Source: Paraspadella gotoi
Lineage: Eukaryota; Animalia; Chaetognatha
DNA length: 64,000 nucleotides
Direction: 5' to 3'
NCBI GenBank assembly: GCA_051294375.1
Contig: CM119267.1
Location: 6,534,367 to 6,598,366, forward strand
In this document: piece by piece, positions 1-64,000 of the stretch
How positions within the stretch are numbered: the stretch's first letter is position 1
How the letters are laid out: the number at the start of each line of letters is the position of its first letter
Translations under genes and position numbers: made by a program
Notes under the pieces: model-generated
Told to the model about the DNA's origin: nothing
The model's input: the letters and a program-made list of their open reading frames with translations, nothing else
The model's database searches: none

Positions 1-1622
1 TCTAAATGGAATACAGTTCTTATTACAATAATAGCTTGAAAAAAGAAAAGGTAGTAAATTATTTTAATTTTGTCGTTGGTAAAGGACAGTACAATGACGA
101 TGGAACAAAGTCAGGACTGTAGTGTTAAGAGAGCGAATGTGTCGGGCTCATAACTGAAGCGACTGATTCAAATTTCATTAGGAAACGTAAAACGGGAGAA
201 AAAAGACATAGAAAAAATTTTAGAGACTAAAAACGAATACATATTTGGGCTCTTTATTAAAAAAAACATTACTGTGACCTTAGGAATCGATCTGCCGTAA
301 AAAGAGGGGGGGGCAGAGAGGGGAGGAGGGGTGGGGAGAGGGATAGAGATAAAAATAAGAATAAGAAAAAGCACGACAACTTAGCTTCAGAAAAAAAACA
401 TTGAGAATCAGGTAATATTAGCGGTAGCCGACCGAATTCAAATTTTAATAAGAACAGCATTAAACTAATCCATTATTGGTATTAATTATTGTGTTAAAAT
501 ATTTTTTGGCAAAAATGTTCCAAACCATGAGTAATTCGCTAATTAATATTATTATATCGTATATAATGTCAAAAATTTTTGGGGGATATTTTAATTTTTT
601 TAATTGATTCTGATAGAGCTTAAAAAGTTAAGCAAAAAATATAATTACAACTTTTTAAAATTTTGATGTTTTATTATTAAAAATTAGTAAAAACTGCTAA
701 AATCATCGTATGATGATGATTCTTTAAGGTTTTTCCCAATTTTAACCCACTTATCATCAAAATATTGAAAAAAGAATTATACTTTGTGCAGATAACTTTT
801 TATAAGCTATTTGAATCTGCTTTTAAAAATACAAAATTCAAAAAAATTTTTTTGACATTTCCTATCTATAAATAAATATTAAAAAATTAATTACTAATGC
901 TTCTAGACATTTTAGAAAATTTGGGTCCATTGAAAGTTTTCTCAGAAATGTATGAAGTTTCATTTGGAAAGGTTCCCAAATCAAACTTCTGACCCACCCC
1001 ATTGACGAAGTTTGGCTCTAGTAATATGAATGTTTTTGTAACATTGCTTAGAAAATTTTAAACAAGATCTTTCATTTATCATAGTGAATTATGTTAAAAA
1101 TACCCATTTCAGTCAAGGTACGAGCCTCGAGGAATAACGAAATTATTTGTTTATTTATACGTATACAACGCTTAGAATTTTGGTACATTCACTGTCCTTA
1201 AATCCTGCTTAACTACATCCACCACAAACGATTTCATGACCGACTACATATAGTGGTATAACCGTACAACTTTCTTTGAACTAGTACAAAATAAAATTAC
1301 ATTTACTTTGTTAATTACATACTAGGCTTCATTATAATTGAAATAATAGAATTAATTATAATTGAAATAGTTTTGTAAGGGATCCCAGAGGTTGGATTAT
1401 TTTAAATGTTCGCTATATAGGTAACAAATGTAACATTAAAACAAACCGAAGAAATTGCCTCCAATAAAATTATAAATGAACGAATTTCGAAAGCGACTTG
1501 CAGTCGAGAGGATGATGTTTTTTCCCCCCCCCCCGTTTCTTTTTCTTGCACTCGCATTCACAATATAAAAATTGAAAATCTGAGTCCAATTTTAAATTTC
1601 AACGGGCGAGAGGCGCGGAAAT

Positions 1623-7094
<5,472 letters not shown>

Positions 7095-7505
7095 GGCTCA
7101 GGAAGTGCTTGCTGTGAAAGAAATCTGGAGGCAAAAAATATTTGAAAAAAAAAAACTAAACACAGAAATATTCTATAACCGTTCACTTTTTAAATTAATT
7201 TCCTAAATTAACGAAAAAGAGGGAAAAAACGGAACACTGATAAAAAATATTTGTTCACTACATATGTTGATTTTGCTAAGACAATGAAATTCTACACGTC
7301 AATGTGACGTACTATCTTTCAGTACCGAAATGTAATTTATGGTATTCTCCAAATTATACGTGAATGAAAGTTAAATTCCAGAGAAAGACTCATATTAAAA
7401 TACTATGAGAAAACTAAATCCTTAATAACTTTTATCGTTTGAACAATGTGTAAGCTCGTATCCTCTATGTACCATTCTTATAGCTCATGTAAATTGTACA
7501 GAGTT

Positions 7506-10500
7506 TTAAGAGCCATTTTTCGCCGAGTTTTCGAGACTCTCGCTCATTTCATCAACGCGCGACTGGAGGCTTTTTTGTTGCGAATGGAGAGCGTCCTTGA
7601 GAACGACCGATTTGGCTTTGGTTTTGTCGAGTTCGCGCCCGTTCTCTTCGAGGTCTTTCTTTAAATCCTGGATTCGACCTTTGTTTGCTTCTCGCTCGGC
7701 CTCCAGACGTTCGTTGTCTTCCTTCAATCCCGCCAATTCTTTTTCCATCGCCTTCGCCTTTTCTCGAGCAGCGAACTTCCTCGTCTCGCTCACCGCGATT
7801 TTGTGAAAAAAATCCTCCAGATCAATTTTGTCCCCGCGGTACGAGACTAGGTCATCCGGCATCGTTGACTTTCCGCCGGCGTTGGTTCGCACTGGGGAAT
7901 ATGGATCGGCGACTCCCTCAGTCTCGACGGTGCTGCGCTCGACAAACGAGGAACGAAATAACGAAGAGTCTTCAAGATTCGATAGACTCGCGGAGTTGCC
8001 CACGTTTTCGCAGCGTTTGCCTTGATCGCCGGGTAACAACTCGTCGTCGTCTGGTCGGTCTCTGGTGCAGAACTTACGATAGGAGAGATAATCCCGAGTG
8101 AAGACTTTAGCAATGAGCCGACGAATTTGACTTTTGGACAGATTTAAACCCAAAATGGAAAGAATATCCTCGACGTCTCGGTCCTCTAAATAGCCACAGC
8201 GATTGAGGTCAAAAAACGTGAACGCGAAAAGCGATTGAATATCAGTTTTTAAAGGTCCTACATTTTTAACAGCATCTAACTCTTGACCTGGTTCCGTTTT
8301 CAATTTTTTAACGGGAGGTTCTTCTTTTATCTTTCCGTTTTCGGCAGAAAGGGTCAACGCTTGAAAAATTTTCATGCCTTGATCTCTTAACAACATTTCA
8401 TAAAAAAGCTCTGAAAACAACGATACTTCGAATGAACTTTCTTTCTGGTCATCCTGTTTGTAGTTAAGAAGATAACTTAAGGATTTAACAGAACAGTCAA
8501 ATTTTCCAGTTTTTGCTGCGTGATTAGGATAAACTAAAATAGCAGGTTCTAGCGAGTTTTGATCTCTGGATAACCCAGCCTCTGTTTCAACTGTTTCAAT
8601 AGTTTCGCTAATCAATACTTTAGTGTTAATTTTACTCAACAATTCGTCCTTTTCTTCAATGACATCTTGTTCAGATTTCAATGCTTTTTGTAGGCGAGCA
8701 ATTAATTGCGTTTTCAAACCTTGATCAGGTAGATTTCTTTTTTTTAACTCCTGACGTAACTCTTCAACTTTCATCTTTTTTGGGTCAGGATCTTGAAGAT
8801 TTTTGCCAAGAGTCTCTGAGTCATTCAACTTGAGATCTTTAATTTCGCCATCTTCGTTTGGTAATTCCATGCGGACCCTCATTCTGAATCGGATCCCTTC
8901 TTTTCGGTTCTGGGTATCGGCGACAGAATTCCAAATATCTGGCAGAAATATCACTACGGTCTCCGTTCTAGCAGCAACGGGTTTTCCTCTGTAGGTCTCC
9001 TCCGGCCGAAAATAATATATCTCTAAAAATTTGTACCAGGTTGTACAGCGACTCAAATCAATTCCTGTGAGTGATTTGGTGGTTCGAATGGCAGTGCGTA
9101 TCAAAACTTTTGGATCAGAGTCGGGATTAGCACCATCCTCCGAGGGAGACCAAGGGCCACCAATCGCCATAATTTCGTGCTTGTTTTTTAATCCGACAAG
9201 AAACTCGAAGCATTTACTAGCGTGCACTAAATCATCGTGACTGTTTTCAGATGATATGGTCCTTGAACATAACTCCTTGAAACAAGGAAAACTAAGCAGC
9301 ATAACCTTTGCCACAAATTGATGGGTTACATCTTCAGGTTCCGAAAAACTTTCAGTTTGATCCTCTTTTTTTTCAGAACGTATTTGAAACGAAGGAGGAG
9401 CATTCGCTTGAACAATAGGAAATGGATGTTGATTATCAAAAGTAGAATTACAAAATAAGAAAGCCGAGAAAAAATCTGATGGAATATACAAATTAGGGTA
9501 TCTAGATTTTAACGAGACAACATCGACGTCTTTTGTAACTGTAGAAAATTTCGGCACCTTTACATAATATCGTGGAAAAGTTTTGAGAGATTGAACCTTC
9601 TCATCTGGTTTAGTGTCTGACAAAGATTTTAGTGGAGAATCGGGCCTTTTTCTTCCCGAAGATGGAGAAGATTCCCTCGATACACTCTCATTAAAATTCT
9701 CTTTCCCGTGACCTCGGGAGGATTCTGACTCAGGAGAACTTTCTCTCTTCTCAGAAAACCCTTGGCCTGATTTTAAGCCAGCCTTAACTCTTTCTCTATC
9801 AGCAGTCGTTGGAGTCAATACCCCTCTGGCTCCGGCCCTTAACCGAGGAGGTAATGCAACAGCAGGAGACTTTTGCGGCGGAAGAGTCTGTTGTAACGTC
9901 TGTTGCTGTTGTGAAGGCTGCTGTGGATGCTGCGGTGGATGTTGGGGCTGTGTTTGAGAAACTTGCCAGTTCTGAATTATAGGTTGATTACCTATGTCTG
10001 TATTAAGCATTAATGGAGGCATTACAGAACCGGGTACGTCATTGTCTTTTTGCTGATTGGGCAACACCTGAATTCTATTGGCGTTCCATTTAAATGGCAT
10101 GTTTGGATTGAAAGAGGCCTCCACTAGAACTTTTTCACCAACTTTAGGGCGAACTCCTTTAATAACATCAAATTGAAAAAATACTTCTTCCTCAACAAAC
10201 CCAAAAGTATCTAGCATCTTGGTGACGGAGCCCGTAAACACCCTTTGCTTGTTAGAAGGAATAAGCTGATTTGAGGATCCAACTATTCCCAAATGAGGAT
10301 TAGGCGGAGCTGGATTTAAAACAAGAGGAGCTTCTGACATTCCAGTATTAGCTGCATGCATTGGTCGAGGAGGTGGATATCGGACCACCTCTGGAGTATG
10401 TATGTGGGGTAAAAGAGGGGGTGGAAATTGCTGAGCTTGTTGAACGGGCAGTCCCCCAAGAACGGGTTGTCCATGAGCTGCTGCTGGTAGTTGCAAGGAC

Positions 10501-10709
10501 CCGGCCGCAAAATGGCCCTGCGGAGGATTATTCAAAATCATAGGAGAAGATGCAAGCAAGGGTGGAGGGCTTCTGCTGTTCGGATTAAGGTTCATCAAAG
10601 GTATAGGATGCTGAGAAATTCCTCCTTGTGGTTGTGGGTTGATGTTTTGAGGAGTTGTCCGCGGAGGTCCCACCAATCCAGGGAAAGTCGGCAAATTTCT
10701 TCCGTCCAT
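7506..10709 (-). CDS. CCAR1: CCAR1/DBC1-family protein, copy A; single coding exon, ~1067 aa
   Basis: Uninterrupted ORF; the first ATG at 10709 lies just after a tttag acceptor. It has a Q/P-rich N-terminus, S1-like domain (QRVFTGSVTKMLDTFGFVEEEVFF...MPFKWNA), DBC1/Nudix-like domain (AIGGPWSPSEDG...GIDLSRCTTWYKF), SAP motif (KMKVEELRQELKKRNL...GLKTQLIARL), ESSFEVSLFSELFYEML, EF-hand-like FFDLNRCGYL and a C-terminal coiled coil. Confidence 0.93.
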   Translation of the reverse strand: MDGRNLPTFPGLVGPPRTTPQNINPQPQGGISQHPIPLMNLNPNSRSPPPLLASSPMILNNPPQGHFAAGSLQLPAAAHGQPVLGGLPVQQAQQFPPPLLPHIHTPEVVRYPPPRPMHAANTGMSEAPLVLNPAPPNPHLGIVGSSNQLIPSNKQRVFTGSVTKMLDTFGFVEEEVFFQFDVIKGVRPKVGEKVLVEASFNPNMPFKWNANRIQVLPNQQKDNDVPGSVMPPLMLNTDIGNQPIIQNWQVSQTQPQHPPQHPQQPSQQQQTLQQTLPPQKSPAVALPPRLRAGARGVLTPTTADRERVKAGLKSGQGFSEKRESSPESESSRGHGKENFNESVSRESSPSSGRKRPDSPLKSLSDTKPDEKVQSLKTFPRYYVKVPKFSTVTKDVDVVSLKSRYPNLYIPSDFFSAFLFCNSTFDNQHPFPIVQANAPPSFQIRSEKKEDQTESFSEPEDVTHQFVAKVMLLSFPCFKELCSRTISSENSHDDLVHASKCFEFLVGLKNKHEIMAIGGPWSPSEDGANPDSDPKVLIRTAIRTTKSLTGIDLSRCTTWYKFLEIYYFRPEETYRGKPVAARTETVVIFLPDIWNSVADTQNRKEGIRFRMRVRMELPNEDGEIKDLKLNDSETLGKNLQDPDPKKMKVEELRQELKKRNLPDQGLKTQLIARLQKALKSEQDVIEEKDELLSKINTKVLISETIETVETEAGLSRDQNSLEPAILVYPNHAAKTGKFDCSVKSLSYLLNYKQDDQKESSFEVSLFSELFYEMLLRDQGMKIFQALTLSAENGKIKEEPPVKKLKTEPGQELDAVKNVGPLKTDIQSLFAFTFFDLNRCGYLEDRDVEDILSILGLNLSKSQIRRLIAKVFTRDYLSYRKFCTRDRPDDDELLPGDQGKRCENVGNSASLSNLEDSSLFRSSFVERSTVETEGVADPYSPVRTNAGGKSTMPDDLVSYRGDKIDLEDFFHKIAVSETRKFAAREKAKAMEKELAGLKEDNERLEAEREANKGRIQDLKKDLEENGRELDKTKAKSVVLKDALHSQQKSLQSRVDEMSESLENSAKNGS

Positions 10710-10916
10710 TTTCAAAAACCCTAAAATTAAATATTTTTAATGATCGAACATGTTAAAAGCAAACATCCAAAATTTGCTTAATTAATATTAAGATATGTCT
10801 TTGATTAGAGTTAGTATATTTCAACTGATAAATTTGCACTCTTTAAACTGAGATGTTTTGATTCTAAGCCTTCTTCACCAAAACACGAGCTATTTTGCCC
10901 ATGACTTTGGTCAGGC

Positions 10917-11185
10917 TATAGTGGATTAAGTCCTCTAAGTATGTGCGTTTCTTGTACGAGTATTGGAGACTTAAAGCCGCTTTACCACCTAGTTATAAGT
11001 ACTATGCCGCAGCCGCTTTGTGACTAAGTGGGCTCACCCACCATTCCAACCGTGAATTCCAGGTTCAATACATGAGGCTTTTAGCTAATTTGCCAATTTA
11101 TTTCCTCCCGAGAACGGACCGCGACAGTGGTAGGTGGCGACCTGCTTAACGGGCATCACAAGAGATCCCCGCCGTTCCTAAATAC
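10917..11185 (+). mobile_element. GC-rich repeat-like insert with a tatagtggattaa start and B-box-like GGTTCAATAC
   Basis: Its start resembles the family 1 terminus. The segment caaccgtgaattccaggttcaat matches family 2 at 31618-31641. Confidence 0.4.
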
Positions 11186-12873
11186 TATTTTTTTCCCCAT
11201 TTTTCATGAAATCACTAAGATTATGAAAAATAAATTATTACCTGCAACCTTCGGACCAGTGAATGTGCTTATCTTGTTTTTGAGGTTACTTATGGCGCAA
11301 TCGTATGCCTAAGATTTAAAGGGAAAAAATTAATCAAGATACTTTGCTATAAACCATTATCAATACTATATCTAATTTTTTAATTCTTCAAATATAATTC
11401 ATCCGAGGTCCTTCTTAAATATTTACCTCCTACGTACTATATCAAAATTCAAACATTGCAGAATTCCAAATACAAAATAAAAAAGTTTACAATATAACCA
11501 CGAAATTCTTCCAACAGATAGTACGAGGGTGATTTATAACAAAAATACCATTTTCGACAGAACTGTTATATCGTTGTACTTTTTTATCAAATACGTAAAA
11601 TAAAGCCCTAAAATGTATAATTATTATCATTATTCAAACTTTAATGAAAAATAAAGTTTTTCGGTAAAACGAGTCAGTGAAAAATCTCAAATTAATTTAT
11701 TAATATTCTAAAAAAAGGTTCAAATAAAAACGATAGCTAGTTCTGGAAAAAGCTACATGAAGACTGTCCTTGGGCGTCGATAACTGAAAATCATGTAATC
11801 GAGATTTTATAGCATAAATTACATTACTTCATTACAGTAATTTTAAAAATGCTATATATTTTAGCATTAATTAATTAATCGTTACTTCGGTCAAAAATAT
11901 TTCAATACTCGTTTTGAATTCATATTATGGTTAAGGATATATATATTTTTAAAAAATTCTGAAAGATAAAAATTAAAATTAGCGCGGTTGTTGAGGGACC
12001 GATTAACCTTTAGATCAAATATTTGTTATATTGGCATAAATTACTCTTTATGACTCTGGGATGAGGTTAAAGTTATATTTCAAACCAACAAAAACACGCT
12101 CTTGAGATGAAGAATTTGTCATCAAAACCTTATAATAATGCCAACTCCCCATATTTCTAAAACTTTCAATTATATACGTAAATAAAATAGCGGTGGCGAA
12201 GACCTACGAAAGAATTGGTTAAAAAGGATGCCGCTTTAGATTTAACTGACATTTCTGCTTGAGAAAGGAGCAGAGGCTGTCGTCCGTGACGCCAAGCAAC
12301 GCTTTTCAAATCCGTCAGTTGCTGGAAAAAAATCGTTAGTAAATAAGAAGTACCGAAAAGGAAGGGGGAGCCTCCCCGCGAAGAAGAAGAAGAAAACGGT
12401 GATTCGTCGATCGAAGAGTTCAATCACCATCGACGGGCGAATTCCGTCGTCTTGGCAACCTGTGTCTGTGAATCTGAAAGCGAAAACGACGCGGAAATTC
12501 GAAGATGTTCAGCGCGATGAGACGTCAAAATAAAAGAAGGTCCGGCGACGAAACGGAATGTGGCAAAAGTTGATGAAAATTTATAATCAACGAACATTCA
12601 AAGCGACGTCAGTAATAATTAAAGGGCTTAATCATTTATAGGTATCAGCAAAACAAATACTAAGCGAATCGACTTTTAGATTTCGATAAAGATATCGTTC
12701 AAAATTGTTAACGCTTAATACGAGATAAAAGATGACAATCACTTTTTAGAAATGGGACTGATGGAAGCTAACGCATGAATATGAATGAGCGTAACTGGAT
12801 AGAACAGTGGAATCAAAAAATTATTAAAGTGAAATGACCTGATCTCTCGAGACTGAAGCATGGGTTTTTAATG

Positions 12874-15800
12874 TCAAGTATCTTCTTCGCTCGTTTCTAC
12901 GCTCTGTGATTTGCCGTTTTCTTCGTTCGGGGCGTCGTATTTTTTGAGAGTTTTTTCGATTATTTCGACACCCTTAGCCAGAGCGTCTCTCTGGCACTGA
13001 AGTACGTTAGTGAAAGCCGAAACTTTCGTTTGCTGCACGTGGAGATCAGCTGCAGAGGAAGTGTAAATATCATTTGTGAAAAATATACAGATTTGGAAAT
13101 CTGCATTGATACTTAGGAAAAACCAAGTTAAATTTGAATAAATTACCTAAAAGTTAAAAGAAACAAAGCAAACAAAGTTCCTCAAAACCTCACCCGCTGA
13201 TGCATCGTACGCCGCCTGCAAACGCTCCATCTCGATCGCGTCCTTACGGAGACTGTCTTGAAGCTCTTGCTTTCGATTCTTAACGATTTGAATCTCGGAC
13301 TCGGAGTTTTTGACGACCTCGTCCAAGGCACAGATGTCCGCCTCTACGTCCGCCAATTGTCCCGAAATTTTGTCCAGGTCTACGACGGAGCCACGAAATA
13401 CGACCAGAGTCGACGAAGACGACGACGTCGAAGGGTCGGCCAAGGGATTCGATAATACTTCCTCCACGTCTTGCATCGCCCCTGGAGAGGACCGACCTTC
13501 TTTTGAAACAAAAAAAGATACGTATTCAATAAACAGAAGAGTACATATAAAAACGAAATACGTGTAATTTCCGATTTACCTGGTCCGACATTTCGAGGGG
13601 CAGACTTTTCTTTCTCCTTCTCCTTTATTGACATCAACAAATCGACGTTTCCCATAACATCCGAACTAGACTCGGATTCCAAAACGTTAGCTTCTCCTTC
13701 GTATTTCCCGGTTATCGATTCGTAAATAATTTTATCTTTTTCCACGAAGTTTTTCGATACTTGCTTAATCTGACTCCTCGACAAGCTAAGGCCCAACGTT
13801 TCGAAGATGTCGGACAAATCTTTCTCGTAAAGGTAACCGCACCTGTTGAGATCGAAGTAGACGAAGGCGATAGCGAGCAGAGGATCCGCGCACTTTTCTT
13901 CGGGCGGCACTCGATCCTCTCCGCTAGATTTCAGAGTCAATTCTCTGTATATTTTAAGCCCGAAATCTCTCAACAACATCTCGTTGAATAACTCGGCAAA
14001 GAGAGATACTTCGAAGGAGCTCTCTTTCTGATCCTCGTGCCTGTAGTCAAGCAAGACGCTGAGAGACATCAAACTACAGTCGAATTTACCGCTTTTGGCC
14101 GTTTGGCTCGGATGAACTAAGAGTTGCGGAACGTGGGGCAAGTAATACATTTTTTCTAATCTTTGTACATCTTTATTTAATTGTATATCGTTTTGTAAAG
14201 AGGTTTTAAGATCTTCTTTATCGTGGTTCATTATCTCAGAGCCGAATTTTTCTCTTTCTCTGTCTTCCATTTCTCCGGCAATATCGTCTTGCTCCTGTTC
14301 AGCTTTGATCGCTTTTTGCATCTTGGCAATAAGGAGGGATTTGAGTCCAGTTTCGCTGACGTTTCGTAATCGCAACTGTTGCCGAAGCTCGCTTATTTTC
14401 ATCTTTTTCGGGTCTAATTCGGACCAGTGTTTCGGCTGTTCTCCGGGGCAATCCGCGGACGAATCCAAAGACGTCCCGACCGGGCCGGACGCCGCCTTTT
14501 CTATCGCCCTTTTTTGTAAAGTTTCTACCTTTTCATTTCCGATTTTTCGGTACGACGCAATAGTGCGTTCCCAAATTTCTTTATCGATCTCTGCGTTCCA
14601 AATATCGGGCAAAAACACAACAACGGTTTCCAAATGAGCGGGTATCACCGTTCCTTTATAGGTCTCCTCAGGGCGGTAATAATGCAACTGAACGAACTTG
14701 TACCACTTTTTGCAAAGGCTTAAGTCAATTCCGGTCAAAGCCTTGGTATTTCTAATCGCCGTCTTAACGAGGACCTTCGGATTGCCCAACGGGTCCAGGC
14801 CATCCAACGAAGGCGACCACGGCCCGCCGATGGCGGCAAGCTCATTCCTATTCTTGGTTCCGACCAAAAATTCCAGGCATCTGGTCGGGTGCTTGACGTC
14901 CTCCTTTTCTCGGCCGCTCGACAGTACTTTCTCGCAAAGCGCGTCGAACGTCGGCAGAGCCAGCAGCATAACTTTGGCGACGAACTCGTGATTGGCATCG
15001 GACGGATCAACGGCGCCCGAGCTGCTCGTCGGAGCCTCCGCGTCTTTCGAGAAGACGTTAAATCCTAAAGGCGTCTTTTTTTGAACCAAGGGAAAAGGAG
15101 AGTCGATTTCAAAGGCGGAGGACCAGGAGATTTGCGCGGAAATAAAATCGGACGGAATGTAAAGATTGGGATACCTCGCTCTCAAGGCAACCACATTAGC
15201 AATTTTAACCGCCGTAGAAATCTTGGGGATTTGAACGGAATAACGAGGCGAGGGTTTTACCCTACGTGGGGATCGCTCCTCCCTTTTCTCGTCCGACGGA
15301 CGGGGAGATCGAGAACGCGTTATATTACGAGATCTCCTCGCTTCGTCCGGCTCGTCTCTCTTTCCTTCCAAAGAACGATCCCTACGGCCGACGTCTCGCC
15401 TCTCTCGTTTCTCTCGCGGTCGACCCCTTGAGGCGTCCCCGCCCCTTCGATGGTCCAAACCCTCGTCTCGGGCCCTGTCGACCGCGAATCTCTCTCGTTT
15501 GCCGCCGTCCATCGCGTCACGAACCCAAGAATGCGACAATGACGAAGAAGACTGGGATCCGAATCCAGACGACTCTGTGTTGGATTGAACGGGAAGCGCT
15601 TGGACCCTGGAAGCGTTCCATTTGAAAGGCATGTTGTGATTGTATGACGCTTCGACAAGAACCTTGTCCCCAAGTTTGGGCCGCGGACCTTTAACCACGC
15701 TGTAGGAGAAGAAGACGTCGTCGTCGACGAAGCCGAACGAGTCGTGCAACTTCATCACGGAGCCCGTGAAGACGCGCTGTTTGTTGTTAGCGTTTTGAGC

Positions 15801-16256
15801 CTCGGTCCCGCGGGCAACGTTTTGACCCGCCACTGCTGGGGCAGGCTGGGACGAGCTTTGGAACTGAGGTCGAGGATAAGCCACGGGCTGGGCGATGAAC
15901 TGCGTTCTTTCTTTGTTAACGCTCGCCTCTAGTCCCAGTGGAGGCGCTTGGGCCGAGTTTCCCGGGAATCCCGCCAAGAACGAGTTACGGGGGGTGTGGT
16001 TTTGATTTCCCCCCGGGGCGGATGGCAGATTAAGCGGTGTCGAACCTGTTTGAGCGCTCGTCATCAACGGCGCTGGACCGAGAATGCCAGGGACGTGCTG
16101 TTGATGCTGCGGCGGCTGCATGATGGTGGAGCTGGTCAGAGGAAATCGTTGAGGGGGAAATCCACTCTCGAGAGTCGACTGGAACTGGCCGTGCGAAGTT
16201 TCCGGTTGAAGGGAAGGAGGATGCCAGTTGGTCGTCGCGAATGGAGGTTTGTCCAT
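12874..16256 (-). CDS. CCAR1: CCAR1/DBC1-family protein, copy B; 3 coding exons, ~1052 aa
   Basis: Exons 13580-16256, 13194-13499 and 12874-13049 are GT-AG and phase-compatible. Same domain order as copy A, plus an R/D/S-rich segment and HWSELDPKKMK before the SAP motif. Confidence 0.93.
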
Positions 16257-18000
16257 GTTTTCATTATTCAGAGTCAATTATAGCTGACAAGAAAATAAAT
16301 CCCTTGGCTTACAATTAGGAACAAAATAAAAATAACCAAGATACAATAAAAAGGTTCGGTTGTTTGTGCGAAGGGACGGGTATTTCTGAAACTTGTTTTG
16401 TACGTAAATATGTTTCATCCGCAGTACGTATTTTTTAACAAAGTGCACTAAACCTAAAGAGGGTAACAGCAAATTGAACAAATAAAGCAACCAGAAACTG
16501 AAAAATTCAAAATAAAAATTCTTTTATTGCTTTACATTGATGCTATTTGAAAGAGTAATGGAAGGAATGAAACTGGATAAAAAACTTTCCGAGACGATGT
16601 CTGCAGTTCCTTAGTAAGAAAATCACACCGCGAAACCCTCTTAAAATTATGTGAAAATGCAAAAACCAACCCCCTTTGGTATTTTTCGTTTTGGCTAAAT
16701 ATATCACAGTTCTCTGCAGAAGTCCTTTATTGGAGAAAAAGCCATAGTTTATGTAGACAAACATGCAAAATTGCAAATACCGTAGATATAGAGTTGGAAA
16801 ATTTGCAAGATTATAAGGAAAAATTTTATTAGTGAAAAGTAATTCCGAATTTTACTTACTTACTTAAAATTGTAGGTTTTATCATATTTTCCGGATATTA
16901 GAATTTTTTTCCTAGTAACCACAAATTTGCCAACACTTGGATTGTTGGCGCAAGTAAAAGTCAACAGTAACAGAACTGAAGTGTTTGTGCGGTTTTATAA
17001 CGCGGCGGCAAATAACTCAATCATTCAACATCCGCTGAAAATCGAAACATAGTAGCTCATTGAAGGAGAAGAGCGCCTTTTCATCTTATCTAAATATATA
17101 CAGATCCTAAAGTAGTAACGTATCAAACACACTTTCTTGAAACCTATTAAAAACTTTACAAAAAATATTTTAGATTCTGTAGAAAGAAAAATAAAATCCG
17201 GAAATAAATAAGTAATAATTAACTGAAACAAAAGGTGACGCTAATCATCCTCTCGCAAAAACTTCGGATGCTTCTAAACAGTTTGTTCCATGTCCAAAAC
17301 GAAAAATTCCATATTTGACGAAAAGGGATGTTTATCTTCAATACTATGTAAGGCAGGCACAATAAAAGAAAACCCTATATTGCGTGAAAGGACGTAAAAC
17401 TGGAAATTTACGATACGACGGCCACAATTTTTTTTTGAAGAATATGAGTATAATCTACACGAACGGATTGAACACAGCATGAATTTTTTTAAGTACTTAA
17501 TCAGATCTTATTTTGTTTATTAAACAATGCTCCAGTTTTTTCCGCCCTTCGGTCGAAACATTTTTTTTTAGATAAAATAAACCGAAACGTCCGCTTCTAA
17601 AAAAACAAACCCAGCAGTAATATATATGTAGCAAAACAATGGGTATGTAAAACTGGGAAGGTAAAAAAAATCCACACGAATGAGAAAGAATGAAAAAAAA
17701 AAACCGTGCTACTTATCCGTCAGAGGATACGCAATTACAGGGGGAAACATTTTCCCTGCGCTCTTCTGTTCTAGTGTAGTCGGGTATGAGTTTTAAGATC
17801 CAAAACAAACTCTTTCATCCCTTTAGCAATTTTCCCGCGTTGAGAGATCCTGACTACCTCAGGTATGGACACTCAACGAACGAAATAGGGAATGCAGATT
17901 TTTCCCCGTCCGCACAAAGTGAGTTTCAGACGAGAGACTAGCACTGGCGTTCCGAGGCGGGTGAACGTTTTAACCGAGAAGTGAGGGAGCGTTCCTCCAT

Positions 18001-21000
18001 TCAAACGGGTCCGGTGCGGTCGCCAGCGTCGGCGCCGGAGAGGGCGTGCTCGGTCATGCTCAAAGCTAAAGATTCCAGTCGAGTGTTAATGTCGCTGATC
18101 GCTTCCCCGGCGTGACCAGTCTCCGAAGGGCGAGGGACCGTTCCTGAATTTAAATAACTTAAAAATATGATTAAATAATGCAGTTGGTGGCGGTACGAAT
18201 AAAAAGACGAATGGACGTCATCAGCCTTGTCTCATGGCTCAGCGGGCGAGAGCACATCGTCTCAACAGTGCGTCCATTATGGAAGTGGTTAAAACGGACG
18301 GGTCCGCAGCCCCTCCGTCAGTTGGCGAGATAGAAACGCCACCGTTGCCGTAAGTTTTACTTTTACTTTAAACGTCTATAATGGAATAAACGCTGAAATG
18401 CATGTAATAATAAATGTATATTGTATAATGTATATTATATAATTGTATATCTCTCACTCTCTTTGGGTTGATTCGCTTCTCCAGGCGCCGACTGCGTTCT
18501 AGTCACGGCCGAGTGCGCGCTTTTGTCAAACGCGTTTTGACGCTGCATGAAGTTCCCGTTCGTGGAATTATTGCGACCCAGATGAGGAGGAGGCGGCTTG
18601 CAAAGCCCAACTTACAAATCAAATAGCACTTATTAACACAAAAATCTATGGAAGTGTCAAATGTTAAAAACATGTTACAAACTTACCGGGAGTAATCCAA
18701 GGTCCATCACCAGAGCTTAAATCACCATCGGGGGTCGAACATGTCGGGGAGGTCGATGAATCGTGACCTGGAAAAATTAGATTTAAAAATTCGAAGAGAA
18801 AAAGTTTTGTTAATTTTGTTTATTGCCACACAATATTTTAAATTGGGGAAAAAACGTACTGGTTTCGACTCTTTTTTGCCAAACATTTGATGGAGAGAGA
18901 GAGAGAGAAGTGAGAAAAAAAACAATGAGGACAGTTGAAGGAGAGTGAAGGGAAATAAAATTAGATTAGTTAAAGTAGGGTTGTCGTGACGTAATATCAC
19001 TACCCGTTGGATACAACGCTTCATCTCCGAACTCAATGGTCCTGGGTTCTAGCCCTGGTCAAAAAGACCTTGCAAAAGATTGACTGGCCGGATAAACCCC
19101 CTGTAGCAAGGCTACCGCCGGATCCGAAATTTCGGAAAGCAAGGCAACTGACGGAATAACCTCCCAGACCCACTGGCCCAGTGGGCACACTGAGTGTAGG
19201 GGCTATCCACACCGTCAGAGAGGCACGGCGACCCTCTCTCTTCTTGGCCAGTGACCAATGGTCACTTCATGGTGAGGATAATATTAGGAAAGCATTACAT
19301 TTGGTTAATGTACAACAATAAGTCGAAACAAGACATTAACAATAAGTTTATGTCCAACATGTACACTTTTCCAAAACAAATCGTTGTTTGTTAACAGATA
19401 CAATATCAAAAAAGAACCAAATCAAAGCAATCGTCAAGCACCAGTTCACATACACGTGCGATCTCTTCGTCAATCCTAGGTTTTTAATAATTATAAACAA
19501 AATAAAATTTTAAATTGTAAGCCAACCCAGGTCGCCCCTATTTACCAAACGACAACTTTCCAACGGAAATCAAAGAATTCTTCAGCGAGAAAGGATTCTG
19601 AGAGGATACGTTTTGAAGAGGAGGCGCCGAAGGTGGAGGCGCACCCAAAGACCGCGAGACCGGCATGGATTGGTTCTCGACCGGGGTCATCAGCAGAGGG
19701 TGGGAGGATCCGCGATTCATCAGCGCCGCCGCTGCCGCCGCCGCCGCGTAATTCGTTTGTGGAAGACCTGAATAAAAATAGTGAAAGAACGGAGAGTTAA
19801 ATGGTACAAACTTGGCCAGCATATAAAATTATGTATATGGAATAGTACGATCATGAATTACGGAAATATATAATACAATTAAAAGGAAAAATCTCACCGG
19901 CGGCAGCAACGGCTGCGAACGCGGCGGCCGTTTGCGGACTGGAAACAGCGGAGGCGTAGAATGAAGGATGCGGGTGAGAGTTGAGCAGCGAGCGCGATCC
20001 CGAGGTGGGCGTGGAGGCTTGACTACTGGAGGCGAAAGACGGAGCAGCCGTCAAGGGCGACGAAAGGGGCGGCAACGAATCAGTGGAAGACTCCGTCGAT
20101 GGAATCGAGGAGTAGGTGCTGAATAGCGAACGCGGCAAAAAAAAAAAGAAAGTTACTTTAAAAATGTATATTACCTTTAAATCATTATCGTTACATAAAT
20201 TACACCATCGGCACCTAGAATGCCTGAATGCCCAGTTGGGTCGATGGTTTTTGGAGAGATCGCCGCGTCTATGCGAGACTCCCATCGGACGCCAGATCTT
20301 CATGATTTGTTGCTTCCAAGAGTTCAATCGTTTTTTCTGTGGAGATTATCGGCGAAAAAGGGGGGAAGAGTAAGCAAGCCGCAATTCGCGGGTATTCAAG
20401 GCCCCACTCAGTCGTCATTCGCCAACCTGAGTATTATTGAAAGCTTCGTGGTTGAGCGTTTTGTCCAGAAGAGACAAGTAAGTTCCGATGCCCTCCTCGT
20501 CGGGCCTGCCCGGGGAAACGAGAAGCTGCGTGCAGGCCTTTCCCAACACGCGGGTGATTAACGACGGAAGATCCATATCGTCGGGGGAAGAGTGAAGTCC
20601 GCCGTCCGCTATTGTTTATGGGATGAAGCAGAAAAAGCTTCGAATTTATCATAACTGCAAAAAAAAAAAAAAAAAAAAGTAACTTACCGGACGGAGACGT
20701 GGGTGGCGTCACCGCTTCAACGCCGTTGGAACGTCTCTCTTTTCCAGAGTCGCTCGCATCGTTGCTATCATTGACGCCTTTGTTTGTTTCCGGCGATTTG
20801 AGGACGCCGCCATTGTCATCATTACTTGATGTTGTTGCCGTTTCTGAAAAGCGAAAAAAATGGATGCGGAATAAATCGAAACCAAGTCGTATGTAGTAAA
20901 TACATAAATAGTGTAGTGAAATCAAGGAAGGACATTTTTAAACTACTCTTTTTACCAGCTTTTTCGTAGAATTTAATCGGCGAAGCGATGATGAGCTTTA

Positions 21001-24000
21001 AGTCGTTGAAGGCCTGACGCAATGGCTTCCCTTCCACGATGTCCGTCTCGATTTGGCGCAGTTGTCCAGGCCGTTCTCGCAACTTAGAGATGCTCAGACA
21101 AATCTTGTGGCGCGCGCCTTTAGAACAGATTTCTTAATTTAATTTGAGTGGCTTGTCGCGGTCGATGAGCAAATAAACAAACGGTTACCTTTGGTAACGC
21201 CTTGATTTTCCAGTTGCTCTTCGTTGAGGTTGAGCATCTGCTCGTAATCGAGTTGAGAAAAGAGATGTGCGTATCTGAGAAACGCAAAACGAGTAAATGA
21301 AAATAAACATTTTTTTCGGGTCATTAAAAAAAACCATTGGAGGTATTTACTTATGCAATCTCAAACTCTTCAACCAGGAGGGAACGTCCCTCATTCCGCT
21401 CATGTGGTCCGAAAATGAGTTTCGGCCACCGGCCGTGTTCCGTCCCAAGCTTTCGAAGTCTCCGCCGTCGGAGGACGCCACGCTGCTCTGAGGCGAGAGC
21501 GGGGCGTGGCGTGGCGCGACGAAGCCACCGCCACCGCGTAGCAACGACGATCCGTCAAAGGAATCTGTATGCAAATGTAGGGTACACAATGTAATGCGCG
21601 TCTTCATTTTCCGACGTTTTTTAAAGGATACAGAGTGTCTCGAGCGTACTGTGACTTTACAAATGAACGCTGTGTCAAATTGGTAAGGAAAATTATCAAT
21701 TTGATAGAACCACCAGAAAGATAAGTTTATACAGTTTTTTTGGTATCTATATTATCTATATTATCATGTTTATTTGTATTTTTATAAACAAAATGCAAAT
21801 TTCAAATGAAGGGAAATTTTGTTTTGAGCGTCGATCAAACAATTTTGGTGATATCAAATTTATAAATTAGTCCTGCTTTTGGTGAAAAATATAATTGTGC
21901 ATATTATATTATAGTAGGCTACTGAAGAGACAGCTACAATGTTTATTGTGCCCTTGACCAAGAATTTTGTGAAATTGAAATGCTTGACGATGATGATAAC
22001 GATTTCAGAAGAGAAGATTCAAAAAATTTGTTTTTTTAGACGCTCATTAAGTTTACCTTCAGGAAACTGATAAACGCTACAAATTTAGTATCCTATGATT
22101 CAGCATATGATGTACATAAATACAGAGTACATTCTGCCGCTAAAACTATTTTCCAGCTGACTGCAGCTCATAAGCATTGCTAATATAATTGGCTCTGTCA
22201 AACCAGCTGCATGTCTGTAACAGTCTTTCAATTAAAACCAATCAAATATTCTCAAATCCGAAAGGACAATGGTCAAATTCTGTCAGGAAAGGCCTGTGAC
22301 CATCACTTTACCACAGCTGAAAAAAAATCTTTTAGGTAGTTGGAAAGATTTGAATATTTTAAAATTTTTTCGTCATTGCCTTTAAGTGCTGATAAAATGT
22401 TATATAATTGTTTGACTTTAAAAATAAAATCAGCGGCCATTGGTTCCGGAGGCAAGTCATTCGCCTCCCAACCCAAAGGTCCAGGGTTCTAGCCCGGTGG
22501 TCGCTTAGCACGGGGCGCTTAACCCGCCTGTAACACGGTGTTACAGCCTGATCCAAAGCTCAGGGACTGCTTATATTGAACGGTTCTGTCACTTATATAA
22601 CAACAATAATTACTGTCTCTTCAACATCATATAAAACTAAGAACTTCTGGATCCAACGAGTACAGTAAATGCATTTTTTATAACTGTACTGACTCACTGT
22701 ATTCATTTGCAAAGTGACAGTATACTTGAGATACTCTGTAGATATTTAAAATTATTTTCATGTTTCTCAGACGTTTTTTTCATAAACTAAATTTGCTTAC
22801 AGGCAGACAGTAATTTGATTACTGTTTTTTGTTGAGCGAATTAGTGATTAATAATAAATTCATTTAGCTTTTAGGGTAGTAAATAAGCCTATTTAACAAT
22901 ATAAAACGTCCATCACTACTGCAAATATTTATAGTAGAACTAGTTTTAAATAGTGAAATAAATTTATATTTTTAATAATTTTTTTCTATTCTTGTATTAA
23001 TATTAAGTAAAATTAATTTATCGTTTTAATTATTACACCTGTTTCGGTGGGAAAGGAATTGGACCGCGTGCAGCGGGACAGGGCGGCGTTGTTGCCGTTG
23101 GTAGCGGCGGTGGACGACGGCGGAGCGGCAAGGCGCTGCGCCAGGTTAGTCATAGTCGCCGTCGACGGCAGTTCATCTTGAATTGACGATTGAGAACTGA
23201 AAGGAGGCCATTCGTCCTGGAGGATTTTTGATGAATGTAATGTGATAAATGCAATGTATTTAGGTCCAAACAGAATTTTACAATGGAAATATCCCCGACG
23301 AAATCGTACCTAGATAGGGAATCGGGAGTCGGGACAGCTTACTTGAAACTGTGGGCTCGTCGGCGTGGATGAGGGCGGCGTGAGCGAGTTGCTTCTTTGC
23401 CTTTGCCGCCGGCCGATGGGCGGGAAGTCGTCCGCGTCGAAGCGGTCGCTCGTCTCGTCGCTCTGCAGTGACTGAGAAAAGAAAGATCGGCGCGATCCTC
23501 CGAGCGGCGTTGCCGACGAGCAATAACCGGCGTCGTGGCCGGCCACGGCCGACGCCGGTGGGATCTGGGCGCCCGGCTCGGCGAAGGTGAAGTGCCGATG
23601 GCTCGACCCGCTGTGAGAGAAGGAGTCGGCCGACAACGGACCTTTCAGGGGTAAAGCGTTAGATTACACACCAAAGATGAACTATAAACAATCTATGGTG
23701 GACTAAAATCCACCAACCGTTTATCAGTGGCCATTGGTGCCGGAGGCAAGTCATTCGCCTCCCAACCCAAAGGTCCGGGGTTCTAACCCGGTGGTCGCCT
23801 AGCAGTTAAGAGGGACGGGGCGCTTAACCCGCCTGTAACATGGTGTTACAGCCTGATCCGAAGCTCAGGGACTGCTTATATTGAACGGTTCTGTCACTAA
23901 CACAACAATAATTACTGTCTCTTCAAATCTAAAATAAAAAATATAATATTAAATAACAGTTGAAAAAATAAACTAACATTATTCAATTTATATTCAAAAT

Positions 24001-26351
24001 AAAGGATAAATAAAATTAATTTCCTTAGTATGTATCCATATCAGAAGATAAGATTCTTCCTAGTAGACTTACCCCCGAGGAAAACTAACAATCAGGAAAG
24101 AAAGAATAGAAAAGAAAGAAAGAAGCAGAGGCAGCCAGAAAAATAGAAAGAAATCAAAAGGCATCAGCAGAAGCAGCAGGAAAAAAGAGAGAAAAAGAAA
24201 GAAAGCCCCTGCAAAGCCCAAATCGTTTTCGAATCAGCAGAAGCAGCTGCAGATTCTTTTTTTTTCCTGATGAATCACGACTGGGGAAAAGAGAGAGAGA
24301 GAGAGAGCTACATATAATTAAAAGAGAAAAGAGAGAGAGAAAGAGACATAAAAATAAAAGTATTTAATAACTGTCCTCACCCAAGGACCTCGATGATGAG
24401 AAGCTGTATATAAATTTTCAGCTTCATACACCTAAATTTAATCATCAAAAAGGCTATCTATAAATTAGAACGACGACGACGACACTTATGCGCAAAAGTG
24501 TTACGAGATCGTCGCAAACGCAAAGCGATTGCGACGATAAAAAAAATATCGTTACCCCCAAGCCCGCTGGAGTCGTGGTCGAATGAGGATCGCTCAGAAG
24601 CCGACCAGGGAGTTCCTCCGCACGACTCTAATGGATGCAGACCAGCAACATCCGGGAGCGGGGCGTCCAACTCGCTCGTCGACTGACTGTTCAAGCCCGC
24701 CGAAGACTCGGAGGGGCAGTCCATCGAGAAACCGTGCAGCGGAGACTGAGACACTTGATTTTGAGATGGATTTAATTGGACCTTCTCTTCGATGTGGCGC
24801 AACCTCGAGAAACACAGATTCAAGTGAGAAAATCATTCTAGTGTTACTAAGTTAGTCACTTCACTAGTGAACTTACAAACTATATAAGTAAAATTAATGT
24901 CTAGATTTTGGATCGCGACTATTACCAAAGGGCTAACGAAGATCGTTCTTCGGGTGACATGGCGGGATGTATTAAAGAATAGGACAAAAGTTGCCGGCAG
25001 GCTTCCAAGGAAACCAAATGGCTCGCCAGCGCCGTTGTCGACGCCAAGGAATACGTCGTCAACGCCTGTTGATTATTGGAGATCGAAATTAGAAATAGGT
25101 TGAGGGGGAATGCCTGGTGACCATTTTACATGACGTCAACCTTGAAAATTCCTTTACAGCCTAAATTTGTTTTGTAGTTGCTAATGTTAATGGGTATTAG
25201 TCACTAATCTGTGGTGAGCTTGTATACGTACTGCAGACTAAATTTTTATAATTTGTTTCTTTTTATTAAGTGGACGAAATAAGCCAAACCTGAGGGAGAA
25301 CTTGCGGGAGTAAATTCAAATAAATAGCTTTGGCATCTTGATTTCCGGGTTTAAGTAAAGGTAACAATTGAAGAAGTTCTTCTAAAATGTCAAGCGTGCT
25401 GCAAAAACCGCAACCTACGTAGGAGACGCTGGATAAGATTCGCTTTAAGCAAAACGCTGAGCATAATTCGGATTTACCTTGACCATTATTGCAACAATTG
25501 CAAGATTGAGTAGTCATGGAAGTGCATTGATTGATTATGTGACATGGACAACCGGTCGAAAATTCGTTAGAAGTTGTAGCCGAGCATGTAATAGATAGCC
25601 GATCGTTTAAACTTGATAGATAGGCTGAGAGAAAACAGTGGGTTTAAAAATACAATTATTCTTGGTTAAGTTAAGCAGTTAAAAGAGTCCACTGACAATA
25701 ATATTTTCTAAGAGCTGGATTCTTGACTAAGGTAATTAAATCCTCTTTCACGGGAAGAAAGGTAAAGAAACATGCAAATTTTAGTAACAGTCAGCATAAG
25801 AGGATACATAAATAATTTTTCCTTTTCGAATAAAATTCAAAACGCCCACTTAATCAAGTCCCAACCTGTGTTGTTAGCTTGTTGCTCCAAAAATGACAGA
25901 TCCATCTCTCCTTGTGGTAATAAAGGCCCTTGTTGAAGGACATGATAAAGGAATTTTGCTTGAATAGGTGGTAATCGTTTCAGTAGCGAGTACAGCGCAA
26001 CAGTTTGCTCGCATGGATTCCAGGACAAAAACCAATTCCCTGAAACAATTTAAAAATAAATCAAAATACACACGGTACAATTAGGTACATTCTCGACATA
26101 AATGTCTACCAGCCCTAACCTAAGGCGTTGACCTGGTCCCGGAAAACGATGGTGGACCCCGAAGACATCGATTTGCTCTGTCCGTCGTATCGAAGTTGAT
26201 TTCCTCCCAATTCCGAAACGCAAAATCCCGACTGCGACGAGTCGTTGGTTGGAAAATGATCGGAGACGACGCCTCCGTGCGTCGCGTCCACGGAGGGTAA
26301 GTGTTTCGGACTCAAAAAGGGTGATTCCGCGGACTTGATCTGAGTATTCAT
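18001..26351 (-). CDS. smg: Smaug / SAMD4 translational repressor, ~18 exons, ~1100 aa
   Basis: Exons 26120-26351, 25866-26039, 25290-25624, 24926-25065, 24556-24803, 23343-23641, 23039-23216, 21351-21564, 21189-21274, 20956-21117, 20688-20843, 20427-20608, 20215-20336, 19898-20118, 19546-19767, 18687-18767, 18458-18610, 18001-18143. Motifs: [24 protein letters not shown]; LPLLKPGN; [12 protein letters not shown]; SAM domain [13 protein letters not shown]...GVTKGARHKI; PHAT region [14 protein letters not shown]; C-terminal [17 protein letters not shown]. Boundaries of the low-complexity exons are less certain. Confidence 0.93.
18990..19280 (+). mobile_element. Family 4 tRNA-headed repeat with a degenerate twister (19068-19144)
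   Basis: B-box-like GGTTCTAGCCC, then P5 CCTTGC/GCAAGG enclosing GA-CTG..TAA-ACC..P3..CCGGA-TCCGAAAT-TTCGG-A. Boundaries are approximate. Confidence 0.55.
21631..22738. mobile_element. Non-autonomous Tc1/mariner-type element
   Basis: Imperfect ~37-bp TIRs (cagagtgtctcgagcgtactgtgactttacaaatgaa / ttcatttgcaaagtgacagtatacttgagatactctg), flanked by TA on both sides. Confidence 0.75.
22429..22622 (+). mobile_element. Family 1 repeat, 5'-truncated, ribozyme core deleted
   Basis: Lacks the 5' hairpin and the 11 nt gttaagaggga. L4 reads TCCAAAGC. Confidence 0.85.
23694..23924 (+). mobile_element. 231-bp tRNA-headed, twister-bearing repeat (family 1), full length, in a Smaug intron
   Basis: Near-identical to 30927-31157 and 36311-36543. 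It has a 5' hairpin GGTGGA-CTAAAA-TCCACC, a tRNA-like head with B-box-like GGTTCTAACCC, then the twister fold. Flanks are caatc/aaatc. Confidence 0.9.
23802..23875 (+). ncRNA. Twister ribozyme, type P5 (candidate)
   Basis: P5 GCAG/CTGC; GA followed by CGG pairs with L4 U-CCG-AAGC (T1); U^AA at 23825/23826; GC-GC T2; P3 CTGTAAC/GTTACAG; P4 CCTGA/TCAGG. P2 has a bulge and P1 is minimal. Confidence 0.75.
24085..24545. repeat. Copy of the (GA)n-associated repeat family in a Smaug intron
   Basis: Colinear with 3685-4125. Confidence 0.75.
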
Positions 26352-27505
26352 GGCGATTACAATTTGGAGGAAGAGAGGCCCGAGCACGAATTATCCAGAG
26401 CGCCGCTCATCCGAAGGAAGTTCCGAGGAGTAAGGTTCGACGGCTTAAATTTTGATTAGGCATTTTTTAACAATTTTGGGTTTATTGCCTCGGGCGAAGC
26501 TTGAACCGTAGGTCCTTAATTTTTTTACTCGGATCAGTTTTGATTTTCTTTAGCAATTTTTTTGGACCCGAGGGTTCTTTTGATTTTCATCATTAACCAA
26601 GTACGTTTGAAATTCGGCAGATTAAAGAAGTCATTTTACAAAAAAAAAAAGCTTTAAAAAACAAACAAAAAAGTGTTCGGGTGTATAATTGAAAAAAATT
26701 GGGTACGAGATAGAATATTTCGCAAGATAAAAATATCAAAAGAAAAACACATTCGCTAAAAAGGTAACAAGTAAACGTAGAAATATATTTTATATTGGTT
26801 GTACCAATTTCATATAAACTAAAAATCATAAAAACCCTCATACAGAGCAGGGAAAGCCTTGCCTAAACATTCGAAGGAGCTAACATATTATTACTATAGA
26901 AGCCAGAATATTAAATATGATGAACACCTCCACCATTTTCCCCTCTTTTAAAATGTTAACTTTAACAGTTAACCGAATTTAGAGAGAAGTTTTTATGATT
27001 AATTTGCTTAATGTACGCTCCCTCTTTCGAAGATAATCACAAAACGAATTATAATTGTGTAGTGTACGTACGAACATTATGGGTTGTTGGGAAGCTTTTA
27101 TTATGCATAACATTTCTCCAGATTAGTAGAGAAAACTCGAGATTTATATTATAGTCAAGTCATCATATCATATAATTTCAATTTACATAATTCCTATACT
27201 GCCCATTTTCTTGGTTTTAATTTCTTATAACATTCATATTCTCCATTAAAAAGTGTAATCTATTCAATTTCATAAAAATTTTAAATCTTAAGAACCAAGT
27301 GTACTGGTCCGAAAAAAAAGCGACGAAACTAGCACAATAGTTTCAAAATTTAAAATTAATGACACGGTTAAAATTATATTTTCCGCCGTTTTATCATAGA
27401 GGAATTGTAATATGTAATGCTGGAAGACATAAGATAACCTTCTATTCCTTTGAAATAATAATATATTAAAAAAAATCTCTAAAAGATTATTCTCTCGTGT
27501 AGTAA

Positions 27506-29339
27506 TCAAATTTTATTCGCGTTGTAACAACAAAGCAGACTCCTCTTCAAAAGAAATCTGGTCAGAGAGTGATCAGTGACAAATATCAAAAAACTGGAAA
27601 TACAATTGAGCGAAGACAAAATGGACGTCAAACAAACAATGTTTTGAGCCAACGACGGGTCACTGATTCCGCCTTCGATCAAATCCCTGGCCGTCGATTT
27701 GAACACGTCGAACACGTCGAGATGACCAACTTTAAGATACAGAGATGTGGTTAATACGAAAATCACGGAAACGACCAACAAGTAAATGAGCAATTTTTTG
27801 ACGCAAGTTTTGGTGAAAAGGATTCGTTTGGACGAGTCGTGAAACGAGGGGCGGACGACGAGGGCGCTTCGGTTGGAATCCTTGGAATCGAGTCCGCCCT
27901 TGAGCGCATGCAGTTCCGAATCGTCGGCAACGGCTCGATCCGCGGCGTTCGTTGCCAGGGATTTTAACGAAATCACGCAAAAGGCGGCGCTGAAGGCGAT
28001 CAAGAGCAATGGGAGCCAGAAACGCAGCGACAACTTTGACCAAACCTAAGACGAAAGAAAAATGTCGAAGTTTCTGTTTCTATGAGTTTCTCTGATTGAA
28101 AAGGCGTAAGTTGGACAATGGACAATATCCATTGGGCATACCTGATAGCGCGCTTCGACGAGATTTTCGTGGACGAAATCCAACATCATGTCCCCGCCCG
28201 GCGAAGTTAGAAGATGATGCTGGAAAAGGACGAATGAGGGCAGTGAGAGGAGACCGCTTAGAGCCAGTATTCCGGCGACGATAACAGGAGCCGCTCGGGT
28301 GCCAGCGGGAAAGCCGTTCAGTCCGGCGCAGCTGCTCGCTTGGTCGAGACCCAGGGCTACGGTGATCCAAGCTGAATAGGCAAGGGAATCGGGCATGGAT
28401 TATAGATAAAGGGGTCGATATTACTTGACGGTCATGTGAAGGAAACAAGATCGTGAATTCGATTTATACTTAGAATGTCGGTTATATGTAAACGCGTCAA
28501 ACTCACCGGACGCTAGGCAAGCGACGTCGAGTATCGAAAAAGACGCCATGGCTAGAATGAGGTGAAAAAGCGGGGCGGCGTTGAAGAATGGCGAATGGAA
28601 GGGAAAGACGGAAAAGGCCCGGGTCACCAGGATCACCGTGTCCAGCACGAGGCTCGTCTCTAGGTATAACTGGAATCAAAGTTTACAATTACAACCCATT
28701 TACCATCGTCATCATTAGGGAAAAAAAATATTAGAAACAGGCTGCGGCACAATTTAGCAAGAAACGATACAATTTACTTTTACATCAAATTTTAGGGTTT
28801 TTCGCGCGCCACTGTTATCTATGTACTTAATAACGCCAAAACCTCTGACTTCACATTCTCCAGGTACTCCATTGAACCACCCTGGTGGTGTAAACTGCCC
28901 AGTAAAAATTTGTTACAACTCGCAACTCTGCTCTCACCCTCGTCGAAGCCAGATCGACCAGCACGAGATTTTCGGCCTGGGTTCCGCATGACTTCCTCGC
29001 CAGAGAGCTTTTCCTGAGCAAAACGACGAAATACGAATTGGCTAAAAGGCCAAAGACGAGACAAGCGCCGAGAACGACGAGCTCGGTGAGGGGCAGGGCG
29101 GATTCGAAAGGAGTCGCAGGGACGGCGGATGGAAAGGCGACGGTCGTGCTTCGCCCGGGAGGTGAGTCCGTCGATGGAATTACGCTTTGGAGCGAGCCGC
29201 TATCGCCGAACCCCGAATCGTTGAGCGAATGAACGGAGAGTGCCGAGGGCGTGTCGTCGGATCCCCAGGATGCGACGCCCATAGTAAAGACCGTTTCGAG
29301 CGTCGAGGCGCACACTATGCAGGAGAAGACGCTCTTCAT
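27506..29339 (-). CDS. Divergent 7TM receptor, rhodopsin-class (peptide-receptor/srw-like), 4 exons, ~444 aa
   Basis: Exons 28938-29339, 28507-28669, 28142-28371 and 27506-28045 are in phase. The protein has an S/T-rich N-terminus and about seven hydrophobic segments: GLLAN (TM1), SAWITVALGLDQ (TM3), SLPSF (TM4), FWLPLLLI (TM5), SSLNCISSFLIF (TM7). Confidence 0.65.
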
Positions 29340-30926
29340 CGTCTTAGCGCAGGGATGCCGATTTTCGGTAAGTTATTGGCGTTAAGGTAACAGTTCGAGA
29401 GGGAAAAAATGAGGTTCTCATCCTTAGGGGGAAAAAAAAACCAAACGAAACTTAGTCGTTGTTATCGTTTTCGGTGATCAACAGCAGTGCGGACTGCGGA
29501 CCATCAAAATAATAGAATGAAAATAATAAGGCATTATTTAAATTTGCGATTGATTCGCCGGCGCATGATCTTTTTAAAATCTAAAATAAGCATCCATGAC
29601 TAAGATGGAGAATCGTGCTCAGAGAGTGGACACCACTTAAGATAGAAAATACTAATGTTCACTTGTTCCACGGGAGAAAAAAAAAGACAAAATCCCGAAA
29701 ACACCGAACATGCTCGTACTAAATTGTTATAATACGCAATGATGCCTATAGGCTATACCATTATTCAATGCTTCCCCATCCCAGTTCAGTTAACATTTCC
29801 CCACAAAGGAAATTTATTTATGTATCTGACTTTATGTTTGGGAATTTATCATAAGTAAAGCCGTTAATTATAATGATTTTGATACACGACGAAATGCTTA
29901 AATACTAACAAAATTAATATTTCAAACACAATTGTATTATATAGAGTTCGACACATGTACACAACGCAGTGCGACGCTTTAATTCCCTCGTTTGCTCCCT
30001 TTACTAACGTTAACATGCATGGATGATGGGGAAATGGATATCAAGGAATGACCCGACTTGGAGACGTAGCGCAAACGAGCCATTTCCGCTTGAATCTGTT
30101 CCTGACGCTCATAATGAATAAGCATGTGTTTTCTGTTTAATAAAAAAAATTGTGACACCGGGAGAATGGTTGGGTTTTTAAAATAGGGATATAATGGTAC
30201 TCGATTCGCATAAGAGCATAATTTTTACATTTGTCGACTGGGGTTAAGGGGTTTAGTGTAAAGGGTGTTTTAAGTTTAATAAATAATAATTTATAATTTT
30301 AATAATAAAATTTTTAAATAATATTTCAAATAGGCGAAAATCTCAGTCGGAAAAAGTAAAATTATACTCGGATTAGTATTAATATTATAAATTTAGAAGG
30401 TTGAACTCTTAAGCATCGCTACATAAATGAGTAGCGGTAGACGATCAAATTCAAATTTTAATGAGAACAACATGAAACAAATCCATTATTGGTATTAGTC
30501 ATTGTGTTAAAATATTTTTTTCTGATAGAGCTTAAAAAGTTAAGCAAAAAATGTAATTACAACTTTTGACAATTTTAATGTTTTACCATGATGGAAAAAA
30601 AAATATTCGCGGTTTGGAAAAGTCGGTAAATTTCATTGTCAAATATATTTTTTGGTCGGTAAATAAGTTTTAATATGTAATATGACCTCCCTAGGACTGA
30701 ATAAAAAGATTATTTCTAAACAGCATAAAATTATTTAATACAATCAAATACTTCCAAAAGAGGTTATCTCCAACTGTTTTCACCTCTTTTTGATCAAGAG
30801 GACTACTCACATTATTGTTAATATTATATCTTTGGCATAATATTTTTTATCAAATTTAGGGCAAAAAAAGGTCCTTGGCAAGCATTGAAAAAGATTGATC
30901 CCCTATAAAGTAAACAGTGTTAAAAG

Positions 30927-31157
30927 TATGGTGGACTAAAATCCACCAACCGTTCATCAGTGGCCATTGGTGCCGGAGGCTAGTCATTCGCCTCCCAACC
31001 CAAAGGTCCGGGGTTCTAGCCCGGTGGTCGCCTGGCAGTTAAGAGGGACGGGGCGCTTAACCCGCCTGTAACATGGTGTTACAGCCTGATCCGAAGCTCA
31101 GGGACTGCTTATATTGAACGGTTCTGTCACTAACACAACAATAATTACTGTCTCTCC
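30927..31157 (+). mobile_element. Family 1 repeat, full length; twister at 31035-31108
   Basis: Same 231-bp element, with a perfect 5-bp TSD aaaag at 30922-30926 and 31158-31162. Confidence 0.9.
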
Positions 31158-31576
31158 AAAAGTATGTTTTAGTAAAAATGAAACCAAAACAGTAACTTAC
31201 TCGAAACTTACCTGCTTACTTCAAATTATTTAAACCAAAATACAATGTACACCTTGCCAAAAGCATTGTTATACTATAAATGAGTATTTCCAAAAAATAT
31301 TTTTAACTGTTATGTCTTAGAATGAGATTAAATAATAAGTTTTCAAACATTTTTCTGCCAAACCGCGCGGAGAAAATCGAGCAGTTGCCTTTGCTGCATC
31401 AAAAAAAGCAGTATATTAAAGAATTTCAAAAATATTAAAATATCGTCTAAAAGCTAAGAGAGTCTTATACAAATATTTATTCAGATTTTAAAAATAATTA
31501 AGAGTTTTAGAGTAATGATTTTTTAAATTTTGTCTCTATATATGGTCCCACCGCTGTAGTATAAATGAAAAGTGTA

Positions 31577-31856
31577 GATAGTGGCGAATCCTGAATTCGC
31601 CTCCCGTATATAGTTCACCAACCGTGAGTTCCGGGTTCAATCCCCTCACGGTCACACTGGTTAAAGTGTGATGTGTCGGAATAAACACGCCAGTGACATG
31701 GGGTGGTCACTGCAGGTCCAAAGCCCTGAGCGCCAGCTGTCGGGAGATGCCTCACACCCCAGGTATCACACATGTCCCTCCGTTGCCATAAGTGGTGAGC
31801 CCTACTATCGAACACGCAACCGCTGCGTACCGTCGCTCACGTCGTCGCTTAAATAA
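31577..31856 (+). mobile_element. Family 2 GC-rich repeat with a B-box head and a twister fold
   Basis: GC-rich island in AT-rich DNA, with a 5' hairpin GGCGAAT..ATTCGCC and a B-box GGTTCAATCCC. Boundaries are approximate. Confidence 0.6.
31657..31736 (+). ncRNA. Twister ribozyme, type P5 (candidate)
   Basis: P5 CTGGT/GCCAG; P2 GTGT/ACAC; GA; U^AA at 31682/31683; GC; P3 CAGTGAC/GTCACTG; P4 CAGG/CCTG; L4 UCCAAAGC; conserved A after P4. One T1 mismatch (TGT vs CCA). Confidence 0.75.
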
Positions 31857-32756
31857 AACATAAAAAAATGAGTGTAGCAATATGAAACATATTATTCTAA
31901 AAGATCTTGATGATGAGAAGCTATATCTAAATTTTTAGCTTCTTATGTTTATATACTTTTACAATTTCTAATTATAAAAAAGCGTAACGACGATAACGAT
32001 AACGACAACAAAGACTACGATGGCACCAACAAGCAATACTAAACGATTATATCGCGGGCTTAAGCCCGTCTGGCGAGATAAAAAAATAAACCTGAAAATG
32101 AAGGTGAATCGGAGATAAGCGATGCTCGTGATGATGCCCAACAAAATAACAGTAACCACAACGGTTACGATATATGCAAATGGATGGATAGGTCGATACA
32201 CTTTTCCAAGAGATTCAATCGCGAATTCCGTGGACAATTCGCAGAAACTTACTTGAGGGTCGACAACGCGAACTGCAATGACAAAAGAAAATGGAATATC
32301 TGTATTTACCATAAAAATCCAAAGTCACTTCCTGAACAGAAGAATCTCATCACCATGACGCGTAGAAACAACTCGACAAACTGAAACCATGGATCATGGT
32401 TTCAGTTTGTCGATACGTAATACGTGATACGTAATACCATTTAGAGGTTAATTTTACTTTCGCCGACCGGGGTTAGAGGGGGGTTGTAGGGTTAGGGGTA
32501 AGTAATATTAATTAAAAAATAAACATTTTTAAGTAATTTTTCAAAAAACCGTTGGCGAAAGTAAAATTTTACCCAAAGTAGTTATCAACTTTTTATTATT
32601 ACCCCCTCCGCTCCAGATGTATAAACTAAATTAAATTAACCATTTGACACAAAAGCATCGTAACCCTCGCAAACCTTGGATAATTGCGAAAGTCAAAATT
32701 TATACAAGAAACAAGAAATGTGAATTTATGTTAGTAAAAAATAAAAACAATGAAAC

Positions 32757-35300
32757 CTACATCATGTAAAATATGTCTTGCCTGCGCACCGACTTACCTT
32801 TAAAAAAAAAAAATCCATTGTATTGTGAACAAAATATTAGCATATTACCCTGCTTTGAGCCCAAAATTACGTAATCGCTTTCATCATTGACGGAAGAAAG
32901 GTCATAACTAAAAATAATATTGTTGGATTTTATACATACAGAGCTTCAATTACGGAGCTTCAATTTTTTTCTATTTATTTTTTAGTTACTATAATTACTC
33001 GCATAAAACTTTTTTTACGGTCTTGCTGCAAGGAATTTTGTACTGGCGGCACTTGTCACAAGGAACATACTTATCAAAAAATATATGATGCCATTCTTCA
33101 CGAGGAATAATAGGGCGACTTTTGAAAGCTATTCTCCTGACCTAAAAAAATCGACTTATCAGACCTTATCATTTTAGTCATAACCATTTCGATTTTTCAT
33201 GACTTACATCTCCCCACGTTAGGACTCGTCGATCGCATTCGAAGTCTTCCGTTTTAAAATAAGCAAAACGATCATTATTTTCTGTTTCCATGACGACAAA
33301 ATCCTGTTAGCAAAGTAAAATTTTTTAAAAAAATTTTATGTTAAAAATCATTTTAATTTTAGGTGATACTAGAAAGTAAATAAATTGTCAAATTAAGTAC
33401 GGAGACTCTAAATATGCCCAACAAACATTCCACATGGCGGGAAAACAAATATATTTGCATCAAAATATTTTGACCTTATTCAGAAACTTACTTCCGTGAG
33501 AGGACGATAGTATTTGTCTCCAACGAAGAGCCACAGATTCGGAAAGAAAGCTTCTTTTGCATCTACTGCTCTAACGCAACCCCACTTGTCCTGGTTCCAT
33601 GACTTCTCATGATTAACTTTTGAACCATTTTCCAACTTTAAACTGTACTTAATTCGCCGAATTCCATGACAAATGGGAAATCGATTGAATTCCGGCGCTG
33701 ATCTGCAAACAAGCATAAGTTCGGCTCTGTTTAAGTTTTTGGGTTTTAAAGCTGAACTTGGCAATTGAGGAATGACTAATGAGGGAATGATTAAATGAAC
33801 AATTTTAAAAATATAAAATTTAAAATAAGTAAGTCGAAAATATACGAAAACCTGTGAATCGGCTTGGGGTTCCATTCAATGCGAATTTCAACTTTTGGGT
33901 TGTTATTAGCGTCCAAAGGGCAACCTGGAAATGGAATGTACGCAACTGTCACAGCTCGTTTTAATAAAAAATCAGATTGAGATTAAAGACGTCGTTATTA
34001 TTATTTTAATAGTAAGAAATTTGTCCTTAACTGATATATATGAAAGGCAAAAAACATACCTCGTTCAATCAATCTATTTTTATATCCTCCATTTAGGCAC
34101 TTTTCAGAGACTTCATTAACAACCATTTCTGACCTAATATAAAATGAATATAAAGGCGAGGAGAAGACAGAAATATAGTAATGAATTCAATCGTCCTTAA
34201 TAGTCCCTCATCTTTGGATCAGGCTGTAGCCCAAGCTTCGGTAAGTCAAGCGCCCCGTCCCACTAACTGCTAGGCGACCACTGGGCTACAACCGCTAAGT
34301 GCGCTAAGTGGGCCTGAAGAGTACTATCTGAACTTATGCAATGCCCGACTACATGCCCCCAGATTGTTACCCACCCTGCACTGCTTCCAGTGGAGGGAGG
34401 GGAGCAATCTTCAGCAAATCCATGGGCCTGGAATCAGAAGGTTGGAATACGCTCGACAGGATGGGCTCAACAGAGTGGATAAGACGCTAAGTGGGGCTGA
34501 AGAGTACTATCCACAACTTCATTAACCCCCTCTAGCAGCCATGGAACGGGTCCTGGGCTTTGAACCAGGCTTGAGGGTTTTCCACGCCCCAAGGCGGCTT
34601 ACGACCATTCTCATGCTTCCGGCAGGGTAGGTACCGAGTTCAATCTCATGATGGCTTTACTCAATGAGCCACCGGGTCACGACTGTAGGTGTCATGCTTA
34701 TAGGCAGGGTGAACTTATGCAATGCCCGACTACATGCCCCCAGATTGTTACCCACCCTGCACTGCTTCCAGTGGAGGGAGGGGAGCAATCTTCAGCAAAT
34801 CCATGGGCCTGGAATCAGAAGGTTGGAATACGCTCGACAGGATGGGCTCAACAGAGTGGATAAGACGCTAAGTGGGGCTGAAGAGTACTATCCACAACTT
34901 CATTAACCCCCTCTAGCAGCCATGGAACGGGTCCTGGGCTTTGAACCAGGCTTGAGGGTTTTCCACGCCCCCCCAAGGCGGCTTACGACCATTCTCATGC
35001 TTCCGGCAGGGTAGGTACCGAGTTCAATCTCATGATGGCTTTACTCAATGAGCCACCGGGTCACGACTGTAGGTGTCATGCTTATAGGCGGGGTGAACTT
35101 ATGCAATGCCCGACTACAGACTTTCCTCCGGGTCTGTTTGATGGATTTTAATCCAACATAACGATCAATGTTAATATTGATATCAATAAAGACAACTCAA
35201 CGACCAACTTTAATATTTACTTATGTAGAGAATAAAAAGCGAAAAAACAAAGCGTTCACTTGATCGGAACTTCGATTCGAACGATGCGCAGCCCTACCAT
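32757..35300 (-). CDS. Unannotated 8-exon gene, ~255 aa, no family recognised
   Basis: Exons 35260-35300, 34060-34133, 33852-33954, 33492-33702, 33208-33303, 32999-33141, 32849-32907 and 32757-32797 join with GT-AG sites into a stop-free 768-nt frame. The terminal exons are uncertain. Confidence 0.7.
34330..35160 (-). repeat. Tandem array of a ~381-bp GC-rich monomer (family 3) with a degenerate twister-like fold
   Basis: Units start at 34330, 34711 and 35095 (partial); the two full units are nearly identical. A diverged partial copy lies at ~60998-61202 (+), and a family 1 fragment at 34202-34292. Confidence 0.85.
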
Positions 35301-36310
35301 AAGCATAAAAAGTGTTTTTTATTAAATATTTAATTGAATTTGATTCTTTAAGAAAAACTTTGCTATTCGTTTTCCCATTGATCTTTAGAGCGTATCAATC
35401 ATCAGGAATAACCTTTACTTTTATACCAGATGTAAACTAAATTGATTAAAATGATTACAATTACCCAAGATAGGAGCATTTTTAATAAACAGACCGACCA
35501 AAAAGTGACTTATTGAGTTATCACGTAACTAAAAAAAGTTGACGGCTCAGTGGGCATTTTAGTAGTCTGGCAAGCTTCCATGGGACGGGTTGGAATATCT
35601 TTACAAAACCTTGGGAATATTACCTTGGTACCAAAATAAGAGTTGAGATAGAACGATTTTTTGTCTACAAAGCCAAAAGGTTCGTAATCGGGTTACTCCA
35701 ATATGCAAATGAGATTAACGTATCACAGTAATATTTTAATTTAATAAAAACTTATTAATCTTATATAAAAATTTAAATAAATATAATAAAATCAAATTAA
35801 AAAGCTAGTATATATAGTTTTATCAGCAGATAGGATAAAAAAAATAATATTAAGCACTAAAAAGCATATGAAAATACTATTGCAATAAAGGTTTTTTGTA
35901 ACTTAATCTTGAAAGATAGTAAGACAGTAAAGCAAGGACAAAAAACTATTAAGACAGATAGAAAGATACAGATCAATCAGTTTTTTGTTTTGCTCACAAC
36001 CATTTTGGTACTGTTTACTTGAATCATAGCAAGGATTCTTCGGATGCTTTCCTTTCCAGCGCTCTCATCAATTAATTTCAGAGTAAGATTAATAGTAAAA
36101 AGAATTCATGATTGTTTTTGTAATTCTCTCCGTCGTTATCATAGTTATTATCTTTGTTTGTTTGCTTTAAAAAAGACTACAAAGTTGAAAAAAGCTTTTG
36201 GCTTACCTGCAAAAAATATAAAAATGTTTATTCTTTCTAGAATAAAAAAATACTTTTATGTAAGGTGATGGCAAACAAGGTGAGGAAACTATTTTCATTT
36301 TGTTGGTGCT

Positions 36311-36543
36311 GAAGAGACAGTGATAACTGTTATGTGTTAGTGACAGAACCGTTCAATATAAGCAGTCCCTGAGCTTCGGATCAGGCTGTAACACCATGTT
36401 ACAGGCGGGTTAAGCGCCCCGTCCCTCTTAACTGCCAGACGACCACCGGGCTAGAACCCCGGACCTTTGGGTTGGGAGGCGAATGTCTTGCCTCCGGCAC
36501 CAATGGCCGCTGATGAACGATTGGTGGATTTTAGTCCACTATA
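36311..36543 (-). mobile_element. Family 1 repeat, full length; twister at 36362-36435
   Basis: Reverse-complement copy with a perfect 5-bp TSD gtgct at 36306-36310 and 36544-36548. Confidence 0.9.
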
Positions 36544-37761
36544 GTGCTAAATTTTGTTTTTATACATCACTAGTGTGGAAAAGAGTGAGCATTATCATTT
36601 AATTTGAGCTAATAAGATATGACAGTAAAAAAATTAATATTATTTTAGAATTTTAATTTTGGGGCCACTTGGAGGTTAATAAAAAAGCGAGGGTAAATCT
36701 TTCATTTGTCATGGGTAAGGTTCAGTTTTATCAAATTCCAACTTTTATTGCTTTACACTATTATAAAGCCTATATTTAAATCTTTTACCACTGATAATAA
36801 CTTAAAAAAATATATTTTTTGTATTTGCAAATACAATTATGTCAAAATTATATTGTAGGAATGAATAAACGAGTTTGTGAAAGGAAGGAAGGAAGGAAGG
36901 AACTGCTCTGTCATTATCTTATACACTACCGCGCAAAAAAAAACTTTTTCACATCGAAAAAAACCGTATTGGATGGCTGAATTTTACAAAGATATAGATA
37001 CATGAAATAAAGCTTATTGAACGATAAAGCAATTGGTACAAGTCCCAATAAAATCGAGCAAAGTGTTCGAAAGTTATAGGACGACAAAGTCGATTAGTAC
37101 AAAAATCGAAAAAGAAGAAATTAGTTTTCGTCAAAAAGAGTCAATGACTTTTCCCTATTAAAAGTGTTTATAATATGAAATTGGTACAACCAATATAAAA
37201 ATTATGAATTCATTTAATAAATAAGCTATCTTGCCCCTGACTCTGCCCATCACTCTGACAAGATACTTACATGTTTCGTTTATTTACTCCCAAAGTACCT
37301 GGCTTCCCTATCAATAAAGTGGTATAATGTTTCAAAGAATGTTTCAATTGTATGAAAATACCACTCCCTTAAGTATTAGATTGGCGAAAACTTAAATTAT
37401 ACTCTACTCAGCATCAAAATACAAAGAGCTGAATTTTATGAAATTGGTATAACCAATATAAAAATTATCTATTCATTTAATAAATAAACTATCTTGCCCC
37501 TGACTTTGGACAGGCTTTGGTGGTTTAAGGTCTCCATCACTCCTACAAAATAATGATATAGCAGGTCCCTGCAAGCTTTCAATCAAGACTTTCTCACAGT
37601 CTCGTTTATTCACTCCCAGAGTACCTGGCTTCCCTATTAATAAGAAATTTATTTCATATCATAATGATGATAATGAAGTGGTATAATGATTCAAAAAATG
37701 TTTTAATTATATTGTATTAGGACAAAAACAGTTTTATTTGACAAGATTAATTGACACAATT

Positions 37762-37804
37762 TAGTCAGACATGTTTCGGCTCTTTCTCTTAGAGCCTTCA
37801 TCAG
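37762..37804 (-). ncRNA. Minimal hammerhead, second copy; 5' helix I strand displaced by a MITE
   Basis: Core is identical to 39310-39346 on the opposite strand. Confidence 0.65.
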
Positions 37805-38400
37805 TAAGCGTAGTGAAAGTTACTATGGAAATTCTAAAAGTAAATTATGAACACATACCATCAGTAAACATTAATTTGTAAAAAAAAATCATTTTATGTT
37901 TTTTAATTTTCGCAGTAGGCTATATTTATATATAGTACTATCCTTATAAAATCGAAAAATTTCAAAATAAGCTTTTCTTAATTTTGATTGCAGATTTGAA
38001 TTCCTCGTCAAAAGTTGATAAAAGAAAATATTAATTATTTTTAAAAATTCGTCATTAAGTGGGTTAAAAATTAAAAAAACTATATTTATATATAAAAAGT
38101 TAATTTTCAGTTATAAATATAGCTTTTTTTAATTTTTGACCCACTTAATGAAGGAATTTTCAAAAAGGGTTATATTTCTTTTTTATGACGAATCCAAATC
38201 TGCAAAAAAAACTTTAAAAAAACTGTTTTGAAATTTAATATTTATTGGATTAGTACTAGTATAAATATGGCCTACTGCGTTAAATTGTAAAATTTATTAT
38301 AAATTTTTTATATATATATATTTCATTAGTATAATATTGTTCGTTCCTGCATTTTTAGAATTTTAATTAAAGTTAAATTTAAAAATTTTACTACGCCTTA
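37805..38400. mobile_element. 596-bp foldback MITE with an 8-bp TSD (hAT-like)
   Basis: Termini taagcgtagt / actacgcctta; long internal inverted symmetry about ~38095; TSD ttcatcag at 37797-37804 and 38401-38408. Confidence 0.75.
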
Positions 38401-38452
38401 TTCATCAGTGCTTTTGACAATCAATATTTAGTCTCTGTTGAAGTAAGTTTTG

Positions 38453-38484
<32 letters not shown>

Positions 38485-39302
38485 ATTGAGGGAGAGTTTC
38501 CAACAAAGAATAAGGTAAGGGACATTGGTCAGATGTGAGGACAGCTGAAGGTAAGGAGAGGAAAGAAGTAAGTCTTTGAAAATGAAAAAGAGTGAGAGAG
38601 AGAGAGAGAGCAAGCAAAAATTTAAACAATACATTTAGCAATGTACAACAGGATAAAGTGCATTAATAATACTAAATATAAACTGAAATTAAATGTTAAC
38701 AACAGAAATAAATAAGTAGAATAAAGTGAATTTGAAATAGAAAATAAGTAGTGAGGGATAGATAAGTAAGAGAAAAGTGAAAGTAAGTAAAAAAAAGGCA
38801 AAAATGAGCTATGCCCCCCCCGGCCGGGCAATGGAGGACGTTGACGATAAGGTCGGGTCATTGGCCTGTCATAGGTTTGCGAGGGTATATATGTTGAGTT
38901 TGTCATGCTGGGATCCGGAAGAGATCATTTTTGAGCTCTTCTTTACTTACTTTCACTTTTCTTTACTTATCTATCCCTCACCACTTATTTTCTATTTACA
39001 ATTTCACTTTATTCTACTAACTTATTTATTTACTGTTGTTAACATTTAATTTCAGTTTATATTTAGATTATTTAATGCACTTTATCTCTGTTGTACATTG
39101 CTAAATGTATTGTTTAAATTTTTGCTTCTCTTCTCTCTCTCTCACTCTTTTTCATTTTTCAAAGACTTACTTCTTTCCTCTCCTTCCTTCAGCTGTCCTC
39201 ACATCTGACCACTGTCCTTACCTTATTCTTTTTTAAACTCTCCTCCATTTTTTCTCTCTCTCTCTCTCAAACTTACTTCACAGAGAATAAATATTGATTG
39301 TC

Positions 39303-39353
39303 AAAAGCACTGATGAAGGCTCTAAGAGAAAGAGCCGAAACATGTCTGACTAA
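39303..39353 (+). ncRNA. Minimal type-I hammerhead ribozyme (Penelope type)
   Basis: CTGATGA-A-GGCTCT-aagagaa-AGAGCC-GAAA-CATGT-C. Helix III is the palindrome ACATGT; predicted cleavage after C39346. Confidence 0.75.
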
Positions 39354-42300
39354 ATTGTGTCAATTAAATCGTTGTCAAAATAAAACTGTTTTTGTCCTAA
39401 TACCTCAAAAAACAACAAAAAGAGAGTATATACATAATTATATTGTAATAATGTAGTTTTCTTGCACCAATTGATAGCTTATTAAAAAAGATATATTTTT
39501 AAAAATATTTTCTTAAAAATAAAAAAGAAAGTTGTTTTACCAATTTGATAATGAAAATGGAAAAAAATATAAATGTGTAAAATTTCAATAGACATGTTAA
39601 TATTATTAGATTAATTAACTTTTTTAAATATTTTTTATTATACAGAACTATCAAAACAAATTAAAACATATTTATTAATTGTTTTTTAAAAAAATAGTTA
39701 TTAAAATGTTTATGCTCTCTTTTGCCTTATATTCAACTTTACAATGACGCATTAATCTCATTTGCATATTCGAGTCACTCGATTTATATTACTAACCTTT
39801 TGAGCATACTTGACCTACCGGCTGTGTATCTAATTTCCATTATATATGGTTCTGATCATATTTTGAAAGTTTTTTGAAAATCTGAATCTAGATTCAGGCA
39901 CTAATTTTAGCTAAAAAATAAATTTTTGACAGAAAAATTAAAACTGGGTTTTAATGAAATAAGTTTTAGCAAACAATGACGGAACTGCCCACGATCATTA
40001 GCGGTTATTAATTGATAAATTAATTTGATCCTAAATGTTTGTTTTTAAGTCTTTTCGTCACTTACCACGACGATGATGGGGACGACGACAATAATGCCGA
40101 TAAAGATTGACTTGATTGATTGATTAAATAATTAATTAATTAATAAATAAATTTATAGATTGAATAATTAATTAAGAGAAAAATAATTGATTGATTTAAT
40201 AATTAATTGATTTATTAATTTACTGATTTATTAATTTACTGATTAATTAATTATTGATTAATTAATTAACTAATTGAAAAGAGAAGAGATTAAAGTAAAA
40301 GGAAAGAGAGTATTGTTAACATAGAAATGAAGTTCTAGCATTCGAGGGATAAGATAAAGTAAACGAATAATGTGGTAAACAGAAACGAGATCAAACACTC
40401 GAGGACTTGCCCTCTCCCGGCCCGGGCAAACTTGGCAGTTGACGTTAGATAAGGTCCGGGTCATTGCCTGGTCAACGGTTGGCGCAGGGTATAGCTTATG
40501 TGAGTCTTGTCATGGCTGGATCGCCACACAGAAGGGCAATAGGGTCAGGAATAAGTAAGAAATCTGACAAGAGTCTTCCAAGCAAAAACTTGCTTTAACC
40601 AAAAATTAATATTGTAGTAGTCGTTATTTGTTTTTATTTGTTTTTTGTAGAAGCCTTCGGTTTTACCGTGACACGATATTGTAGCATAATGAAGCCTTTA
40701 ACGAAAATTCACTTTTGGACTATTCGCGCCATTCTCATCTGAGCAGAGAGAAGAGCGGATTACTTAGAGGTTCAGTTAGCTTCTTGCCCCTCTACATACA
40801 ATAATTTTTTTTCACTACTGGGAATTCACGGATGTATCACCCTTGGCACTGCAAATGAATATTATATACTAGAAAATTGACGCCTTTTTCGTTAAATAAT
40901 TTCACTCTTATTTATTCCTAGCAGATTCTGCTACTAAACGAAAGTTTAGTCATTTGTTAACAGACGATTATTATTTACGAGAAGAGGTATTGGACCCCAT
41001 GTTTCGACTCTTGTTTTTCCCGAGCTCTCATCAAGCATTTGATACAGTTGTATTTTTCACAATCATAGAAGTTGGGGATAGAGAAGAGACAAAGAGAGAG
41101 AGAGAGAGAGAGAAGGAGAGAGAGAGCTAGAGATTCCAACAAAGAATTGAGAAAAGGACACGTCGGTCCCAGAATTAGGGAAGGGGTGAAGGGGTGAAGG
41201 ACAGGAGAAAGGGAAAATAAGTTTGATTGGTTGAAAGGTGGTGGAAAAAAGAGAGCAGAGAGCGAGCACGCGAGAGACATGCCTCCATGTGCAAATGTAA
41301 CACATAAAAAAACAAAGAACATAGATAAATGAATCAGTAAACATAAAATGAATAATAACAAATAATAATAAATAAAGTTGATTTAACTAATGGAGTATAA
41401 GTGAATAGTGAAATGAAGAATAAGCTGGTGAGGGAATAGGTAAGTAAAAGGGATTTTTAGTTAAAATTAAGTTTAGGAAAGAAGCTCAAATTGAAGCTGG
41501 CCCCGNNNNNNNNNNNNNNNNNNNNNNNNNTTAGACCGCAGAGATCCACGATCATCGCTTTAATTTGCTCCCACTCTCCTACTTATGATCACCTTTTTTA
41601 AACATAATAACAACAATACAGAATCGCCATATTTGATTCCGATAATCTTTTATCTATAAGTTAAGTTGCTTGTTCTTGTACTCTGGAGACCTAATGGTAC
41701 TGATCTCACGATGTAGTGTTCAACCGCCGCATCAAGCTAAGCCGGCAATAGGGTCAGGAAAAGTAAGAAAATCTGACAAAAGTCTCCAGCAAAAATTGCT
41801 TTAACCAAATAAAATTTAATATTAGTAGTCGTTATTTGTTTTATGTTTAGAAGCATTCGGTTATTACCTACACGAATGTAGCATAATGAGCCTTTAACGA
41901 AAATACTGGACTATTGCATTACTCATCTGAGCAAACCAAGAGCCATACTTAAGTTCAGTAGCTTCCATACTCTAGCAATAATTTTTTTTCTACTGGGTAC
42001 ATACGTGTATCAAACCTATGGCACGCAAATGAATATTGATACTATCTAGAAATTGACAAAGTTTTCGTAAATAATTTCCTCTTTATTTATCTAGGCAGAT
42101 TCGCATAAACGAAAGTTTAGTCATTTTGTTAACAGACGATTATTATTTTACGAAGAGTATTGGACCCCATGTTTGACTCTTGTTTTTCCGAGCTTCTCAC
42201 TCAAGCATGAATACAGTTGAATATTTTTCACATTATCATTAAAGATTAGGTCGGGCGATAGCAGTAGACGCACGATTCTCGCAGAACAGATTACCTGTGA

Positions 42301-42894
42301 GAGTATGATCGACCGCAGAGCACTGTGACCCGATGAGTACGGACGTAGACGAGAGAGAACTTCACAAAGAATTTGACCCGTGTAACAGGGCTCTCAGAAT
42401 TCAGGACAGCGCTGAAGGTCAAGAAACAGTGAGATACAAGGGGCACAGAATAAGATTGGATTTGAAAATGGCTGAAAATTCATAAGAGATAAGCTACTCT
42501 CAATAATGGCGCTTGCCCCCCCCGTTCTATATTTGAACTTGTTCATTGTAATAGACCATCAGCATCATCAACAAAGATTTTCAAAAAGATTTTTCAAAAG
42601 AGCAATCTTTTGCCAATATTCATGATAAATTTGGCTGCTTAATATGCAAGAATAATATGCTTAATTAATTTTTAATTATTAAAGAAGATATTTAAAAAAT
42701 ATGTTTGTATTTGTATCTATTTAAAATTGTAATATGATAAACAAGCAGTGGGTCAAGCTTTTTGTTTCAGTTAAACATAATGAAAAATGATTTTTTTTTC
42801 CACAGACAAAAAGGTAGACATCCAAACTGTTTATATTAAACTGAAAATAACTTTTAATTTATAATTTTACATATTTAAAATAACATTTTATCAT

Positions 42895-43283
42895 GCCATC
42901 GCAGGAGACTCAACCCTCACCAAAAGAGAAATCAAATATAAACCAGAACCGAAATCAAAACAGGATCGGAGGATCGGAGAAAATCCGCAGATTTCGAAAT
43001 ATCGGATCGTGATTGGTTGAGAGAATGGCATCGACCAATCAGTTTGCAGAAACAATACAATTGTAAAAATACCCCTTGCCTTAGATCCTCTTCTCTTGAT
43101 ATAAATAGACGTAGCTTTCCTTAGTTTCAGTAGAATTGATCTGGACTCCTGCGTGTGTCTCACCGTTATTGTTATTATTCTCAGAATAAATCACGTTCGA
43201 TTTCGTCTTAGAAATCCATGAGTTTTTCCTTCAATGTGTTGGCAGCAGTGAGATTCGAACCCACGCCTCCGAAGAGACTGGTG
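42895..43283 (+). mobile_element. LTR-like segment followed by sequence antisense to the 3' half of tRNA-Leu
   Basis: TATAAATA near 43100, AATAAA near 43186, ...cttca, then tggcagcagtgagattcgaacccacgcctccgaagagactggtg (43240-43283). A second copy lies at ~58280-58614. Confidence 0.5.
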
Positions 43284-46200
43284 AAGCCAACAACAACGAC
43301 CACGCCACCCCAAATGGACCCCTTACACCCTCCACCTCCGACTCCGCCCCCGCCGGGAAAAATATACCATATATACATATTTTTGCTAGTTTTTTACTCT
43401 AACTAAAAATACATGCAAATTTATGGAGTAAAAAAGCTTTATTGGTAATCAAAATGTAATTCAGTTTTACCTTTTTCCAAATCCAAAAGAAAAACAAAAA
43501 AATTCATATGCCTTCATTAAAATTTTTAACTCCAAAAACTGTTATACTTTTAACTAGGTTTTAAACAATTCTTGTCTTAACATTTTTGGATAAAATTTAT
43601 AGAAACTATTTCGTAGAAAAACTATTGTCAGACAAGTTGTCCGCATGATTAGGGCTTTAATTTGATACCTCGCCCCACCACTCCTATCTCTTTTCTTTTC
43701 AACAAGTTATGCAAAAAAAATAACTTTTTTCATCCGGAGAATTAAAGAATTTGAAGCCTACTGCGTATCAATCTTTGTTTAATAAAGCAAAAATTTCGGC
43801 AACCAGCGGAGTATCTCAATTATCCAAGTATGTATAATACCTAAATTTCAAAAAATAAAAACTAAAGAAAATTTTGTTATCATCTAGAGACATATCACTT
43901 TCAGTTGTACCGCCCATCGTCTCTACTCGTTTATGGCTTATGGTTTAAGAATTCAGAGAAAACAAAGTATCTAGTCCAAATTTCAACTTTTACACTGTAA
44001 TTTTACCTGTATCATTGGCTGGGCCCGAATCATATTTGCCATGTATTTGTCCAGCATAAACTGTCAGAAGGATGGCTTAGTTATTACAAATGGTCAGATA
44101 AATAAATTCCATGACCGATAATTTTTTTTGTGCACATGAAATTAAGCGTGATCTGTCTCTGCGTCTTAGTTAACTGATTAATTATTTGATTAATTAATAC
44201 ATCTTGCATTTACATTTAATGAGTAGAAAAAACATGAAGCATCAATCAATGTCGGTGAACAGGTTTTCTGTGTTTTTTGGTTCATTAAACTCATCTCCAC
44301 TGGAGCACGAATCCGATCGAAACAATTCTTTCCGGGTGTCGGAGAACGTTTTTATTCAACGCAATCCACCGCTCTTCGCCTACCCCACATCAAACATTTC
44401 AAGTCTCAATCGTCCTCTCCACTCATGTTATAATTCGGTGTTCAAAATAATGAAATACCTATTTTTTTGTTCTTTTTATTCTCGATCATACATTAAAACT
44501 TATTTCCACTCGCTGACATAGTTCCGAATTGAGGATTTGCAAGATCGCCGAAATGTTTGCACCAATGATTTAAAGTGTGTGCCCCCGGACAATATTGAGC
44601 GAGGGCGGACCGACGGACCGACCAAAGTGGAAGTTATAGAGTCGGGAATCCTGCTGATACAGTCGCATCCGCGAACTAAAAAATTGAAAACAGTCTTTTT
44701 AAAAAACATTTTTTTGATGTCAGCCTTATAACTTTCAAACGCGTCTTGCCACGCTCGAGTTTATGTAGGAACTGCTGGCACCGCAATTGCCCTTGACTCA
44801 AATCTTCTTCCAAAAAAGCTTTGTGTTTTATTTTTTCTATATTGTAGCTGCTTTAGCCATCCCAAGATACGAGATTTTTTTTCGACTGGTGCGTGAAAAA
44901 GTGGCCTACTTTTTTTGTCGCCCTNNNNNNNNNNNNNNNNNNNNNNNNNNNNNNNNNNNNNNNNNNNNNNNNNNNNNNNNNNNNNNNNNNNNNNNNNNNN
45001 NNNNNNNNNNNNNNNNNNNNNNNNNNNNNNNNNNNNNNNNNNNNNNNNNNNNNNNNNNNNNNNNNNNNNNNNNNNNNNNNNNNNNNNNNNNNNNNNNNNN
45101 NNNNNNNNNNNNNNNNNNNNNNNNNNNNNNNNNNNNNNNNNNNNNNNNNNNNNNNNNNNNNNNNNNNNNNNNNNNNNNNNNNNNNNNNNNNNNNNNNNNN
45201 NNNNNNNNNNNNNNNNNNNNNNNNNNNNNNNNNNNNNNNNNNNNNNATCTTTTAAATCGTTTCCTTAGATGCAGGACAGTAAGAAAAAACCTTTAATATT
45301 AAAAAAAATTAATTACTTGAAATATCCTGAAGTTTCAGAAGTTTTAACAATATTCTTAATAAGTCCTTTACTACTGTTGTACAATTTATTCAATAAAAAT
45401 GGAGTTTTAAAATGTAAGGAAGCTGATGTGCTTATCAATTCAAGATTGCTTCCAATTTCAACACCAGCAGATGAAGCTGAAGTAATTTGAAGATATGTAG
45501 TTTCCGCGGAATAATCAAATATATTTATAACTTCTTTAAAATCGTAAATCCTAAAAAGATTTGAATACGTTATTTATCATAAAAAACTATATTCAACCAC
45601 GTAATACTACCTTGATTCCAAGTCAACCACAAAATCAAGCGTTGACACAAATGTTGAAGCACTGACAGTAAGTTTTTCATGCATATCCATTTGGACGAGT
45701 GGAGTTAGAGGATTAATATTGCGATTATTCAAATTCGTCCGAGTGCTGTTTAACAAATGCGAATACTCAGTAATAAGAGAAAGCAAAAGGGCGATATGAA
45801 GTTGCTGTATGCTACTTCATGTCNNNNNNNNNNAAAAATAACTTTTTTTCATCGGAGAATTAAGGATTTGAACTACGCAGTATAAATCTTTGTTAAACAA
45901 AAATTTCGGCAAAGCGGGAGTATCTCAATTTATCCTAGTTGTATAATACCTAAATTTCAAAATAAAAACTAAAGAAAATTTTGTTATCATCTAGAGACAT
46001 ATCACTTTCAGTTGTACCCATCGTCTTACTCGTTTATGGCTTATGGTTTAAGAATTCAGAGAAACAAAGTATCTAGTCCAAATTTCAACTTTTACACTGT
46101 ATTTTACTGTATCATTCTGGGCCGAATCATATTTTGCATGTATTTGTCCAGCATAACTGTCAGGAAGGGATGGCTTGTTATTACAAATGGTCAGATAAAA

Positions 46201-48700
46201 TAAATTCAATGACCGATAATTTTTTTTGTGCACATGAAATTAAGCGTGATCTGTCTCTGCGTCTTAGTTAACTGATTAATTATTTGATTAATTAATACAT
46301 CTTGCATTTACATTTAATATAAAAAAAAGAAGCATAATCAATTCGTGAAACAGGTTTTTGTTTTTTTTCATTAAACTCATTTCCACTGAGACGATTCCAT
46401 CGAAACTTGATTTCCAGCTTAATCACACGCTTTCCTACCCACATACAAAATTTCAAGTCAATCGTCCCTTCCACTCATGAATAATTGGTGTTCAAATAAT
46501 GAAATATATTTTTTGTTTTTTCCATTTAAACTTATTTCCACTCGCGCGATTCCATCGAAACTAATCGAGCACAATCTCACACTTCGCTACCCACACAAAA
46601 AAATTTATTCCAATCCATCCATCCAATCTCGAGTAATTGGAGTTTTATGCTAAGGTAGGACGGATGGATGGACAGACAGACATCGTTTTTTTGCATAATT
46701 TATCATAATTCGATGTTCTGACATATATGTGAATGCCCTACAAGATTAAGGAGGCATATCGACGGACAGACAAAGTAAATTATAGAATCGGAATCTGCTG
46801 ATAAGCAGATTCGACTAAAAAAAAATAAATTAATTTTTGCAAATACATTCTTATATGCAAAATTGCTTATTCACTAATACACTATATGGTATACAGTTGT
46901 CCCAATGGTACTGGTCCTGTAATAAAACTTACTGCCTCCTATACCAATTCGAAAAATTTTAAATCAGTATCATTACAATAGTTCTTTTTTTTCCGACCCA
47001 AGTTTTTTCAACCCGAAATCCCACGTTAGTACCGATTTGTCTGTCAAGCTATTAATGGCACCGCAAATTCGATCCTTGGAAAAAAACCCACGGGATCAAA
47101 AGCGCCAAAGTCACGTACTTCCGGTTATCCAATTTTTGTTTCGTTGAAATTTTTTTCAATAGACAAATTAAAAGACGAAAATAGTTTAAAATAGTAAGAA
47201 TTAATAGTAATATAAGAGAAAAAAAATAAAATATTTAATTGGTAAAAATAATTAGAAAAACCTTAAGAATCAATGTACAACGATAATAATGATGAATTAC
47301 TTTTGTTTAGCTTATGTTTTTATTTATACATCCTAGCGAGTTATAACGAATTTTAATTATTTATAAAAATTATATTTAATTTGAATTTAAATTTATTTTT
47401 AATATCTATATTCTTATACGGCACAGTCCAATATGAGTAGAAAACCAATATCAGCTGATTTCGGAATTGCAACGCATTGGACAATCCGTCCTCCTCCATG
47501 CAGCCACCAACCGGGGAAAGCTATGATTGAACTTTACATGGAGTGTATAACTCTGCCAAGATTGGGCAGAAGAAAAAAAGCAACAACGCAAGTGCTTAGA
47601 ACCTATTGATACTGTGGCGAAGGTGACGAAACGATTCCACTTCATGCATCAAAGACGGTCAAATTGAAAAATTGAATAATTCCTGAAGATTTCAAAGTCG
47701 TCCGAAAAGTCGATGAAAGTCGCCGAAATATACAATGGCAGTTATTTCAGTATTTGAATATTCTAAGAAACATTATAAATATTAAATTTTTTTAGCAATA
47801 ATTTCATTATGCGATGAGGGAATTCCATATTTTGACATCTCGCTGAGGACGCTATTGATATCGTTCTCAGACTTAACAAAATCCCAAGAAAGATCGAGAA
47901 GAGGACCCGAATTCCTACGGCGCCTTACGCGCAATGATCAATGTTGCATCTTGGCAACTTGATATCAAGCGGCTCAGAATTTAAACAAGATGCAAAGCGT
48001 CATTGAGCACCAAGCAAAGGAGAGAAAAGAAGCAAAGCCGTAAAACAGTATATATTCTTAAATAACAAGCACATAGCATAATTGTGTAATTAACTTTAAA
48101 TGTCATTACTAATGATAATTCATAAGGATGACAACGCACTGTTTGTCAGCAGATCATTTGCGATATTGACCTCCATCTGTCGCTAAAAGAAACTGATCCT
48201 ACTTGCAACAATAGACAAAAAAGAGCTAAACTTCCTGAGGATATATAGAACATCGTTTTAAAAGCAAAAGAGCTGGACAATTCGTATTGATCTTCATACC
48301 GACTACTAACAAAGTCCGTTATCTCGCACTGGCTTCTGATAAGGTTGATGACACAACGAAGCGCCATGTTGTTGACTTAAATTATTTCGTCGTTCACATG
48401 ATGTTGGGCAAGCCTGCTGCCCGAAGTCTACTCTAGGATACTTAATAATTTTATTAACATGAGTCCTGCTCTTTTTAGTACACACTTAATATTTTATATT
48501 AACAGTAAAATATATATGAAGACATCAATCTTCTTTTTAGTTAATGTAAAGTTGAGCCGGCTTTCTTTCAAAATTCCTCGTAAAGAATTGGAGTCGACGA
48601 GTCTTACAAACTGTTCTGCTTTCTTGTCAAACGGATTTTTCGATGTGAAGATCTGCGAAAGAGGATTAAATTTACTTCGGACTTTCACGCGCATACACGC

Positions 48701-48745
<45 letters not shown>

Positions 48746-51636
48746 GAGCAACAACTAGCCGCAGAATGCTCAAGGGATAGAAAGCACTTTGTGTATTATA
48801 TAGTTGCTATTTTTTCTCTTTAAAGTGACAATTGAGCTATTGCTAAACTTTTTGAAAATTACGTTCAATAATTGTGGATGAATCGTTCTGTTTTTTTAAT
48901 TTGATAACTTTGAAAAATGCATTTGAACTGCGGAAAAACCGGAGTATTATTCTAGTATTATGGTTTGACATAAATAGGAATGTTCGTGTTTATCTTATCT
49001 TTCTGAGAAGTAAGTATTAAAAAGTGTAGGTAAAATATATTTTCTTCTTTGAAAATATTAAATAACTTCCCATAATAAATCACCTTCGAACCCCCTATAT
49101 TTTGACGCTCGTGGCACTTTGACGCTCTTGATCCCCCGTACTGCATTTTTAAAAAAATGAAATGCAACATCGAAAGACCTCGATAGACGAATCGTAGACT
49201 ACTTCATTTTGGGTCAAAAGATTTTGGTCGTGGCAAGAGTTCTAATGTACAAGGTATGTACCATTTTATATAAATTTAAAGATGAAACCTAATAAACTCC
49301 TGTAAGTATTACATAAAGTAATCGGTAAAAAAATTTTGGAGTGATTTCTTTAAAAAAATTTTAGATTATATATCTTTAATTTTTAACAAATATCATTATA
49401 ATATGATTTAATAATCTTTTAAATCTTTCCTTAGATGCAGACAGTAAGAAAAAACCTTTAATATTAAAAAATTAATTCTTGAATATCCTGAAGTTTCAGA
49501 AGTTTAAACAAATATTCTTAATAAGTCCTTTACTACTGTCTACAATTATTCAATAAAAATGGGAGTTTTAAATGAGGAAGCTGATGTGCTTATCAATTCA
49601 AATTGCTTCCAATTTCAACACCAGCAGAGGAAGCTGAAGTAATTTGAAGATATTAGTTTCCGCGGAATAATCAAATATATTTATAACTTCTTAAAATCGT
49701 AAATCCTAAAAGATTTGAATACGTTATTATCAATAAAAACTATATTCAACCAACTAATCACTACTGATCCAGCAACCACAAAATCAAGCGTTGACACAAA
49801 TGTTGAAGCACTGACAGTAAGTTTTTCATGCATATCCATTTGACGAGTGGAGTTAGAGGATTAATATTGCGATTATTCAAAGTTCGTCCGAGTGCTGTTT
49901 AACAAATTCGAATACTCCAGAAATAAAGAAAGCAAAAGGGCGATATATAGTTTGCGTATGCTACTCATGGCTGAATAAGTACTACCCTTAAGTGACGAAA
50001 ACCAACAGTGCTCACTGCTTAGAAGAATTTCATTCCGGCTCGATAATTCACTTTGCGGCTTGTCGGTCCCACCCCAAAATCTTGTCAATAATCTATCAGA
50101 ACTCGAATTATGATAAATTTATGCAAAAACAAGTTTGAGCAAACAATGTCGGATCTGTCCACGATCATTATCGGTAATTAATTCATGTAATTAATTAATT
50201 AATTAGGCAATTAATAATTTGATCCAAAATTTTGTTTAGGTCTTGTCGTCACTAACCACGACAAAAGCAATGGCGACATGAAATATGCCAATAACGATTG
50301 ACTTTGATGATTGATTGAATAATTAATTAATTAATAGATATATAAATTGATTGATTGAAAAATTAATAAATAGATAAATTGATTGATTGAATAATTAATT
50401 GATTGATTAAATGACTGATTAATTAATGAATTATTAATTAATTGACTAATTGATTAATTAACTGATTAATTATTTGATTAATTAATACATCTTGTATTTA
50501 CATTTAATATAAAAAGAACAAGTTTGAGCAATTAATTAATTAAAGTAATTAAATAATAACTTAATAATTAATTAATTCAAGTTAATTAATTAATTAATTA
50601 GTCAATTAAATAATTAACTTGGTTAATTGACTGATTAATTAAAAACTGATTAATTAATTGACTAATTGATGAATTAACTTATTAATTATTTGACAGACAG
50701 ACAGACATCGTTTTTTTGCATAATTTATCGGACCGACAAAGTGAATTATAGAGTATCAGCAGATAAGCTTATAAGCAGATCCGACTAAAAAGAAGCATAA
50801 TCAATTAGTGTAACAGGTTTTTTTTTCCATTTAAACTAATTTCCACTCGGAGGATTCCATCGAAACTTCATATCCAGCTCAATCACACACTTCCCTACCC
50901 ACACACAAAATTCCATTTCAATCCATCCATCCAATCACAAGTAATTGATGTTTTTTGCTAAGGTGGGACAGACGGACGGACAGACAGACAGACGGACATC
51001 ATTTTTTTTGCATAATTTATCACAATTCGATAACGATGTTCTGACATGATATAAGTGAATGCCCGACAAGATTGAGGGGTTGGACCGACGGATCGACAAA
51101 GTGAATTATAGAGTCGGGATCTGCAAAAAAATGATGTCCGTCCGTCTGTCAAAAAAGTAAAATCACTGTTTGATTAGGCCTTTTTATAATAAATAATGAT
51201 AGAAGCTGCATTATTAAATTAATTAACTATTTAATTAATTATTGATTATTTAATTAATTATTAAATTATTATAATAACGAAAACGATGACAAAGTCAAAG
51301 ACGACGTTGAAAAAACCTAAACCGATGACGTCGCCAGAGAAGATTATTTAAAAAAGTAATTGTTATAAATTACTTAACCATTATTACTTAATTAATAAAT
51401 GTTTAATTAATCAATTATTTAATGATCGTGGGAAATGGTTATAAGAGCAAAACATTCATTTGCAGGGAAGGTTTGGACCAGGGCAAAAAACCGGGAGCTG
51501 AAGCGTTAACCCAAGGTAATATTACGGTGATGATGGATATTACAGTCACATCTAATAGGTACTGATTAGGATGAAACATTATGAAAACGAAAATAAGGCG
51601 GGTCTAACAGAGATCACAAAAATAAACAAGATTTAT

Positions 51637-52035
51637 TATGGTGGACCAAAATCCACNNNNNNNNNNNNNNNNNNNNNNNNNNNNNNNNNNNNNNNNNNNN
51701 NNNNNNNNNNNNNNNNNNNNNNNNNNNNNNNNNNNNNNNNNNNNNNNNNNNNNNNNNNNNNNNNNNNNNNNNNNNNNNNNNNNNNNNNNNNNNNNNNNNN
51801 NNNNNNNNNNNNNNNNNNNNNNNNNNNNNNNNNNNNNNNNNNNNNNNNNNNNNNNNNNNNNNNNNNNNNNNNNNNNNNNNNNNNNNNNNNNNNNNNNNNN
51901 NNNNNNNNNNNNNNNNNNNNNNNNNNNNNNNNNNNNNNNNNNNNNNNNNNNNNNNNNNNNNNNNNNNNNNNNNNNNNNNNNNNNTTATATTGAACGGTTC
52001 TGTCATTAATACATAATAATAATTGCTGTCTCTTC
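51637..52035 (+). mobile_element. Family 1 repeat spanning an N gap
   Basis: The 5' end tatggtggaccaaaatccac precedes the gap and the 3' end ttatattgaacggttctgtc...gtctcttc follows it. Flanks are tttat/attat. Confidence 0.8.
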
Positions 52036-52061
52036 ATTATTATATTTTATTTATTTTATTA

Positions 52062-52652
52062 ACATCTGGCCCATAATTATTGAGAAGGCTTCCGGGGCCT
52101 GTAGACGGCGTCCAGGACGCCGTAGAAAGCTCCTTTTTTTTTAAATAAAGCCTAGGATGTTTGTCTACCAAACTGTGAATTTTTTTTTTTATCGGCCCGC
52201 GCGTTTTCAAGATGCAGTCAATTTCCTCTGAAGCGCGCCGTCAAGTCATTGCCCAATTCTACCAACAGCATTTACTTTACAGTATTTTTTGAAGCTAAAT
52301 GTTAGCCGTCCATCTATATATCGCGTAATACAAAGAGTAAAGTCTGGAGATACTCTCAAACACAAAAAGGCGCAGGGCGGCCAAGAAAACTCCTGGCAAG
52401 ACAGTTGCGCACCGTCGTGAAAGGAAAGGAAAATAAAGTAGGGTTTTTTACTAGAAAGCTGGCGTCTCGATTTAAAGGTCCCTACGCCACATTTCACTAA
52501 AAAATTGTGACTTTTTTTGGTTCAACTTGTTCGTCTGTATTTAGTTAGCGTTATTAGTATTAAAAAATTATATTTTGTATTTATATTTACAATAAAATGT
52601 TATAAACTGTAACACATTCAATCTTTTGTCTCAATAATTATGGGCCAGATGT
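52062..52652. mobile_element. MITE with perfect 24-bp TIRs, flanked by TA
   Basis: acatctggcccataattattgaga (52062-52085) and its reverse complement (52629-52652). Confidence 0.75.
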
Positions 52653-54617
52653 TATAAAATGGAAGCCATTTAAATCATCAGATGATGCTTGATATGATTT
52701 TTTTTTTTTTAAATTTTGACTTTTGATTGCATTCAAATAAGCTTAGAAAGTTTGATATTACAACTTTTAATTTTTTGTCAATAAAAATCATTAAAAACTG
52801 TCAAATTTACTAATGATACAAAATGACAATGATTATTTTTTCAGAGTTTTTTTAATTTTTGTGCCACTTGTAATAATAACAATCATCTAACTTCTTGATC
52901 TCTAAAAGAATCTGTTTTTAAAAATGTCAATCTAAAAAAAAACTCATTTTTAAAAATAATTTAAATGAAATGCTTTAATACGTGAATTTAATATCAAATT
53001 TAACATTATAACACAATGAAAGTATAAGGACAAAAGACTAATATTTCATGATAAATGTTGAATTCTGGGCCTCTTTAGTAGTATAGTAAACGACTATAGC
53101 CCTACCTAATTCTTTCTACGATAGTGCCATAGCAAGTCAATTTCTGCTTAATTTATCGTAGACTTTTATAAATAAAATAGACGAGAATCTAGCTTAAAAA
53201 AAAATTCAACATTTTTCTAATAGAGAATTCCGTCAATCTGACTACCCAAATTGCAAACGCGTTTGCCAGAAATTCGGTAAAAAAAACACTTGTAAAAACG
53301 CACGATTCCGAGAGCGTTACATCTGAAGAGCTTGTCCTATTCGTTTATGGCATTTGATAAAGGATTTAATATCAAACAAGCCAGGGGAAATGCACTACTC
53401 ATCTCCGAGAATTTTCAAATCTCATTTTTACTATAGAAATGAAAGGGAAAGTTTACAAACTTAAAAATTTCAAATGGGATTGCTATATGTTCCTGTTACA
53501 TGAGCGACTTCGAATTTCGCGATTCTGATAGCTTTGTGTCTGAAGAGCTTGTCCTATTTTTCTTTTTTCATTTTATAATGATTTGCATAAAAATGATTAG
53601 GTTTAAATGAAATAGTCCGGTTTGAATCGCGAAATTTTTATTTAAAAAGAAATTTAAAAAGGAAGGTTGGAAAAAAACCTGATTTTTCCTAATATCTTTT
53701 TAAGTAATAAAGATAAAAGGGATGGCAATAGTACCAAATAATAATCATAGGGCACATACAAGATACAATTTAGAATTACTTATGCTGAAACTCCTTACAG
53801 GGTGAGTGTCAAAACTAAGTCAAAATTATAATGAGTTTTAAAACTAATGACACCCATAAGAATAAATGAAAAATTTAATTCTTTTAATGATTCTGAAAGA
53901 AAAAAGGCTAAATTGTACTCTAGTAAACTTTAAAGTTTTTTGGATAAAGAAAATGTGAATTTTTTGTCACTTAAATATTTGCTTGTCTGATTTTACAAGC
54001 ATGCTTACAAATTCTACAAAATATTATTTACCCCATCACAGCCTAAGTATTTATCCTTCTTTTCCACCAGCAAAAAGTAAACATTATCTATTGAAGAGAA
54101 CAGGGATGTTTACTGAAAGGAGCAGGAAGACATTCAACTTCTTCACTTTGATGTTTTTTTCAATAATAAAATAAGCGAATTTTTTAATTATTTAACTCTC
54201 ACAGGCTTCATAAGATATTACACTTTCATAATATCCCAATGTTAATGTAATTTTTATTATATTTTTACCAAGAAATCATAAAATAACAGAAAGTTGTGGG
54301 ATTCCCTTCGCTCATTTAAGAAAAAAATTAACTAGCGGAATTATAAGTTTGTAAGAGGAAGTCAGAATCGGCGAAAATCTTAAAAGGCGAGAATGTTGAA
54401 AAAAAGGGGTGGAATTTTTATGGGTTTCCTAAGATTTCTCCACAATGTGAGGTCCGATTAAAGCAAAACTGAGATTTACAATATTCCCGTCATTTCACAT
54501 CTATCGATATGAAAATATAAGAAAAAAGTCACTGGCTTCTTTTTCTATAGCGGCTTTCCTAATAAAAACTTTTTCCCAAGGAAAAAGAAATTAACCTATT
54601 CAGTAATTTACATTTTA

Positions 54618-54982
54618 CCTGAAGTCCGTAAATCGACATTTAAGGTCTTCGCTGTCTGCCTTCAAAACCTTCTCAATATAATTTTTTAAGTCATAAGATT
54701 TTATGCTTACTATATCCAATTTGCTTTGGTTAGATTTTATCTTAAGAATGTTTAGTTTATCCCTTTTGTCAAAATAAATAGAACAAGTTTCTTGTTCAGT
54801 TACAGAGACAAAAAGATCCAATTTGTAAACTTTGGGTTTCATATTATTTTTAGGGATATTGTGATTAACCATCTTCGGGGAAGAACCATAATAAAATAAT
54901 ATTTTATCCTTTTCTCTAATCATCACAATCATATAACCACGTCTTGATTCAAAGGTAGATACAATTATTTGCACAACTTCTC
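54618..54982 (-). other. Isolated exon-like open frame (~120 codons) of unknown function
   Basis: tttttag acceptor, open frame EVVQIIVSTFESRRG...LKCRFTDF, AG/gtaaaa donor. No clean partner exons found. Confidence 0.35.
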
Positions 54983-57231
54983 CTAAAAAACGGAAATAAA
55001 TTTAAATGATTTTAGAAGTGAAGCGAAATACTTAATCATTTTAGATAATACTTAGTAAATAATTGATGTACCATGATACAATACTTGGGCAATGCGCATA
55101 TTTGATACATGTGACCATCAAGAAAAAATCATTCATGTAACCAACAAAAAAGTCGATGCAGCTTAACTCGATTAATATTTAGTCTTAGATAGTTTCAACT
55201 TCATAGGAAAACAAACCAATGGCTGCGCCAATATATGTACATCACTTTTAAGGGCTTAAACTGAACTGTTACTGTGGCACTAATAATATTTTGCTACTTA
55301 CAAAAATACTTTATAACTCAAAAAGAAAATTATTAGTTTGTTGAAGCCCTATAATAAAATAAGGTGAAAACACAACAAAAATTTAATGGAATTGTTTTTT
55401 TGTTTTGCTTTGAAAAATGCTCTTTTGTTTGTACCGCTCTGGTTTATTAAAATAATAATTTTAAAAAAATTACTATTTTGTGTAAAGTAATGCAAGTGAA
55501 GATCAAGTGGGTACAGACAGAAAAGCAAATTTCTTTAGAAAATATAGGAAAAATGCTCATAGTAAATTAGGAGACAAATCCTCCTAGTAGGAAAAAATTG
55601 AATAAGAAAAAAAAAGAAAAAAATTGAACAATTTCAGGGGTTAAGTAAATCACTAAAGTGATTTACAAAATTGTTTTGTCCATATATATTTCGACTTAGT
55701 TGGTATGCCATTATTAATGCAATAAATGAATAAAGGAGACAAAATAATAGAGAAGACAAAGTGAGAAAGAGAGATATATGAAGAAGGCGGGGGGGATCCC
55801 CATTTTGGAATCAGTTTTAGTCTGCCTGAATGTTATGACCTTTTTTCTTATTTGTCCTCTCTCTGTCTTAAGTACATTTTGTCTTGTAGGGGTACATAAT
55901 ATTTTATTAGCAGGTTAAATAACAGAAGGAAACGGAGAGACATTAAATGTACAAGATATTGAGATGAGACTAACTAGAGAAACGGGGCACCGGCTAAGAA
56001 AGAGAGAGAGTGTGTCAGTAGCCGGCTTCCCTTGCGACCACCAAACATAGTGGCCAACTAGGGTCAACCCTGTGGCGACGAAACCGTCGTCGCCACAGTC
56101 TCCTTTTTTCATTCTTACCATAAAAAAACATTTTTTTGTTCTCCTATTACACCATCTTCTCTATTATAAAAATATACTCGTACAAACGCCGCAGTGTCAC
56201 TGGGGCGCAAAAAAAAGTAGCCACTTTTTCACATCGAAAAAAATCGTATTGGATGGCTAAAATCTACAATATAGAAATAAAACACAAAGCTTTTTGAAAG
56301 ATGAAGCAATTGGTCCAAGTCTAATTTAAAATCGGAGCGAAAGGCGTTTTGGACAAGTTATTAGGACCATCAAAAAATTTGTTAACAAAAATGGAACTAA
56401 TTTTAGGTTGTTTCTTTTTTTTGAGCAGCATCCGACTCTAATGTCTACAGTAACTCTAACCTTTGTCTCGCCAGGTCGCCGTCGGCTCCGGACACTACCC
56501 CTCAATATTGGTCGGGCACATCGACTTAAATCATGTCAGAACCATCGAATTATGGATTAATTATGCAAGAAAGACGAAACGATGGTCCGTCGTCCGTCTG
56601 TCTGCCGTCCGTCCCACCTTAGCGAAAAAACTCCAATTACTCGGATTTGGATTGGCATTTAGGTGAATTGCGATCTTACTGAGATCCTCACATTAGCACG
56701 CCCTATATGCTAACCCTTTCACAAACCATAATACGGTGTAGTGGGGTGTAGGAAACTCGTGTGAATTGAGACGTGGATATGAAAGTTTCGAGGGAATCGC
56801 TGCAAGTGGAAATTGGTTTAATGGAAAAAACAAAAAAATATATTTCACTATTTGAACGCCACATTGCTCATGAGGGATAGGGCAATTGACTTGAAATATT
56901 GTATGATGGTAGGAAAGTGTGTGATTGATCGAGCTTGATATAAGTTTCGATGGAATCGTGCATTGGAAATGAGTTTAAATTGGAAAAAACAAAATCATAT
57001 TTACTTGAAGTATTTTTACTTAAATTTACTCATAATTATTATGTTTATTAAAAATTGGATAGATAAATCGAAATTGAATTTTGTGTGTGGGGTAGGAAAG
57101 TATGTGATAAAGCTGGATATAAAATTTTTGATGGAATCGTTAGGAGTGGAAAAGAGTTCAAATTAGAAAAACCAAAAGACACATTTATTTTGAATTTTTT
57201 AAAGATTCTCTCTCTCTATCTCTCTCTGATT

Positions 57232-57670
57232 AATTGACCAAATTTATGCCAGTTGACCAAATTCTTAAAGTTGACCAAATTCTGCAATTGATCAAGTTCT
57301 GCAAGTTGATCAAGTTCTGCAAGTTGACCAAATTATGCGTTGACCAAATTATGCCAGTTGACCAAATTAGGCCAGTTGAAAAATTAGCCAGTTGACCAAA
57401 TTATGCCGGTTGACCAAATTATCTTAATCTTGATCAAATTATTCAGTGACCAAATTATCAGATGATCACTATGTCAGTTGACTCAATTGATCTTAATTTA
57501 GTATCCAAGATTACAACTTATTTCATTAGATGGACCAATATATTGTCAGTTAGACCAAATTATGTCAAAACAGGCCAGTTATCATGTAGACAAATTATGT
57601 CAGTTAACCAAATTATGTCAGTTGACAAATTATTACAAGTTGTTAAATTATGCAAGTTGACCAATTAGCT
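57232..57670 (+). repeat. Minisatellite, ~18-bp unit ttgaccaaattatgccag
   Basis: About 20 degenerate tandem copies. Confidence 0.85.
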
Positions 57671-58659
57671 TATTACCATCTTAATTATCGATTGACCTGG
57701 AATTTTGTATTGAGTCAGAAAAGTGTGTGATTGAACAGGAAACCAAGTTTCGATGGAATTTTGGTATGGATATGAGTTTAAATGGAAAAAAACAAAAAAC
57801 TGTCACTAATTGATTATATCTTTTATCCTTTAATAATCAAATAATTAATCAGTTAATAAATCAATAGTCAATTAATTAATCAATAATTAATTAATCAGTC
57901 AATCAATCCGCCATCGTTCCACCTTAGCAAAAAGCTCCAATAACTCGTGATTGGCTGGTTGGATTGGAATGAAATTTTGTGTGTGGGTAGGAAAGTGTGT
58001 GATATAAAGCTGGATATAAAGTTTCGACGGAATCGTGTGAGTGGAAATGAGTTTAAGTGGAAAAACAATAAGTCGCATTTACTAAAATTTTTTACTTATT
58101 TAACTAATAAGTACTCTAATTAATCATAATTGGATGGAAGATTGAGTTAATTTTGTGTGGGTAGAAAAGATGTGTAACGATGCTTGATATAAAGTGTTCG
58201 GTGGAAGCGTTACTAGTGGAATGAGTTAAATGAAAAAAATATGAGTCAATTGTACGATTGAATTTTGGTCTATATGTATTGTACCCTAATAGCAATCGCA
58301 GGATATGAATGCAAAAATCGATTCGATCAAGCGAATGAATCGCCGAATCCTGATTGGTCAAGCACGAATCGGAATCGACCAATCAGGCTTGCAGGCAATC
58401 ATTGAAGTAAATTTTACCGACGTGCCGATCCTCTCCCAGATATAAATAGACTTAGCTTGTTCTAGTTTCAAGTAGAATTATCAAGACTCCTGCTGCGCGT
58501 CTCACCGTCACTTTATTTCAGAACTAAAACCTCTTCTTTGATTTCGTTAGAAATCCATGAGTTTTTCCTTAAAGTGGCTGCAGCGTGGGATTCGAACCCA
58601 CGCCTCCGAACGAGATGATTTCGTCATAGAAATCAATCGAGTTTTTTTAAACTTGATAG

Positions 58660-61600
58660 GATGAGATGATTTTGTGAGCGGGTAGGAAAGTGTGTGAAGA
58701 AGCTAGATATAAGTTTTGACGGAATTGTGCCAGTGGAAATGAGTTTAAATGGAAAAAACATAAGTCACATTTACTTGAATCTTTTTTATTTATGATTACT
58801 AATAAATGTTATAACTAATTAATTAATTAATGTGAAAAAATGATGCAATTTAAAAAAATTATGCAAGTTGAAAAAATGATGCAAGCAGAAAAATGATGCA
58901 AGTTAAAAAAATCCTAAAAGCATAAGGATCGTCGCAATTGCAGAGAGAGAGGAGAGAGAGAGAGGAGAGGGGGAAGAGAGAGAGAGAAGAGAGCAGAAAA
59001 ATGAGCATAAGGATCGTCGCAATTGCAAAGAGAGAGAGAGAGAGAGAGGAAAAAGAGGCAGAAAAATGAGCATAAGGATCGTTGCAATTGCAAAGAGAGA
59101 AAGAGAGCAGAAAAATGAGCATAAGGATCGTCGCAATTGCAAAGAGAGAAAGAGGGAGAGAGAGAGAGCAGAAAAATGAGCATAGGATCGTTGCAATTGC
59201 AAAGAGAGATAGAGAGAAGATAGAGAGAGAGAGAGAGAGAGAAAGAGACAGACAGAGTCCGAGATAAAATTAGACGAATAAAAAGTTGTTATTTTACTTA
59301 CTGAATATAAAATACTTAAAATGCTTACAAAATACATAAAATTGATAAAGTTATTATTCCGATAACATTTTTTAATCTCATGCAATATATCAAGTAAGGC
59401 GGGCCAAATTTTACACTTTTTATAACTTCTAGTTCTCTCAAAAAATTTCTTTTTTCCTTCTACTACTAAATCGATTTTCAATGTAACTTTTTGAATTAGT
59501 TCATTGGGTTGTTGCACTGAAGCTTTTAAATATTTATTAATATATAACAAATGACAAAAAAAATTTAAAATTTGATTTTTTAGAACGGGTTCTTGTAGAG
59601 CTTAAAAAGTTAAATGAAAGTTAGTACTATAATTTTTTTCAAATTTTGACAATAAATTGGTTTAAAATAGAAAAAAACCTTAAAAAAATTATCATAATTA
59701 TCATTATTGGCTAAATTTTTTTTAAATTTTTCATTAATAAAACAAAAAAATTTTTAAAAGTTGTATTAATAACCTTTATCTAACTATTATTATTATTATA
59801 TATTTATCAGAATCTATAAAAAAAATTAATAAGCAGAAATTTTAAAAATTATTTTTATTTCATATTTCGCTTAACCATTATTTATTTGAGAGAACTTCTA
59901 GGTTTCCACCTGTTCCGGCCTAATATCTAGTAAGGCGGGCCAATATTGAACACTTTTATAACTTCTAAGTTCTCTTTAAAAATTTTTTTTCCTTTTTACT
60001 ATTAAATCGATTTTCAATGTAACTTTTTGAATTAGTTCATTGGGTTGTTGCACTGAAGCTTTTAAATATATTAAATATATAATAATTATATAGAGTTTTG
60101 ACGGAATTGTGCCAGTAGAAATGGAGTTTAGATGGAAAAAACATAAGTCACATTTACTTGAATCTTTAAATATTAATGATTAATAATAAATGTTTTAATT
60201 AATTAATTAATGTGAAAAATGATGCAAGTTAAAAAAATCTTTAAAAGCATAAAGATCGTCGCAATTGCATAAAAAAGAGAGAGAAGAGAGAGTGAGAGAG
60301 AGAGAGAGAAGGAGACAAAAATAAAATAGAGGATATTTGTTTGTTTTGATAAAATGTAAACAAAACATATTTAATAACTGTCCTAACCCAATTTTAAGGA
60401 CATCGATGATGATAAGTGAATTAAATTTAAAATTAATTATTTACATTTTGAAAATTAATTATATTAACGTTTTATTAAATTATCGTAGGCAGATCCGATC
60501 GTTGTTGCTCCAAACATTATTTTTAGTCAACAAGAGTCCGGCAATGTACCTCTCCCTCATGATTATAAAATGTTTATAATATGAACAATGTTTTTGGCGG
60601 AACTAATTTAGCATAGAATATCTGTAAGGATAGGTGTCAACCATTTTTGACCTAAATCAAATTAAAATAAGTAAGGAAACTATATAGAAAAATAATCTTT
60701 TATCATTAATCAGAAAAAAAAGTATCATCATTTTTTCCCAATTCCGTTTTCAGACTGACTTTGACTTGCTGTATTCTACTGCCTGAACCAATTAACTTTT
60801 TTCTTGCACCAATCAATAGCTTTTTAAAAAAGCTATACTTTTCATAAATATTTTCTTAAAATTAAAAAGAAATAGTGGGGGTATTTAAAGCTAACAAGTG
60901 TCTACTTTTTTTTGCGTCGGTTTATATTAGTCTCAGATATTTTCGAGAATCTCCAACTTGAATCGAGAGCTATTTGCTATTTGCCGTTTGATTGTAGGGT
61001 AGTCGGGCTTTTCATAAGTTCACCCCGCCTATAAGCATGACACCTTCAGTCGTGATCGGTAGCTCATTGAGTATTAGCTACCAGGATCAATCCCCAATGG
61101 TTCCTACCATGCGGGAAGCGTAAGGCTCGCTGTAAACCACCTTGGCGGCTTAGAAAACCCTAAAGCCTAGTTCCAAGCCCAGGACCCGTTCCATGCCTGC
61201 TATTACCTTCCCATTGTATAAATATAATAAGTAAACAAATATTCAAAAAACCAATAATTCGAAGTAAGAACAAGTTTGAGCAAACAATGTCGGATCTGCC
61301 CACGATCATTAGAGGTAATTAATAAATTAATTAATTTAATCCAAAATGTTTGTTTTTGGATCTTTTTGTCAATGACCACTAGAGTGATGTAAAAATGATA
61401 AAATTTTAGAAAATTAAAAATTAGCATATAAAATATAAAAATAAAAATTAATAAAAATATTTTAGTAAATTTATTTTTAAATTTTATAAGTGGGCAACAG
61501 TAAGCTATAAGTAAATAATAAACTAAAAGGAGAGAGGATTTCATTAATTGGATTGGATAGTGTGTGGTAGAAAAATGTGTATCGATTGCCTATATAAAGT

Positions 61601-61973
61601 ACGGTGGAAACGTACTAGTGGAATGATTTAAATTGAAAAAAAATGAGTCATCATTTACTTTGAATCTTTTACTATTTACCCATAAAATGAGGAAAATTTT
61701 GTGAGCGGTTTAGGAAAGTGTGTGAAGAGCTAGATATAAAGTTTTGAGGAATTGTTGCCAGTGAAATGAGTTTAAATGGAAAAAACATACAGTCACATTT
61801 ACTTGAATCTTTTATTATGTGTATGAATATGTAACTAATATGTTATAACTAATTAATTATTAATGTGAAGAAAATGATGCAATTAAAAAAATTATGCAAG
61901 TTGAAAGATGATGCAACAGAAAATGATGCAAAGTTAAAAAAATCCTAAAAGCATAAAGGAATCGTCGCAATTG

Positions 61974-62004
<31 letters not shown>

Positions 62005-64000
62005 AGAGAGAGAGAGAAGAGGAGGGGCAGAAAATGAGCATAAGGATCGTCGCATTGCAAAGAGAGAGAGAGAGAGAGAAAAAGAGGCAGAAAAATGAGC
62101 ATAAGGTATGTTGTGATAATGCAAAAGAGAGAAAGAGCAGAAAAAATGAGCATAAGGATCGTCGGCAATTGCAAGTTAGAAAGAGAGGAGAGAAGAGAGA
62201 CAGAAAGACATGAGCATAGGATCGTTGCAATTGCAAAGAGAGATAGAGAGAGAGATAGAGATAGAGTAGAGAGAGAGAAAGAGACAGACAGAAGTCGCCG
62301 AGATAAATTAACGAATAAAAAAGTTGTTATTTTTACCTTACTAGAATATAAATATCTTAAAATGCTTACAAAATACATAAAATTGATAAAGTTATTATTC
62401 CGATAATCATTTTTTTAATCATCAATGCAATATATATCAAGTAGGCGGGCCAAAATTTTACGCACTTTTTAACTTCTAGTTCTCTCAAAAACTTGGTCTT
62501 TTTCCTTCTGACTACTAAATCGATTTTCAATGTAATTTTTGAATTAGTTTCATTGGGTTTGTGGCACTGATTGATTATTCAAACAAATGAAAAATTGTAC
62601 ATTTGATTTTTGAAGAGTTTTAGCTTAAATTAATAGGAGATAGATTGGACTGAGTTAGTGGATTCAAATTTCCAAAGGTTTGTAGATAAAACTAAGAGCG
62701 AGCTTATATTGCTTAAGTTGTTTTAAGTTTTCGATAATTACAATAATGTTTAAAAACCTTGTATTATACCTATCTATATTCAAAGAATCAGATCATAAAA
62801 AATAATAATAGGCAAATTTTAAAAATTATTTTATTTCAATATTTCGCGTTAACCATTATTTATTTGAGAGAACTTTAGTTTTCAACCATGTTCCGGCCTA
62901 ATTATCAGTAAGGGCGGGCCAATATTGAAATTACTTTTTATAACTTCTAAGTTCTCATTTAAAAATTTTTTTTCCCTTTACTATTAATCGGTAGTTTCGA
63001 ATGTTAACTGTTTTGAATTAGTTCATTGGGTTGTCTGCACTGAAGCTTTTAAATATTTATTAAGTATATAATAATTTATATATGAGTTTTGACGGAATTG
63101 TGCCCAGTAGAAATGTTGAGTGTTAGATGGAAAAAGCATAGAGTCACATTATCTTTGAATCTTTAGATATTAATGATTAATAATAATTTGTTTAAAATTT
63201 AAATTAATTAATGTGAAAAATGATGCAAGTTAAAAAAATCTTAAAAGCATAAGATCGTCGGCAATTGCATAAAAAAGAGAGAGAGGAGCCGAGAGAAGAG
63301 AGACATAAAATAAAATAGAAGGATATTTGTTTGGTTTTGAATAAAATGTAAACAAAGACATATTTAATAACTGTCTAACCAGATTTTTAAGGGACAGTGC
63401 GATGATGATAAGTTGAATATAAATTTAAATTAATTATTAACATTAATTATTAATTAATTAATGATAATTACATTAATTATCGTAGGCAGATCCGGTACAT
63501 TGTTTGCTTCAAACTTATTTTTAGTCAAGCAAAAGTCAATGACTTTTCCCTATTATAAATGTTTTATAATATGAACAATGTTTTGGGCGGAACTAATTTA
63601 GGCATATGAATATCTGTAAAGGATAGGTGTCAACCATTTTTGACCTAAATCAAATTAAATAAGTAAGGAAACTATATAGAAAAATAATCTTTTATCATAA
63701 TCAGAAGAAAAAAAGTATCATCATTTTTCCAATTCCGTTTTCAGACTGGACTTTGACTTGCTGTATTCTAACTGGCCTGGAACACAATTAACTTTTCTTG
63801 CACAATCAATAGCTTTTTAAAAAAGCTATACTTTTCAATAAATAGATTTTCTTAAAATTAAAAAAATAGTGGGGGTATTTAAAGCTAACAAGTGTCTACT
63901 TTTTTTGCGTCGGTTTTTATTAGTCTCAGATAATTTTCGAGAATCTCGCAACTTGAATCGAGAGCTAAATTTGCTATTTGCGCGTTTGATTGTAGGGTAG
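58660..64000. repeat. Near-duplicate blocks 58660-61000 and 61690-64000
   Basis: Colinear copies differing mostly by 1-2 nt indels. Confidence 0.8.

What the first reader, a model, noticed from the sequence alone, without database searches (positions are those of the whole stretch)
23694..23924. tRNA-headed short elements carrying an internal type-P5 twister ribozyme, in four families
Seen: right after a tRNA-like head lies GCAG-ttaa-GAGG-GA-CGG-ggcgct-TAA-CCC-GC-[P3]-CCTGA-TCCGAAGC-TCAGG-ga-CTGC, identical in three dispersed copies (23802, 31035, 36362). Unrelated families at 31657, 34547/34928/61112 and 19068 repeat the layout with different but still pairing P3, P4 and P5 helices. Established: twisters have a U^AA site, a conserved GA, an L4 of U-NNN-AAGC and two pseudoknots; they are known from non-LTR retrotransposon 5' regions, while described retrozymes use hammerheads. 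Inference: a non-autonomous Pol III retro-element class that cuts its own RNA just behind its promoter. That is paradoxical for a normal SINE and suggests re-ligation or circular intermediates. I do not recall this combination being described.
Basis: partly seen in the sequence, partly recalled or inferred. Interest (0 to 1): 0.92.

Follow-up and report, generated by a model that had tools for sequence, protein, structure and literature searches.

The report
Twister ribozyme retrozymes with tRNA promoters
An invertebrate genome carries very abundant short repeats that pair a tRNA-like promoter with a predicted self-cutting 'twister' RNA, built so that it would likely cut best as a pair of copies; this design is known with hammerhead ribozymes, but I found no report of it with a twister, and cutting is untested.

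Summary
A type-P5 twister layout follows a tRNA-like A/B-box head. It is perfect in three family-A copies and decayed in families B, C and D (D is related to A, not unrelated). Rfam twister models miss family A. However, majority letters of other genomic copies (Logan contigs) restore the broken T1 pairs in C (3 of 3; the added G in B is less well covered), and T1 differs between families yet pairs. The elements are not plain SINEs. Both ends are fixed, a 30-60-nt leader precedes the tRNA head, there is no tail, and 4 of 4 full A copies have short flanking direct repeats. Family C occurs as module-spacer-module. Best reading: LTR-like modules of a Pol III twister retrozyme. The 'paradox' is already described for Schistosoma Sm-alpha (hammerhead), and tRNA-bearing LTRs for Helenus (no ribozyme). 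Cleavage, dimers, expression, circles and the helper element are all untested.

The parts
23694..23925 (+). Family A element, 230-232 nt; left end TA-TGG, right end CTCTTCA
   Evidence: sharp ends at 23694 and 23925/6 in Logan contigs
23690..23695 (+). Left copy of the flanking direct repeat (6 bp if the element starts at TG; 4 bp if TA belongs to the element)
23926..23931 (+). Right copy of the flanking direct repeat
23696..23715 (+). 5' leader hairpin, 7 bp, upstream of the expected Pol III start
23716..23889 (+). Outer 8-bp stem (23716-23723 with 23882-23889) enclosing head and ribozyme; majority letter at 23722 turns a G-U into C-G
   Evidence: fold; variant table
23727..23798 (+). tRNA-like head: 7-bp acceptor-like stem, A-box-like 23735-23746, T arm with B box 23779-23789
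   Evidence: not called by ARAGORN or Rfam
23802..23875 (+). Type-P5 twister-like ribozyme; predicted general base G23814, predicted cut U23825/A23826, L4 23857-23864
   Evidence: numbering by analogy to the rice twister (recalled)
23819..23824 (+). P1 segment: one G-U pair with a self-complementary tetraloop; predicted 6-bp duplex between two copies
30927..31158 (+). Family A copy, 98% identical, intact ribozyme 31035-31108, own direct repeat
36310..36543 (-). Family A copy, 94% identical, intact ribozyme 36435-36362, direct repeat 5 of 6
51637..52036 (+). Family A copy whose interior is an assembly gap; both ends and a direct repeat present
22429..22623 (+). Family A copy lacking the leader and the P5/P2/GA strand of the ribozyme
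34202..34293 (-). Decayed family A fragment fused to the end of the family C array
31613..31790 (+). Family B: B-box head (5' part replaced in this copy), twister 31656-31737 with 4-bp P2, fixed right end CCA-TA
34735..35118 (-). Family C unit 1: about 240-nt head+twister module ending CTCTTCA plus 144-nt spacer; twister about 35007-34927
34354..34734 (-). Family C unit 2, joined head to tail (CA|TG); module 34734-34498, twister 34623-34546, spacer 34497-34354
34302..34353 (-). Third, internally deleted family C module with the start of the spacer
61000..61202 (+). Single decayed family C module, 80% identical; twister 61111-61189, catalytic G position reads A
19025..19144 (+). Family D: decayed relative of A; B box 19045, twister layout 19068-19144 with 6-bp P5

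Best explanation
These repeats are likely the LTR-like modules of small non-autonomous retroelements (twister retrozymes), each joining a tRNA-like, likely RNA polymerase III promoter to a predicted type-P5 twister ribozyme that would cut mainly as a pair of copies. Steps. (1) Shown: 230-240-nt modules of leader, tRNA-like head, twister layout and a short tail, with fixed ends and short flanking direct repeats; in family C they are arranged module-spacer-module. (2) Inferred: Pol III starts at the head of one module and, finding no run of four Ts, reads on into the next module. (3) Inferred: P1 is only 1-2 bp under a self-complementary tetraloop, so a lone RNA cuts poorly, while two modules pair these segments, swap halves and cut both U^A sites, releasing a unit-length RNA. 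(4) Inferred from hammerhead retrozymes: a host ligase closes it into a circle, and a borrowed reverse transcriptase copies across the joint, rebuilding leader, promoter and intact ribozyme. (5) Inferred: an integrase-type staggered cut inserts the DNA; most genomic copies are single (solo) modules. The helper element is unidentified.
For: Twister identity: all core features pair in 3 of 3 intact A copies. T1 is CCG/CGG in A, UCC/GGA in C and CCA/UGG in B. In C the five majority letters at 34614, 34609, 34607, 34604 and 34561 (96-98% of depth in X1, same letters in X9) restore P2, all of T1 and a perfect P1 palindrome. In B an added G behind 31672 completes T1 (47 contigs, but only 11% of the depth laid there, which drops at the indel), and majority letters at 31656 and 31680 extend P5 and P1. 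P1 inner tetraloops GCGC (A), GGCC (C majority), UCGG (B) and CCGG (D) are all self-complementary, about 0.14 each by chance (from pair probabilities; families not fully independent). The A segment forms a -8.3 kcal/mol duplex with itself, while closing the 1-bp hairpin costs about +3.9. The same design, one base pair under a palindromic tetraloop, marks axolotl hammerheads that cut far better as dimers (PMC7229834). Ends: sharp at 23694 and 23925/6 with no shared sequence beyond in the loose-end rows shown; direct repeats 6/6, 6/6, 5/6, 6/6, chance 0.0007-0.008 each. The leader starts about 40 (A) and 60 (C) nt before the A box, too far for the copy's own Pol III transcript (established knowledge, recalled). 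Same topology as Helenus LTRs, which also occur as solos and tandem arrays (PMC10886601). C module depth reaches 0.9-1.9 M against 0.07-0.23 M in the spacer. No T4 on the sense strand in 7 of 7 stretches tested (weak).
Against: No cleavage, RNA or circle data. Rfam twister models do not detect family A. Folding z-scores of the ribozyme segments are weak (-2.1 for A, -1.6 to +0.5 for the others). P1 is reported dispensable and P1/P2 imperfections are tolerated in type-P1 twisters (PMC11662667), so monomers may cut well and the dimer step may be unnecessary. No internal region or tandem was seen for family A (4 of 4 full window copies single; no head-to-tail joint among 15 of 57 joints shown). 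The C spacer does not start with a TGG primer-binding site and its purine tract is short. TA is fixed on one side of A only; loose-end consensus rows show TA at +5/+6 in 2 of 3 rows for X9 and 0 of 2 for X1, so the duplication length (4 or 6) is unsettled. One C array is the only tandem seen, and depth at its spacer-module joint is low (2,468 at 34355).
Confidence: 0.45

Rival explanations
1. Non-LTR retrozyme like Sm-alpha: the same Pol III plus dimeric-twister cycle, but inserted by target-primed reverse transcription by a Penelope-like element (possibly Naiad type); tandem arrays are the sources and dispersed monomers the products.
For: Animal retrozymes are 170-400-nt tandem units with duplications longer than 4 bp and are linked to Penelope-like elements (PMC7229834; bioRxiv 10.64898/2026.07.22.740005). 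The C array (381-384-nt units plus a partial third) has that look. Penelope-type minimal hammerheads lie in this window (label recalled). One-sided TA suits an asymmetric mechanism. Unchecked scan notes report P1-less type-P5 twisters in Naiad repeats.
Against: Both ends of A are fixed and exactly one module long, whereas Penelope-like insertions show frequent 5' truncation and partial tandems (PMC8557442). No Penelope ORF among 114 window ORFs. No informative match of element or twister motifs in the Naiad/Chlamys supplement (12 exact motifs, one 10-mer hit at chance level).
Confidence: 0.25
2. DNA transposon: non-autonomous elements moved as DNA by a DDE transposase (IS3EU/GingerRoot type) or a recombinase, carrying the promoter-ribozyme cassette as a passenger.
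For: IS3EU has TA..TA ends and usually 6-bp duplications, GingerRoot sometimes TG..CA with 6 bp (PMC10045372). A's left end and B's right end are both TATGG-type, with the cassette in opposite orientation to that end. CryptonS elements have TATGG termini and 5-6-bp direct repeats (PMC3212892).
Against: A has no terminal inverted repeat beyond two letters. A ribozyme kept intact with covarying pseudoknots in several families implies selection on an RNA stage. CryptonS was described from oomycetes and a diatom.
Confidence: 0.12
3. Unusual SINE: the uncut monomer RNA is copied directly; the weak P1 keeps the ribozyme slow, and it only trims or limits transcripts.
For: Dispersed single copies dominate and keep the ribozyme whole; tRNA-like head.
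Against: A 30-60-nt leader lies before the head and there is no A-rich or repeated tail; the flanking repeat has the same length in 4 of 4 copies.
Confidence: 0.1
4. The fold is a twister-derived structure that no longer cuts (for example a signal for the helper's enzyme).
For: No Rfam hit for A; bulged 3-bp P2 in A, C and D; almost no P1.
Against: Catalytic G, U^AA, L4 and both pseudoknots are kept in the majority of copies of A and C; these are the parts reported as sensitive in twisters (PMC11662667).
Confidence: 0.08

Closest known systems
Schistosoma SINE-like (Sm-alpha) elements, as described in the review PMC6765202 (passages; the name Sm-alpha is recalled, the original papers were not read)
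   Same: Pol III promoter followed by a self-cleaving ribozyme; cleavage separates the promoter, and tandem units solve this.
   Different: Hammerhead, not twister; here most copies are single modules with fixed ends and short fixed flanking repeats.
Animal non-LTR retrozymes (PMC7229834, passages and Discussion; bioRxiv 10.64898/2026.07.22.740005, parts 1-3 of 5)
   Same: Non-coding units of a few hundred nt, tandem and dispersed; axolotl ribozyme with one base pair under a palindromic tetraloop that works as a dimer.
   Different: Defined by type I hammerheads; the preprint's main text has 0 occurrences of 'twister' or 'tRNA'. Circles are shown there and untested here.
Helenus TRIMs / TRIMp3 (PMC10886601, parts 1-4 of 6, supplement part 1 of 11 and motif search)
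   Same: tRNA-like sequence inside a 120-320-nt LTR after a leader; solo LTRs; tandem arrays; short internal region; animal duplications of 4 bp fit one reading of our junctions.
   Different: No ribozyme described ('ribozyme' occurs once, in a reference); none of 6 motifs from our families or twister loops found in its consensus file (line breaks can hide a motif); PBS not identified here.
Plant LTR retrozymes (PMC7761336, passages; PMC4918200, search listing only)
   Same: Ribozyme inside each LTR, unit-length RNA cut between two LTRs, circle copied by a borrowed RT and integrated.
   Different: Type III hammerhead, plants, 4-bp duplications with tRNA-Met PBS; no tRNA-like internal promoter in the passages read.
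Twister T-variants at the 5' end of Perere-3 RTE elements (PMC8501958, abstract and introduction)
   Same: Twister with a reduced P1 in an animal retroelement.
   Different: There the cut defines the element's 5' end and an ORF follows; here the cut site is mid-element behind a promoter and both sides are retained in the copies.
Type-P5 twister, Rfam clan CL00120
   Same: Strand order, GA, U^AA, L4, T1, T2, P3, P4, P5.
   Different: P1 of 1-2 bp with palindromic loop; bulged 3-bp P2 in three families; no model hit for A.

Membership tests
Twister ribozyme (type P5) | U^A site, conserved G(A), L4 of U-NNN-AAGC | tested here: met
   3 of 3 intact A copies, B, and both tandem C copies; not in 61112 (GA lost) or D (L4 end changed)
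Twister ribozyme (type P5) | Pseudoknots T1 and T2, with covariation | tested here: met
   A 3/3 and 2/2; C restored by majority letters, B by an inserted G with lower coverage; three different T1 sequences
Twister ribozyme (type P5) | Helices P2, P4, P5 in P5-permuted order | tested here: met
   P2 is 3 bp with a bulge in A, C, D and 4 bp in B
Twister ribozyme (type P5) | P1 as an intramolecular stem-loop | tested here: inconclusive
   only 1-2 bp possible; a full duplex only between two copies
Twister ribozyme (type P5) | Rfam covariance-model match at gathering score | tested here: not met
   none for A; B 20.8 bits to twister-P1 against 67.2
Twister ribozyme (type P5) | Site-specific self-cleavage | not testable with these tools
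   needs in vitro assay or raw RNA reads; only contigs were available
tRNA-derived SINE (SINE2) | tRNA-derived A and B boxes | tested here: met
   B box exact in A, B, D; acceptor-like stem and T arm; C has the B box in sense in majority contigs
tRNA-derived SINE (SINE2) | Head at the 5' end; A-rich or repeated 3' tail; variable duplication length | tested here: not met
   31-33-nt leader in A, about 60 in C; no tail; same repeat length in 4 of 4
Helenus / TRIMp3 | tRNA-like sequence within a TG..CA LTR | tested here: inconclusive
   C module runs TG..CA; A runs TG..CA or TA..CA depending on the junction reading
Helenus / TRIMp3 | Two LTRs around a short internal region, one shared target duplication | tested here: inconclusive
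   one C array module-spacer-module, but its far end is rearranged so no duplication can be read; none for A
Helenus / TRIMp3 | PBS and PPT | tested here: inconclusive
   no TGG after the module; short G run before the next module; host tRNA set not available
Non-LTR retrozyme | Type I hammerhead in each unit | tested here: not met
   no hammerhead core match inside any unit; a twister layout instead
Non-LTR retrozyme | Head-to-tail units of 150-450 nt | tested here: inconclusive
   met once for C (381-384 nt); not seen for A
Non-LTR retrozyme | Abundant linear and circular RNA | not testable with these tools
   no RNA holder listed
IS3EU/GingerRoot DNA transposon | TA..TA (or TG..CA) termini with 6-bp duplication | tested here: inconclusive
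   TG..CA with 6 bp fits A; TA..TA does not; no inverted repeats and no autonomous partner found

The most novel reading that the evidence does not exclude
A natural 'double twister': an obligate-dimer, domain-swapped type-P5 ribozyme that several Pol III retrozyme families use to tell two-module source transcripts from single-copy ones, making these the first twister-based retrozymes and possibly the first ribozyme-bearing LTR-type mini-elements of animals.
Probability: 0.3. Interest if true: 0.85.

Novelty: new variant of a known kind. Interest (0 to 1): 0.7.

Why it matters
Retrozymes are so far defined by hammerheads, and few biological roles are known for twisters. A twister filling the same slot, with the same weak-helix-plus-palindrome design that makes hammerheads dimeric, would show convergence on one mobile-RNA strategy and give a natural dimer-gated twister that can be tested with a 74-nt transcript. 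It would also link tRNA-promoter LTR elements (Helenus) with retrozymes. Because Rfam misses these variants, similar families may be overlooked in other invertebrate genomes.

Tried and rejected
Rfam at gathering over the whole window: 0 hits; E-value scans of 18000-37500, 23690-23930, 23795-23882 and 31600-31800 gave only the weak B match. ARAGORN: 0 genes. No whole genome is held, so no genome-wide junction or tandem survey was possible. No RNA holder listed: not evidence on expression; X9 is only guessed to be RNA and was used as a second contig set. Runs X10 (organism B, 2 contigs) and X11 (biofilm metagenome, 1 contig) hold only 3' pieces at depth under 10: not used as evidence. The head-plus-twister pattern found 3 stretches in viral contigs and 2 in metagenome contigs; all five follow ordinary tRNA genes and lack the twister helices on inspection, so they are chance, and no relative outside this organism was found. 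A relaxed scoring scan was too loose (hundreds of background sites at 25-28 of 31, A at 31), timed out before its control and does not lift D above background. Fewer variant positions in the ribozyme core (3 of 41, all at CpG) than in head and tail (21 of 101) is only a weak hint. Hammerhead readings of the CTGAAGAG motif at module ends were rejected (no GAAA strand). A twister-like stretch on the opposite strand of the C spacer lacks L4 and was rejected by eye. Some helix coordinates (acceptor, outer stem, P5 of C and D) and the outer stem were off register; I rely for those. Host placement: a CCAR1-like protein matches many animal phyla at 43-51% with no close relative among the 120 of 748 hits listed, so only 'animal, no close annotated relative' can be said; 'invertebrate' is my inference. 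The protein atlas gave no answer. Literature searches that turned up no report of this combination: (0 papers with all five terms); one search was uninformative. The library lacks most subscription papers, Repbase entries were not searchable, Lunse et al. 2017 was not held, and bioRxiv supplements were closed, so the novelty claim is limited to these searches.

Full report
Setting. The window is AT-rich animal DNA with two long single-ORF CCAR1-like genes. No whole genome is held, so evidence beyond the window comes from Logan contigs of coded runs of the same organism.

Observation. In these three copies GA, U^AA, L4, T1, T2, P3, P4 and P5 are all present and paired; P2 has 3 pairs and a bulge. 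Rfam does not confirm it: nothing at gathering, nothing for A at E<=10, and 20.8 bits to twister-P1 for the 3' half of B. The window copies of B, C and D are decayed, and D is a 70% relative of A.

Test on other genomic copies. I noted which letters would have to differ if B and C were real twisters, then laid contigs on 31480-34740. In C the majority letters at 34614, 34609, 34607, 34604 and 34561 (96-98% of depth in X1, same letters in X9) restore P2, complete T1 as UCC/GGA and make the P1 segment a perfect palindrome. In B a G added behind 31672 completes T1 as CCA/UGG (47 contigs; 11% of the depth laid there, which falls sharply at the indel), and majority letters at 31656 and 31680 extend P5 and P1. 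With CCG/CGG in A this gives three different, pairing T1 helices. This is the main evidence that the fold is a selected twister. Cleavage is untested.

The P1 segment. Between T1 and the cut site there are only 6 nt (A, C, D) or 8 nt (B with the added G). Within one molecule this allows 1-2 pairs and a tetraloop. The tetraloops GCGC, GGCC, UCGG and CCGG are all self-complementary, so two molecules could form a 6-8-bp helix (-8.3 kcal/mol for A; the 1-bp hairpin costs about +3.9). By chance each has about 0.14, though the families share ancestry. PMC7229834 describes the same design for axolotl hammerheads that cut far better as dimers. Against this, PMC11662667 finds P1 and P2 imperfections tolerated in type-P1 twisters and cites P1 as dispensable, so monomers may cut too. 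The dimer is an inference.

The element. Family A is 230-232 nt: leader hairpin, an 8-bp outer stem, a 72-nt tRNA-like head, the twister, and a short tail ending CTCTTCA. In run X1, 16,142 contigs lie on it, with summed depth of 3-5 million against about 200 in the flank and sharp ends at 23694 and 23925/6. The tool warns that this is no copy number; I take it as thousands of copies. All 4 full window copies have flanking direct repeats (6/6, 6/6, 5/6, 6/6). These read either as 6 bp with TG..CA ends or as 4 bp with an element starting TA. TA is near-universal on the left in the contigs but not at +5/+6 on the right, and TA also precedes the 4-mer in 2 of 4 copies, so the second reading with a symmetric target preference is open. 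Copies do not begin at the predicted cut site; they keep both halves of the ribozyme. Family C is a 237-nt module with the same CTCTTCA end plus a 144-nt spacer, present here as two units and a deleted third; spacer depth is well below peak module depth. In these two C copies the B-box stretch is inverted, but majority contigs carry it in sense. Family B has a fixed right end CCA-TA.

Mechanism. A leader 40-60 nt upstream of the A box cannot come from a monomer's own Pol III transcript (established knowledge, recalled), so a plain SINE is unlikely and a two-module template or a DNA route is needed. Fixed ends on both sides and a constant repeat length point to an integrase-type cut. I therefore favour LTR-like modules of a Pol III retrozyme (0.45): read-through from one module to the next, paired cleavage, ligation to a circle, reverse transcription across the joint, integration, and many solo modules. 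Only the anatomy is shown. A Penelope-driven version (0.25), a DNA transposon (0.12), an unusual SINE (0.10) and an inactive fold (0.08) remain. No helper ORF lies among 114 window ORFs; no PBS was identified; no tandem of A appears among 15 of 57 joints shown.

Comparison. The promoter-then-ribozyme 'paradox' is in print for Schistosoma SINE-like elements with hammerheads (PMC6765202). tRNA-bearing LTRs are Helenus (PMC10886601), with no ribozyme described and none of 6 motifs in its consensus file. Twisters are known at RTE 5' ends (PMC8501958; PMC7761336). Searches turned up no tRNA-headed twister element, twister retrozyme or dimeric twister; I saw most hits only as listings and abstract starts, and coverage is limited to open papers. 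It works like a retrozyme but fails membership as defined (no hammerhead), and membership of Helenus is unresolved. Unchecked scan notes on Naiad twisters raised the Penelope rival; my partial checks did not support or exclude it.

Verdict. Real feature, new variant of a known kind, interest 0.7. The dimer prediction is the most surprising part and is cheap to test.

Noticed in passing
window 39309-39355 (+) and 37805-37760 (-); decayed look-alike near 2805-2840 (+): Minimal type I hammerhead with a palindromic stem III, two copies in inverted orientation 1.5 kb apart within an inverted duplication; the form associated with Penelope-like elements (label recalled). Not detected by Rfam at gathering.
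   Followed up: partly
window 7506-10736 (-) and 13380-16277 (-): Two neighbouring CCAR1/DBC1-family genes, each largely one uninterrupted ORF of about 1000 codons (Pfam DBC1, S1-like, LAIKA, SAP).
   Followed up: partly
window 43200-43300 (-) and 58540-58640 (-): Two copies of another tRNA-derived repeat with a B box; no twister descriptor hit behind it.
   Followed up: no
window 11046-11069 (+): Decayed family-B-like B-box head with no recognisable ribozyme downstream.
   Followed up: no
window 34628-34648: B-box segment inverted between short inverted arms in both tandem C units, relative to majority contigs; this array may be promoter-dead.
   Followed up: partly
window 34354-34497: The C spacer may have 11-bp terminal inverted repeats in other copies (one contig joint); it could be a long stem or an inserted MITE.
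   Followed up: no
window 31541-31558 and 31800-32080: End of a separate repeat with a CTG-TA terminus (Tc1/mariner-like, label recalled) just upstream of family B, and further repeats downstream.
   Followed up: no
window 56700-63300 and 2850-3450: Complex local repeats mixing (GA)n runs with a conserved 47-62-nt unit and 18-nt tandem units.
   Followed up: no
L001-L003 (viral contigs): Phage tRNA cluster with a manA-like RNA just under the Rfam cut-off (53.6 against 55.2 bits); unrelated chance hits.
   Followed up: no

Follow-up and report, generated by a model that had tools for sequence, protein, structure and literature searches.

The window, i.e. the whole 64,000-nt stretch of DNA analysed, is animal DNA rich in A and T that includes two CCAR1 paralogues. 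These lie in tandem on the minus strand (7506-10736 and 13380-16277), have long uninterrupted reading frames of 1076 and 965 aa, respectively, and showed 41-45% identity over long alignments in the homologue search. No Pfam match to a reverse transcriptase or an integrase was found in the 116 reading frames scanned in the window. The short repeats treated below are numbered as families 1 to 4. The features identified in the family-2 stretch are as follows.

31577-31790, plus strand: family-2 repeat, likely a 5′ LTR (depth rise near 31580; loose ends at 31790/31791; homology to family 1)
31583-31601, plus strand: 5′ hairpin (7 bp), counterpart of the family-1 opening hairpin, located within 31577-31612
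31609-31613, plus strand: internal deletion junction, at which the A-box-like head part of other copies is gone (loose letters, contig)
31621-31652, plus strand: tRNA-like T-arm hairpin with a Pol III B-box motif at 31634-31644 (fold and pattern)
31656-31737, plus strand: fold of a circularly permuted (type-P5) twister ribozyme, including P3 (descriptor, pair counts, family variants)
31672-31681, plus strand: T1 3′ strand and P1 hairpin, damaged in the window copy, which is one base short and has A at 31680 (contig variants)
31682-31683, plus strand: predicted U/A cleavage site (place of UAA in L1 and the twister consensus as given in PMC8501958 and PMC5408937)
31786-31790, plus strand: likely LTR 3′ end, CCATA (loose-end cluster; contig ends)
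31791-31853, plus strand: short internal region, the window copy stopping short of the expected weak PPT and 3′ LTR (contigs)
31793-31805, plus strand: PBS-like motif starting with TGG (directly after the repeat end; TGGTGAG common to the family-4 end)

The family-2 stretch is present, whole or in part, in 12 sequencing runs (nine of them labelled organism A; three studies), and variants were counted in the contigs of seven of the 12 (X1, X2, X5, X9, X10, X11, and X12). X5 and X9 belong to studies other than that of X1, and X1 may be the source of the window itself. In X1, 2,127 contigs align on 401 nt of the family-2 stretch; summed contig depth does not equal copy number and was not used as such. 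All observations on loose ends, i.e. letters clipped beyond the alignments in runs X1-X12, apply among the rows listed.

The 5′ edge of the 31577-31790 repeat is uncertain by ~4 nt, and ~45-50 nt are missing in the window copy. Loose letters precede 31613 in 70, 68, and 42 contigs of X1, X2, and X5, respectively (among the rows listed), one contig has 35 letters between 31608 and 31613, and several single contigs link the 5′ hairpin segment to the body with intervening letters, among them an A-box-like stretch. While the window copy has lost the A box, the loose letters show a degenerate one in organism A and a canonical one in X10 and X11. The T-arm hairpin at 31621-31652 has a fold z of -3.9, with none of 200 shuffles as good, and the B box at 31634-31644 is an exact match to the B-box pattern. 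ARAGORN and Rfam (the latter run on the tRNA-like heads) gave no tRNA match. Of the seven B-box matches in the window, six are followed at a distance of 56-72 nt by an L4-like motif, and 136-146 nt including a twister lie beyond the B box in these repeats. The family-2 twister is situated 38 nt downstream of its Pol III B box, and the repeat that contains it is high-copy and has LTR traits. A B-box match at 58598 (minus strand) lies in a tRNA-like stretch of a different repeat with no twister downstream.

At the 3′ side, AT-rich loose ends with unlike flanks were found behind 31790/31791 in 55 and 53 contigs of X1 (among the rows listed), and long contig pieces stop at 31788-31791 in X1, X2, X5, and X9. 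Among the tRNAs compared, the PBS-like motif best matches the 3′ end of honeybee tRNA-Trp (Fig. S2 of PMC10886601), at 11 of 13 positions by eye. Its first seven letters, TGGTGAG, occur eight times in the window and follow the repeat end in both family 2 and family 4. Contigs spanning 31620-31853 were found in X1 and X5, and loose letters of X12 run beyond the TGG PBS-like motif into AGGG and then TATG (among the rows listed). The internal parts comprise ~40-65 nt and end with AGGG followed by TA, as judged from the loose letters in the rows listed; AGGG-TA also occurs in two window copies. AGGG before TA is the only PPT candidate and a weak one. The box formed by the repeat end and the PBS-like motif (31782-31821) is identical in X11, a biofilm run, and in X12, a run of organism B, and X12 has no match to the family-2 element outside this box; the carriers of the box in X11 and X12 may be relatives of organism A or traces of it. 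The same box was considered as a hammerhead and rejected, as it has no core and a fold z of -0.07. In X11, a single 506-nt contig begins and ends with the box in the same orientation, at a spacing of 488 nt, which hints at a sister family arranged in tandem.

A run of four T residues is absent in all six repeat copies tested, and no poly-A or simple-repeat tail was found on the repeat copies. Neither predicted cut site coincides with a loose-end cluster among the rows listed, and the depth shows no step there. No complete two-LTR copy was seen in the window or in the contigs compared. Family 2 terminates with ...TA, not with TG...CA. The carrier is classified as an LTR-type mini-retrotransposon with good confidence; more specifically, the family-2 repeat probably represents the LTR of a very small, non-autonomous LTR retrotransposon, a Helenus-like TRIM, to judge from its sequence features.

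In the twister fold at 31656-31737, the elements follow the order P5, P2, GA, T1, a short P1 region, UAA, P2, GC, P3, P4, L4, P4, A, and P5. All pairs are formed in P5 (31657-61/31732-36; 5/5, including one G-U), P2 (4/4), P3 (7/7), and P4 (4/4), each helix at the place that the initial annotation had assigned to it. The T2 pseudoknot is complete (2/2), and T1 has two of three pairs in the window copy and is complete in most family-2 copies. The stretch thus contains the permuted P2, P4, T1, and T2 with termini in P5 that define type-P5 twisters, and the window copy also contains the conserved core of GA (31670-71), UAA (31682-84), GC (31689-90), L4 with U-NNN-AAGC (31717-24), and the post-P4 A (A31729). 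Alternative letters at G31670 and U31682 account for <1% of the depth in the X1 family-2 copies. In the initial annotation, this core was said to be kept between families; GA, UAA, GC, and L4 are indeed kept, whereas the post-P4 A of the window copy is replaced by G in family 1. The P1 stem, which in twisters is usually at least 2 bp and is dispensable (PMC5408937 and PMC11662667), has 2 bp in the family majority and is broken in the window copy.

A relaxed type-P5 descriptor, written with the motifs of 31656-31737 already in view, matched four places in the window, namely 31656-31737 and three family-1 copies, whereas two matches were obtained in 200 block-shuffled windows and none in 20,000 shuffles of the element. 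Rfam returned only a sub-threshold twister-P1 match (20.8 bits versus a gathering score of 67.2; E 0.036-0.17), i.e. the twister element has no gathering-level match in Rfam and is not a member by gathering score. In nested folding (nearest-neighbour, without pseudoknots), the twister fold lies 6.5-6.8 kcal/mol above the best fold in the element context, and this gap persists with the family majority letters. At 31656-31737, the type-P5 twister fold is genuine, and the ribozyme of the family is very probably a functional twister with the cleavage predicted above.

The window copy differs from the family majority at three ribozyme positions. In X1, X2, X5, and X9, G at 31656 accounts for 94-96% of the depth, and C at 31680, which creates a 2-bp P1, for 88-97%; the window copy has A at the latter position. 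An extra G behind 31672 was found in 46, 47, 31, and 12-13 contigs of X1, X2, X5, and X9, respectively, accounting in X1 for 2,135 of the total aligned depth of 3,393 over 31673-74, and the X1 contigs clipped at 31673-74 (32 and 24) carry the same letters as the extra-G copies. In most family-2 copies, therefore, T1 is complete, P1 comprises 2 bp, and P5 is longer; the window copy is decayed. The description of the element as a mini-twister with P1 essentially absent is correct for the window copy, not for the family. The substitution T31674G, once proposed as a repair of T1, does not correspond to the state of the family, and the lesion is the loss of one base; G at 31674 occurs in seven contigs of X1 only (depth 240), whereas most copies carry the extra G behind 31672. 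In natural twisters, defects in P1, P2, and P4 are tolerated and pseudoknot mismatches less so (PMC11662667), so that the window copy may cleave weakly. Since its A-box part is gone and both T1 and P1 are weakened, it is likely a dead leftover.

Related copies in the window are as follows.

30927-31158, plus strand: family-1 solo LTR (5′ hairpin, tRNA-like part, twister) with 4-bp target duplication (contigs, flanks)
23694-23925, plus strand: family-1 solo LTR with 4-bp target duplication (flanks)
36310-36543, minus strand: family-1 solo LTR with 4-bp target duplication (flanks)
18981-19276, plus strand: family-4 LTR-like copy with a decayed twister at 19068-19144, AGGG before it, and the PBS-like motif at 19270-19276 after it

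When the family-1 twister (31034-31110) was compared with 31656-31737, 13 of 24 aligned pairs were identical, eight showed two-sided compensatory changes, and three were broken, a count that leans towards the model because the helices were defined from the same sequences. The pairs were anchored by hand; the automatic twister alignment had shifted P3 and P5 of family 2. The eight compensatory pairs, all still Watson-Crick, are distributed over P2 (1), T1 (1), P3 (2), P4 (2), and P5 (2). Two of the three broken pairs involve letters private to the window family-2 copy, and the third vanishes when the family-1 P2 is read with one bulged A, in which case it pairs fully. Families 1, 2, and 4 share a common layout and align above shuffled controls (0, 0, and 1 of 300 shuffles). 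The initial annotation had presented the family-2 twister as an independent one that provides covariation support, and it had overlooked the LTR-like carrier. Such support is borne out by the eight of 24 pairs changed on both sides and still pairing, whereas the independence is one of sequence divergence only and not of origin: on the evidence of the alignments, families 1, 2, and 4 are diverged homologues rather than separate inventions.

Family 1 has a sharp 5′ end at 30927 (129, 46, and 24 contigs), ~33 nt upstream of the tRNA-like part, and a 3′ end near 31158. Exact 4-bp flanking duplications (chance 0.007 each) were found in all three readable full-length copies, and the flanks of a fourth, partly unreadable copy match too; this scoring did not extend to two further pieces, one near 34250 (a fragment) and one at 22429 (5′-truncated). 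The flanks can alternatively be read as 6-bp duplications from an inner TG. The 4-bp reading is preferred because contigs align through the 5′ TA and the loose 3′ letters have no fixed TA; under this model, the termini are TA...CA and not TG...CA. Across the three readable copies, the 4-bp duplication is bordered by TA in four of six positions, a pattern suggestive of symmetric target preference in family-1 insertion. In the copy at 36310-36543 (minus strand), the tRNA-like part can form a 7-bp acceptor-like stem beside the T-arm-like hairpin; this part and the twister are together enclosed by a long-range stem of 9 bp.

The carriers of families 1 and 2 resemble the Helenus/TRIMp3 elements (Kojima 2024, PMC10886601), which have a short non-coding LTR with a tRNA-like A/B-box part, a PBS after the LTR, a short internal part, a PPT and a second LTR within a total of less than ~1 kb, many solo LTRs, and several families per genome, and for which the conservation of box B has been described (PMC10886601). 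The window families would match them with an exact B box, an A box that varies between copies, the PBS-like motif as candidate PBS, and AGGG-TA as candidate PPT. A 4-bp TSD, as given for animal Helenus (PMC10886601), was scored in family 1 and found there in 3/3 readable copies, with the 6-bp reading possible. Among the LTRs of that paper that were compared, Helenus LTRs mostly end a few tens of bases past the tRNA-like part, often with a T run, whereas the window families have 136-146 nt and a twister after the B box, no T4, and TA-type termini. The TG...CA termini of Helenus are absent (TA...CA in family 1, ...TA in family 2), a deviation seen also in a few Helenus consensus LTRs (PMC10886601). 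Because its termini differ, the carrier is best described as Helenus-like and not as a Helenus member. The main text of the Helenus paper makes no mention of a twister or of self-cleavage (PMC10886601), and a search of the Helenus consensus file for the L4-type motif gave 15 matches, none in a twister context by eye, although line breaks in the file can hide matches.

Plant LTR retrozymes (Cervera et al. 2016, PMC4918200) share with the window families a ribozyme in the LTR, the 4-bp TSD, and solo LTRs, and their conserved box of LTR end and PBS is comparable with the box at 31782-31821; a circular RNA intermediate and a Gypsy helper have been proposed for them (PMC4918200), much as we infer here. 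They differ in carrying a type III hammerhead, in occurring in plants, and in being larger (PMC4918200), whereas the present element has a twister and is found in an animal; no promoter is known for plant LTR retrozymes according to PMC7761336, in contrast to the built-in Pol III-type promoter motif here. For metazoan hammerhead repeats, PMC4918200 describes a PBS or PPT as not found. The element contains no hammerhead at the Rfam level, and LTR retrozymes are defined by one hammerhead per LTR. By analogy, the carrier would work like an LTR retrozyme without being one by definition. The ribozyme itself resembles type-P5 twisters (Rfam clan CL00120; PMC5408937) in P2, P4, T1, T2, UAA, the catalytic G, the L4 U-NNN-AAGC, and the P5 termini, and differs in that the family-2 P1 is only 2 bp, approximately absent in the window copy, and in scoring far below the Rfam gathering threshold. 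The T-variant twisters of the Schistosoma Perere-3 RTE (PMC8501958) also reside in an animal retroelement and have a weak or absent P1, but that element is non-LTR and autonomous, its twister is unpermuted, and its copies begin at the cut instead of spanning it. In a Schistosoma hammerhead SINE-like repeat (PMC6765202), too, a self-cleaving ribozyme follows a Pol III promoter of the tRNA type; unlike the window families, it is a tandem hammerhead repeat with no LTR features reported.

With respect to replication, the reading to which we give marginally better than even chances is a Helenus-like TRIM with a twister in each LTR, a Pol III start, and a cut-to-cut monomer that is circularised and copied back by a helper. 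The tRNA-like part of the 5′ LTR would direct initiation, and transcription, meeting no T4 terminator, would proceed into the 3′ LTR; the twister of each LTR would cut at U/A to yield a monomer of LTR plus internal region, ~260 + 60 nt (roughly 320 nt); the monomer would be ligated into a circle carrying the PBS; and the reverse transcriptase and integrase of a helper LTR element would use a tRNA primer to return the circle to the genome. In this scheme, the circle would stand in for strand transfer by an R repeat, and a T-run terminator would be superseded by the twister. For plant LTR retrozymes, a circular RNA intermediate is the proposal of PMC4918200, and ligation by RtcB was shown for animal hammerhead retrozymes (PMC7229834). 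We infer all steps of this circular-RNA cycle, and for the carrier it stands at about an even chance. An LTR design with a circle would explain why genomic copies are intact across the cut, and the LTR design as such removes the conflict between a twister that cuts and copies that span the cut.

The same TRIM might instead replicate linearly, which we consider unlikely, albeit deserving of attention: the 3′-LTR twister would make the 3′ end, the 5′-LTR copy would be off or slow through competing pairing, and an R repeat would be used with no circle. Consistent with such competition, 31652-57 can pair with the P2 strand and the catalytic GA at 31666-71, a head motif seen in the loose letters is complementary to 31735-41, overlapping P5, and the active fold lies 6.5-6.8 kcal/mol above the best nested fold; Helenus is, moreover, thought to follow the standard LTR route (PMC10886601). 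The two LTR sequences would, however, be identical, so that selective silencing needs an additional mechanism, and plant retrozyme circles are also predicted to be ribozyme-blocked and yet accumulate as circles (PMC4918200). The modelled folding gap fits a blocked state in the circle and, equally, linear replication in which only the 3′-LTR twister cuts. A lack of catalysis altogether, i.e. a twister-derived fold in a repeat that spreads without cleavage, appears very improbable. It would accommodate the sub-threshold Rfam score (20.8 bits), the unfavourable nested folding, and the copies intact across the cut, but diverged families retain every helix, both pseudoknots, UAA, and the catalytic G, with eight compensatory changes, and natural twisters tolerate imperfect P1, P2, and P4 (PMC11662667).

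Readings in which the carrier is not an LTR element fare poorly. A tRNA-headed SINE with an internal twister, comparable with the Schistosoma hammerhead SINE and mobilised by a LINE from tandem master copies, was the reading held first and was dropped upon the TSD and PBS checks; it is now regarded as quite improbable. Its layout of a tRNA-like head followed by a ribozyme is that of the Schistosoma element (PMC6765202), and the X11 contig that has the tail box at either end, with a spacing of 488 nt, would suit tandem masters. The SINE reading would not account for the fixed 4-bp duplications, the sharp 5′ end ~33 nt upstream of the tRNA-like part, the lack of an A-tail, or the PBS-like motif beyond the end, and the element does not show the features that define tRNA-derived SINEs, namely a start at the tRNA-like head, an A-tail or simple-repeat end, and variable TSDs. 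If a SINE-like RNA were cut by the twister, copies should moreover start or stop at the cut, as in Perere-3 (PMC8501958), and none does so among the rows listed. A non-autonomous derivative of a Penelope-like (Naiad) element, the pseudo-LTR of which contains a P5 twister, is hardly credible: PLE insertions carry optional 30-40-bp tails (PMC8557442), but the corresponding tail of family 2 begins with the PBS-like motif, exact short TSDs are present that are often not discernible for Naiads (PMC8557442), and no PLE-type Pfam match was found in the 116 reading frames scanned in the window.

The elements may constitute a class of animal LTR retrozymes, Pol III-driven, with a permuted twister replacing both the terminator and the R repeat, small circular RNAs dependent on the reverse transcriptase and integrase of an LTR element, and at least three homologous families within one genome; this proposal is tentative and falls somewhat short of an even chance. 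What would be new is the combination of a Helenus-type carrier, retrozyme logic, and a type-P5 twister, each part of which is known. The element joins three lines, i.e. plant hammerhead LTR retrozymes, Helenus as described without ribozymes, and animal retroelement twisters. In the literature searched (titles and the starts of abstracts, with Repbase and most subscription journals outside its range), neither an LTR nor a tRNA-promoter TRIM was seen to carry a twister, and the only printed retroelement role found there for animal twisters was the 5′-end processing of RTE elements. If the reading is true, eukaryotic twisters gain a defined job and the retrozyme gains a promoter of its own. The cycle predicts a circle of LTR-plus-internal length joined at U/A, Pol III dependence, and paired LTRs, and the element would provide a compact system for asking whether circular RNA is the real template of retrozyme insertion. 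The finding also makes it worthwhile to look among TRIM and 'SINE' libraries for further ribozymes. The exact family-2 pattern had no match in metagenome contigs, and two patterns had none in viral contigs. A degenerate pattern of B box plus twister found 67 loci in metagenome contigs, none of which (0/67) combined a P4 of at least 4 bp with TAA-N3-5-GC, and these were dismissed as chance matches.

Other repeats in the window show partial resemblance to these families. Family 3 consists of 381-nt tandem units that are 99% alike (34250-35160, minus strand), with a related copy at 61000-61205 (plus strand). The units open with a TATG hairpin like that of family 1 and contain the family-1 end motif once per unit; they have twister-like L4, P4, and P5, without a clear GA or T1, a B-box match, or a PBS-like motif, and are possibly a tandem-array relative. 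A chimera at 34190-34330 (minus strand) consists of a family-3 piece running into a decayed family-1 twister. The repeat at 11003-11181 (plus strand), of which there is one old copy, has tRNA-like A and B boxes, a T4 run right after the B box, and a tail similar to that of family 2; its flanks match at 3/4 positions, and a twister L4 is absent. It is possibly a ribozyme-less sister LTR that keeps its terminator.

Follow-up and report, generated by a model that had tools for sequence, protein, structure and literature searches.

A candidate miniature LTR retrotransposon with a predicted type-P5 twister in its long terminal repeats

Helenus elements (TRIMp3; Kojima, 2024; PMC10886601) are short non-coding LTR elements of 311-1263 bp which carry tRNA-derived A and B boxes in the LTR. 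In the model put forward for the plant LTR retrozymes (Cervera et al., 2016; PMC4918200) a unit-length circle gives rise to a solo LTR, a monomer or a multimer. For the animal non-LTR retrozymes dimeric cutting has been described in the axolotl (Cervera and de la Pena, 2020; PMC7229834), and the tandem arrays of Cassandra are made by recombination or template switching (PMC7215508). These sources, and the further papers drawn on in this work (PMC6765202, PMC7761336, PMC10085705, PMC8557442, 10.1101/2022.07.19.500677, and 10.64898/2026.07.22.740005), are used here as far as their accessible sections go.

In this work a tandem repeat was analyzed within a stretch of 64,000 nucleotides, hereafter the window. 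The window is animal DNA, as indicated by two tandem, nearly intron-free CCAR1-like genes on the minus strand (7506-10736 and 13380-16277) with S1-like, DBC1, SAP, and LAIKA domains; these genes are divergent from all named orthologues (41-56% identity, best 120 matches shown). Several other dispersed and tandem repeat families occupy 56700-63300 and 44100-50700, including an 18-nt array at 57234-57458 and AG-rich units, and the indel noise in the repeats of these two regions suggests unpolished sequence.

The array and the anatomy of the LTR

The array is composed of two minus-strand units, 34329-34709 (381 nt) and 34710-35093 (384 nt), which are 99% alike and differ by one substitution and a 3-nt indel in a C run, followed by a partial unit of 25 nt (35094-35118). 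A sequence-only reading had reported the same two full units and a partial one of 23 bp. The GC content of the unit is 52-56% and its sense strand is without any run of four T. Tandem Repeats Finder run on the stretch did not have the dimer among its output, ARAGORN found no tRNA, and the predicted folding of the whole unit is not better than that of shuffled sequences (z 0.02 and -0.52). On balance, the architecture appears to be LTR-internal-LTR-internal-deleted LTR, which corresponds to a miniature LTR retrotransposon without genes, present as an array with three LTRs and now decayed (Table 1). The pieces at 34202-34329, taken earlier for short re-primed fragments and a family 1 piece, are indeed present; the 27-nt fragment at 34302-34328 (96% identity to 34866-34892) is, however, not re-primed and is what is left of a third LTR with an internal deletion, while the family-1-like piece at 34202-34293 is linked to the array via a 9-nt duplication (34293-34310).

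Table 1. Putative features of the array and of related stretches in the window.
Feature	Position	Strand	Remarks
LTR A (5' LTR, 264 nt)	34855..35118	-	starts TGTAG; ends CACT at the locus, CACA in other copies
tRNA-like box A, LTR A	35038..35057	-	20-mer; TGGCT fits Helenus box A TRGCY
Box B segment, LTR A	35012..35032	-	inverted in both units of the locus; normal orientation in other copies
Predicted type-P5 twister-like fold, LTR A, decayed	34920..35011	-	GA 34996-34995; predicted cut 34985/34984; L4 34945-34938
Primer-binding site	34844..34853	-	TGTTGAGCCC at the locus, one mismatch; other copies start TGG
Internal region A (120 nt, non-coding)	34735..34854	-	terminates in purine tract GGGGGCA abutting the next LTR; diverged contigs span the junction
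LTR B (261 nt)	34474..34734	-	boxes A and B (the latter inverted) and decayed twister as in LTR A; predicted cut 34601/34600
Internal region B	34354..34473	-	identical to internal region A
Third LTR, 201-nt internal deletion	34302..34353	-	keeps the first 25 nt and a 27-nt piece near the 3' end
Family-1-like piece (81%)	34202-34293	-	contains a decayed copy of the same twister module
Second LTR copy	60993..61202	+	80% identical over 204 nt (60999-61202); 5' end intact, corresponding to the 35118 end; 3' truncated; twister decayed
Family 1 copy, solo-LTR-like	23696..23925	+	TG...CA ends; target duplication of 6 bp; B box; P5-type core complete (within 23799-23878, predicted cut 23825/23826)
Family 1 copy	30929..31158	+	6-bp target duplication; complete P5-type core
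Family 1 copy	36310..36541	-	target duplication 5/6 bp; complete P5-type core
Family 1, further places	22429-22623, 51985-52036		
Family 3	31625..31802	+	B box, P5-type twister (P2 4/4, PK2 2/3), LTR-like end CA
Family 3 primer site TGGTGAGCCC	31793-31802	+	
Family 4	19040..19276	+	B box, decayed P5-type twister, perfect 6-bp P5, CA end then TGGTGAG

The family outside the locus was followed in public sequencing runs of one organism, nine of which cover parts of the stretch, all as contigs; four runs were compared with the locus and its flanks and four with one unit, i.e., six different runs altogether. Summed contig depth over the repeat is thousands of times the flank depth, a figure which is not a copy number. 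Exactly behind 35118 the contigs diverge into unlike AT-rich sequence (109, 159, 85, and 30 contigs in four runs), and a second preferred end lies at about 34855, where at least 39 and at least 26 contigs in two runs enter AT-rich sequence (loose ends before 34875); the 3' end of the LTR is supported by fewer contigs than the 5' end. Between these two ends the other copies begin with TGTAG and end with CACA on the minus strand; one base further on stands TGGTGAGCCC, and a purine tract precedes, which at the locus is GGGGGCA and stands immediately before the TGTAG of the next LTR. At 34855, and at 34851 within the primer site, 95-99% and 97-100% of the depth, respectively, carry a letter other than that of the locus. 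The primer 10-mer is also found behind the LTR-like end of family 3 (31793) and a 7-mer of it behind family 4; compared with tRNA 3' ends, its best counterpart among the matches listed is tRNA-Trp with 9/11, none of them being a full match. In summed contig depth the internal stretch 34735-34854 is about 5-10 times shallower than the LTR, as with an excess of solo LTRs, and contigs carrying 10-15% other letters span both LTR/internal junctions.

Given two ends, a primer site, an internal region, and a purine tract in other copies, an LTR-type anatomy, with two LTRs, primer site, purine tract, and non-coding internal region, is highly probable. It should be noted that the majority letters of the family are pooled from short contigs, with no single intact natural copy among them, and that no copy of the dimer family has both flanks readable for a target duplication. 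Exact-match scans for the LTR stretch in metagenome and viral contigs returned 0 matches. The family also shows more than 100 single-copy internal deletions, and at the 3' end of the LTR (34855-34915, minus strand) there is a long imperfect hairpin in which the letters of one subfamily keep pairing (loose ends before 34915).

At the locus the tRNA-like box A is without the YGG part of the Helenus box A motif. In all runs the loose ends before 35033 read as the reverse complement of 35012..35032 and contain GGTTC, and in the 61.0-kb copy, too, box B is in the normal orientation. In the A-box hairpin, what looked like a compensatory change was a by-product of deletions near box B.

All three full copies of family 1 have TG/TA...CA ends inside 6-bp duplications (6/6, 6/6, and 5/6), and the family, which carries the most complete twister core in the window, probably consists of solo LTRs and not of a SINE. 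The tRNA-headed stretches 31520-31850 (family 3) and 18975-19280 (family 4) carry the same twister module and primer site. At 11030-11070 a B-box-like stretch similar to family 3 lies next to the primer 10-mer in reverse with one mismatch; it may be a remnant. Four matches to the family-1 twister pattern in metagenome contigs, none with P4, were taken as chance.

The twister-like fold

The structure predicted in the LTR is very probably a conserved fold of the type-P5 twister. Its elements follow the order P5, P2', GA, PK2 strand, 6-7-nt linker, UAA, P2, GC, P3, P4, L4, and P5', and the position of the partners upstream of UAA identifies the permutation as type P5. The sequence-only reading had proposed a twister-like fold, and for the family this is plausible. 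The A-box-like 20-mer, TAA-GCC-GC, P3, P4, the loop TTCAAAGC, and the following A were all recovered on the minus strand where it had placed them. Its register did not hold, as P2 and T1 partners downstream of P4 fail (there is no type-P1 match) and lie upstream instead. A type-P3 register gave no match to its descriptor, and HDV-like, hairpin, and twister-sister readings around the junction, tried by eye only, were dropped.

Against Rfam nothing in the window reaches gathering level and there is no hammerhead match. The fold of LTR A scores 13.7 bits with Twister-P5 (E 1.2; gathering 37.6) and family 3 scores 20.8 bits with twister-P1 (E 0.02; gathering 67.2), both below threshold, and with the Rfam twister models neither family 1, even at E 10, nor the 61-kb copy gave a match. 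Only 28 of 20000 dinucleotide shuffles of the unit contain the P4/L4 hairpin on either strand, and a strict P5 descriptor finds four places in the window (families 1 and 3) compared with a mean of 0.08 in 100 block-shuffled windows, both descriptors having been composed after the motifs were seen. The P4/L4 descriptor also matches family 1 and a third family, and in all families with a readable box B the distance from this box to the start of the L4 loop is 78-87 nt (67 nt in a copy with a deletion). Own-family P5 pairing was the best of 24 permutations; taken alone, the P5 of the dimer family is not significant, since 529 and 643 of 2000 shuffles were equally good.

The four families of the window share this predicted fold with compensatory changes. 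PK2 pairs CGG with CCG in family 1, and GGA with UCC according to the majority letters of the dimer family; P3, P4, and P5 also differ yet pair. Core pairs were tabulated by script, with position labels which we take to be rice-twister numbering; the MAFFT alignments A3 and A4 are 1-2 columns off register. The cut-site N-A-A and the conserved G-A are both present in 7/8 tabulated copies (the 61-kb copy has AA), and P4 is 4/4 in 7/8 copies with an L4 of 8 nt, its closing pair being A-U rather than G-C in families 1 and 4. Both pseudoknots are full in family 1 (three copies) and in the majority letters of the dimer family, the PK2 pairs being reduced to 2/3 in family 3 and 1/3 at the locus. For P2, family 3 has 4/4 pairs, family 1 has 3/3 and a bulge, and the locus has 2/3; in two families the stem amounts to 3 bp with a bulge. 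At the locus, 3/13 of the listed core pairs (P2, PK1, PK2, P4) fail, at 34998, 34993, and 34942, positions at which 96-99% of the family depth has the pairing base; none of the listed majority changes breaks a core pair. Twisters tolerate P2 bulges and the loss of P1, which is dispensable in vitro, whereas pseudoknot mismatches were not tolerated in the accessible part of the published tests, and the twister copies at the locus are for this reason probably crippled. For intact copies, self-cleavage is fairly likely.

A P1 stem is unable to form within one copy, and in its place stands the 6-7-nt linker. The majority changes at 34988 and 34991 turn this linker into the perfect palindrome CGGCCG; self-complementarity reaches 6 nt in family 1 and 4 nt in the family 4 core and is weak in family 3, the chance level being 5% of 6-mers for 6 and 36% for 4. 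A mostly palindromic linker in place of P1 may mean that cutting needs two copies.

Origin of the doubling and proposed mode of propagation

The dimer had been ascribed to rolling-circle reverse transcription of a circular RNA, a claim that the evidence does not support. The mismatch in the primer site, the loss of the terminal CA, the inversion of box B, and the defects of the twister are common to the two units. Reverse transcription recopies the primer site from the tRNA, and integrase needs the CA. Since priming and integration would not have passed on these shared changes, the damage probably predates the doubling, and the copy at the locus is probably dead. The dimer allele as assembled is in none of the runs, which were available as contigs too short to reach the number of units at the locus. 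The shares of words per run were 0.50-0.55, 0.42, 0.33, 0.18, 0.17, and 0.12. The window allele would be expected to give 1.00, a single scrambled copy 0.58, and the flanks by themselves 0.18; these models were built after the joints had been seen, and contigs drop words in repeats. In place of the 201-nt deletion of the third LTR, three samples have a 161-nt deletion (joint 34891>35053), the left flank joining the LTR 41 nt further in, and in a single-copy contig the twister segment is inverted. The doubling thus quite probably arose at the DNA level, either by unequal exchange between LTRs or as an assembly duplication. As for multimers elsewhere, other loci do carry the same head-to-tail junction, and in place of the permuted starts that rolling-circle copying had suggested, two ends are preferred. 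The insertion at 34200-35200 is seemingly absent from samples X7 and X8 and otherwise rearranged in three more.

The retrozyme-like life proposed earlier is plausible for the family, and not in its non-LTR form, given that an LTR, an internal region, a primer site, and a purine tract make up the unit. Intact copies likely work like plant LTR retrozymes. Transcription by RNA polymerase III would begin at the tRNA head, some 55 nt inside the 5' LTR, and could continue into the 3' LTR as the sense strand is without T4. The twister in each LTR would then cut some 45 nt downstream of box B; this probably requires two palindromic linkers to pair and so supply the missing P1 stem. Cutting would free a unit-length RNA of about 400 nt with 5'-OH and cyclic-phosphate ends. 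A unit cut in both LTRs has no terminal repeat and hence would serve reverse transcription only if circularized, the route described for the plant retrozymes; a host ligase would close it, and the resulting one-ribozyme circle would be stable, protected if cutting needs two copies, as with dimeric hammerheads. The reverse transcriptase of a helper LTR retrotransposon, primed by a host tRNA, would copy the circle into solo LTRs, monomers, or multimers, to be inserted by the helper integrase. The circular intermediate itself is possible but falls a little short of probable. Run X9, guessed to be RNA, spans the intergenic flanks and thus says nothing on expression.

The main competitor to a circle is an ordinary Helenus-type element with a linear RNA, in which the twister cuts mainly in the 3' LTR, replaces the missing polymerase III terminator, and leaves a short repeated R. 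A precedent is the Cassandra transcript, which runs from the 5' LTR into the 3' LTR, where it terminates, and has a short repeat; the unit is without T4, while by eye many fungal Helenus LTRs have T runs behind the tRNA part, and the genomic products would be indistinguishable from those of a circle. Selective cutting would nevertheless need an extra rule, as both LTRs have the same sequence, and the palindromic linker suggests paired cutting; we consider the linear form unlikely. Rather more improbable is a relic fold that no longer cuts: it would have come from a non-LTR element along with a tRNA-derived SINE and would persist as a structure only. The missing Rfam-level match and the absent P1 would fit such a relic, twisters are known at the 5' ends of RTE-type elements, and Helenus is thought to originate by SINE insertion into an LTR, but both pseudoknots, in full or in part, and GA and UAA are retained with compensatory changes in families which are otherwise unlike.

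The array could also be imagined as a non-LTR retrozyme in the form of a non-autonomous Penelope-like element (Naiad) whose LTRs are pseudo-LTRs; its dimer would then stem from copying around a circular template or from partial tandem insertion. MRC1, once mistaken for an LTR element, is a Penelope-like derivative, and animal retrozymes have been linked to Penelope-like elements, both according to the accessible parts of the sources. In such elements the 3' end is fixed and the 5' end truncated to a variable extent, while here the 5' end is the sharpest (85-159 contigs) and the 61-kb copy is 3'-truncated; a primer site, a purine tract, and TG...CA are present, and the shared damage argues against the locus copy as a template, which makes this origin very improbable. 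A plus-strand 5'-truncated SINE and a Helitron were both dropped on the second end, the promoter direction, the primer site, and the purine tract.

Comparison with known systems

With Helenus the element shares the tRNA-like boxes of the LTR, a putative primer site, the purine tract, the excess of solo LTRs, and the tandem arrays (Helenus LTR-11_DR), and its size of 264 + 120 + 261 = 645 nt lies within the range of 311-1263 (PMC10886601). It differs in that the accessible text of that paper mentions no ribozyme for Helenus, in a primer site which is not among the Helenus primer sites listed there, and in the 6-bp target duplications of sister family 1 as opposed to 4 bp in animal Helenus. A motif search of the Helenus consensus file, as far as accessible and with line breaks that could hide a match, found none of five twister-loop motifs. 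The host is not close to the Helenus hosts listed (CCAR1 41-56% identical, best 120 matches shown).

Like the plant LTR retrozymes (PMC4918200), the element is non-coding and has a putative primer site, a purine tract, and a self-cleaving motif, here predicted, in each LTR. The plant elements, as described in the accessible sections, have a type III hammerhead, 600-1000 nt, and 4-bp duplications, whereas here the motif is twister-like, the host is an animal, the unit is about 400 nt, and there is an internal polymerase III promoter. The animal non-LTR retrozymes (PMC7229834) are similar in unit size and tandem copies, and differ by a type I hammerhead, a GC content under 50%, and the lack of LTR, primer site, and purine tract. 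The three-LTR, two-internal arrangement of near-identical units is like that of Cassandra tandem arrays (PMC7215508), which belong to plants and have a 5S-derived promoter and, in the accessible description, no ribozyme. With the type-P5 twister (RF02684; PMC5408937, PMC11662667) the predicted fold shares the element order, UAA cut site, GA, P2-P5, and, in family 1 and in the majority letters of the dimer family, both pseudoknots; it is unlike RF02684 in having a linker for P1, a short bulged P2, and a score below the Rfam threshold. Outside subscription papers and Repbase/Dfam, the literature searched describes, in its accessible parts, no twister within an LTR element, and the supplement lists of PMC11662667 and PMC8501958 may contain such motifs.

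We tentatively suggest a radiation of animal LTR retrozymes of at least four families, in which a tRNA promoter is combined with a P1-less twister that would cut only when two LTR copies pair and would release a stable small RNA circle. If so, the element might, with equal reserve, be a natural version of the engineered system for circular RNA composed of polymerase III and tandem twisters, and a twister gated by two-copy pairing would be useful for circular-RNA tools. Retrozymes have been defined by hammerheads, and the LTR type has been described from plants only; a twister in an animal LTR, if true, would make ribozyme class and host kingdom interchangeable. It would also explain how a terminator-less, polymerase III-driven LTR element produces its genomic RNA, and would give twisters a second eukaryotic role besides the trimming of Perere-3. 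P1-less twisters, if true, would fall below Rfam thresholds and may have been missed in many repeat libraries. As reconstructed here, the element is built like Helenus, would work most like a plant LTR retrozyme, and stands outside both retrozyme classes as defined.
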